From: Promethearchaeota archaeon
Lineage (GTDB): Archaea > Asgardarchaeota > Lokiarchaeia > Sigyniarchaeales > SOKP01
Assembly: GCA_030606485.1 (NCBI GenBank)
Contig: JAUWGH010000010.1
Span: forward strand, 30,001 to 62,000
Direction: 5' to 3'
DNA: 32,000 bases
Shown here piece after piece: positions 1 through 32,000 of this stretch (position 1 is the stretch's first letter; each line of letters starts with the position of its first letter). The notes beneath the pieces were generated by a model. That model searched no databases. It worked only from the letters and a program-made list of their open reading frames with translations, and was not told where the DNA came from. A program made the position numbers and the translations under genes.

Positions 1-217
1 TAATTTCCGTCCTTGGATAATATATACCCGCTTTAATTCGATCATAATACATTTTCATTCTTTGTATTCCATGGGATTCAATTCCTCTTATATCCGAGGT
101 TATTAAAACATCTGCACAAATCTCTGCGTCTTCTTTAGGGACATCCAATCCAATAAAAACATCCTTTATAAAATTTTTGAGTGTCGTTGCATCAATATAT
201 ACTATTTTATCAGACAT
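1..217 (-). CDS. Ldh_2 family (type 2 malate/L-lactate dehydrogenase-like) oxidoreductase, N-terminal part, runs off the window edge
   Basis: Own translation from ATG at 217: MSDKIVYIDATTLKNFIKDVFIGLDVPKEDAEICADVLITSDIRGIESHGIQRMKMYYDRIKAG. The (A/S)DxRGxxSHG motif is the Ldh_2 signature. Not in the ORF track. Confidence 0.85.
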   Translation of the reverse strand, partial: MSDKIVYIDATTLKNFIKDVFIGLDVPKEDAEICADVLITSDIRGIESHGIQRMKMYYDRIKAGIYYPRTEI

Positions 218-744
218 TATTCCACTTCCATAAAATTTTAATGCTAGTTAGATTTAGTGATATTAAATCTCGAATTATTTTCATTAAAAAGTCTTGATAT
301 TTTAAACTCTTAATAAATGATTAAATCAAATATCTATTTTTTTATAAACCTCTATTTAATTAAATAAAAACTTAATTTAGTTTTTAATATTTAAACTTTA
401 TACGAATTTTGAGATTAGTATAAAAAGGAATTTTTTTATAACATTTTTAAAAAATGGAGATAAAATAAAGTAAAGATTAGAATTTTTGTATAAGTGGGTT
501 TCCCTAATTTATCAGAGTGGGGAGGAGTTAAAAGAATTATTGAATGAATTTTTAGCGGAGATTCATTCCGAGATGGATTCAGGGTTGAATTTATCAGATT
601 TAGATGAAATTACCCCAGAATAAATTTCCTTTTTTGAAATTAATTTATTTTGTTTTATCAGTCTTATTAGATTAAAAAATAAGTAAGTACTAAGTTTTTT
701 GATCCTTAATTATATTATCAAAATCGAAACATTTAAATCTCCTA

Positions 745-1040
745 GATAAGACGGTCAAGGAAGAGTCGAGTCACGAAACAATACCAAAAAAAAGAGGGCG
801 CCCCGCAAGCAGGAACAACTGAGCGTGGAACAAGTGGAAACCTTGAAGGCGCGCTACGAGCAAAACATCAAAAGCGTCAATCAAGCCGTTCGGTTGAGGG
901 CATTTTTCAAGGCTCCTTTCAAGCACACGGTTCTTGGCTGGAAAACGGACAAGTCCAAGCGGTTAACGGCTGAGGAAGCGGAAGAAAAGTTAAGGAAATT
1001 AGTTCGCGACTTACGAGAAGAGGCCTCTACACTCATCAAT
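745..1040 (+). mobile_element. GC-richer foreign fragment, possibly a transposase remnant (covers ORF 825..1100)
   Basis: Visibly higher GC than its flanks. Basic helical translation (KKKRAPRKQEQLSVEQVETLKARYEQ...), with KKRGRP in a neighbouring frame. No ATG; the tail degrades into AT-rich sequence. No catalytic motif seen. Confidence 0.35.
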
Positions 1041-1216
1041 TCTGATATTTTTTCCCCTTTTGTTTTTATCTCATTATCCTTTAACGTCTACTCCATTTAA
1101 TGCTTTCTACATTATTTAAATAATATAGCGCGAAATATATTTGCTAAATTCCAAATTTATTAAAGATATGAATTGATAATGATTTTTGTTGATACAAATT
1201 TTAATATAATTCTAAT

Positions 1217-1381
1217 ATGGGGGTTTTAAAAATTAAACTTGAAATTGATTTACCTGAAAAAAAATTTAAAAATTTAAAAATAATTTTTGAGATGTTCAAT
1301 CAAGACTTAACTGAATCGTTAGAAAAAATAGCGATAAATTTCATTAAAAGTTCTCTTAAAGAAATTGAATTTATGCTTTAG
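1217..1381 (+). CDS. Small hypothetical ORF (54 aa) or gene remnant
   Basis: Own translation MGVLKIKLEIDLPEKKFKNLKIIFEMFNQDLTESLEKIAINFIKSSLKEIEFML; the frame stays open after the TAG. Confidence 0.25.
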   Translation: MGVLKIKLEIDLPEKKFKNLKIIFEMFNQDLTESLEKIAINFIKSSLKEIEFML

Positions 1382-1839
1382 GTTATTCAAACAATCTTTT
1401 TAAAAATTTGTATAGGAAAACTTGATAAATCATTTCTTGAAAAGGGAAAAGAAAAATCATCTGGCTCCAAGTTTTCTATTATAATCATTATCTTTCAAAT
1501 TAATTTCCGGGGTGTCTTTTACCGAAAAATGAGAATTATGAATTAGTGCAAGAACTTTTCACTATACTCGGTATAAGGATTGAATCAGAATAAGAAGAAA
1601 TAAAAGAGGTTGAGGTAATAGAGATTAGGAATGGATGAGAAATAATGTTTTTTTGAAGATTTTTTATGTTATTCTACTGTTTCTTTGCAATGTTCAAATT
1701 TCATTTCAATTTTAATAAGATCTAACCAGAAAGTATCTTCATAAACCATAATTTCTTTTAATTCTTTTATTAATTTTAAGAAATTATTTAACTTTTTAAT
1801 CACTTCATTCATTTTGTAATTTCCTCTATTTTTAAAAGG

Positions 1840-1946
1840 TGACTCCTATCACAAATCAAGGGCTAAAAGAAGAAAGTCGATTTATATAAAGTAAATTTTT
1901 TTTATAGCACATCTAAGAGCTAAAAATTCCAATGTAATAGGAGTCA
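1840..1946. repeat. 107-bp element bounded by 14-bp inverted repeats (MITE-like)
   Basis: TGACTCCTATCACA at 1840-1853 versus the reverse complement of 1933-1946 (TGACTCCTATTACA), 13/14 match. Confidence 0.45.
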
Positions 1947-1973
1947 TAGTTTTTATTTCTCTAACTATTTAAA

Positions 1974-2180
1974 TTATATTTCTTCCTTTAATTGCTTTCC
2001 AACATTTTTACAATAATCTTTAACTTCAGAAAGGGCAACCGAAACAATTGCATGCCCCCTATGTTTTCCTTCAAATAATTTAATTAATTTTTGATTATTT
2101 GGATCATTTGGATTAATAATCACATATTCTTTACAACGAAGAATACATGCTCGCACCCTAACGAATGACATATCAATCAT
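1974..2180 (-). CDS. Small hypothetical protein, possible Cys/His metal binding
   Basis: 68-aa ORF with a clear Shine-Dalgarno (AGGAGGT) before the ATG; CxxxC and HxxH motifs. Confidence 0.6.
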   Translation of the reverse strand: MIDMSFVRVRACILRCKEYVIINPNDPNNQKLIKLFEGKHRGHAIVSVALSEVKDYCKNVGKQLKEEI

Positions 2181-2529
2181 TAACCTCCTTTTTTACAGCT
2201 AAATCCCTGTATTATTCTGAAAATGGTGCAAATAAAAATACCTGATCCTAATTTAACCATTATTCCCTTGTATTTTTCATATTTCTTATCTGAAATAAAT
2301 AATTTCTGATACGACATCTCCCTATCCTTTCTCTGCGATGTTGTTATTATATCTTAATTTTATTTCGAGATATAAAGGTTTATTCTAAAACATTTTTAAA
2401 ATTATTGGTATTGTAAATTTTAATGGAGATTTTAATTAATTCATTAAAGGAAAATAAGAATCAAATTATTTCTATTAAATAATATATTAATTAAAAAAGC
2501 AATATTAATATCGTAAAAAAACTCCAGAT

Positions 2530-2552
2530 GATCAGATCAGATCAGATCAGAT
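2530..2552 (+). repeat. (GATCA)4+GAT microsatellite
   Basis: gatcagatcagatcagatcagat read directly. Confidence 0.9.
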
Positions 2553-2584
2553 TATTTTTATTCAAAAAAGAGAAATAAAATCAA

Positions 2585-2737
2585 ATGAAAGAGAAAAATA
2601 GTGTAGAGCAATTAAAAAGAGAACTAGTTGAGGAAATAGAACACTATATTAAGGAAATGAGGAAAATTTGCCCTATGTGTAGAATAAACATCCCCATTAA
2701 CTCTCTCTTTTGTCCATATTGCGGAAATAAATTATAA
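2585..2737 (+). CDS. Small zinc-ribbon protein (50 aa)
   Basis: Own translation MKEKNSVEQLKRELVEEIEHYIKEMRKICPMCRINIPINSLFCPYCGNKL, with a CPxC-x10-CPxCG motif. Confidence 0.6.
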   Translation: MKEKNSVEQLKRELVEEIEHYIKEMRKICPMCRINIPINSLFCPYCGNKL

Positions 2738-2849
2738 TTTTTAATTTTTTTATTAAATACTCTACACTATATTAGATGTCTTGATTTTGATAATTTTCTT
2801 TTTAATATAGAAATTTCAAACAATAATATCTAATATTTAATTTACGATA

Positions 2850-3128
2850 TTACAGAAAGAATAGACCTCCTTTATTTTGGGGCAATTGGACAGTGACGGC
2901 AATTGTATGAGCAAGATTAGTCTTTCCAGATTTAAATGGTCTAAATACTTCAGTGAGTTTTCCTGTGGCAATTCCTCCGCCGAGAATTCTATTTAAATCA
3001 GCAGAACCTGTAGTAATATACTCGGTATTTTCATCCATGTCTCCAGCAGGTACAAACTCAGTCATTCCTAATGAACTATGCACGTTCCATATTAGTTTTT
3101 TAGCTGTTCGTTGGTGCAGTTGAACCTC
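2850..3128 (-). pseudogene. radA: radA fragment, truncated at both ends with an altered Walker A region
   Basis: [46 protein letters not shown] is typical RadA/Rad51. The frame is open about 15 codons upstream of the GTG (TAKKLIWN). The first Walker A Gly is Arg, and the ORF stops shortly after QLP..KGGL. Confidence 0.85.
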
Positions 3129-3177
3129 TCATTGGAAAAGTCCATGTGGCATTTTCCGATATATTAAAAGCAGAACT

Positions 3178-3229
3178 CTTTTATATATTGCAAAAATTGT
3201 AAGTTCTTGGTCAGTTTAACTAACTGATT
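3178..3229 (+). repeat. Copy of the 3' end of the zinc-ribbon gene 29565..29846, in inverted orientation
   Basis: 48/52 identical to the reverse complement of both 27761-27812 and 29563-29614. Encodes FIYCKNCKFLVSLTN-stop. Confidence 0.85.
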
Positions 3230-3244
3230 CCTCAATTTGAGAAA

Positions 3245-3682
3245 TCATAGAAAAAAAGTTATAACAAAAATTACCAATAGGATAATCACAAAAACAAACC
3301 AATAAATCTGTATATTCCTACCAAATCTTATTAGTCTATTTTCTTCATTTTTGGTTTTTCTTAAAATTCTTATCATTCCATATGTAATTTCAGGACAACT
3401 AAAATATGCAATTATGGATATACTCTGAAGTATTATCATCATAAATGACAAAAACCTCATTTCATAGAAATAAATTGCTCGCACACCAGGTTCAGGACCA
3501 AAAAAAAAAGTCAATAACAATAAGAAAATACCAGTAAATAATAATATTATACTCCAAACCAAGTAAAGTCTTACGTCTTTTCCTTGTATAAATTTTTTTC
3601 CGGTCGCTTGTTTTGCTCCACAATATTCGCAAATCACTGCATTTCTTTTAATTTGTTCCCCACAGTTAGTACAATTTTTTAT
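3245..3682 (-). pseudogene. Zinc-ribbon plus multi-pass membrane protein with a frameshifted N-terminus (intact part 3245..3637)
   Basis: The upstream frame gives KNCTNCGEQIKE, which joins NAVICEYCG after a 1-nt shift near 3645. The start codon appears as ATA at 3680-3682. About 3 hydrophobic helices follow. A sequencing error is possible. Confidence 0.55.
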
Positions 3683-4008
3683 TTTTTTCGCCCCCTAATT
3701 TTTTTACATTTTATTTAATTCTAAATTCATTATAATTTTTAATTTAAATATTTCCTAATTTTTAACCTTTTAAATGAAATTAAAACTCACATTTTTATTC
3801 AAGCCGTTTTTTATATTCGAAAAATGGTTAACTGGGTAATCAGGCTTTGCACGTTTATAACATCCAATAATTATTAACAACAACAATTAATAACAACAAA
3901 AGAAATTTTATATACTTATTGAATCTTTACCTTGAATATTCCAATTCTTTTGAGACGGCGTATTTTTTTTGTGAATTCTGGAAATTTTATTAAATATTAT
4001 AAAAAATA

Positions 4009-4737
4009 TTATTGATTACAAAGTAAAACAAAATTATTTATAATTTCTTCACCTATGGTCATAGTTTTATTAATTATTTTCTTATCATAATTACCTGAAT
4101 AATTATAATTGATGTTATGAGTTTCTGGATGAAATTGAACTGAGAAAATAGGTCTTTTGATGTGACGCATATATTGTATAGCTTTAAAGCCATTTATTTC
4201 TGAAGTAACTATTATATCGAAATTCTTTTGGATGCTATAATCATCAGGTGATATATAATCACGATGATGAATGTTTACTGGGATTTTACTATAAGGTATC
4301 AATTCATCAGTTTTCTTTAGCGAGATGGAAATAATCCTGCTATCTCTACTTGGAATCTTCATTCTCTGTACTTTTCCTTTAAATGCAAAGGCAGTTAAAT
4401 GAAGTCCATAACAAATCGCTAAAATAGGTTTTTGTTTTGCTTTTTGAATTAACTTCAGTTCTGATCTAAATTTCTTCTCTAAATCCTTATTGTTATAAAA
4501 TTCAGAAACATTTAAGTTAGAACCTGATAGAATTAATCCAATACTAGTTTTAAGGAGTTTAAAATCAATTTGAGAGTAAGGTACAGTTTTTAATTCGATA
4601 TTTGGATTTTTTTCCTGAATAATATTTACAATCCTTTCTATACGTTTAGTTTGGAAGCTACTTGAATAATTATCTATAAGGCATATCTGTTTTTTTTTAT
4701 TATTAGAAACTTTTTCTTCACTCATAATTTTTTTCAT
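4009..4737 (-). CDS. Class I glutamine amidotransferase-like protein (GMP-synthase-A / peptidase C26-like)
   Basis: GLILSGS, nucleophile elbow PILAICYG, and the catalytic His-x-Glu in VQFHPE. Confidence 0.9.
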   Translation of the reverse strand: MKKIMSEEKVSNNKKKQICLIDNYSSSFQTKRIERIVNIIQEKNPNIELKTVPYSQIDFKLLKTSIGLILSGSNLNVSEFYNNKDLEKKFRSELKLIQKAKQKPILAICYGLHLTAFAFKGKVQRMKIPSRDSRIISISLKKTDELIPYSKIPVNIHHRDYISPDDYSIQKNFDIIVTSEINGFKAIQYMRHIKRPIFSVQFHPETHNINYNYSGNYDKKIINKTMTIGEEIINNFVLLCNQ

Positions 4738-5045
4738 CTTGATTATTATAGGACTGAATCAATGAGTGTTTTAAATGGATAATAAACATAAGCAATGTTT
4801 TACATTGAAAATTTTTACATTTACTTTTACAGAATTTCTCATTATACTTTCTTCAAATTTATTTATTAAATTTTTCTTCTTGTTCATCTAATATTTTTTT
4901 ATTTCTCTATAATTGCCATAACGCTTAATTTCTTCTTATAGTTTAATTTATTATTTTCGATAAAAGGGTTTTTTATTGCCAATTGAATAGAGAAATTCGC
5001 TTTTCCTGCCGTCTTTCCTGTTAATTCGATTTCCCATTCCAGTTT

Positions 5046-6551
5046 TCAATTCAAATCCTTGTGGTTGGGACTTTTAATTATCTTGAGAGCAATCCTATTT
5101 TTTGGTTTCATAACAAGATCTAGTGTGACATCTTTAAGGACAATATCGGAGTGATTAAAGACATCTAAATTAAATATTTTATTTTCATTGAGTTTAGTAT
5201 CACAGAAGAATTTAGAATCATATTTTATTTCAATGCAATAATTGAATATGTAGGATTTGAACATATCTTGCAATAATTTTTGAAAGTTAGAGATATTGTT
5301 ATCTACGTCTGTTTTATTACTAAAATATCCAATTGTGCTTGATAATTTATATTCTGGAAGAAGAAATAGCATTCTTAAGGACTCATCTTCATTTAGAACA
5401 GGATACTTAGATTTAAGTTCTCTGATATAATGAAATTCGCCACCTAAAATGGAAAAAATAATAATTAAATAAGTCAGTTTTAAGAAATTTCTATAACGGT
5501 TCGGATCATTCTTAATCTCAGATAAACTCTTTAGAGTTTTGGGAAGGAAATATTTTTGATAAAAGATAGAAAAGAACAGATCTCGAAGAATAATAATCAA
5601 TTCCTTAGCCATTACTTTTTCAAGGAGAATTGGAGTATTTAATTTCTGAAATCCGTAATAAAAATATTTAAAGAGCGACAGGAATTCTTCAGAATTAATT
5701 AAAATCTTATATTTATTTAATATATCTAACGTTGAAAATATATTTCCTATGAATATTTTTAACTCATTTTCCGTATATATTTCATTTATTAATTTTAAAA
5801 TTTGGTCCTTATTTTCCATAAGGTTGAGTTCATAATTTTTTATATTCCACACTGGTGATACAGTTTCCCATAATTTGAATATCTGTTCTGCTTTTTTACC
5901 TCTTAATAACATTGCAGTAAGAAAATAACAAAAATCGTACATTAAATTTTCATTTTTCGGAATGATTCCCATTTTGCTAAGAAAATAAGTAATTAATTCC
6001 CGGTATGCAATTACATCAAATAAAGGCGTTTTATAATACTTAACATCGACTTTTAACAAGTTAATATCCTTCTGGACGCATAATTCTCTTTCATTAACCT
6101 CTTTCAAGCCCTTTACTGCAACTATTGAGAGTAGATATTTAATGTTTAATTCAAACTGATTGTTTAAGAGTTGTTGTGCTTTATTGAACTGTTCTTGATA
6201 ATGAGTAGAGATATCACCGATTGTCAATTTTGGTGGTTCTTTAGGTAGTGTGTATTCCTTTACCGTCCCTTTTTTCAATATTTTAAGCAATCTTTTCGTT
6301 TTTTCGAGATTTTCTCCACCTAACAATACCCCGTTGGATGTAAAAAAATAAATTCGAAAGAAATATTTGTAGTCAGCAACCACGAGATATTTTGCTCCTT
6401 TTCTTTGTTTTATCATCATAGATGGTAGAGATCCTATCGTTAGCACTGTTTTACTTTTTACTCGACATATTTCTAAAGTAAGGGGCTTTTTTTCATTAAA
6501 TTCTCTTTTGCCAAACTGTATTATTTCCTTTAAAACTTTTCTCAGACTCAT
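5046..6551 (-). CDS. Hypothetical protein; the frame continues 48 codons past the TGA to 4899
   Basis: 501-aa ORF with no recognised motif. A C-terminal beta-rich segment appears to be cut by the TGA. Confidence 0.75.
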   Translation of the reverse strand: MSLRKVLKEIIQFGKREFNEKKPLTLEICRVKSKTVLTIGSLPSMMIKQRKGAKYLVVADYKYFFRIYFFTSNGVLLGGENLEKTKRLLKILKKGTVKEYTLPKEPPKLTIGDISTHYQEQFNKAQQLLNNQFELNIKYLLSIVAVKGLKEVNERELCVQKDINLLKVDVKYYKTPLFDVIAYRELITYFLSKMGIIPKNENLMYDFCYFLTAMLLRGKKAEQIFKLWETVSPVWNIKNYELNLMENKDQILKLINEIYTENELKIFIGNIFSTLDILNKYKILINSEEFLSLFKYFYYGFQKLNTPILLEKVMAKELIIILRDLFFSIFYQKYFLPKTLKSLSEIKNDPNRYRNFLKLTYLIIIFSILGGEFHYIRELKSKYPVLNEDESLRMLFLLPEYKLSSTIGYFSNKTDVDNNISNFQKLLQDMFKSYIFNYCIEIKYDSKFFCDTKLNENKIFNLDVFNHSDIVLKDVTLDLVMKPKNRIALKIIKSPNHKDLN

Positions 6552-6661
6552 TCTTACAGATTTTTTACATCCATTTTTCAGTAATCATATAATAGTTAAA
6601 TAAAAATAAAAAATGTTATAGTCTCTAAAAGAGGGTTAAATCTCAAATCATATTTCATATT

Positions 6662-7522
6662 TTAGGCTTTTATATTCTCCAATGTATTTACAATATTCTC
6701 TTCGACTGAATTACAATCAAAAAACTCTGAAATCAATTCATTTTCAAAAAAAAATCTGGTTGTTAAAGATATGAAATATTTATTAGGAATATCTCCATCA
6801 ATTCTAAACAACTTTCGCTTATGTCGTCTTTTAATATTATTGAATGTAAATATAAGTGGATTATAATTTTCCTTTTCAAAAAGCAAAGCTTTGCCATCAA
6901 TATGTATAAAAAATCCTGAATTTATATCATAATAGGCATGAATACTTCTATTTAAGACAGAATCTTTACAATAATTTTTAGAAAATTCATACATATTGAA
7001 ATTTACTAAGTTTTGGTCATTTTCTAAATTAATTAGGATTTTTAATCCTATACCAGATGGTTTAAAAAATGCAGATTTGATCGAATTATGATTTTTTAGT
7101 AATTTTTGAATTATTTCACCGTTGATAATATCAAAAGGTACTCTATGACTTTTTATCCAAGATTTAGAGGGAATTATATTCATATGATCCAGCAACTTAT
7201 CCTTTGTAAGTATTAGACAATCATCTTCGAGTGCTTCCATTATGATAATGATATCTGCTTTGATACTTGGAGGAGATTGCAAAATAATACCTCGTTCTAA
7301 GTAATATTTGTAAGACCTAAGATCATCAATACAATAATACAGTTTCCGATCAGCTATACCGATAATCCAATATGAAGACTTTAATGCATTGAACATCAAA
7401 TCAATGTACTTTATTTTAGGGGGGAAATTATTATCATAACCGGCGATATTAGAAATATCTGAGATTATATGTGGTTTTATTTTTAACACCTTTAGAGAGT
7501 AATAATTGCAGAGAGACCCCAA
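6662..7522 (-). CDS. Hypothetical protein
   Basis: 286-aa ORF with TTG start and protein-like composition; no motif I can assign. Confidence 0.7.
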   Translation of the reverse strand: MGSLCNYYSLKVLKIKPHIISDISNIAGYDNNFPPKIKYIDLMFNALKSSYWIIGIADRKLYYCIDDLRSYKYYLERGIILQSPPSIKADIIIIMEALEDDCLILTKDKLLDHMNIIPSKSWIKSHRVPFDIINGEIIQKLLKNHNSIKSAFFKPSGIGLKILINLENDQNLVNFNMYEFSKNYCKDSVLNRSIHAYYDINSGFFIHIDGKALLFEKENYNPLIFTFNNIKRRHKRKLFRIDGDIPNKYFISLTTRFFFENELISEFFDCNSVEENIVNTLENIKA

Positions 7523-7704
7523 ATTAAAATCTCTTTATTTCTAAATTAACCTAAAACTCACGCACAAATCTTAATAACTACTTCTCACGCACTTAAATCT
7601 TATAATCTAAAAATAAGCACAAAACACTTACTATACAAATATTCTACCTACTCCCTACTCACAACAAGCTGAACACTTACTAAACATAAAACTGGGGCCA
7701 ATGC

Positions 7705-7729
7705 AATAGGTCTTAATATTTGACCTATT
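7705..7729. promoter_or_regulatory. Perfect 8-bp inverted repeat in a divergent intergenic region (candidate operator)
   Basis: AATAGGTC-N9-GACCTATT. Confidence 0.35.
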
Positions 7730-7880
7730 ATTAAAGAAGTAAACTGAACATTTATTTTTTATGGGAGATTACAGTTTTGTGTCAGATAAAAAACTTTAAA
7801 TAAAACCTTAACCAACTGTATCATGTAATACAATAATGCTTCTAAAGGAAAAAATTCGCGTGCATTTGTAAGCGAATTTA

Positions 7881-8336
7881 ATGAATAAAGAAAGGAGCTT
7901 TAAAAGACTTCAAAAAGGTGTTATAATGCAGTTAACTTATAAAAATTCAAATCTAGCTGCATTAGTTATAGCTATTATAATTTGTATAACTTGGATTGTT
8001 TTGGACTATACACCTTTTGTTTGGGGAGTCTTAATTCTGAGTATAATACTTTTTATCGGGTGGTCATTTTTCGAGAACAAGCCAGAAAGACCTTCTAAAT
8101 TTGAAGTTATAGCTCCTTATGTTTCTGGAATAATCTTATTGATAATTTGTTTATTGTTTAACTCCTTGACATATCTTTATATCCCTCTTATATCATTATG
8201 TTGGGCAATATTGTACCATATCACTTTCAAAAAACAAGAGAAGGTAAAAGAAAATAAACCTAGCGAGATAAAACAAGCAGATCGTAAAACAATTACCCCA
8301 AACACTAAAGAAAAGGTGTTAAAAAAAAATATTTGA
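7881..8336 (+). CDS. Four-helix membrane protein with a charged C-terminal tail
   Basis: Four hydrophobic stretches. Convergent with the orphan toxin ORF, 20 bp between the stops. Confidence 0.75.
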   Translation: MNKERSFKRLQKGVIMQLTYKNSNLAALVIAIIICITWIVLDYTPFVWGVLILSIILFIGWSFFENKPERPSKFEVIAPYVSGIILLIICLLFNSLTYLYIPLISLCWAILYHITFKKQEKVKENKPSEIKQADRKTITPNTKEKVLKKNI

Positions 8337-8356
8337 TTTATTTTATTTATATTTGT

Positions 8357-8869
8357 TTAATAAATCTCTAAACACCAATCAATGCATTCTTCCAAAGTCA
8401 TGGAACCTAATCCCCCTTCACATATAACACCATATACGAATTCACACCCTAAAGCAAAAATGAAAGCCCACCCACCAGTCAAAGCGAGTATCAATATAAT
8501 CGTACCGCAAAAAAAACCAGCTATAAGTGCACATCCAAAGACTTGTATAAACCAACATACTGCTATACAATCAGTTTGTCCAAAATCCATTAATTTTGCT
8601 GAACTCTCGATAATCTGTAGGTCGTATTTTGGGAGTTGTTGTTTAACTAAAATGGAGAGAATCCTAATTTTATCCTCCATAATGAAGTAATTTTGAGCCA
8701 GCTGTGCGATACTTTTATCTTCAGAAATTTTATAAGATTTATCGTAGATTTTCCCAATCTTTCTCGCAACTTTACCCAAAATGTTATACATTTCCGATAA
8801 TTTAAAGATCGAATTAAACTCAATCCGTTCAAAAGTATTTATCTTCTTCTCTGTTGGAGTAAATATCAT
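8357..8869 (-). CDS. Orphan, 5'-truncated halocin-C8-like precursor (pro-domain remnant plus 76-aa, 8-Cys hydrophobic tip)
   Basis: About 52/118 aa identical by hand to the pro-domain of 9817..11205. Homology extends in frame upstream of the ATG to 8947. The tip sequence differs from the main gene. No signal peptide. Confidence 0.75.
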   Translation of the reverse strand: MIFTPTEKKINTFERIEFNSIFKLSEMYNILGKVARKIGKIYDKSYKISEDKSIAQLAQNYFIMEDKIRILSILVKQQLPKYDLQIIESSAKLMDFGQTDCIAVCWFIQVFGCALIAGFFCGTIILILALTGGWAFIFALGCEFVYGVICEGGLGSMTLEECIDWCLEIY

Positions 8870-8947
8870 TAATGTGGATGATTTATTATAGAATTCTGAA
8901 TTGAGAGGGTTAAGGATTGTTAAAAGAGTAAAATTATATTCATCATT

Positions 8948-9250
8948 TCAACATCTTGAGCACGGATTTAGCAGGCAAAAACAAGCGATTTTCAATGGAG
9001 TTGCGAAAGGCAATGTCAGTCATATAGTTGTGATCCGTGGAGAAGATTGTTTAAAACTAAAGCATTGTAACGCTGAAGAATTAAATACGGATATTGTGGA
9101 GGAATATTCTGAAGAGGTCGTTAAGAAATTCAGAACTAAATTAAAAGTAGATATTAAAGAAAGAACCAGAACTTGGCGCACGAGGAGCCAACAATATAAA
9201 GATATAAATTTGGCAGTAGATATATATTATCAATGGAATAATAAAAAAAA
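8948..9250 (+). other. Unrelated coding fragment that truncates the orphan gene, possibly a transposase remnant
   Basis: Open frame (part of ORF 8901..9326) with ...DINLAVDIYYQW, loosely like the first Asp strand of DDE transposases. It begins exactly where homology to 9817..11205 ends. Confidence 0.3.
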
Positions 9251-9291
9251 AGAGGTCGCAATTATGTCGGGTGAGATGAATTTGCAACCTC
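9243..9291 (-). terminator. Hairpin plus U9 tract at the end of the toxin/immunity pair
   Basis: GAGGTCGCAATT (9252-9263) pairs imperfectly with AATTTGCAACCTC (9279-9291). The A9 run at 9243-9251 gives a U-tract on the minus strand. Confidence 0.55.
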
Positions 9292-9798
9292 ATATTTTTT
9301 TTTTTCCTTCCCCCCCAAATTATTAAGTGGAGGGGAGCTCCAAGTGGAAGGGAGTCTCCATTCTCTTTTTTTTCCTACTCTATACATTATATATGCTCCG
9401 AGTACATATGAAGACACCATAAGTAGGAGATGAATTCTACCTCTTAACACTGCATCCAAAACCAAAACTTGTAAGGGTGCCCAAGGGGCAGCAATAAGTA
9501 CATAGGCGAGAAAAATCCATATAGGACAACCTATACCCCATCCACCAAATCCTACCAATACTATCTTAATAATAATCTTTTGGTGTTTTGATATCCGACC
9601 ATAATACGCTAAAAATATCGCAAATGGGTAAAAAACTGTTAAAAGGATTGCTATCACCAAATTTATAATTCCAAGAGAAAATAACAGCCAAAGCATGAAC
9701 GTTGAGAATATACAACCTCCAATATTAACCCATAACCAGTTCTGTTTAAACTCTTTCCAAAAACCCTTGATCTTTCCTTTTACATTCATTACAATCAT
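9262..9798 (-). CDS. Multi-pass membrane protein, candidate immunity protein
   Basis: 4-5 hydrophobic helices; starts 18 bp after the stop of 9817..11205 on the same strand. Confidence 0.75.
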   Translation of the reverse strand: MIVMNVKGKIKGFWKEFKQNWLWVNIGGCIFSTFMLWLLFSLGIINLVIAILLTVFYPFAIFLAYYGRISKHQKIIIKIVLVGFGGWGIGCPIWIFLAYVLIAAPWAPLQVLVLDAVLRGRIHLLLMVSSYVLGAYIMYRVGKKREWRLPSTWSSPPLNNLGGKEKKKYEVANSSHPT

Positions 9799-9816
9799 CT
9801 ATTTACGAATATATCA

Positions 9817-11205
9817 TTAGCAACAACCTAGCATCTGACAAGCAATATAAGTACTTCCAGTCATAAGAAAATATTCTAATCCAAGAATACAGAATGCACC
9901 TGCACCAGGCACAAAGATAATTAAAAGTACACATGCTATGAATCCACCTGCAGCAACAGCAAGTTCACACAAAACACAGTCCCAGAAAGGGTCACCGCCA
10001 AAGCAGCCACCACCGCCAAGGAGGCCACCGCCACCGCCACCATTGGGTGTGTATGCATCAATTATAATTACTGAATTTTGTTGAATTGGTAAATCATATT
10101 CAGAAAGACATTTTTTTACAAGATATGAAAGTTCCTCAGCTTCTTTGTTCATGACCTTATAGTTGTTGGAAAAACCTTTTAACGAATCATCTTCACTATA
10201 TTTATATACTTCTCCAAGTTCTTTAGCTACTTCTCCTATAATATGGTATTGTTGTGATAATTTAACAGGCGAATTGAACTTTACGATCTCCATCGATGTA
10301 ATAGACTTTTCGTCGGCAGGGATATATCTTAAAATCGTGGAAGAACCATTATAGATTTCTGAATTGAGGGAAGTAAGTCTCGTATAAAAAGTCAAATTAT
10401 ATTCTTCATGTTGAGCTAGATAGTTTAGTTCATAAAATTGCGTGGACGTGTCTCCTGTAATGATTTCACTTGAAATGAAAGAAGCAGTTCTTTTGATTTC
10501 ATTTGTGATCTCATTATAACTCCATAGTAAAGTATTGATAATAGTAAACTCATAGGTTATACCATCAAACTCGTATGTTAGGAGAATTACAATATGATTA
10601 TCGTCTTGCTCTAACACTGTGGACGTGATAGTTATGGATTCACTGTTATCTGGGCATTCCTGATTACTGGTGCAGCATGGACAACCTGTCAGATATAGAA
10701 GTAGAGGTTCTATTTGAAGTTTTGGTTTTTCTATTCCATCTACTGTAACATAGTGATAAGTTGTCCAGATCGGGTATTTAACATCTATCCATGCTAGAAT
10801 GCCGCCAAGCATATTGTTGATTTTCGTAAAGCCATAGTTAACTAGGATTTCTGATGCTAATTGACTCCTGTCTCCAGCCTTGCAGTATATTATAATCTCA
10901 TGATTTACGTGATCTTCAATTTCGCTAATTCTTTTTTCAAGTCCATCGTAGGGTATTAAAATGGCATCGTATAAATGACCCTTCTTATACTCATACGGGG
11001 TTCTAACATCCAAAATTATAAGGTTTGGATATTTATTTTCTTTTTTTATCATGTTATAGGCAGTATCCACAGTAATGTTTTGAAAGGTTTGTTCTTCAGC
11101 AGCAACCGTTATTATTAAACTGAAAGATGGTAGCAAAAAGGCAACTATAATGAGCAGAGCTATTGTTTTACGACTTGTATATTTTAAATTAGTTTTTAAT
11201 TTCAT
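9817..11205 (-). CDS. Secreted rhodanese-domain protein with a C-terminal halocin-C8-like Cys-rich tip
   Basis: Basic then hydrophobic signal peptide. Rhodanese motifs LDVRTPYEY..GH, active-site loop YCKAGDRS and GGILAW. Also a GCPCC linker, a Gly-rich linker, and the tip CVLC..AAGGFIACVLLIIFVPGAGAFC..IACQMLGCC. Confidence 0.85.
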   Translation of the reverse strand: MKLKTNLKYTSRKTIALLIIVAFLLPSFSLIITVAAEEQTFQNITVDTAYNMIKKENKYPNLIILDVRTPYEYKKGHLYDAILIPYDGLEKRISEIEDHVNHEIIIYCKAGDRSQLASEILVNYGFTKINNMLGGILAWIDVKYPIWTTYHYVTVDGIEKPKLQIEPLLLYLTGCPCCTSNQECPDNSESITITSTVLEQDDNHIVILLTYEFDGITYEFTIINTLLWSYNEITNEIKRTASFISSEIITGDTSTQFYELNYLAQHEEYNLTFYTRLTSLNSEIYNGSSTILRYIPADEKSITSMEIVKFNSPVKLSQQYHIIGEVAKELGEVYKYSEDDSLKGFSNNYKVMNKEAEELSYLVKKCLSEYDLPIQQNSVIIIDAYTPNGGGGGGLLGGGGCFGGDPFWDCVLCELAVAAGGFIACVLLIIFVPGAGAFCILGLEYFLMTGSTYIACQMLGCC

Positions 11206-11225
11206 TTTTTCACACTTTTTATATT

Positions 11226-11512
11226 AAATTTTTTATTATAAAATTTTCCGTTTGTATTTTCCATTAAGTGGATATTTAAATATTACTGACAAAATATGAA
11301 TATAAAGAACCTACTATGAAATCTTCACAAGGCAAGATCAGAAAATTTTAAATGACTGGAAATTCATAATTAAATGTTTAACTACATTTAAAAACAGAAT
11401 TATTATAATATTTTAATGAACGAACATCAGAAACTTTTATTTTTTTGATTTATGATATGGCAACTTTTTTGATATTTAAAATTAGGTCTTTAATTTATAT
11501 TTATACTAAAGA
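11226..11512 (-). repeat. Repeat family 1, copy A (upstream of 9817..11205)
   Basis: Roughly 80% identical by eye to 19712-19998 and to 17954-18170. Confidence 0.9.
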
Positions 11513-11973
11513 AATGCAACATTTTCTAAATGAGCTGAACTCAATCCTAAAAAGATACTCATCTCACTTCCCGCAAAAATTTCTTCAGCTAACGTTACTA
11601 TAACGCTATTATCTTTCTCATTATAGTTTTTAGATTAATTTTTTCTTTGCCTTGACATTTCTTTTTCCAGACCCTCATTTTGATTTTTTTTTCTCTTCTT
11701 TTTTACTAATTTCCATTTTAGCTGATAAAATATCTTTGTCTATTGGTCCCTCTTCTTTCATTTCTTCTGATGCGATTGAGAAAGGAGCTTCTGGAGCTAT
11801 TACCTTTATTCATTTACCTTTCATTATCTCTTTTTTCTTTTCGGAATAACAATTTTACCTTTGAGAGCTTTTGATTCCTTTAAATCGACTATAATATTTG
11901 GAACTAGATTTTCCTTTTTTCCTTCTTTTTGTTCTAATTGCTTTCTAACTTCGGGTGAAATGGTAATGGAAAT

Positions 11974-12117
11974 TTACGTTTCGACGGTAAGGCCTGCTCC
12001 TATTGGGAGTAATTGCGAAAAAAATCTTTCGGGATCTTCTGTAAATCGCTTTAAAAGTTTTTCATCTATTCCTTCTAACTCCTTGGGAACTTTTTTTTTG
12101 GATTTTTGAGATTCCAT
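11974..12117 (-). CDS. 47-aa small ORF; the frame stays open past the TAA to 11824 (possible pseudogene)
   Basis: GAGGT Shine-Dalgarno. Translation MESQKSKKKVPKELEGIDEKLLKRFTEDPERFFSQLLPIGAGLTVET. Plus-strand ORFs 11652 and 11861 are its antisense shadows. Confidence 0.5.
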   Translation of the reverse strand: MESQKSKKKVPKELEGIDEKLLKRFTEDPERFFSQLLPIGAGLTVET

Positions 12118-12432
12118 ATAACAACCTCAATTTTAAATTGAATTATTACACCTTTTTAAATTTAAATTATATTTACATTTTCAATTAATGATTTTGGAAC
12201 ATAAATGAATATTTAAATATAGATGGTTAAAAAAAAATACAACAAAAATACTATGAGAGCTATGGATCATAGGATTATGAGCTTTAAAAAACTAATACTT
12301 GTGAATTCATAGATTTAACAACATTCTAAAAGCAAAATATAATATGAATTAAATATATGAATATTTTAAAACATTATTTTTTTAATTGTTATATGCCAAA
12401 AATATTTATGTTTCTCTGAAAGATATTATAAT

Positions 12433-13518
12433 ATGGTATCTAGAAGAAATTTATCTAAGAAAAAAATTTCGTCCCAAAACATTTCTGTATCTCCTTACCT
12501 TAGAGATTGGGTCGAAAGGTATGTCAAGATGGAACAGAAAAAGAACCCTAACGATAAAAGAGTTAAGAGTATATCCTCCTTTTACAATTATGTAATGGAA
12601 TCTGTTCTAAAAATTTTCGAAAAGGGAAAAACCCTAGATGATTTAGAAATATTTGTGGATAAAAAAGTTCAGAATTTCTATGATAAAATCACATTTAGAG
12701 CGCTAATACCCTACTATGAGCAGATAATCAAAATAAACAAATATCAACCAATAGAATTTGATTGTTTAATAGATCTATTCTTAAAATATAGAAGTTTTCT
12801 TATCGGTAAAAATGAGCCTAGTGATGAGATCGCACTGAATATGATAGAAAGATTTAAAAATTTTATGCTCGCTAATAAATTGACCAAGGATTTCAAGATC
12901 GATATTATAAATAATTCTTATATCATAGAATATTCTGGATATTACCCCAATATACATTATGATCATTCGAAATGGATAGCTGGATTAGCTGGGCTTCTAG
13001 GTCTAAAGATAAAGAATTTGATCATATCTAATAACTTTTTAAGATTATCTCTTGAAAAGACTTCTCTGTTTAAAATTCGAGATTTGGAGATAGAAAGGAG
13101 AAGAGAGCTATTTTATTATAATGTTAATAAATTTACGAACTGGTACAGAGTTATAGATGATCAAACTCAACATCTATGGCTAAAAATGTCAAATAATAAA
13201 GATATAATCATTAATTTCAAGGATGTTACAAGTGGTCTTGAGTTTATAAATTCAATAATAAGAGACTTGGTGGAATATGCCAAAACAGAGAACTTAGTTT
13301 TAGATATTTTAAAATTATTTAGATATTTCCGCTGGATTGACATTGATAATTTTGAAAAACCATCATTTCACTTTTGTGTTGAGGATAAGCACCATCACAT
13401 TATAAGGGAGATGGTCTTTAATATATTACAAAAAATGAAAGTAATAATAAAAGAAGAAAATGAAATATTTTATTTAAACTTGAAACAAATCTCTTGCATT
13501 GACTATACAGTTCTCTAA
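12433..13518 (+). CDS. Putative regulator: N-terminal ribbon-helix-helix-like segment plus uncharacterised sensor-like domains
   Basis: NISVSPYLRDWVERYV...SISSFYNYVME has a strand-helix-helix pattern. The domain assignment is inference. Confidence 0.55.
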   Translation: MVSRRNLSKKKISSQNISVSPYLRDWVERYVKMEQKKNPNDKRVKSISSFYNYVMESVLKIFEKGKTLDDLEIFVDKKVQNFYDKITFRALIPYYEQIIKINKYQPIEFDCLIDLFLKYRSFLIGKNEPSDEIALNMIERFKNFMLANKLTKDFKIDIINNSYIIEYSGYYPNIHYDHSKWIAGLAGLLGLKIKNLIISNNFLRLSLEKTSLFKIRDLEIERRRELFYYNVNKFTNWYRVIDDQTQHLWLKMSNNKDIIINFKDVTSGLEFINSIIRDLVEYAKTENLVLDILKLFRYFRWIDIDNFEKPSFHFCVEDKHHHIIREMVFNILQKMKVIIKEENEIFYLNLKQISCIDYTVL

Positions 13519-15027
13519 TCTTATCTCATATTTTTTATTCATTTCACTTTCCATTCTTGGTTTAAACAACTCAAAGTTCATTTCGCTTATTTTTATCAAC
13601 GAACGAATTAAATTTTTGGCATATGGAGAGGAGGTAGATACGGGCGATTTAAGAAGTGCTTCCACAAATCTAGAATATACATCTAGAATCTTCTTTTCAC
13701 TTTCGTGATATGCTTTAAATGCGTATTTTAATGCGGAAAATCCTTTCCCTAGATTTTTATGCTCGAATGGAAAGAAACCTTCATGATATACGAATTCAGA
13801 TGGAAGATCATCTCCAAAAATTCTTCCCTCACTTTTAAGTTGTTCGTAAAGTGGCGTCATTGGAAGCGGTTTTAGAGTAGATATGAAATACCAGAGGGAG
13901 TCATATTCTAAATTTCTTTGTATATCAATTTCAATTGTCTTTTTATTATGTATCGGCAACCCAAGAATAAAGTTGTGATTCGTTATAATACCCATATCAT
14001 TAAGCGACTTAATAAAATTGTTATTTAAACCCTTATTCTTTTCGTATTTTTGAAGAGTGGATTCTATTCCATAGTTGACTAACATGAATTTGATAGCAGA
14101 TTCTTCTTGAATTTTTTTAAGGTTGAATGTTTTCAAATGAGAAAGCGAAATTAAACAAATGATATACATATAATTATTATATCTGCTCTTATTTTCAATA
14201 AAATAATCAAATACCTTTTTCCACACACTCTCTGGAAAGCAAGCATTTGGTTCACATAAATACAATATCATATCACCATCATTTGAGGACATTATTTTTT
14301 CTAGAAGTTCTATTATCTTCTTATGATTACTAAACGGATTGTACTGATAAATTGCGGAAGTAATACAGAAATCACATCTAAATGGGCAACCAATCTGGGA
14401 GACCATATAGGCGGTTTTCATATTTGTTAGAAAACTAAATTGATCAGATATAATTGTCGGCATTTTAAAACCTTCCCTGGAAATGGTAGGGAGGTTGAAT
14501 TTTTTACGAAGCCAGTTAATTCCATTCCCAATACATATGTTTTGCGGTTTAATCAATTTTTGTATATAAGGAAATAATACTCCGATACCGCCCGTGTATA
14601 TTTTTTTGTCTGGATAGTCTCTTTGAATCATATTTATCACATCTACGACTTTATTCAACCCATTTGCATAAGTACTTAATCCAATATGTGTAATCTCATC
14701 ATCTTTATCTAGAATATTCTGAGCATTTTGCACGTTGCACACATCATCAATCACAACAGAGTCAATCTCAGGCAGGTTTTCTGCTAGAAAGTGGCCCTCA
14801 ATATTAGGTGAGTTTAATATATTTGCATAAATAGCAGCATTAAAAGGATTTAATTTGTATCCATATTCGTCGAATGCTCTCTGTATTTCCTCCTTATCAA
14901 CATATTGGGGGTAATCATCATATTTTGGATCATTCAAAACTTCCAGAGCAAGATGCTCCGTCGGTTTTAATTCCTTTGAAAGAGTTTTTAAGAATAAAAT
15001 TTTTGGTTTTCTCAATAATAGCACCAT
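13474..15027 (-). CDS. Cobalamin-binding radical SAM protein
   Basis: CxxxCxxC motif (GCPFRCDFC) preceded by a Rossmann-like B12 domain (HIGLST...KIYTGG), followed by GIES and FILGLP TIM-barrel motifs. Confidence 0.9.
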   Translation of the reverse strand: MVLLLRKPKILFLKTLSKELKPTEHLALEVLNDPKYDDYPQYVDKEEIQRAFDEYGYKLNPFNAAIYANILNSPNIEGHFLAENLPEIDSVVIDDVCNVQNAQNILDKDDEITHIGLSTYANGLNKVVDVINMIQRDYPDKKIYTGGIGVLFPYIQKLIKPQNICIGNGINWLRKKFNLPTISREGFKMPTIISDQFSFLTNMKTAYMVSQIGCPFRCDFCITSAIYQYNPFSNHKKIIELLEKIMSSNDGDMILYLCEPNACFPESVWKKVFDYFIENKSRYNNYMYIICLISLSHLKTFNLKKIQEESAIKFMLVNYGIESTLQKYEKNKGLNNNFIKSLNDMGIITNHNFILGLPIHNKKTIEIDIQRNLEYDSLWYFISTLKPLPMTPLYEQLKSEGRIFGDDLPSEFVYHEGFFPFEHKNLGKGFSALKYAFKAYHESEKKILDVYSRFVEALLKSPVSTSSPYAKNLIRSLIKISEMNFELFKPRMESEMNKKYEIRLENCIVNARDLFQV

Positions 15028-15031
15028 AATA

Positions 15032-16039
15032 TTATTTATTTAATTTGTGAATTTTTGTTATTCCCATTAGTATTGCATCCTTTCCATTCAAATAAAATGG
15101 CAGGAATCCATAATATCTGATATTTAGGTTTAGAAGTAAGCTCTGTAATTGTCTATCATTAATATCAATTACAAAGGATAACGAATTAATTTCATCGGTG
15201 TAATAGAAATCGTTTACAATTTTTTTAATTATCTGATATTTTAAATCTAACGGGATATCATTTATGAATCGAAAATCATACCAAGATTTATGGTATTCAT
15301 TCTCGTATAATTGTGCGCATATACCTCCTTTGTTCATTACAAAATTTTCAGTTCGGATTAGAATCTCATATGGAAATCGATCTTCTATCTTTTCTATTTT
15401 AATTTTATACATTTTTTGAGTAGGAGTCGTTGGTAAAAATATTGGCTGAGCAACGATAAGTCGCTTTAAACCATTTTCTTTGATTGTTTTATAGAGATAT
15501 TTGCAAAACGCTATGTATGGAGTTATAAGTTTCCATTTAAAATCATATGATACCCTCCCAAAAATAATAAACGACTTATTTTTATCATGCATAGGAGTGG
15601 TCCCCAGTTTTACAAAATTATGATTTGTAAGTATTTTTAATATTGGAGTATTAGTGCTACTTACAAATGCATATATACATTTAAGATCAGATTCATTCAA
15701 ATTATTTAATACTTGTTCCATATGAAAACTTATGAGTGTCATAACACCTATGCCTTTGTATTTTTGATTCCCCATTGTCAGCTTTAAGAATGCTACGCCA
15801 TGCTTTATTACACTTAGCATCTGTGCGATTAATTTCCCCTTGTAAAAACCCCCCTTCCAAAAAACGTTATTTTTATCAATGTTATCCTTTATATAACTAC
15901 TAATAATTGCTCTTTCGTAGAACTCCTTCTCTGGATACTCATTCCCATATATTTCCTTAATTAAATTAATAATTTCATCTATATCTTCATAGATGATATC
16001 CCTTACTTCGACTTCTCTCAGAATTTTATATTTTTTCAT
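15032..16039 (-). CDS. GNAT-family acetyltransferase-like protein (probably two GNAT-like domains)
   Basis: VRDIIYEDIDEIINLIKEIYG start, YKGIGVMT motif-A-like segment, NHNFVKLG motif-B-like segment; 4 bp upstream of the radical SAM gene. Confidence 0.7.
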   Translation of the reverse strand: MKKYKILREVEVRDIIYEDIDEIINLIKEIYGNEYPEKEFYERAIISSYIKDNIDKNNVFWKGGFYKGKLIAQMLSVIKHGVAFLKLTMGNQKYKGIGVMTLISFHMEQVLNNLNESDLKCIYAFVSSTNTPILKILTNHNFVKLGTTPMHDKNKSFIIFGRVSYDFKWKLITPYIAFCKYLYKTIKENGLKRLIVAQPIFLPTTPTQKMYKIKIEKIEDRFPYEILIRTENFVMNKGGICAQLYENEYHKSWYDFRFINDIPLDLKYQIIKKIVNDFYYTDEINSLSFVIDINDRQLQSLLLNLNIRYYGFLPFYLNGKDAILMGITKIHKLNK

Positions 16040-16420
16040 ATTTGTTAAAAAATTTCTTTTATAAAATAATTATAAAATCTTACATTTTTATAAAAAAAGA
16101 CCCATGAGAATTACTAAAGTTCAATTTTTACTTATAAGCGCTTCTCTCTCCAAAAAGTTTTAAAATTTCTTTTTTCGTCGATTTTTTGTCGGTCTTATAT
16201 TTAAATAAAAATATTATGATAATAGGGTTGGTCTAATTTCTTAGAATAGCTCAAATGTTAGTTTTAAAAATTATTAAGAAAAAATAAGAATTAATTTATC
16301 TGAATATTATTGAATTCCTATAAAAAATTCTTTCCAATTCAACAACATTCTGAATTTTGAATAGTTTATTGACCAGCTTTGAAATTTTTTTCAATCATAA
16401 TAAATGTTAATTAAAATTGA

Positions 16421-16682
16421 TAATTTTGAGACAAAAAATGGTTGCCATATTATAAATCGAAAAATGAAAGTTATATTACCATTTCATCTAAAAATTTTAT
16501 TATAAAATAATAATAAAATAAGGTTAAAAATTTTAAGGTATTTTTAAAATCTTTTAAATTTGTGGGATTTAATCTTGTATAGGGTTTAACATAGTTTCAT
16601 TGTGATTAAAAATTGTCATATGTATTTAAAAAGGAAAATCTACTGAATGTTATTATCGAAAATTATAAGAAAAATAAATTAA
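16421..16682 (+). repeat. Repeat family 2, copy D (upstream of 16700..17431)
   Basis: Roughly 85% identical by eye to 20376-20642. Confidence 0.9.
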
Positions 16683-16699
16683 TGTAAAAATATTTTGGG

Positions 16700-17431
16700 G
16701 TGAAATTCATGAGTGAAAGAATTTATGGGAAAATGCCATTAGATTATAGTGAAATTAAGGAATTGAAAACAATTGCCAAAGTAGAATTAGGATGGGATAA
16801 GGTAATTGGAGAACTGTGGGATTCCTCAAATGCACTTCTTAGAACTGAAATTGCCAATAGAGGAAAAAATAGAGCAAAAATTTTGAAAATGAAGGAAAGG
16901 GAGAAAACTTACAAAAGACGGGAGAAATCATACCATATACTGAGTGTGGGACATCTAAAGAAAACGTTAGAATTGATAGATGAATCAGTAAAAACTCTAG
17001 GAGATGAAAAAATTAACGAGCTAGAAAAAGTAAAAGAAAATGTAGCTCCACTACGTAATGAAGCGTTGGATTTTATTAAAGAGTCTTTGTTGGAAGAAGA
17101 TATTGAACCTGAAATACCAGGTGAAATTGTAGATATTTATGAAGAATTAGTAAAAGTTGTAGAAGCTGATGGTTTTAAGGGATTAGTTAATAATATCAAG
17201 AAAAACCTGAATGAATTAATTGAAATTCGTTCTGATGAATCAAAAAATAGGGGACGTGACGAAAAACATTCTCCACTTCTGTGGTGGAAATGGCTTATTG
17301 TCGCAGGAATTGTTGGGGCGGGAGTGGCTGTACTTATACCGTGCTTGATATGGCATAAATGTTCATGGTTAATAGCAATTGCCAGTAGGGTTGCTTATTG
17401 GATTATTGAAGTTATTAAAACGGGTTGTTAA
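16700..17431 (+). CDS. Helical charged protein with a hydrophobic Trp/Cys-rich C-terminal hairpin (likely start ATG 16709)
   Basis: E/K-rich helical first ~185 aa, then HSPLLWWKWLIVAGIVGAGVAVLIPCLIWHKCSWLIAIASRVAYWIIEVIKTGC. GGGGTGA Shine-Dalgarno before 16709. Confidence 0.8.
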   Translation: MKFMSERIYGKMPLDYSEIKELKTIAKVELGWDKVIGELWDSSNALLRTEIANRGKNRAKILKMKEREKTYKRREKSYHILSVGHLKKTLELIDESVKTLGDEKINELEKVKENVAPLRNEALDFIKESLLEEDIEPEIPGEIVDIYEELVKVVEADGFKGLVNNIKKNLNELIEIRSDESKNRGRDEKHSPLLWWKWLIVAGIVGAGVAVLIPCLIWHKCSWLIAIASRVAYWIIEVIKTGC

Positions 17432-17450
17432 ATAACAGCTCTTAGGATAT

Positions 17451-17815
17451 CTAGAATTTTAATTTAATTTTTTTTTCTAATTTATCTTTAATATATGAAA
17501 TCTTTATTTGTAAATTATCTAAGAAGCTATACTCTGGAATATGTTCTGTGTCTTAATGTTCTCTAATTCGATTATGTACACTTGAATTTAAAAAATCTAT
17601 ACTCATCCTAAGTAAATTTAAATAATTACCTAGTGAATCTCCTTTCAATTGATCTTCTTTCTTAATTTCTTCTCTCTTCATATAGATAATAATGCGTTAG
17701 ATTGTATAATTCTAAATATGCTTTTGCCCTCATAAGCAGTCATGCTGGGAATATCATATCTTAAAATTGGTACTGAAGCATCTTTCTCAAATTTCATTAA
17801 AGGTTCTTCTGACAT
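17451..17815 (-). pseudogene. Decayed hypothetical gene downstream of repeat copy B
   Basis: MSEEPLMKFEKDASVPILRYDIPS... then a frameshift to MKREEIKKEDQLKGDSLGNYLNLLRMS... and an in-frame TAA. Confidence 0.4.
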
Positions 17816-17891
17816 ATAATATCATCTCTACTCTTAATTAGATTTCTCTATAATATGGAATTTTACTTTAATGAAAATAAAGTAAAAATCA

Positions 17892-18170
17892 CTCTTTTCA
17901 ATATACCATTTCATTTTTTTATCAATTTTCTAATATCTTATACATTTAAGTCAAATTTTTAACTATAAAATTTTCCGTTTGCATTTTTCATTAAGTAGAT
18001 ATTTAAATATAACTGACAACATATGAATACAACGAATCTACTATGAGATCTCCACAAGGTAAGATCATAAAATTCTAAATAATTGGGAATTCATAATTAA
18101 ATGTTTAACTAAATTTAATAATTGAATTATTATAAAAAATTAATGAATAGATGTCAGAAACTTTTATTTT
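17892..18170 (-). repeat. Repeat family 1, copy B (truncated 10 bp from the stop of 18181..19539)
   Basis: Direct repeat of 19651-19929; lacks the GATATGGCAAC end. Confidence 0.9.
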
Positions 18171-18180
18171 ATCTGCTTAC

Positions 18181-19539
18181 TTATCTAATATTCATAGTAT
18201 GCCAGGTGTAATCTGTTCTGGTGTGGGCTCCATCGCTAATTATCGTCTTATCGCTAACAGATAATCTCAACATGTATGGACCTTTACTTAATCCACTAAT
18301 GTTCCAGATTCCAAGTTGACCGTTGATTACAGGTGTGTGGTTTCCTGTAGGAGGATAAGAAATTCCAGCATTGGTCAATTCCGTTTGGCTGCATCCTACC
18401 CAATGGAGATTATAAGCCATAAAATAGTCGTCAGAAGCAGTGCCTTGAATTTGGATGCTCGTCCCATCAGCTTTATTGAGAATTCCACACGATGCGGGAG
18501 TAGATATTTCGGCTGGTGGAGTAATGGGTGTATTGTGCAGAAATACAAGTTGAGTGTCTTGGAAAGTATTTTCATTTTCATCCCATACAACCAGAATGAC
18601 CGTGTGGATACCTTCTATGTTTTGTGTGTTCCATTTAGCAATTGAGCCATCCCAAACCCGATTTGTTCCTTCTGCAATGGTGGTAAATGGATCAGAACCG
18701 CTCTGACCTAACCGAGGATCGCTGGAATCGATAAATCCTATGCCATAGCTAAGTCTCCATTTAACGACCTTTGCACCCCAAATTCTACCAAATATTGTAG
18801 TATTGCCTCCAAAAGGTCGATCATCGATCCCTCCATAGGAAGCTAGTCCAGATGCTTTAATATCGGCGATGGGTACAGGTCCAACCTTGTTTATTGCAGC
18901 TGTAACATAATCGATCTCTATTGTATACTCCTTTCCTCTGTGATAACAATAGGGAGGACAATCATGTGGGATCCCCCACACATCTTGATCTATTTCAGTC
19001 TCGTGAATGACCACGCCTTGAGGATTTCTGACAGTAAAGATTACATCTGGTAGTGGTATGAAATATCTTATTCTTTCTGGTTCATCTCGATCGAAGTCTG
19101 TATCATCAAACCAAATGTTGAATTCGCCAGCCGCGTCAGTAATATCCTCGTCCAATGGATCTTTATACTGTCCGTCACTATCAAACGCCTTAACAGTTAA
19201 TCCTTGTAAGGGTTCACCACTCATTTTATCTAGAACTCGACCCTTGAGATGCCAATCTTTAGGCGATGGAATGCAGATAACTATCCAATCTGCCACATCT
19301 ACAACTGTACCAACCATAACACCAATTTCTTTGGACGACAGGATAGTGTTTCGATAGGACATTTTGATAAATCTAGGCTTATGTTCAGAACCGCATTCGA
19401 AGTCGAAATTCCCTTGTTTATTTGAGACGGCAGAACCAAGAAAGGTTCCCTTTTCATCGTACGCTTTTACTTTTAACCCTTCCAATGGTTTATCTTTTTG
19501 TCCTAGAATTCTACCTTTAAATCGGTATTTTATATCCAT
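18181..19539 (-). CDS. Beta-rich protein: two transthyretin-like / carboxypeptidase-regulatory-like domains plus a DRPFGG C-terminal region
   Basis: Two repeats of GR.L....PL.GL.VKA.D....L....(S/T)...G.F. The C-terminal region is shared with 22988..25597. No signal peptide. Confidence 0.8.
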   Translation of the reverse strand: MDIKYRFKGRILGQKDKPLEGLKVKAYDEKGTFLGSAVSNKQGNFDFECGSEHKPRFIKMSYRNTILSSKEIGVMVGTVVDVADWIVICIPSPKDWHLKGRVLDKMSGEPLQGLTVKAFDSDGQYKDPLDEDITDAAGEFNIWFDDTDFDRDEPERIRYFIPLPDVIFTVRNPQGVVIHETEIDQDVWGIPHDCPPYCYHRGKEYTIEIDYVTAAINKVGPVPIADIKASGLASYGGIDDRPFGGNTTIFGRIWGAKVVKWRLSYGIGFIDSSDPRLGQSGSDPFTTIAEGTNRVWDGSIAKWNTQNIEGIHTVILVVWDENENTFQDTQLVFLHNTPITPPAEISTPASCGILNKADGTSIQIQGTASDDYFMAYNLHWVGCSQTELTNAGISYPPTGNHTPVINGQLGIWNISGLSKGPYMLRLSVSDKTIISDGAHTRTDYTWHTMNIR

Positions 19540-19650
19540 TTGGTTTCCCTCCTATAATTTAAATAAGCTTGATTTGTTCGCTCAACGTCATAGAGGTTAA
19601 TTCCCATCAATTTATAAGTAAGTATATCCAATATTTTTTTGAGTTTCTCG

Positions 19651-19998
19651 CTCTTTTCAATATGCCATTTCATTTTATTATCAATTTTTTAATATTTTAT
19701 ATATTTAAGTCAAATTTTTTATTATAAAATTTTCAGTTAGCAACTTTCAGTAAATTATTATTTAAATATAACTGACAAGAAATGAATACAACGAATCTGC
19801 TATGAGATCTTCACAAAGCAAGATCACAAAATTTTAAATGACTGGGAAATCATAATTAGATGTTTAACTAAATTTAATAATTGAATTATTATAAAAAATT
19901 AATGAATAAATATCAGAAAATTTTATTTTTTTGATTTCTGATATGGCAACATTTTAAATGTTTTAGATTGGGTGCATAATTTATCTTCATATTAAAGA
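19651..19998 (-). repeat. Repeat family 1, copy C (upstream of 18181..19539)
   Basis: Longest copy; aligns to both A and B. Confidence 0.9.
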
Positions 19999-20375
19999 TT
20001 TTATACTCAATATGAAGAATTTATTTAATTAATGAAAAAATTAGAAATTAAATTAAAAGTAAGCTAATCGAGTGAAACTAAAATGTACACTAAATGAATT
20101 TTTTAGCTAAGCTAAATTTGTTAATTAGAAACTCAATAGAGAGAAAATATATAATACATTTCATAATTTAATTCGAAATCTCGATTTTTAGCAATTTCAC
20201 TGTATCGATATTTTTTCAGTTTGATTTAAATATCATATTATAATTATGGGAGTAATACATCACAAAAAATTTCTATATTTCTCCCATATTATCTCTCTTC
20301 TAATTTATTATCTTTCTTAGTTTCTTGAGAATCTTTTCAAATAAATATCTGAAATTCATTTTTTTTTATGATTAT

Positions 20376-20642
20376 TAATTTCGAGATATAAAAAAAGATG
20401 CCATATTATAAATAGAAAAATAAAAGTTATATGACCATTTCAGCTAAAAATTTTATTATAAATTAATAATAAAACGAGGTTAAAAATTTTAAGACATTTT
20501 TAAAATCTTTTAAATTTGTGAGATTTAATCTTATATAAGGTTTAATTTAGTTTCATTTTGATTAAAAATTGTCATATGTATTTAAAAAGGAAAATGTACC
20601 ATGCGTTATTATTGAAAATTTTAAGAAAAAAAATAATTTAAT
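20376..20642 (+). repeat. Repeat family 2, copy E (upstream of 20673..21128)
   Basis: Aligns to 16421-16682. Confidence 0.9.
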
Positions 20643-20672
20643 TTATAATTACAAATTAATAGGTTATTAAAT

Positions 20673-21128
20673 ATGGGAGAAATGGAAATGGTGATTGGAC
20701 GACGGATTAAGATAACTTGTATTCTTGGAGATATTCTAATCATAATTGGCTGGTTTACTCCTTATTTCTATGGTTTGATTTTGGAAATTCATACCTACCA
20801 ATGGATGTGGGGGTTTAAATCAGCTAATGGTGTTATGGAGATGTTACCATTGGAAGGGGATATTTTAACGTTGTTTATACTGGCTATAATCATTTTGATA
20901 TTGGTCATTATAAACTTGATAATTTGTTTCCTTATGAGAAAACTAAAAGATAAAAGGCTAATGGGCATTCTAAAGATAATAATAGGAGTTATTATAATTA
21001 TTTTAGTAATATTACCTCTTATAATTACTCCTACGCTATTAACAAACTATACTCTTTTCGTGGGATTCTATCTAATGATAATTGGTGCTATTTTCGTAAT
21101 CATTGTTGGCGTACGTGTTATTAGGTAA
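20673..21128 (+). CDS. Four-helix membrane protein
   Basis: 151 aa with four hydrophobic segments. Confidence 0.75.
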   Translation: MGEMEMVIGRRIKITCILGDILIIIGWFTPYFYGLILEIHTYQWMWGFKSANGVMEMLPLEGDILTLFILAIIILILVIINLIICFLMRKLKDKRLMGILKIIIGVIIIILVILPLIITPTLLTNYTLFVGFYLMIIGAIFVIIVGVRVIR

Positions 21129-21480
21129 TGATAAAGAATTTAATATATTAAAACTTAAATCTAAATATTTTTTTTCAATTCTTTTTTTATTAGTTTTTAT
21201 AAAAAAAGAAAATGAGTATCGTTTGATTGTTACATTCCCTACGATTGAAATTGATGTTTATTTAATTACACCTCATAACTATGAATTTATCGAAAAAGAT
21301 ATTGATTTAGAAGTCTTTAATGATGAAGATTGTACAGTAAGAAATTACAAAGAAGAACGGCGTTTAAAAAGAAATCTTTTTAAAATTAAAAGTAACTATA
21401 TGCTCCGTTTATCTTTTTTATTTCCTAAAAAAAATCATCATTATAAAATTAAATTTAATACTCAAAAAATAGTGATATAA
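21103..21480 (+). pseudogene. Possible gene fragment
   Basis: TTG start overlapping the previous gene and an AT-rich low-complexity 5' part. The central part (EYRLIVTFPTIEIDVYLITPHNYEF) looks protein-like. Confidence 0.3.
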
Positions 21481-21783
21481 AATATTAAAAACATAAAAGT
21501 ATTTCATAGTAAAATATAATAAATGAGTAGAGACATTATATGGAATAAATAATTTCTTTGAGGAATTTCCTTTAATAAGATCTTAAATTTTTATGAGAGG
21601 GATTTTACAATCCCCATAAATATAGAATAAGGTTATTAAAATGGAAGAAAATTTTATATTCGATATTTTAACTAACGCTTTTTTCTATTCTTTCTTAATA
21701 TATCTTTCGACCTAATCTTTAAGATAAAGAGATATGGAAATATTTTAGGAGGTAGATTATTTCCTAGATAAAATTCTTCTGAA

Positions 21784-21844
21784 TACCATATTATAAATTT
21801 TTCAAAAAAATAATGTCATATTACAACTAAAAAAATAAAGCTTT
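21784..21844 (+). repeat. Two tandem degenerate copies of the shared head motif; the second is a ~40-bp direct repeat of 25614-25656
   Basis: TACCATATTATAAAT... followed by TGTCATATTACAACTAAAAAAATAAAGCTTT. Confidence 0.6.
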
Positions 21845-22026
21845 AAAATATTTATATATTTAATTTTTCCATTTAATTTATTTTTTGAACGTTGTTAAAT
21901 CTATAAATTTATGAATATATGCTTTTTAAGGCTCATAATATTGAGGTGCAAGGCTTTCATAGTAATTTTATAATATTTTTTTTTTGTCATATATATTTAA
22001 ATAAAAAAATAAATAAAAATCAAAAT

Positions 22027-22857
22027 ATGAAATCAAATAAACTTCAAAGAATAGGGAAATATAAATCTGAGAGTGGTGGCGTCATACGCTTTATTATTGA
22101 CATTGACCACGCTAAAGAATACGAATTGGATGAAGCCTTGAGTTTTTTTATTTCAGCTACCAATGATTTTGCAAGAGGTAAGGATCATTGGTTTAATGCA
22201 GATAAAGCGAAAATGCTCAAAAAGCCTGAAAAAGAAACAAAATTTAAAAAGCTATTAATGGAAGACAACGCAAAAGGCTTGGAGAAAGTTAAGAAAGCTA
22301 AAATGCTGATAAAAAAGCCACTTGACAATTTTAAAAATATTGAAAAAAAAATGAAAGTATCACATGAAGAATTTAAAAAAAACATGAACAAACGTGAAGC
22401 AGAGCTTAAAGAAAATTTAATGGTTGCAAATTTATCTCTCGATGAAATAAAAATTATCTTAGAAGAATTTACTAAGAGTAGAAAAATATTTGAAATTGAA
22501 GGAAGACAAGGACTTATTAAACACCTGAGCAATCAATTCGAAGAATTGGAGGAACTTTGCTCTGACCCTAGTAAAGGTTGGAAACGTGCTAGTGTTACAT
22601 GTGTTATTTGTATAATCATCCTGTTAATTTTAGCCATCGGTTTTATCGTGACAACAATTATTATTATTTCGTATATAGTCAACTGGAATACGAAGGAAAT
22701 TCATGATCTGAAAAATGAATCCCCAGCATGTAAAATCGATGAAATGACACCTGAGGGTAAAGAATATTTTAAAACTTTCGAAGAAGCAGACCATTACTTT
22801 AAAAATAAAGGATTTAATGGATGTGCGTGGTGTATGCCCCAATATCATACTGATTAA
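22027..22857 (+). CDS. Coiled-coil protein with one TM helix and a small C-terminal His/Cys domain (track start 21919, likely ATG 22027)
   Basis: K/E-rich helical body, hydrophobic CVICIIILLILAIGFIVTTIIII, then NWNTKEIHDL...ACKIDE...GFNGCAWCMP. Confidence 0.8.
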   Translation: MKSNKLQRIGKYKSESGGVIRFIIDIDHAKEYELDEALSFFISATNDFARGKDHWFNADKAKMLKKPEKETKFKKLLMEDNAKGLEKVKKAKMLIKKPLDNFKNIEKKMKVSHEEFKKNMNKREAELKENLMVANLSLDEIKIILEEFTKSRKIFEIEGRQGLIKHLSNQFEELEELCSDPSKGWKRASVTCVICIIILLILAIGFIVTTIIIISYIVNWNTKEIHDLKNESPACKIDEMTPEGKEYFKTFEEADHYFKNKGFNGCAWCMPQYHTD

Positions 22858-22987
22858 ATTCAACATCAAATTATTTAATGCTGAGTTGAGAAAATAAATT
22901 ATAAAATATATAGTACTATCAAAAAAAAATCGATTTTAATTTATTAAAATATTAAGGAGGGTAAAAAAACATAAAGAGGGATAAAAA

Positions 22988-25597
22988 ATGGATGTAAAAA
23001 AGAAAGGATTTATAATTTACGGAAAAGTCTTAGGAAAAGTAAGCAAAAAAGGGATTACTAGCTTGACAGTTGAAGCATTGGATAAAGATCTATTATTTGA
23101 TGATCGTTTGGGCACTGCAATTACTAATAAAGATGGTAATTTTGAAATTCTGTATGATAAAGAAGATTTTCAAGAACTTTTTCTTGATTTAAAACCAGAT
23201 ATATATTTAAGGGTGAAAAATCCAAAGGGAGAAATCATATATACCACAGAAGACAAGATCAAATATGGGGTTATAGGGGTAGAAGAGTTTAATATAGTTA
23301 TTTCAGAAAAATTGATCGAAAAAATAGAAGTTGAAAGCGAAAGGCTACAATTTAAGAAATTAACGGATATCAATCCTAATTACTTTGGAAATATAATCGA
23401 TAAGAAACTCGCAATTCAATATCTCCCTGTATATGAAATGACAAATAATGTTAAATACGAAGAGTTAGTATGCGTGGGTTCTTATCCTGAAGATAATATA
23501 CTAATGGCTATTATTGAAGTAAAATTGCCTTATGGTTATAAGGGATCACTATGTAAAGCAGGTAGCAAGGAATATGTAGGTTTTTATATTGATTACAATG
23601 ATGGCGTCGGTTTTGTAAGTGTGGGCGCAATAACAGAGGTAAATGTTCATGATATTTCTTTTGTTGATGGAGGACATCTTTTTTATGCTGTACGCAAATC
23701 TTTCATTCCCAAGGATTATTTTAAATGCAATAAATCACAAATAGTTAAAGTGAGGGCGATTTTATCTTGGGAACAATTACCAACGGGTCCTAATTTCGAA
23801 CCAGTATGGGGAAATGTTGTTGATACATGGATTCAGATTAAACCAATATATCCAATTTTTTATTCTATCCCCCAATTTAAACTTTTACCAGAAGTAGAAA
23901 TAAAACCTATTGGATTAATTCCTTCTGTTGAAAAGTTTGTAATTGCAGGGGATAAAGAAGAAATTATAGAATTAATAAATAAATCCATCGAAGCGGAAAA
24001 GAGAATAAAAGAAGAAGGAAAAGTTGAAGTAGAGCGGCTTGAATTTAAGAAGATGATTATGAAAAATCCAAATTACTTCGGCTCGATTACTGAATCTACA
24101 GATAAAAATAAGATTTTCAGAGTGATACGCCATCTTCCCCCAGATACTATCAAAATTTTACTCCCTAAACTTACAATTGATCCTAACATGCTTGTACCAG
24201 TAAAATTTTATATTCTGAAAACAATGTATGAAGAATTAAAATGTATCGGACTCTATCCTAATGGTGATCTTTTGGAAGCAGTTATAGAGATTAAATTGCC
24301 GTACGGGTTTAATGGTGATTTATGTACTCTAGGTAGTAAAGAGTATGTTGCTTTTTATATCGATTGGGGTTCAGGTTATAAGCATGTAGCTACATCGACG
24401 GTGGGAGTTCACGACATCCCCGTTGTAAATGATAAACATCTTTTCTATGCCGTAAAGGCAAAAATTCCTAATATAAAATCAAAATTGAAAGATTGTCCTA
24501 TTGAAAATATTGTAAAAGTCAAGGCAATATTATCTTGGAATGAAGACCCAACCCCCTATGGGCATATTTATAAACCAACATGGGGAAATGTATTAATAAG
24601 GAATATCCAGATAAGGCCAAAAGATGGAGTAAGCGTTAAATGTGATATTGAAATTGTCAATGAAGTGCATATTGATGAAATAAGTCAAAGTGGTATTAAT
24701 GAAGGGCTTGCCATTAAGATTGATGCGTCAAACAATGCAGTTCCATTGATATATGATAGACCTTTTGGAGGTATCATTGCATGTTGGGGGAATATAAATG
24801 TTTGGGGTGCAGCATATTACAGATTTAGATATAGCAATGATGAGGGTATTACTTGGAAAAATATTACGGATGAGAGGAAAGCACGTAATACATTTCCTTT
24901 GTTACCTGTTATCACAAGAACTCCAGATAGTAATGGATGGTTTAGTAAGAGTGAATATGATACTGATATAGATAACTATAGTCTTGCTCCCTTGGTACAT
25001 TGGAGGAGTTATGGAAAGGATAATAAATATTTGCTAAAGCTTGAATTAGCAGATGCAGAGAAAAATCCACTTCCTGGACAAACAACTGATGTCTCACTTA
25101 TACTGGATAATAGAGAACCTGAACTTTTTACGTTTGGTGGAACTCCACCCCCAACACTGCCTACTAAAGGTGTTACTGTCAAAGATAGCGAAGGAAATTA
25201 TAAAAAATGTGATGCATTTATCGGAAATAAGGACTGGGAAGTATCTTTAATCTTTATCTATGGTAATTTCAGAGATGACTATTTTAAAAAATTTCGATTA
25301 AAAATATTTGGAGGAAATATTTCAGAGTCTGGTGAACAAATAGGTGAAGAAGTTCGATATGATGATCCAATTCCAGGTGTTGATGAACAAGGCATTATTG
25401 GTGCCATCGATGGAGGACTTGGTCAAGAGATTGGAAATTTAAATTTATGTCCTGATAAAATAAAGTGCGCTTACGGTATAGAACTCACGATTTGGGATAG
25501 ATCGATTGTGGGCTCTGTTAGAGGATATGAATTTAATACATATAATCACGGAAAAGATGCTTTTGTAACCTTTGATTGGGACCCCAAAGGTTGTTAA
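22988..25597 (+). CDS. Large beta-rich protein: transthyretin-like domain, two internal ~170-aa repeats, DRPFGG C-terminal region
   Basis: LTVEALDKDLLFDDRLGTAITNKDGNFEI domain. The motif ERL.FKK....NPNYFG...YEEL.C.G.YP...KLPYG..G.LC..GSKEYV.FYID...HD...HLFYAV...VKV.AILSW...WGNV...IQI.P occurs twice. No signal peptide. Confidence 0.85.
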   Translation: MDVKKKGFIIYGKVLGKVSKKGITSLTVEALDKDLLFDDRLGTAITNKDGNFEILYDKEDFQELFLDLKPDIYLRVKNPKGEIIYTTEDKIKYGVIGVEEFNIVISEKLIEKIEVESERLQFKKLTDINPNYFGNIIDKKLAIQYLPVYEMTNNVKYEELVCVGSYPEDNILMAIIEVKLPYGYKGSLCKAGSKEYVGFYIDYNDGVGFVSVGAITEVNVHDISFVDGGHLFYAVRKSFIPKDYFKCNKSQIVKVRAILSWEQLPTGPNFEPVWGNVVDTWIQIKPIYPIFYSIPQFKLLPEVEIKPIGLIPSVEKFVIAGDKEEIIELINKSIEAEKRIKEEGKVEVERLEFKKMIMKNPNYFGSITESTDKNKIFRVIRHLPPDTIKILLPKLTIDPNMLVPVKFYILKTMYEELKCIGLYPNGDLLEAVIEIKLPYGFNGDLCTLGSKEYVAFYIDWGSGYKHVATSTVGVHDIPVVNDKHLFYAVKAKIPNIKSKLKDCPIENIVKVKAILSWNEDPTPYGHIYKPTWGNVLIRNIQIRPKDGVSVKCDIEIVNEVHIDEISQSGINEGLAIKIDASNNAVPLIYDRPFGGIIACWGNINVWGAAYYRFRYSNDEGITWKNITDERKARNTFPLLPVITRTPDSNGWFSKSEYDTDIDNYSLAPLVHWRSYGKDNKYLLKLELADAEKNPLPGQTTDVSLILDNREPELFTFGGTPPPTLPTKGVTVKDSEGNYKKCDAFIGNKDWEVSLIFIYGNFRDDYFKKFRLKIFGGNISESGEQIGEEVRYDDPIPGVDEQGIIGAIDGGLGQEIGNLNLCPDKIKCAYGIELTIWDRSIVGSVRGYEFNTYNHGKDAFVTFDWDPKGC

Positions 25598-25613
25598 AAG
25601 GAAGAAGAAATAT

Positions 25614-25656
25614 AAAAAATATTGTCATAATATAGCAACTAAAAAAATAATGCTTT
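25614..25656 (+). repeat. ~40-bp direct repeat of 21804-21844, just after the stop of 22988..25597
   Basis: AAAAAATATTGTCATAATATAGCAACTAAAAAAATAATGCTTT. Confidence 0.6.
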
Positions 25657-25707
25657 CATATTTAAGTAAAAAATAGATGACAAAAATGAAGTTCTATTAA
25701 ATAAGGG

Positions 25708-25848
25708 AGGATAAAGTCTTTAATGCTTCTCCGCCCATCAATAAATAGGGGGAGGAGGAGGGCGAAAATAAGTGTAGATAAATACTACACCAACCAAAAG
25801 ACAAAAATCCAGTATGGGGGGAGATGCAACCTTTGACTTTATCCTTAC
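25708..25848. repeat. Long imperfect palindrome 1 (outer box AGGATAAAGTC)
   Basis: Outer boxes 25708-25718 and 25835-25845 are perfect inverted copies. Inner boxes 25724-25738 and 25814-25828 match 13/15. Spacers are 5 and 6 nt and unpaired. Confidence 0.75.
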
Positions 25849-25925
25849 CAATATTATCTAAAAATTAACTATAAAAAGATTTCTATTCCTTTTTTTTGTT
25901 TAAAAAGGTCCATTGAAATTATCAT

Positions 25926-26201
25926 TTAAAAACTATCATTTAATACTGAACCTACTTGTATCGCAAGATAATTTAAGATAACATCGTAATCTTCAGGTGT
26001 TATTTCCTTGGTCCTAAGAACAAACTTTTTAATACTATTAATACATGAGAGTTGGTTTCTAATTTTTTCAGATTGGAATTTATTCTGGAGATAAGATTCT
26101 TGATTCTTAATTTCACATATTAACTTATCTCTTAATTCCTCAAATTGTGCATTAAATGCAATATTGTCAATTCCCATGTTATTAATTCTAAAATTCATCA
26201 T
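25926..26201 (-). CDS. Small hypothetical helical protein
   Basis: 91-aa ORF, no recognised motif. Confidence 0.55.
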   Translation of the reverse strand: MMNFRINNMGIDNIAFNAQFEELRDKLICEIKNQESYLQNKFQSEKIRNQLSCINSIKKFVLRTKEITPEDYDVILNYLAIQVGSVLNDSF

Positions 26202-26732
26202 TATAATTTCAGATTAAATTCTAATTATTTAAATAAAAAAGGAGCGGTAAGATACTATTAAAGAAAGAGATATAACTAAATTATTAAGACTATATTTTCA
26301 TAAAATAAAAAAAAATAAGATAATACACTTATCTTGAAAAGAAATATTCTATAAGGGCTTTTGTGAAACCATCCAGCCACTCGTTATTAATCTCGGCCCA
26401 CTTTATGATTTTTCACCTCCTGTAATTTTTTATTCAAAATTTGAAAAAATTGAATTGAATCATATTTTTAATGAAGATATATAAAGAAAAAATGAGAACC
26501 AAAAGAGATTAAATTGAATAAAACTTACTTTCTCTCTAAAAGAATTATTGTTTTATATCAATTGGGACAATATAATCATGAATTATGTAATTTTAGTTTG
26601 TTTCCGATATGATTACACTTTAATTCTATATTTAAAGAAAGAAAATAATTGTTGAAAGAATTTTTTCTCTTTAAATAGATTTATTTTAAGAAAAGTATAA
26701 CCATTAATTTTCTATAAAAATCGGAATTTATT

Positions 26733-27761
26733 ATGAGTAAAATCAATCGAAGGAAAAAAAATAATAAATGGAATACATCAGAAAATGAAGAAGTAAAAAG
26801 ATATTATTTATTGGGTAATAAATTTCTTGAACAAAGAAATTTCCAAGAAGCAATAATCTATTATAAAAAAGCATTAGAAATTGATCCTCAAGATATATTA
26901 ACACTTTCTAATTTAGGCCGAGTATACCATCATTCCTATGTTCTGCAATCATCAACTAAAGATCTGAGTTTATTGGACAATTCTGAAGCTTGTTATCTAG
27001 AAGCAACAAAAATAGATCCCAATTTTTGGTTATCATACTTCACTTTGGGAGTAATTAAAATTGAACGGAAAGAATTTTTGAAAGCACTAACATATCATCT
27101 GAAATTTCTTACTGTTTATGAAAAAGCGAAAGTAAAAAACTTCAAAATGTATAATCATGCAACCAATTATATTGTAGAATCCATTAAAAAAGGAAAAATT
27201 TCTGTAGAATCATTCAAAAAATTATTAAATATCTCAATTTCTAAAGAAATATGGACACTATTGGGATACGGTTTGCTACATAGTCAATTATATGAATCTG
27301 CCGAATTATGCTTTCTTAAAGTAATCGAAAAACACCCGGATTATTCTAGTGGATACATTGATTTGGGAAATGTGTATATTGAGATGATTAAAAATATTCC
27401 CGATTATTGTCCTAATTTTAATAAAATTAAAAATTATCTTAAAAAAGCCGTCGAGCTTGACACTAACAATGAAATTGCATGGAATAATCTTGGAACATAT
27501 TACACATTTGTTGATGATTTTGAAAAAGCGAAATTTTGTTATAAAACATCAATCAAACTCAAAAATTACTGCATAACTCCATGGTATAGTCTTGCAAGTA
27601 TTCTGGTCAAGAAGGGTTTATATAAAGAAGCAATAAAATGCCTAAAAAAAGTCGTTCAAATTGATCCAAATTATACCCCTGCTAAAGAAGCGTTGGACAT
27701 ACTTAAGAATAATACTAAGGAACAATTATCCAGGAAAAGAATTGAATTAAGAATAAATTAA
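26733..27761 (+). CDS. Tetratricopeptide repeat protein
   Basis: Repeated TPR motifs (YYLLGNKF...EAIIYYKKALEIDP; AWNNLGTYY...KAKFCY; WYSLASIL...EAIKCLKKVVQIDPNY). Confidence 0.9.
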   Translation: MSKINRRKKNNKWNTSENEEVKRYYLLGNKFLEQRNFQEAIIYYKKALEIDPQDILTLSNLGRVYHHSYVLQSSTKDLSLLDNSEACYLEATKIDPNFWLSYFTLGVIKIERKEFLKALTYHLKFLTVYEKAKVKNFKMYNHATNYIVESIKKGKISVESFKKLLNISISKEIWTLLGYGLLHSQLYESAELCFLKVIEKHPDYSSGYIDLGNVYIEMIKNIPDYCPNFNKIKNYLKKAVELDTNNEIAWNNLGTYYTFVDDFEKAKFCYKTSIKLKNYCITPWYSLASILVKKGLYKEAIKCLKKVVQIDPNYTPAKEALDILKNNTKEQLSRKRIELRIN

Positions 27762-27853
27762 ATCAATCAGTTAAACTAACCAATAACTTACAATTTTTGC
27801 AATATATAAAAGGATTATGAACCTTTAATTGTAAAGGAGTTTCACATTTGGAA
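27761..27853 (-). repeat. 93-bp copy of the zinc-ribbon gene 3' end (direct repeat of 29563-29655)
   Basis: 89/93 identical; encodes SKCETPLQLKVHNPFIYCKNCKLLVSLTD-stop with no start codon. Confidence 0.9.
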
Positions 27854-27904
27854 GATACTACCTTTAGGACACCCTCCTAAAGAGTAATAATAAAGTCTCA
27901 TAAA

Positions 27905-28585
27905 TTATAATAAAATTTTTAATACTTTATCAACACTCGATTTATTTTGCTTTAATCTCCCTGAAAAATAAGTAATTAGGTGATATACACATTCCGAAAG
28001 GGTATTGTAATTAAAAGTAAGGCAGGCAAGCTCAACTTCATAACTTGCGATATGCTTCTGCTTAGCTTTATCAAGAGCGTATTTTGCTAGCTTTATCGTA
28101 TTTTTATGTAATGGTCGTAGCTTTTTAATTTGAGCAATTTTCTTTTTCTCCTGTTTAAATTCCTGATTTGTAAGGTATACAACGTCAACATAACATTTGG
28201 GATTTAAAAAATCTATATGGACAGCCTTGTCCCCCATATGCACTTTAGAATTCTTCTTAAATCCTTTTTTAGCCCTCTCTAAAAGATCCTTTCGAATAGT
28301 ATTCTTATTTTGATCTTTGCCAGTACAAAAAATTATGTCTAAATCGCTCTTCCTAATATCTGTTCGCTTCCCTCGTGATCCACCTTCCTTTATCGCTGCG
28401 ATTTTAAAACCTGTAGTCTTTCGTAGGAAGTTCATAACTCGGTTTAATTTCGAATCATATAATGTCTGGGTTTGAGGATCGGTATTAATTTTCTTTAAAA
28501 ATTCTTTAAGCTTTCTATTCTCTAATTTCTTAAGACTACTCGTTTTTTCCACCTTTGTATATTTATTGAAATAGTATTTTAACAA
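27905..28585 (-). CDS. Pol-beta-superfamily nucleotidyltransferase, OAS/CD-NTase (SMODS)-like
   Basis: GGSRGKRTDIRKSDLDII fits GS-x2-K-x-T-x4-SDxD. Third Asp in YVDVV. C-terminal IKLAKY...IASYEVEL resembles the OAS/CD-NTase lobe. Start is uncertain (TTG). Confidence 0.75.
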   Translation of the reverse strand: MLKYYFNKYTKVEKTSSLKKLENRKLKEFLKKINTDPQTQTLYDSKLNRVMNFLRKTTGFKIAAIKEGGSRGKRTDIRKSDLDIIFCTGKDQNKNTIRKDLLERAKKGFKKNSKVHMGDKAVHIDFLNPKCYVDVVYLTNQEFKQEKKKIAQIKKLRPLHKNTIKLAKYALDKAKQKHIASYEVELACLTFNYNTLSECVYHLITYFSGRLKQNKSSVDKVLKILL

Positions 28586-28766
28586 GAAAATTCGACTATT
28601 TAAATTTATCTTACTTTTTAAGGATCCTTGTTATGGATATCCTTTTGATATATATTCTAAAACTAGATTTTTGTTTTTTCTTAATGTTAGATATTTTGAT
28701 AGTCTGATTTACATGAAATAGAGACATCGTTATTTTTAATAAATTTCCAAATTTTAATCAAAAAAG

Positions 28767-28868
28767 AAGGATAAAGCCCGTTGGTATTTATTTCCTCTAA
28801 AAAACGAGGTTAAGGGCATTGGCGAAAACATTTCGAATATAAATACCGATTTTTGACTTTATCCTTAC
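28767..28868. repeat. Long imperfect palindrome 2 (outer box AAGGATAAAGYC)
   Basis: Outer boxes 28767-28778 and 28855-28866 match 11/12. Inner GGTATTTAT (28783-28791) pairs with ATAAATACC (28839-28847). Shares an exact 17-mer, TTTGACTTTATCCTTAC, with 25832-25848. Confidence 0.75.
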
Positions 28869-28938
28869 AGAAACAATTGATAAATATGTATAAAAAGATC
28901 ACAATTTTTCTTCGCTCTCTCAAATTTTTTAAGGGGTA

Positions 28939-29466
28939 TTAAGAAGAAATTTTCATTTCAGCGATTCTTAGCGCAGCCTTTAGAATGGGCATTATTTTTT
29001 TTTTAATTTTATGTCGGGTTAACTTGCTTTTAAGGCATTCAAATTTATCCTCTTTTTCCTCGTTTTCTTCGCAACATTTTCTAGCTTTATCAAAAATGAA
29101 CAGAAATTGCTCGGAATATGGTTTATCTTTCTGAAATTGATAACTAAAAATCTCATCATCATCAAGGGATTTGAAAAACGCTAAACAAGGAATTTTTGTA
29201 TAACTAATGCCTAACTCTTTCATTAAACTAAAAATCTTGACTGGGGGATTTGGATCTTTTAAATCGTCTAAAATAAAGACGAATACGTCCTCACCGGACA
29301 TGTCGTCTAAAATATTGTAGGATTGGATGACGTAATTTCTTAATTTCTCATGATCCTTATTATATAACAGTAAAGCATATAAATTCCTCCAAGAATTTTT
29401 GATTTCCCCCCAATATTTGTATAAGTCATTAATGTCCATAGTTGGTTTAACAAATATTGCTGCCAT
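28939..29466 (-). CDS. Hypothetical protein, possibly a thioredoxin-like alpha/beta fold without CxxC
   Basis: 175-aa ORF with the pattern YALLLY...LDDMSGEDVFVF...LGISYTKIPCLAFF. The fold guess is inference. Confidence 0.7.
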   Translation of the reverse strand: MAAIFVKPTMDINDLYKYWGEIKNSWRNLYALLLYNKDHEKLRNYVIQSYNILDDMSGEDVFVFILDDLKDPNPPVKIFSLMKELGISYTKIPCLAFFKSLDDDEIFSYQFQKDKPYSEQFLFIFDKARKCCEENEEKEDKFECLKSKLTRHKIKKKIMPILKAALRIAEMKISS

Positions 29467-29564
29467 TTAAATCGCTCTATTGTCATGAAATGCTAATAAT
29501 AAACTATTGTTTTTGATCTATTAAAAATATTTTGACACCCAAGTCGACACTTGAAATTAAAGAA

Positions 29565-29846
29565 TCAATCAGTTAAACTAACCAAGAACTTACAATTTTT
29601 ACAATATATAAAAGGATTATGAACCTTTAATTGTAAAGGAGTCTCGCATTTGGAACATATAATATTTCTTTCAGGAATAAGACCTACTATAAACTGACAT
29701 TCACCGCAATAGACAAAGGGCTTTTGAACCTCTAATTCGAAGGGCTTATCGCAAGCCGGGCATCTAGCACTATGCTCATGAAAAATAGTTTCAATCCCTT
29801 CTACATTGTAAATATTCATTACTTCCGAATACATTTTCCATATCAT
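29565..29846 (-). CDS. Small double zinc-ribbon protein
   Basis: Four CxxC motifs arranged as two tandem CxxC-x-P-x9-PF(V/I)YCxxC units. Confidence 0.8.
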   Translation of the reverse strand: MIWKMYSEVMNIYNVEGIETIFHEHSARCPACDKPFELEVQKPFVYCGECQFIVGLIPERNIICSKCETPLQLKVHNPFIYCKNCKFLVSLTD

Positions 29847-29985
29847 TCTTTTAGTTAATATTCTGTATTAGGGATTTTAAAATACGCATATTTAAAGAAA
29901 AAATTTGAAGTGATTTGAATTGAGAGAATTTTTTTATTTAAATATCATGAGTTAAAATTACCATTAAAACAAAAAATGATGTATC

Positions 29986-30276
29986 GTGAAAAATGAAAAA
30001 AAAGAGATCTACACTACCACTTGGAGAAATAAATGGATAACGTCTAATGCAGGTACTATTGATGATTTTATTTCGATATTTGAAGAATTGACAGAGATGT
30101 TTCGAAGATGGAAGAAAGCAGGGATTAAGCTCGATTCTAATAGTGGAATTGGGGATGATTATGCTGATTTTTATACTGAGGATAAGGAGGTCGCAATTAG
30201 AGAAGATTTTGCGTGCAAGTATGAAGATGGAAGAGAATTCCTTCCTACTCGATCGGGTAATGAAGTGTTTCTTTGA
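29986..30276 (+). CDS. Small acidic hypothetical protein
   Basis: 96-aa ORF with GTG start, overlapping the next ORF by 4 bp. Confidence 0.65.
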   Translation: MKNEKKEIYTTTWRNKWITSNAGTIDDFISIFEELTEMFRRWKKAGIKLDSNSGIGDDYADFYTEDKEVAIREDFACKYEDGREFLPTRSGNEVFL

Positions 30277-30527
30277 ATATGATGTATGACGCTAGGGACG
30301 ATATTCAGGAATATATCGAGCAGAAAATTAGAGAGCTATTAGAAGAACCGATGAATAAATATCAGGATCCAAACTGGGTACAAGCAGTTACTCTCTTCGA
30401 ACAATTGATAGTACCATTGGACATTTATATAATGGATAAATGCTCCAAGGATTATACCACTAAAATTAGTTTTATCCAAATATCGGAAAAAATTTATGGG
30501 CTCAGTATATTTATTATATCCATTTGA
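30273..30527 (+). CDS. Small hypothetical protein, C-terminus possibly frameshifted
   Basis: 84-aa ORF coupled to the previous ORF. Confidence 0.55.
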   Translation: MNMMYDARDDIQEYIEQKIRELLEEPMNKYQDPNWVQAVTLFEQLIVPLDIYIMDKCSKDYTTKISFIQISEKIYGLSIFIISI

Positions 30528-30639
30528 GAATTTTATAGGGAGTACAATTTTTAACAATTTTAGAGAAATAAAAGGGTACTTCTTTAATCATTAAAAATAT
30601 TCAATATCTTTTTCTTTTAAATATGCGCATTTTATAAGA

Positions 30640-31044
30640 TTGCAAATAAAAATCATAGTGATAATTATGAAAAAAAAAGAAGTTAAATTTATACAAGGAA
30701 ATTATGAACGGATTAAAGAAATAAGCAATTATTCTGGAGTTTCTTTCGATAAAGTCCTTAACGTCTCGTTGCTATCTGGAATTAAAGAATATTGGGGTAA
30801 AATAGTTAAAATCGTAAATAATTTTCCCGGATGTCTTTTGCCGGAAAATGAGAATTATGAGATAGTGCAGGACCTATTTGTTACACTCGGCAAAAAAATT
30901 GAATCTGAATATGAAGGAATAAAAGAGGTTGAGGCAATGGAAAGAGAATTTGATGAGATATATCCTGTTGGATATTTTGGAGATTTAGAAATAAGACATG
31001 AAGAATTCATAAAATTTTTAGATAGTACCAAAAAACGGTCATAG
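30640..31044 (+). CDS. Hypothetical protein (likely start ATG 30667)
   Basis: 134-aa ORF with an RHH-like short N-terminus and an acidic helical C-terminus. Confidence 0.6.
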   Translation: MQIKIIVIIMKKKEVKFIQGNYERIKEISNYSGVSFDKVLNVSLLSGIKEYWGKIVKIVNNFPGCLLPENENYEIVQDLFVTLGKKIESEYEGIKEVEAMEREFDEIYPVGYFGDLEIRHEEFIKFLDSTKKRS

Positions 31045-31228
31045 AGATAATGGTTAATACATATTTAAAATATATATTCTCTTGAAACTTGCATTCGCTA
31101 CAATAAATAAATGGCTTCTGAGTCTTTATTTTGAATGGTCTCTCACAAACCGGACATTTAGCCTTATAATCTTCAAAAAGAGAATTAATACTTTCAATAC
31201 TGCTAATAATCACTACTTCTGAATACAT
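31007..31228 (-). pseudogene. Diverged paralog of the 5' half of the zinc-ribbon gene 29565..29846
   Basis: MYSEV...KCPVCERPFKIKTQKPFIYCSECKF versus MYSEV...RCPACDKPFELEVQKPFVYCGECQF. The tail is unrelated and overlaps the convergent ORF; the upstream DNA is also similar. Confidence 0.7.
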
Positions 31229-31383
31229 TTTACTTACTCATTTTAGTTGATGTTCTTATTGTTAATAATTTAAAATAGACATTTATAAAGAAATAAATAA
31301 AAAAAAAGCCTGAAGTTGAAATTTTTTCTTTTTTATTTATAAATGTTTAGTTGAAAAATATTTTAAAAAAATAATATTTGGAG

Positions 31384-32000
31384 ATGAAGAATATGGAAAT
31401 TGTAGAATATGAGTTTAAAAAATATCATGTAGAAGATTATAGAGATTTCTTACGAGACTTCTGGAACGAATCAGAATTTGAAGGTAATATCTATTACGAG
31501 TATGAGAGAAGGAGATATGGTCGAACTGAAGCGTATTGTAAAACCTTTCTTCCTAAAATTGGAAAATTGGAGAAAATAATTCTTCGAAGCTTTCCGGAGA
31601 TTAACATTCATAATTATGGTTTAATTGATCACGATATAGAATTTGTAGGTGATGAGGGAAAAATTCACTGCGGAGAGAATTTTTATTGGGGCTATAAAGG
31701 TGGTGGTCCTGGTGATTTTCATACCTTATTAGAACTGCTTGGTCTAGATATTACATATGATGAGATCGCAAATATACCACAAGAACTTAAAAAACCTTTT
31801 GAAATTCACTTAAAAGAAAAGAAAAAATACTTTATTGAAGATCCTGATGACCATTGGATCTGGATGTATACGAAAAGTAGTATAAATTATTGCAGGCAGA
31901 ACCTATCAAAGATCGGAAAAATTAGTAAAGTTGTCCTTTCGATTCCACCAGATATCACTTGGGGCTATGAAGGTACGAAAATAATCGGAGAGAATGGTAT
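31384..32000 (+). CDS. Hypothetical protein with an internal repeat, runs off the window end
   Basis: Own translation MKNMEIVEYEFKKYHVEDY...YCKTFLPKIGKLEKIIL...FYWGYKGGGPGDF...YCRQNLSKIGKISKVVL...; no stop to 32000. Not in the ORF track. Confidence 0.8.
   Translation, partial: MKNMEIVEYEFKKYHVEDYRDFLRDFWNESEFEGNIYYEYERRRYGRTEAYCKTFLPKIGKLEKIILRSFPEINIHNYGLIDHDIEFVGDEGKIHCGENFYWGYKGGGPGDFHTLLELLGLDITYDEIANIPQELKKPFEIHLKEKKKYFIEDPDDHWIWMYTKSSINYCRQNLSKIGKISKVVLSIPPDITWGYEGTKIIGENG

Follow-up and report, generated by a model that had tools for sequence, protein, structure and literature searches.

What is the short reading frame that lies downstream of a rhodanese-domain gene and its neighbour in a 32,000-nucleotide stretch of Promethearchaeota DNA (the whole stretch analysed, hereafter the window), and why does it resemble the end of that gene's product only as far as a single Asp? 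The frame, P0004, occupies positions 8360-8947 on the minus strand. It comprises 196 codons, open between a TGA at 8948-8950 and a TAA at 8357-8359, and starts directly 3' of the TGA; its first ATG, at 8869, gives a 170-aa ORF. A sequence-only reading had taken it for an orphan toxin module, that is, a ~44%-identical second copy of the last ~120 aa of the main gene's pro-domain, lacking a signal peptide and a rhodanese domain, whose similarity to the main gene stops abruptly at a shared Asp and gives way to a different 8-Cys tip. Each of these features was confirmed. P0004 residues 1-121 (8585-8947, minus strand) correspond to residues 266-383 of the main protein, P0001, with 53 identities over 118 positions (44.9%) in a global alignment. 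The whole proteins match at E 3e-30 (BLASTP), and an HMM of 62 homologous pro-domains matches P0004 at E 1.8e-39. Mapped on the predicted structure, the fragment begins with three beta strands, continues through the helical hairpin and ends with the last strand and its junction Asp. At the DNA level the two pro-parts are 59.5% identical and the longest exact run is 12 nt. Neither a signal peptide nor a rhodanese domain is present in P0004. Both pro-parts finish in Asp (..IIID in the orphan, at 8585-8587, and ..KLMD in P0001), after which follow 75 residues in the orphan and 79 in P0001, with 8 Cys in each. The similarity ends at this Asp, because the local score of the orphan tip against the P0001 tip was equalled by 172 of 2000 composition-matched shuffles. 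The orphan tip (class B; 8360-8584, minus strand) is hydrophobic, and its Cys framework is C-x3-C-x7-C-x7-C-x20-C-x7-C-x11-C-x3-C.

The main gene lies at 9817-11205 on the minus strand and encodes 462 aa, as read from the ORF and its translation. P0001 consists of a signal peptide (residues ~1-36), a rhodanese domain (48-140; Pfam E 5e-15; 10786-11064 in the window), a pro-domain (150-383) and a Gly-rich linker with a class A 8-Cys tip (384-462). Its N-terminus (MKLKTNLKYTSRKTIALL..) has no RR motif and, read from the sequence, looks like a Sec-type signal; a twin-arginine (Tat) signal was not seen in that reading. Among 44 homologues, at least 90% retain the catalytic Cys108 of the rhodanese, and Arg113 of the active site is invariant. 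The domain is followed by a Cys-rich GCPCC..C linker (10665-10690); one of its Cys is conserved in at least 90% of members and a second in most. The exported rhodanese would presumably help with Cys chemistry and, together with the Cys-rich linker, could possibly have a role in maturing the Cys-rich tip. In the AlphaFold model, a confident beta-rich domain (150-310) is followed by two long helices (316-335 and 340-366) and by a last strand (373-383) that closes with Asp383. After this Asp come the disordered Gly-rich linker and a low-confidence, helical, hydrophobic tip with its 8 Cys. Asp383 (10057-10059, minus strand) is invariant in alignment A4 and near-invariant in A2, and the tips diverge right after it. 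The LSQQY site (residues 315-320; 10246-10263, minus strand) marks the start of the helical hairpin and recurs as a module boundary, as described below. No relative of the pro-domain fold was identified by Foldseek against the PDB (E>=0.13 at best), in the ESM Atlas (TM<=0.42, partial porin-like sheets) or with VIA-align wide (Z<=6.0). The ESM Atlas feature search reached a top score of 0.80, and the full-model Atlas search returned rhodanese clusters only.

The orphan is separated from P0002, the gene next to P0001, by a 314-bp spacer (8948-9261) that has no homology to the main gene. The spacer is unique in the genome, blastn and tblastx searches against the whole genome returning only the spacer itself. 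It holds a 141-aa plus-strand ORF without a Pfam match, and no transposase signature was found in it. A duplicate broken by an insertion sequence, named beforehand as the outcome that would speak against an orphan module, was not seen, and this origin for the orphan was ruled out. The 3.75-Mb genome has two copies of the family only, P0001 and the orphan. In all four metagenome runs examined, contigs break no more than ~50 bp from the 5' edge of the orphan (window 8913-8983), which hints at population variation or at graph branching at this boundary. DNA of the window is present in cold-seep and marine-sediment metagenomes from 11 studies; no RNA run was listed as containing the stretch, and three RNA runs from related samples have almost none of its words.

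Both tips in the window are encoded beside a small membrane protein. P0002 (9262-9798, minus strand), a 178-aa four-helix membrane protein encoded immediately after P0001, is the candidate immunity partner for class A. It has 51 database homologues, and a homologue lies directly 3' of the precursor in L006, L007, L008, L009, L012, L018, L024 and L028. Class A tips are paired with the P0002 family in seven loci, and the family also follows a 10-Cys tip class (L024 and L028). Since the P0002 family accompanies two tip classes, the pairing of tip and partner is not strictly 1:1. P0003 (7881-8336, plus strand; 151 aa, 3-4 helices) is convergent with the orphan and is the candidate immunity partner for class B. 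This convergent arrangement with a class B module was found in four contexts (the window, the sister species G001, and contigs L049 and L051), with the P0003 gene intact in all four. The class C partner belongs to a third membrane-protein family, seen in both full-length and orphan contexts, and three pairs of tip class and partner family recur (A with P0002, B with P0003, C with the third family). Other small membrane proteins occupy the partner position in bathyarchaeal, Sulfolobales and other loci. Prediction of a complex between P0003 and the class B tip gave a score of 0.25 (mark 0.32), which speaks neither for nor against the pairing, and pN/pS among P0003 alleles was about 0.3-2. P0003 could be an ordinary membrane protein that merely adjoins the orphan; as a candidate immunity protein, it may derive from an ordinary membrane protein or mimic the target of the toxin.

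Relatives of both partners also occur away from tips. A paralogue ~47% identical to P0003 belongs to the core genome, at C10:706720-707133 of the window's own genome (G000) and at syntenic sites in G001, G002 and G003. In all four species it is flanked by two housekeeping-type genes and has no tip nearby. A stand-alone P0002 paralogue, P0119 (59% identity; G000 C3:24495-24941), lies about 5 kb before the start of the window. No precursor or tip fragment was found beside P0119, which looks like an orphan immunity gene.

The precursor was compared with about 100 relatives. P0001 has 74 database homologues, mostly of 440-490 aa and with a rhodanese domain, from hosts that, where named, are Bathyarchaeia, Sulfolobales, Desulfurococcaceae, Njordarchaeota and Lokiarchaeota. 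Genome loci of the family were found in MAGs of Promethearchaeota, Bathyarchaeota and Sulfolobales. Where the sources name family members, they call them 'rhodanese-like domain-containing protein' only, and no description of the family was found in the full-text literature searched. Among 62 homologues, mean column identity is 58% in the pro-domain vs 12% in the tips. Full members share a ..sSAvLmD ending, with a near-invariant junction Asp, and diverge completely after it, which bears out the earlier expectation of a conserved N-terminal part with hypervariable tips. The tips are 60-110 aa long with 8-22 Cys, mostly in even numbers, and 57 of them cluster into 18 classes. In the class B alignment (A5), the Asp and the 8 Cys alone are invariant. 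The orphan's tip class was also found, as had been predicted, on full-length genes elsewhere. The intact 460-aa protein P0011 carries a tip 58% identical to that of the orphan, and P0006-P0008 carry more distant ones. L052 is a near-full-length class B gene with two frameshifts and a missing N-terminus, whose tip is about 83% identical to the orphan's. In the full-length class B loci L019, L020 and L021, a contig end or a transposase lies just downstream of the gene. Together, these comparisons show an archaeal family (Asgard, Bathyarchaeia, Thermoprotei) of putative toxins that is built like the bacterial polymorphic toxin systems.

Some members depart from the common layout. P0030 has a Hint domain (PF05203) and P0034 a 300-aa extension beyond the tip, and in P0032 and P0040 an insert of about 230 aa separates the junction Asp from the tip. 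The 37-kb Promethearchaeota contig JAEOTA010000042.1, of which L023 and L026 are the two ends, begins and finishes inside a family gene, both times at the same profile position (198/235). This suggests that the assembly breaks where two copies cease being identical.

If tips are modules, they should be found on more than one pro-domain background. Placed on a tree built from the N-terminal portion of the pro-domain, the tip classes needed 29 changes vs a minimum of 17 if tips and tree were congruent. The co-variation of tips with pro-domain phylogeny that had been named in advance as contrary evidence was thus not seen. P0018 and P0057 are sisters with 100% support and carry different tips, and P0001, with its class A tip, is nested within the class B clade. 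P0001 is itself a mosaic: over residues 1-300 it shares 64-92% identity with proteins bearing other tips, and over residues 201-300 just 30-54% with class A tip bearers. Tree and alignments show that tip classes move between pro-domain lineages. The possibility that the orphan is the displaced old C-terminus of the main gene was ruled out at 45% protein and 59.5% DNA identity to P0001 266-383. Because the orphan is this distant while the N-terminal 300 residues of P0001 are so much closer to other lineages, it derives from a different paralogue.

A second boundary became apparent at the LSQQY site. Metagenome contigs X2, X10 and X12, from runs of three studies, track the main gene to position 10256 (codon 317, the S of LSQQY) and then continue into a different family sequence, a third sign that tips are swapped. 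The block shared between G000 and G001 stops at 8791, in the orphan codon homologous to the LSQQY site. In L053 (2481-2483) and L055 (52-54), an in-frame TAA replaces the second Gln codon of the motif (LSQ*Y and LSR*Y), and in both of these divergent alleles a Met codon lies 10 codons 3' of the TAA; the two stops could be C>T nonsense mutations that happen to coincide, or the gene may have been split repeatedly at this boundary. The DNA motif at the site is conserved across phyla. The recurrence of the LSQQY site in X2/X10/X12, in the G000/G001 block and in L053/L055 therefore points to a module boundary where the hairpin begins, in addition to the one at the junction Asp. Compared in this way, the sequences show two kinds of exchangeable unit: a tip by itself where the break falls at the Asp, and the helical hairpin together with the tip where it falls at LSQQY. 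A recombinant joint between 10363 and 8923 was too weak to call, coming from one run with a 36-nt side. In-situ recombination of the orphan with the resident main gene looks unlikely and would not be easy, because the DNA is just 59.5% identical with no exact run longer than 12 nt.

The orphan is not alone, and part of it has moved. A 1,050-bp cassette (7743-8791, delimited by blastn) contains P0003 and the orphan tip together with the final 68 codons of the pro-fragment. In G001, which belongs to the same genus as the window's genome and G003, this cassette is 96.8% identical and sits at a different chromosomal site, within a 1.75-kb insertion. The matching site in G000 (C1:11684/11685) is empty, and the flanks of the G001 insertion are 90-93% identical to G000. 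The G001 module (L011) is an orthologous class B module, cut at the LSQQY-equivalent site and convergent with the P0003 orthologue; no full-length family gene was found in G001. On the JGI contig L049, a longer class B module with a 276-codon frame is convergent with a P0003-like gene, with no main gene within 6 kb, and L051 is syntenic with the window. G003 (L013) has a class C orphan convergent with a 133-aa membrane protein. G019 carries the class C tip on a longer gene, in which the pro-domain is complete and the rhodanese domain is reduced to its end; a homologue of the same 133-aa protein follows. In L007 and L018, the precursor and partner are followed by a start-less second class A tip fragment and then by a fragment of a second partner gene. 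In all, at least four genomes or contigs besides that of the window carry truncated modules. Class B modules can be ranked by how much of their 5' part remains, from the near-full-length gene with two frameshifts (L052) to frames of 276, 196 and 150 codons. The sequence-only reading had expected further orphan modules and arrays of them: the modules exist (G001, G003, L049 and the tip-only cases L007 and L018), and no arrays were seen, the orphans being single and scattered. Because they are single and scattered and their 5' ends differ, the orphans look eroded rather than stored in arrays, and we regard them as probable 5'-eroded relics. In the Desulfurococcaceae MAG TW002 (L031:7380-9761), a full-length precursor is directly followed by a second copy without signal peptide or rhodanese domain, which retains most of the pro-domain, bears a tip of another class and is in turn followed by its own small membrane protein.

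A comparison of five class B orphan alleles covered 130 shared codons, 55 of the pro-fragment and 75 of the tip. The pro-fragment is near-invariant (pN <=0.03, pS 0). The tip has pN 0.05-0.19 and pS 0.01-0.09, with pN/pS of 2-5 in every pair, figures that come from few substitutions among related alleles and with a pS difference between tip and pro-fragment that is not significant. The window and P0084 differ by 37 changes in the tip and by 3 in the pro-fragment next to it. All eight Cys are unchanged in the five tip alleles, and no stop or frameshift was found; in P0136, two framework Cys are lost. Since the changes cluster in the tip with a nonsynonymous excess and all eight Cys are kept, uniform neutral decay is disfavoured. 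Such a pattern is that of diversifying selection on a Cys-framework peptide and not of a dead fragment in uniform decay, although the tip divergence may predate the truncations.

The sequence-only reading had also called the system halocin-like and its layout that of a polymorphic toxin. The layout held, given the tip classes scattered over the tree, the other orphans and the same tip on full-length genes. The likeness to halocins held for the architecture and failed for the family models. The halocin C8 precursor (ProC8 of Natrinema, HalI + HalC8) is secreted, and its active C-terminal peptide of ~76 aa is Cys-rich and hydrophobic (bioRxiv 10.64898/2026.07.27.741052). The family described here fits this architecture, with a Cys-rich hydrophobic C-terminal tip that would be cleaved from a secreted precursor. 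Against the TIGR04449 model (halocin_C8_dom), the orphan tip scored 15.2 bits (E 0.033; cut-off 24 bits). Six of the 57 tips matched at E<=1 with 15-22 bits, all under the cut-off. The best score was 22.1 bits (P0011 tip), and the P0046 tip scored 18.0 over profile positions 4-64 of 69. Halocin_C8_dom was nevertheless the sole family matched by several tip classes, and no toxin family was matched above its cut-off by P0001, P0004 or the tips. PF22862 (Hac8_like_N, HalI) was not matched at E<=1 by P0001 or P0004, nor genome-wide, in a search whose control, the Haloferax volcanii genome, was detected. A class B tip profile run against 1.84 billion representative proteins returned 6 matches, all from the family itself, and no canonical halocin. 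The family also differs from halocin C8 in having a Sec-type signal, not Tat, a rhodanese domain and a pro-domain unmatched to HalI. Immunity would apparently reside in a separate membrane protein, whereas in halocin C8 it resides in the cleaved N-terminal part, and the family occurs in anaerobic archaea of sediments instead of haloarchaea. TIGR04449 was also the model behind a recent census of halocin C8 homologues, which mentioned neither rhodanese nor Asgard C8 carriers (bioRxiv 10.64898/2026.07.27.741052).

The closest organisational parallel is with the CdiA-CT/CdiI, Rhs and MafB systems (Zhang et al. 2012, PMC3482391). Shared with these are a conserved N-terminus, hypervariable tips and a sharp conserved junction; tips shuffled across lineages; and 5'-truncated modules of tip and candidate immunity gene that retain a conserved piece, with stand-alone paralogues of such partner genes. 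The adjacent partner genes here, candidate counterparts of the immunity genes of those systems, may likewise be tip-specific. In contrast to the enzymatic domains of bacterial polymorphic toxins, the tips here would be small Cys-framework membrane peptides, and export is by Sec only, without T5SS, T6SS, T7SS, Rhs or filamentous repeats. There are two boundaries (LSQQY and Asp) instead of a single VENN or PxxxxDPxGL motif, the orphans occur singly at scattered chromosomal sites and not in arrays behind the main gene, and some partners are convergent. Conotoxins and defensins are disulfide-rich hypervariable peptides that are cut from conserved precursors and belong to eukaryotic multigene families. 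They have in common with the present family a conserved pro-region, an invariant Cys framework and fast, mostly nonsynonymous change between the Cys. Unlike it, they have no immunity genes or cassette exchange, and the inter-Cys segments here are hydrophobic helices.

The reading that we prefer, with a probability of about 0.6, is that the orphan is a 5'-truncated module from a family of polymorphic, secreted peptide toxins and has been retained along with a candidate immunity gene of its own. A full-length member would be exported by its Sec signal peptide as a precursor bearing an extracytoplasmic rhodanese and a folded pro-domain of beta sheet and helical hairpin that ends in the near-invariant Asp. 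The hydrophobic tip of 60-110 residues that follows, with its even-numbered Cys framework, would be released at or near the Asp and, like halocin C8, would act on competing cells at their membrane or envelope. The producer would be protected by the small multi-pass membrane protein encoded beside the tip. The orphan (8360-8947) would then be the eroded remnant of a second, more divergent precursor gene with a class B tip, whose 5' part is missing from the signal peptide through the rhodanese domain to halfway along the pro-domain, with the tip frame and P0003 left intact. Its retention would be most simply explained by selection for P0003 immunity against the class B toxins of neighbours, and its intact, diversifying tip could serve as raw material, re-armable by recombination with a compatible full-length gene. 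Expression of the orphan and its re-arming in situ are not supported, because it has no signal peptide, its DNA is 59.5% identical to that of the main gene and no start-codon position is common to the alleles. More broadly, and somewhat short of even odds, Asgard archaea, Bathyarchaeia and Thermoprotei of anoxic sediments may share a Sec-exported polymorphic peptide-toxin system, with a rhodanese-led carrier, interchangeable tips, cognate membrane proteins, two fixed boundaries and mobile cassettes that act as a reservoir of specificity.

The same family could also leave behind a dead, decaying pseudogene fragment that is unexpressed, persists through linkage to P0003 or through youth, and has no reservoir role. 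Consistent with this are the 5'-erosion series of class B (frameshifted L052, then 276, 196 and 150 codons), the loss of two framework Cys in P0136, a pro-fragment that is part of a fold only and has no signal peptide, the low DNA identity to the resident main gene (59.5%) and the tip-only fragments without a start codon in L007 and L018. A fragment of this kind would not be expected to collect its substitutions in the tip (37 vs 3 between the window and P0084), to show a nonsynonymous excess while keeping eight Cys in five alleles, or to have five of five tip frames free of stops and frameshifts. We consider this explanation of the orphan unlikely, while giving it some weight. At the other extreme, the frame from the ATG at 8869 (170 aa) might be a functional leaderless gene, for example an intracellular or membrane-inserted regulator or an antitoxin-like decoy acting with P0003. 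Every allele does have an ORF of 147-261 aa with a start codon, the frames are intact and a closely placed, convergent P0003 recurs in four contexts. Yet the start codons differ in position and type (ATG, GTG, TTG), the N-terminal limits vary by more than 100 codons between alleles and the retained pro-fragment is unable to make a complete fold, which makes a leaderless gene highly improbable.

A further explanation does away with the toxin. The C-terminus could be a polymorphic membrane anchor or recognition helix of a surface rhodanese protein and the orphan a broken paralogue, the tip pairing with the adjacent membrane protein in kin or self-recognition, like IdsD/IdsE of Proteus, or in a surface sulfur-handling complex. 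The tips are indeed predicted as 3-4 hydrophobic helices and the partners are integral membrane proteins. The conservation of Cys108 (at least 90%) and Arg113 (invariant) suggests an enzymatic role at the surface, P0030 and P0034 have further domains beyond the tip, and toxin-family matches all fall below the cut-offs. However, an anchor leaves unexplained the 18 unrelated tip classes, the strict even Cys frameworks and the disordered Gly/Pro linker after the Asp, as well as tip swapping, stand-alone partner genes and cassettes of tip and partner without the enzyme domain; halocin C8 is, moreover, the sole recurrent family signal. We consider a non-toxin role quite improbable, and the reading of the orphan as a truncated module of a peptide-toxin family remains the one that we favour.

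Very little is known about competition among uncultured archaea, Asgard archaea especially, and nearly all known archaeocins are from haloarchaea or Sulfolobales. Recent censuses have used a halocin C8 model that misses the family, with 0 matches at E<=0.01 to TIGR04449 in 301 genomes of the phylum. If the proposed system is real, it would be a widespread and testable archaeal toxin-immunity system and a natural library of dozens of membrane peptides on disulfide frameworks. It would also offer a defined pro-domain with a predicted fold that nothing in the PDB or ESM Atlas clearly matches, and an exported rhodanese that in sulfidic habitats may be linked to Cys chemistry. Cassette logic of the kind seen in the polymorphic toxins of bacteria would then also have arisen around small archaeal peptides. 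The large ORFs that neighbour the locus, at 12433-17431 and 21919-25597, are mostly without a Pfam family, and because of this the region looks like a variable island of dark-matter genes. Further along the window, a 226-aa minus-strand ORF (27905-28585) scored 25.5 bits as a SMODS nucleotidyltransferase, against a cut-off of 26.5.

Follow-up and report, generated by a model that had tools for sequence, protein, structure and literature searches.

The locus described here probably constitutes a polymorphic toxin-immunity system of the archaeocin type, a reading that draws on the architecture of a single precursor gene and on its neighbourhood. It lies within a window of 32,000 nucleotides (the whole stretch of DNA that was analysed, with positions counted from its first letter) from a Promethearchaeota archaeon. 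The precursor, P0001, joins a well conserved front, which includes a signal peptide and a rhodanese domain, to a small hydrophobic, Cys-rich tip that differs greatly among relatives, and the two parts meet at a sharp breakpoint. The type of tip is accompanied by a particular kind of small membrane protein encoded directly downstream. Additionally, tips without a front occur as orphan cassettes, both in this window and elsewhere, and the family of the downstream membrane protein is spread more widely than the precursor itself.

The features of the locus are collected in Table 1. A sequence-only reading of this DNA had already described the limits of the open reading frame, the signal peptide, the Gly-rich linker and a hydrophobic tip of 80 aa with 8 Cys, and direct reading shows all of these to be correct. 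The signal peptide is kept across the family alignment and is modelled by AlphaFold2 as a helix at residues 11-32. That reading had passed over the rhodanese domain, which scores 56.2 bits in a Pfam search (cut-off 22.2; 5e-15). Within the active-site loop of this domain R113 is invariant and C108 is found in at least 90% of the sequences of the family alignment. Foldseek matched P0001 to the structures 3gk5 and 1gmx with TM values of 0.78-0.89 depending on the target, and with the full-length structure it matched nothing besides rhodanese.

Table 1. Features of the precursor gene and its neighbours in the window
Feature	Coordinates	Strand	Description
Precursor gene P0001	9817..11205	minus	462 aa; signal peptide, rhodanese, beta-rich pro-domain, helical hairpin, linker, Cys-rich tip
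Sec-type signal peptide, residues 1-36	11098..11205	minus	basic n-region, hydrophobic core, VAA/EEQ; without twin-arginine
Rhodanese domain, residues 48-140	10786..11064	minus	PF00581; active-site loop conserved
Beta-rich pro-domain, residues 147-315	10261..10767	minus	family-specific; curved sheet of 8-9 long antiparallel strands
Helical hairpin and junction strand, residues 316-383	10057..10260	minus	ends at invariant D383; last conserved segment before the breakpoint
Gly-rich linker, residues 384-399	10009..10056	minus	disordered in the model; in relatives, rich in Gly or Pro and differing in length
Type-A tip core, residues 400-462	9820..10008	minus	motif GCFGGDP.WDC..C ... P.AG..C ... GCC; 8 Cys; three helices modelled
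P0003, candidate cognate immunity protein	9262..9798	minus	178 aa, 4 predicted TM; starts 19 nt past the precursor stop
Orphan cassette	8357..8947	minus	frame opens directly after a stop codon; matches family positions 270-460
P0002, orphan product	first ATG 8869	minus	170 aa, without signal peptide, without rhodanese
Type-B tip of the orphan	8360-8584	minus	8 Cys; full-length counterpart is P0010
151-aa ORF	7881..8336	plus	about 4 TM; convergent with the orphan

The pro-domain that follows the rhodanese domain reaches a pLDDT of 88 when it is folded alone, and it contains a Cys-rich loop at residues 170-188 that is of low confidence in the structure model. Its sequence has no match in the PDB. 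A structure search for a known fold returned only beta-barrel fragments (Z at most 5.7, TM below 0.5), and we do not claim a new fold. The linker, read directly, contains PNGGGGGGLLGGGG. The final 80 residues of the protein (9820-10059) hold 8 Cys and 0 Lys or Arg, and have a GRAVY of 1.15. None of the C-terminal sorting or anchor models in NCBIfam (PGF-CTERM and similar) matched P0001, nor does any sorting-signal model appear among 25 listed families, out of 39 that matched 68 tips of this protein family. Next to the precursor gene, neither a protease for processing nor a dedicated exporter is conserved.

A search with residues 150-462 retrieved 74 relatives of P0001. Mean pairwise identity among 49 full-length relatives is 63% in the rhodanese domain, 53% in the middle domain and 54% in the helices, and it drops to 24% in the tip. 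The collapse of conservation occurs at residue 384, directly after D383, which is invariant. This is the layout by which polymorphic systems are recognised, namely a conserved front (53-63% identity before D383), a sharp junction and a variable C-terminus (24% after it). The sequence-only reading had named, as one of the findings that would speak against it, a tip that behaves as an invariant membrane anchor across homologs. Instead the tip is hypervariable, with 68 tips falling into at least 16 BLAST groups. These tips are 57-116 aa long with a median Lys plus Arg count of 0 and a mean GRAVY of 1.21, and 54 of the 61 complete tips carry an even number of Cys (8-22). With Cys counts that are mostly even, few if any Lys and Arg and high hydropathy, the tips fit disulfide-locked secreted peptides and not membrane anchors that follow the positive-inside rule.

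The gene downstream of the precursor follows the tip. In all type-A cases that could be placed (the window and loci L001, L026 and L027), a homolog of P0003 lies at +19 to +24 nt and shares 59-64% identity, and a related tip at locus L003 has a P0003 homolog at +35 nt with 45% identity. Downstream of a more distant tip type lies a 4-TM neighbour with a remote relationship to P0003 (hhalign probability 79%, E 1.7e-5), and tips that are not of type A have other small proteins with 2-4 TM segments downstream. In P0084, a protein of different make, the type-A tip is joined to a coiled-coil N-terminus that is unrelated and lacks rhodanese, and the gene for this protein is also followed at +19 nt by a member of the P0003 family (45% identity, E 2e-18). 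The downstream gene therefore covaries with the C-terminal module and not with the N-terminal part, in a sample that is small and partly related.

Relatives of P0003 also outnumber the precursor. Across the taxonomic family they are present in 25 of 135 genomes, as compared to 12 of 134 for the toxin pro-domain, with the genomes being related and not independent of one another, and within one genus the counts are 11/42 and 1/42. Tandem arrays of P0003 paralogs are frequent and the window's own genome holds a second copy. Such a surplus, together with the arrays, is typical of immunity genes that are kept for protection. Complex prediction weakly supports the pairing of the tip with P0003. The modelled complex scores 0.39, while the best of 3 controls scores 0.00, and the prediction runs share at least 89% of their contacts with a partner pLDDT of at least 70. 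In calibration, 58 of 80 solved complexes and 2 of 110 mismatched pairs passed the mark, and scores of 0.60 or lower comprised 7 of the 80 solved complexes along with both mismatches, so that a pass in this range is more often wrong unless the pairing is already likely. The proposal in the sequence-only reading of a secreted toxin of the membrane-active type agrees well with this arrangement, in which an apparently secreted precursor ends in a variable, warhead-like tip that seems to be paired with a tip-specific membrane protein.

The window also contains an orphan cassette that encodes the end of a second family member with a tip of another type. Over the stretch that they share, the pro-region of the orphan has roughly 40% protein identity to the main gene (judged by eye, not computed). 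As the orphan pro-region is this well diverged, cassettes are unlikely to be switching in this genome at present, and we read the orphan as a displaced remnant rather than as an active switching partner. No recognisable immunity partner for the orphan was found. The 151-aa ORF that converges on it shows no relationship to the P0003 family and has no relative in the fetched loci; that none was seen beside other type-B tips is accounted for by contigs that end early or carry a transposase. Elsewhere, loci L006 and L010 contain, one after the other, a main gene, a TM gene, an orphan and in some cases another TM gene, locus L011 has a lone immunity-like gene, and partial family matches are found in several genomes of the phylum. 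A radical-SAM-like gene at 13474-15027, at a distance of 2.3 kb, might have supplied a modifying enzyme but was set aside, given that its score is below the cut-off and that no neighbour of such a size was noticed in related loci. The metagenome contigs over the locus are fragmented unitigs, with contigs at 88% likeness and with depth spikes at 10257-10373 (in the pro-region) and at P0003. There is one low-support joint in the 88%-likeness contigs that connects the orphan start to the main gene, from which we draw no conclusion about recombination.

A genome scan places the precursor family in Promethearchaeota, Bathyarchaeota, and Sulfolobales and their relatives. Its occurrence is patchy, with members in 19 of 400 genomes of the phylum. 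The suggestion that this DNA comes from an Asgard archaeon that is not a halophile is borne out, in that the locus is also present in a Promethearchaeota genome of the same genus and the DNA of the window occurs in cold-seep and marine-sediment metagenomes from several studies. No RNA datasets were listed for the locus.

We envision that the precursor would be exported by the Sec pathway and that its first 383 residues, comprising an active rhodanese, the beta-rich domain and the hairpin, would serve as a common export, maturation and carrier part. What follows D383 would be a swappable warhead composed of the flexible linker and a hydrophobic peptide of about 63 aa that is free of Lys and Arg charge and held by four disulfides. 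After cleavage near D383, or while still presented on its carrier, this peptide would act outside of the cell, beyond the membrane of the producer, by inserting into the membrane of competing archaea. P0003 may then shield the producer by binding its own tip type in the membrane or by excluding it from there. The cassette at 8357-8947 would stem from a family gene with a different tip, either an earlier one or an alternative, whose 3' end has been displaced. As such a warhead would be small, disulfide-locked and membrane-seeking, it would be archaeocin-like in function. Two observations should be kept in mind with this scheme. The tip is hydrophobic enough that it could remain in the producer membrane as a C-terminal hairpin, and the N-terminal part, including an enzyme that looks active, is conserved beyond the needs of a mere carrier.

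The sequence-only reading had gone further and assigned the tip to a halocin C8-like family. Membership in that family is decided by the TIGR04449 model (halocin_C8_dom; curated cut-off 24 bits), and a search with halocin C8 models was the check which that reading had itself proposed. TIGR04449 gave no match to P0001 at E up to 1, either with the whole protein or with the tip alone. The type-A relative P0012 and the window's own 3.75-Mb genome likewise gave no match at E up to 10, and 0 of 400 genomes across the phylum scored above the cut-off. As a positive control, a gene on plasmid pHV4 of Haloferax volcanii scores 50.1 bits with the same model. The remainder of the precursor also differs from annotated HalC8-domain proteins, which for this comparison were taken from H. 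volcanii pHV4 and from Halobacterium and Haloferax larsenii plasmids. Bona fide HalC8 homologs carry PF22862 (Hac8_like_N, the HalI-type immunity domain), which is not matched in P0001 at E up to 1. Furthermore, the H. volcanii homolog has the sequence RRSFVRR, while direct reading of residues 1-36 of P0001 reveals no RR motif and thus no Tat signal. An hhalign comparison of the precursor family alignment with a ProC8-like alignment gave nothing (probability 4%, 11 columns). Halocin C8 membership, by the criteria of that family, is consequently not supported.

Searches that started from the tips themselves gave a similar outcome. An exhaustive profile search of 1.84 billion proteins with the type-A tip found 13 hits, 0 of which have the HalC8 precursor architecture. 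A word-indexed search with the tip alone returned 22 candidates from its own cluster only and did not retrieve HalC8, and the same kind of search with the H. volcanii HalC8 domain found only 5 close relatives, which do not suffice for a diverse profile. A feature search of the ESM Atlas with the tip gave scores of 0.83 at most, with a circular-bacteriocin cluster at 0.75, which is below a useful level.

Several similarities nevertheless speak for the alternative that the tip is a true, very divergent halocin C8 homolog that works like HalC8, with only the front of the precursor having been replaced. Both peptides are located at the extreme C-terminus, are about 65-80 aa long, hydrophobic and rich in disulfides, start with CxxC and contain a Cys-x13-Cys segment with V-P-x-A-G. 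The latter two elements are shared in register between the P0001 tip and the H. volcanii HalC8 domain, and so these anchors, to which the sequence-only reading had pointed, are real. The AA.G.FIC-like stretch that precedes the Cys-x13-Cys segment in both fares less well, since AAGGFI is not conserved among close relatives of the P0001 tip. The match as a whole is also not significant, with a BLASTP E of 8.7 between the P0001 tip and the HalC8 domain and an hhalign alignment of only 21 columns at a probability of 2% (E 0.023, for a single comparison). There are 8 Cys in the tip as opposed to 10 in HalC8, and a C-x16-C spacing fits if one HalC8 Cys is skipped, with weak statistics. Among the matches listed, TIGR04449 is the most frequent family for the tips (5 of 68 at E up to 1). 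The best score in the family belongs to the tip of P0010, which is of the orphan's type B and comes close to the cut-off (22.4 bits versus 24, E 1.8e-4), but this alignment is not collinear and sets profile positions 43-65 against tip residues 10-32; the orphan P0002 itself scores 12.5 bits. A small local HalC8 HMM ranks the P0001 tip above all 200 of its shuffled versions (z 3.2), a resemblance greater than composition alone would give, with an absolute score of only 1.8 bits, and 10 of the 68 family tips outscore at least 198 of their own 200 shuffles, although shuffling destroys the Cys spacing and hydrophobic runs that any such peptide shares. The tips near the cut-off and the scores above shuffles make distant common descent of the Cys-rich tails possible. 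Genuine halocin C8 homology, with HalC8-like action, is in our view unlikely given the blank profile searches, the absence of HalI and Tat elements and the different Cys number.

A second alternative takes the variable tail and its membrane partner as a non-lethal identity tag that mediates self/non-self recognition or adhesion, as in kin recognition. Polymorphism, neighbour covariation and orphan cassettes would also fit such a tag, and the tail could stay embedded in the membrane. What makes this reading improbable to us is that the membrane-protein family occurs in about twice as many genomes as the tail gene and forms arrays where no tail gene is present, and that the tips offer no variable extracellular surface besides a hydrophobic peptide. 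The least credible of the alternatives, and one that we judge very improbable, is a surface-anchored sulfur-transfer enzyme, in which the rhodanese is functional, the tail is an anchor or a sulfur/electron relay and the 4-TM protein is its membrane partner. It draws on the retained catalytic loop, on the strong constraint on the N-terminal part, on the sulfidic cold-seep sediment that the host inhabits and on the existence of rhodanese/DsbD-type fusions (a weak NCBIfam match to TsoB). Conservation would be expected of an anchor or relay, but it is lowest in the tail, which falls into at least 16 types and lacks flanking Lys or Arg. The same tail type and partner also occur without rhodanese in P0084, and neither headless orphans nor arrays of partner paralogs have a place in that model.

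Under the toxin-immunity reading, the role of the rhodanese domain invites a further suggestion, which we regard as doubtful. Maturation may be the task of the exported rhodanese, as an enzyme built into the precursor. Working in cis, or else on neighbouring precursors, it would form the bridges (disulfide, persulfide or polysulfide) by which each swappable Cys-rich warhead is locked, in anoxic sulfidic sediment and in archaea that have no Dsb system. If this is true, then the toxin precursor would bring along its own sulfur-chemistry foldase, and such a precursor would be shared across Asgard and TACK archaea. A rhodanese fusion that is exported and looks active points to an unexplored route to disulfide-rich peptides under reducing conditions.

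Asgard archaea are the closest prokaryotic relatives of eukaryotes, and to our knowledge almost nothing is known about how they compete with their neighbours. The locus is a concrete candidate for such competition, in which a peptide short enough to synthesise is expected to be neutralised by a single membrane protein. With it, the logic of polymorphic toxins (swappable warheads, orphan cassettes and the hoarding of immunity genes) would be extended to peptides of Asgard archaea, Bathyarchaeota and Sulfolobales that act on membranes. We could not find an earlier description of a family in which a rhodanese is fused to a polymorphic Cys-rich tail, or of any rhodanese-linked polymorphic toxin or archaeocin family, in the literature covered by full-text searches, a comparison that has Makarova et al. 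2019 outside its reach. In addition, a Cys-rich hydrophobic tail that looks like HalC8 can fail TIGR04449, and surveys that require this model, for example a 2026 preprint (10.64898/2026.07.27.741052), are blind to such families.

For completeness, we compare the locus with known systems. It shares with the halocin C8 precursor ProC8 of Natrinema sp. AS7092, and with the TIGR04449 family, a secreted precursor that ends in a hydrophobic, disulfide-rich peptide, the two Cys motifs noted above and a small membrane-protein gene directly downstream, which in haloarchaeal plasmid copies is a hydrophobic ORF of 68 aa. It differs in the failed profile match, in the Cys number, in a Sec rather than Tat signal and in having a rhodanese and a beta-rich domain in place of the HalI domain PF22862. 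Furthermore, the immunity candidate here is a 4-TM protein with a gene of its own, the tips are polymorphic and occur also in orphan cassettes, and the host is a non-halophilic Asgard archaeon. The rhodanese domain resembles exported single-domain rhodaneses, such as E. coli PspE and GlpE-type sulfurtransferases, in fold, in its catalytic Cys-x4-Arg loop and in its extracytoplasmic location. Unlike them it is part of a larger protein, with a pro-domain and a polymorphic Cys-rich tail behind it, and the searchable papers contain no description of such a fusion.

Class II bacteriocins of Gram-positive bacteria have short double-glycine or Sec leaders, are usually cationic and contain few Cys. 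The present locus resembles them in combining a small hydrophobic peptide, here putatively membrane-targeting, with an adjacent gene for a small multi-pass, probably type-specific immunity protein. It departs from them in its 383-aa pro-region with folded domains and in its tips, which mostly lack Lys and Arg and contain 8-22 Cys. Polymorphic toxins with orphan cassettes, such as CdiA-CT/CdiI and Rhs, have reportedly been described in bacteria by Zhang, Aravind and colleagues in 2012, and in archaea by Makarova et al. in 2019. With these systems the locus has in common a conserved N-terminus, a sharp junction and hypervariable C-terminal modules that occur across different N-terminal architectures, as well as a putative cognate gene downstream, 5'-truncated orphans, lone immunity-like genes and a patchy distribution. 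The warheads differ considerably, being small hydrophobic, disulfide-rich peptides here and soluble enzymes in CdiA and Rhs, and the immunity candidates here are multi-pass membrane proteins. There is also a signal peptide only, rather than secretion-system, Rhs/YD or filamentous haemagglutinin parts, and the conserved portion of the precursor includes an enzyme domain, the rhodanese.

Members of the P0003 family, the 4-TM candidate immunity proteins, are also encoded away from precursor genes. The genome of the window (G000) carries a second family gene approximately 5 kb ahead of the window start, outside the window and apart from any precursor gene, which looks like a lone immunity-type copy. 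Additionally, two or three paralogs can stand in a tandem array, with a precursor gene downstream or absent, as in locus L003 and on contig 115 of another genome (G145), and some of these paralogs contain in-frame stop codons.

Features at the window and at related loci
Feature	Locus	Position	Strand	Remarks
Second P0003-family gene	G000 contig 3	24507-24932	+	160-aa frame, 59% identity
P0003-family paralogs	L003	4369-4872 and 5208-5687	+	tandem array
P0003-family paralogs	G145 contig 115	7114-9086		tandem array
TM protein near precursor	L014	7816-8520	-	4 predicted TM
TM protein near precursor	L015 and L016	8155-8904	-	4 predicted TM
TM protein near precursor	L021	4978-5817	+	2 predicted TM
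Cys-rich loop CPCC...QECP	window	10648-10704	-	P0001 residues 168-186, between rhodanese and beta domain
517-aa ORF	window	13474-15027	-	weak radical-SAM match, 17.9 bits, under cut-off
335-aa ORF, unknown family	window	15032-16039	-	directly adjoins 517-aa ORF
226-aa ORF	window	27905-28585	-	SMODS nucleotidyltransferase domain, 25.5 bits, just below 26.5 cut-off
869-aa ORF	window	22988-25597	+	
501-aa ORF	window	5046-6551	-	
P0006 gene and the rve-type integrase or transposase gene after it	L025	1681-3004		
P0001-family member	L040	994-2784		
68-aa hydrophobic hypothetical protein	L045	1789-1995		Halobacterium or Haloferax larsenii plasmid (L045/L046 pair)
68-aa hydrophobic hypothetical protein	L046	1784-1990		Halobacterium or Haloferax larsenii plasmid (L045/L046 pair)

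No same-strand membrane gene adjoins the precursor at four Bathyarchaeota loci (L014-L016 and L021), where a TM protein of 234-279 aa is encoded close by. These TM proteins share an N-terminal helix-turn-helix region of the LHKILKD..R.KI type, and those of L014-L016 end in a C-terminal motif similar to the immunity-like family. At L025, an integrase or transposase gene on the opposite strand, rather than a membrane gene, follows the full-length gene for P0006, a protein whose tip is related to that of the truncated orphan cassette in the window.

Within the window's precursor P0001, the Cys-rich loop is a low-confidence region of the predicted structure, and its residue C178 is almost invariant in the family alignment. 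Some family members also carry domains C-terminal to the Cys-rich tail. For example, P0029 (583 aa) has a Hint-type domain past the tail (PF05203, precomputed annotation) that could process the C-terminus of the tail, while P0033 (678 aa) and the L040 member have in common a module starting CPILS.(W/Y)NG, and the L014-L016 members extend approximately 140 residues further.

Among other ORFs of the window, the one with the near-threshold SMODS score may be a CBASS-like defence gene. No neighbour comparable to the 517-aa ORF was noticed on reading through the listed related loci. With an E-value limit of 0.01, Pfam gives no hit for the 869-aa ORF or for the 501-aa ORF.

[quoted passage not shown]

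Follow-up and report, generated by a model that had tools for sequence, protein, structure and literature searches.

The window analysed here, a 32,000-nucleotide stretch of one contig, carries a family of repeated non-coding modules that stand 5′ of genes for predicted toxin, membrane and surface proteins (Table 1). A repeat search placed 11162-11443 (F1A), 17889-18170 (F1B) and 19648-19929 (F1C) in one family, with 76% and 89% ungapped identity of F1A and F1C, respectively, to the middle copy F1B. Self-BLAST of the contig paired 11194-11512 with 19673-19998 (326 nt, 81%, E 5e-83), 17889-18170 with 19648-19929 (282 nt, 88.7%, E 6e-101) and 11218-11443 with 17945-18170 (85.4%, E 6e-69). Within 30 nt of the copy edges, identity dropped to about 45%, the level of the AT-rich background. 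The copies share one orientation, with the minus strand as functional sense; on their 3′ sides lie the 462-aa gene, a decayed ORF that runs down from 17815, and the 452-aa gene. These three copies had been described in a first-pass annotation and proved to be real in place and orientation, with 81-89% identity. Copy F1B is cut 10 bp from the stop codon of the 452-aa gene, as described (18170 versus 18181-18183). The claim that F1B and F1C enclose a single gene was right for the 452-aa gene but overlooked a 47-aa upstream ORF.

Table 1. Modules, downstream genes (cargo) and associated features. Positions refer to the window.
Feature	Positions	Strand	Details
F1A module	11194-11512	-	head TGCCATAT starts 11462; GTTAAA 80 nt on; TATTTAAA starts 11282
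F1A downstream anchor	~11249-11243	-	GGAAAAT; start codon of 462-aa gene at 11205
F1A cargo	9817-11205	-	462-aa secreted rhodanese protein, Cys-rich hydrophobic tail; Pfam Rhodanese E 5e-15
F3a module	12173-12542	-	head starts 12398; TATTTAAA at 12219
F3a cargo	11506-12117	-	47-aa ORF (11974-12117), then frame-broken remains
361-aa gene	12433-13518	+	divergent from F3a; N-terminal TISIS motif
F2a module	16421-16692	+	head 16443; TATTTAAA 16623
F2a cargo	16709-17431	+	240-aa coiled-coil protein, C-terminal membrane segment, Cys tail
F1B module	17889-18170	-	head truncated; TATTTAAA starts 18009
F1B cargo	17553-17913	-	26-aa ORF, then decayed 45-aa and 42-aa ORFs
F1C module	19648-19998	-	head starts 19948; TATTTAAA 19768
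F1C cargo	18181-19673	-	47-aa upstream ORF (19530-19673) overlapping start of 452-aa beta-sandwich protein (18181-19539)
F2b module	20376-20651	+	head 20399; TATTTAAA 20579
F2b cargo	20673-21480	+	151-aa polytopic membrane protein and 125-aa ORF
F3b module	21680-22034	+	head 21814; TATTTAAA 21994
F3b cargo	22027-22857	+	276-aa coiled-coil membrane protein, GCAWC tail
Head-only fragment	25611-25660	+	directly 3′ of 869-aa gene; weak, nhmmer E 0.12

The family is larger than three copies. Searches with nhmmer added the F2 and F3 modules of Table 1, giving seven members in three subfamilies (F1, three copies; F2 and F3, two each) and one head-only fragment. All seven lie within 11 kb of one contig (E 2e-51 to 3e-34), and nhmmer detected no further module elsewhere in the 3.75-Mb genome. 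The earlier alternative that only the F1 copies exist therefore holds for the genome outside the locus but not for the locus itself. The 5′ edges differ among copies. Scans with the module pattern gave no match in the viral collection and hit a single conspecific contig in the JGI metagenome collection. The head motif had no additional copies in the genome that could make it a genome-wide operator. Other genera have not kept it 5′ of their 361-aa gene homologs, and 14 related loci around such homologs held nothing comparable to the repeated modules. The module family is limited to one locus and genus.

The downstream genes are in part related to each other, contrary to the initial description. 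The 240-aa and 276-aa proteins and a 256-aa protein from another strain are distant paralogs (23-27% identity), and some of the cargo diversity is old paralogy. The 462-aa, 452-aa and 151-aa proteins and the 149-aa, 193-aa and 103-aa proteins found behind a module in other samples showed no similarity to these paralogs or to one another. The 462-aa rhodanese protein is a predicted toxin precursor. The F1B cargo is decayed: compared with a 94-aa ORF on a strain contig (L047), the window lacks 2 nt and shows a nonsense change, TAA for TAT. Other strains lack 11604-11964 within the F3a cargo.

Both F3 copies touch the 361-aa gene. The 5′ extension of F3a overlaps its start, and F3b holds a stop-ridden copy of its first 117 nt on the minus strand (21680-21796). 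Relatives of the 361-aa protein occur widely across the host's family of Asgard archaea, and the protein may bind DNA. A ribbon-helix-helix fold is a tentative idea drawn from the TISIS motif and weak hints in the Atlas; the protein had no Pfam match and no PDB sequence match, and its AlphaFold model (pLDDT 69.5) had no Foldseek match in the PDB at E <= 0.001.

Conserved geometry of the modules

The modules follow a common plan, with TGBCATAT (the head) at 0, GTTAAA at +80, TATTTAAA at +180 and TGAAAAT about 34 nt further. The distances from the head to GTTAAA and to TATTTAAA are 80 and 180 nt in five copies and 79 and 179 nt in F3a. Ungapped identity between subfamilies was 53-58% in register versus 28-42% out of register in each third of the module, which means that the modules are essentially free of indels at about 45% subfamily divergence. 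In strain alignments, nearby non-coding DNA contained approximately one gap per 10-17 substitutions. The exact three-anchor pattern occurred six times in this genome, once in the genome G002 and was absent from the remaining 152 genomes of the order; the reversed pattern, used as control, had no match.

The head is the best-kept block between subfamilies (15/15 positions, F1A versus F2), and TATTTAAA(T)A is invariant in 7/7 copies. No palindromic operator is shared by the modules, short palindromes being subfamily-specific. A-tract phasing gave a weak 10.5-bp signal (z 2.8) among several non-helical peaks, in copies that are not independent.

The modules resemble archaeal promoters

All seven modules are co-oriented with the next ORF, and its ATG follows the start of the TATA-like element by 33 to 102 nt. 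The archaeal TATA consensus is TTTAWATA, placed some 25-30 nt before the transcription start, and TTTAAATA fits its sequence, in DNA of 28% GC where TATA-like words are frequent. In a genome-wide scan of 1,994 ORFs, TTTAAA was enriched approx. 1.5 fold, a modest peak, 21-35 nt before the first ATG. The ATG of F3b lies 31 nt after TTTAAA, matching this peak at -35 to -21. As it is located only 33 nt after the TATA start, the F3b cargo mRNA is probably leaderless. Calibration of the TATA element on 15 tRNA upstream regions was uninformative, and matches were too few among genes preceded by a Shine-Dalgarno site. Every frame of the modules is full of stop codons. From these features we infer that the modules are archaeal promoter modules composed of an upstream control region, a TATA box and a start site; start site, promoter activity and co-regulation of the cargo are predictions of this reading. 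The portable promoter or leader proposed earlier agrees with the orientation of all copies towards the adjacent gene and with the varying cargo behind the same block, and the common anchors make it reasonable to expect that the toxin is regulated together with the other cargo.

The F2a and F2b modules are 87% identical and the paralogous proteins behind them 26-27%. Between genomes G000 and G002, F3b was 97.8% identical from head to TATA with no gaps, the downstream coding sequence 60-73% (53% at the protein level) and the genome baseline 91-93%. The high identity of F3b between species could stem from recent exchange, since other island segments are also 97% identical. Among conspecific strains, the core of the A module was 92.6% identical versus 97-100% in its flanks, and that of the C module 93% versus 99.5-100% in adjacent DNA. 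The cores are thus no better kept than their flanks, and the comparison of strains gives no sign of constraint on the whole 180 bp.

Cargo differs behind shared modules

Other metagenomes and the sister species retain modules and differ in cargo. The first-pass annotation had suggested comparing strains for different cargo; such differences were found in conspecific strains as well as in the sister species, and the opposite case it had considered, identical cargo in relatives, is false. The A-type module precedes the toxin gene here. In three other samples (scaffolds L015/L018, L016 and L017), a module with 92.6% identity to it and with the same upstream flank heads a three-gene block of 149-aa, 193-aa and pYEATS genes. 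None of these three genes has a homolog anywhere in this genome; we take the pYEATS block to be defence-related. Scaffold L050 matches the window at 98.7% identity over 5.7 kb except behind F2b, which there heads the gene for the 256-aa paralog of the 240-aa protein where the window has the 151-aa and 125-aa ORFs. On contig L047, a b-type module with its flank is fused to the a-type leader that belongs to the 240-aa gene. In G002 and G003, homologs of the toxin gene retain leader sequence only as far as 11234; their upstream region is different and holds no module.

Four cargo junctions cluster at about +30 to +60 nt from the TATA start. The right-hand ends of swapped blocks, where visible, are not at modules. 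Shared variant bases gave no sign of gene conversion between F1 copies, their number being at about chance level. One sequencing run (X2) had almost no cover over 18144-19411; no contig joins across this interval, hence it is not evidence of a deletion.

Interpretation and alternatives

Our preferred reading, to which we assign a probability of roughly 0.6, is that the locus holds seven paralogous archaeal promoter modules of shared plan which also serve as homology arms for cargo exchange. On this view a module measures about 250 bp. Counted from the predicted start site, which an initiator-like TGAAAAT would mark, the TATA box (TATTTAAA) lies near -34, GTTAAA near -134 and the TGBCATAT head with its A-run near -214. 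Local duplication would have produced the modules inside a single hypervariable island whose genes encode toxin, membrane and surface proteins, and each module would provide transcription, and probably common regulation, to whichever gene stands behind it. As the only conserved DNA in the island, they could double as homology arms. Recombination inside or just past a module would delete, duplicate or replace the downstream transcription unit, so that strains come to have common modules but different cargo. The exchange looks homologous rather than integron-like, although homologous recombination as its mechanism is deduced from these patterns.

The modules might instead be passive remnants of segmental or tandem duplication with no special role in exchange or shared control. 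The purely local distribution, the variable 5′ edges, the truncation of F1B and the absence of extra conservation between strains are in line with this, and two further findings bear out the duplication scenario in part: the 240-, 256- and 276-aa proteins behind F2 and F3 modules are paralogs, and the F3 copies drag along 117 to approximately 290 nt of the 5′ part of the 361-aa gene. The family probably began in part by gene duplication. As a complete account, however, passive descent is unlikely in view of 180 bp without indels and with anchors in register, promoters far more similar than the F2 proteins behind them, the clustering of four independent junctions 30-60 nt past the TATA box, and cargo foreign to this genome behind an orthologous module. 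We regard as similarly tentative a stronger form of our own reading, a promoter-centred gene-capture platform in which a rigid unit of about 215 bp, more akin to a distal activating sequence than to the compact promoters of prokaryotes, receives incoming or resident transcription units joined at the start site and operates without integrase.

The cassette array envisaged in the first-pass annotation fared less well: its portable block found support, its integron-like exchange did not. A site-specific system of the integron or shufflon type, in which the head is the attachment site of a recombinase encoded elsewhere or of an unknown family, is improbable, despite the strong conservation of the head, the truncation of F1B inside it and the head-only fragment, at whose first bases similarity to G002 stops exactly. 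Contigs from other samples also have joints near heads (12427/21805, opposite strands), each with about 34 nt of support on one side; several joints with a short side of 20-39 nt were left out of the evidence. The contig with the modules (C3) has no PF00589, PF00239 or PF07282 gene. Tyrosine recombinase (PF00589) matches were confined to contig C1, TnpB matches to other contigs than C3, and no serine recombinase (resolvase) match was obtained in the genome. Moreover, the readable junctions lie past the TATA box, at least 200 bp from the head, 5′ edges of the copies are unequal, and no conserved hairpin exists. Missing structure also speaks against an RNA element, be it a cis-regulatory leader or a small non-coding RNA gene, whose fold would dictate the fixed length. 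The conserved blocks and constant length would suit such an element, and TATAAAT within the head might act as a second upstream TATA box producing a leader of about 250 nt. Yet there was no Rfam match at gathering score, MFE z-scores were -0.47 and -0.18 for the two strands, and the RNAalifold consensus had an energy near 0 with a single 11-pair hairpin; no tRNA or tmRNA was found. This absence of a conserved fold makes an RNA element very doubtful. A MITE-like miniature transposable element with an outward promoter could account for several 250-330 bp copies 5′ of genes but is largely refuted: the copies showed neither terminal inverted repeats nor target duplications, no copy occurs in the viral collection, and all copies sit within 11 kb, none being dispersed in 3.75 Mb.

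Comparison with known systems

Conserved 5′ blocks before variable genes are known from the upsA/B/C regions of Plasmodium var genes, the upstream homology sequences of Borrelia vmp genes and the promoter regions of Mycoplasma vlp/vsp genes. As in these systems, long stretches of conserved upstream DNA, falling into a few classes, precede highly divergent genes; the block there combines expression control with recombination homology. In contrast to them, many downstream genes here share neither fold nor family, the host is an archaeon, the 0/+80/+180 geometry is rigid and no phase-variation mechanism is evident. Archaeal promoters can have upstream activating sites, for example those of Ptr2/Lrp-type activators upstream of BRE/TATA. 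The modules share with these a TATA box and conserved upstream sites at fixed spacing, but their anchors lie 100 and 180 bp upstream, much beyond described archaeal activator sites. With integron arrays the locus has in common unrelated genes in an array whose content varies among strains. It differs in lacking IntI and folded attC sites, in junctions that are not at a fixed site and in a promoter block of its own for each gene instead of a single platform promoter; attC sites are folding imperfect palindromes 3′ of promoterless cassettes, whereas the modules precede their genes and include a TATA box.

A partial parallel is offered by polymorphic toxin loci with orphan cassettes (Zhang et al. 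2012, PMC3482391), where an island likewise combines the precursor of a secreted toxin with an orphan tip and small membrane proteins and diversifies by recombination with cassettes, no dedicated recombinase being present. There, recombination takes place in the coding sequence of the toxin constant region (PMC3482391); here it would proceed via a non-coding promoter module. Such toxin arrays have a conserved coding N-terminal region, variable C-terminal tips behind it and immunity genes nearby. Being non-coding, the modules do not correspond to the constant region that recombines in that model, and they also head non-toxin genes.

With conserved sites 100 and 180 bp before the TATA box, one promoter design is replicated naturally seven times here, which makes the locus a ready test bed for long-range control in this lineage. 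The population data describe the gene turnover of a conflict island made up of a toxin precursor, membrane proteins and the pYEATS block: its promoters stay the same, and the transcription units that follow them are exchanged. Binding of the shared anchors by a single regulator would unite the toxin and its neighbours in one co-regulated weapon and surface programme. If the gene-capture platform were true, an Asgard archaeon could bring unrelated genes for toxins, surface proteins and defence into one regulatory circuit without integrase.

Exact-protein look-ups with the 151-aa protein returned nothing; those with the 452-aa, 47-aa and 276-aa proteins led to the same strain as the window or to one short contig and added no new context. 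Elsewhere in the window, residues 299-445 of the 462-aa protein have a counterpart, at 33% identity, in an orphan of 170 aa (8357-8869).

Seven related modules with uniform anchor spacing

A repeat search and self-BLAST recovered the three repeat copies A, B and C of the first-pass annotation. Copies B and C were 88.7% identical over 282 nt, A and C 81% over 326 nt, and A and B 85.4% over 226 nt, and beyond each edge identity decayed to AT-rich background within ~30 nt. Sensitive BLAST with copy C as query revealed an extra pair (F2a and F2b), mutually 87% identical, and an extra inverted pair (F3a and F3b; matches 12210-12542 and 21680-22003) with 77% identity. We refer to the copies as subfamilies F1 (A, B, C), F2 (a, b) and F3 (a, b). 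A profile of all seven copies matched precisely these seven places in the whole genome (E 2e-51 to 3e-34), and sub-profiles added a single marginal fragment containing the first anchor motif, or head, alone (E 0.12). The family is therefore larger than the three copies originally noticed.

Features of the island. Positions are those of the window; cargo denotes the gene or genes behind a module.
Feature	Position	Strand	Cargo or product
F1 A	11194-11512	-	462-aa exported rhodanese protein with Cys-rich tail (toxin precursor)
F1 B	17889-18170	-	decayed gene
F1 C	19648-19998	-	47-aa upstream ORF and 452-aa beta-sandwich protein
F2a	16421-16692	+	240-aa coiled-coil membrane protein
F2b	20376-20651	+	151-aa polytopic membrane protein and 125-aa ORF
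F3a	12173-12542	-	47-aa ORF, then broken frames
F3b	21680-22034	+	276-aa coiled-coil membrane protein; next gene is the 869-aa relative of the 452-aa protein
Head-only fragment	25611-25660
Toxin gene	9817-11205	-	462 aa
361-aa gene	12433-13518	+	divergent from F3a
Decayed gene behind B	17553-17913	-
452-aa gene	18181-19539	-
869-aa gene	22988-25597
501-aa gene	4889-6560
286-aa gene	7115-7684

In the six full copies, a TGBCATAT head is followed by GTTAAA at +80 nt and TATTTAAA at +180 nt; in F3a, these distances are 79 and 179 nt. A fourth common word, TGAAAAT, lies ~34 nt past the TATA start. Ungapped identity between subfamilies was 53-58% in register but 28-42% at offsets of 1-4 nt, and this held for every third of the element. 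Hence each 180 nt has accumulated ~70-85 substitutions between subfamilies but no more than one indel. In contrast, the TATA-to-ATG leaders vary in length (33, 77, 86, 94, 95, 95 and 102 nt), and nearby non-coding DNA in strain alignments contains ~1 gap per 10-17 substitutions, so that the anchor spacing looks constrained. Among conspecific strains, conservation of the modules was no higher than that of their flanks.

The modules appear to be confined to a narrow lineage. Copy C displayed nothing beyond short AT-rich matches in BLAST against 40 relatives, and a 20-kb query within the genus yielded the F3b unit of the sister species G002 as sole module match. The exact three-anchor pattern occurs six times in the host genome and once in G002; a further 152 genomes of the order lack it. 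Reversed-pattern controls gave no match. As these searches demand high similarity, diverged relatives could be missed.

Promoter-like features of the modules

The motif TTTAAATA matches the archaeal TATA consensus TTTAWATA, and all seven copies are oriented toward the adjacent ORF. When 1,994 long ORFs of the host genome having free upstream DNA were scanned, TTTAAA exceeded expectation ~1.5-fold in the interval 21-35 nt upstream of the first ATG, with 257 occurrences against ~171 expected. This peak is the signature of leaderless genes and suggests that such genes are numerous in this Asgard archaeon. The F3b unit places the ATG of the 276-aa gene, a start codon also used by the gene call of an independent assembly, 31 nt past TTTAAA, at the position that TGAAAAT occupies in the other modules. 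On the basis of the peak and of this ATG, the predicted start site would lie at roughly +33 to +35 relative to the TATA start, so that the head would map to roughly -214 and GTTAAA to roughly -134 with respect to that site.

Genes behind the modules

Most of the cargo is mutually unrelated, as had been proposed, but distant paralogy links the 240-aa protein to the 276-aa protein. An N-terminal beta-sandwich of CarboxypepD_reg type is common to the 452-aa and 869-aa proteins (36% identical across 98 aa) and was detected by Pfam in the 452-aa protein with an E value of 1.5e-10. Decay of the gene behind B was evident from a 2-nt deletion and a TAT-to-TAA change relative to L047, a strain contig from sample DRR463591. 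B is indeed cut 10 nt short of the stop codon of the 452-aa gene; B and C enclose this gene, but not exactly one gene as annotated, because the interval also contains the 47-aa upstream ORF overlapping its start.

Different cargo behind shared modules

The expectation that strains would carry different genes behind the same element was borne out for A and F2b. In contigs of three samples (JGI 3300003144, corresponding to BARU01001461; DRR463591; SRR26080958), an A-type module with the same upstream flank and a core 92.6% identical to A heads genes for a 149-aa, a 193-aa and a 103-aa (pYEATS) protein in place of the toxin gene. Likeness to A ends at 11242, 40 nt past the TATA start, and the three genes have no homolog in the whole host genome. 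This alternative cargo (L016:724-2385 and L017, contigs from other samples) encodes a 193-aa membrane protein and a pYEATS-domain protein besides the 149-aa protein, a block which we take to be of defence type. The toxin homologs of the sister species G002 and G003 retain the leader up to 11234 (92-96% identity), with unrelated DNA and no module farther upstream.

An ENA scaffold (L050), 98.7% identical to the window across 14956-20634, carries behind F2b a 256-aa gene whose product shares 26-27% identity with the 240-aa protein, and returns to the window sequence near 26183, past this gene. In L047, the 240-aa gene is headed by a b-type module carrying F2b's own upstream flank, with a changeover from b-type to a-type 28-35 nt past the TATA start. 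A tandem duplication, excision of a circle or re-ordering of the F2a-F2b interval could each account for the junction (20602 to 16653). The orthologous F3b unit of G002 is 97.8% identical and gap-free from head to TATA, compared with 85.5% in the attached 361-aa gene pseudo-fragment, 60-73% in the downstream CDS (53% at the protein level) and a core-genome baseline of 91-93%. Since other island segments are also ~97% identical between species, the high identity of F3b may reflect recent exchange instead of constraint.

Readable cargo junctions concentrate 30-60 nt past the TATA box. Taken together, these comparisons indicate that the modules are retained, whereas the transcription unit behind them has been replaced or has become hyper-diverged. 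Because the metagenome contigs are short and end at repeats, the comparisons cover parts of the island rather than whole-island haplotypes; gene conversion among copies could not be demonstrated.

Origin and nature of the module family

Several other readings of the modules were considered. An RNA family was rejected as there was neither an Rfam match nor a tRNA, and a folded RNA as z-scores were -0.47 and -0.18 on the two strands and a consensus structure was absent. The modules lack an open frame, which argues against coding sequence, and the absence of terminal inverted repeats and dispersed copies argues against a transposon. An integrase-type cassette system is unsupported, as genes for a tyrosine recombinase, a serine recombinase or TnpB are absent from the 81-kb contig. 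The repeat observation of the first-pass annotation was confirmed and enlarged.

Ordinary local duplication of promoter-plus-gene units would account for the beginning of the family. The F3 copies contain a 5′ piece of the divergent 361-aa gene (a stop-containing 117 nt in F3b, ~290 nt in L016), whose family is often arranged in tandem in related genomes, and the genes headed by F2a and F2b in L050 are paralogs; both the gene pieces and the paralogs point to such an origin. Within F1, the likeness between A and C continues through the leader of the toxin gene itself and includes its start codon, a tentative hint that a unit resembling A was the source of B and C; such an ancestry would account for the MKW... 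upstream ORFs. The modules are best read as a family of predicted promoters with fixed geometry, specific to this lineage, whose members would also act as anchors for recombination within a hypervariable conflict island.

Host and further features of the island

The host genome (3.75 Mb, 29% GC) is archaeal, and its partial 16S gene scored 901 bits against the archaeal SSU model. The window covers positions 30001-62000 of host contig C3. Runs carrying the window DNA derive from cold-seep and marine-sediment metagenomes. In G003, the toxin gene homolog shares a contig with core-genome DNA, so the locus is probably a chromosomal island rather than a plasmid.

Of 24 genomes searched from the host's family, 17 contain the 361-aa protein family, often as tandem pairs, with an invariant N-terminal K..LS.KK...TISIS motif; the protein had no match in Pfam, PDB or by fold. 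Second copies of the 501-aa and 286-aa genes are located farther along the contig at 63470-65143 and 70565-71131 (77-80% nucleotide and 68-73% amino acid identity), and a tandem array outside the window (contig positions 67079-68004) comprises ~9 copies with a 102-nt period and 84-88% identity. Between F3a and A, contigs of at least three further samples lack a 361-nt piece (11604-11964) of the decayed region. The block 7743-8791, containing an orphan toxin tip and a convergent 151-aa membrane gene, is 97% identical to contig C44 of the congeneric genome G001 against a core-genome baseline of ~90%, which suggests a recent exchange between species. The palindromic element that follows the 869-aa gene contains a dispersed repeat of ~74 nt (25740-25812), with copies on host contig C10 and in all four same-genus genomes (93-96% identity). 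The 3′ end of the 869-aa gene (24968-25625) is 97% identical to contig C106 of G002, and this match breaks off precisely at the opening bases of the head-only motif.
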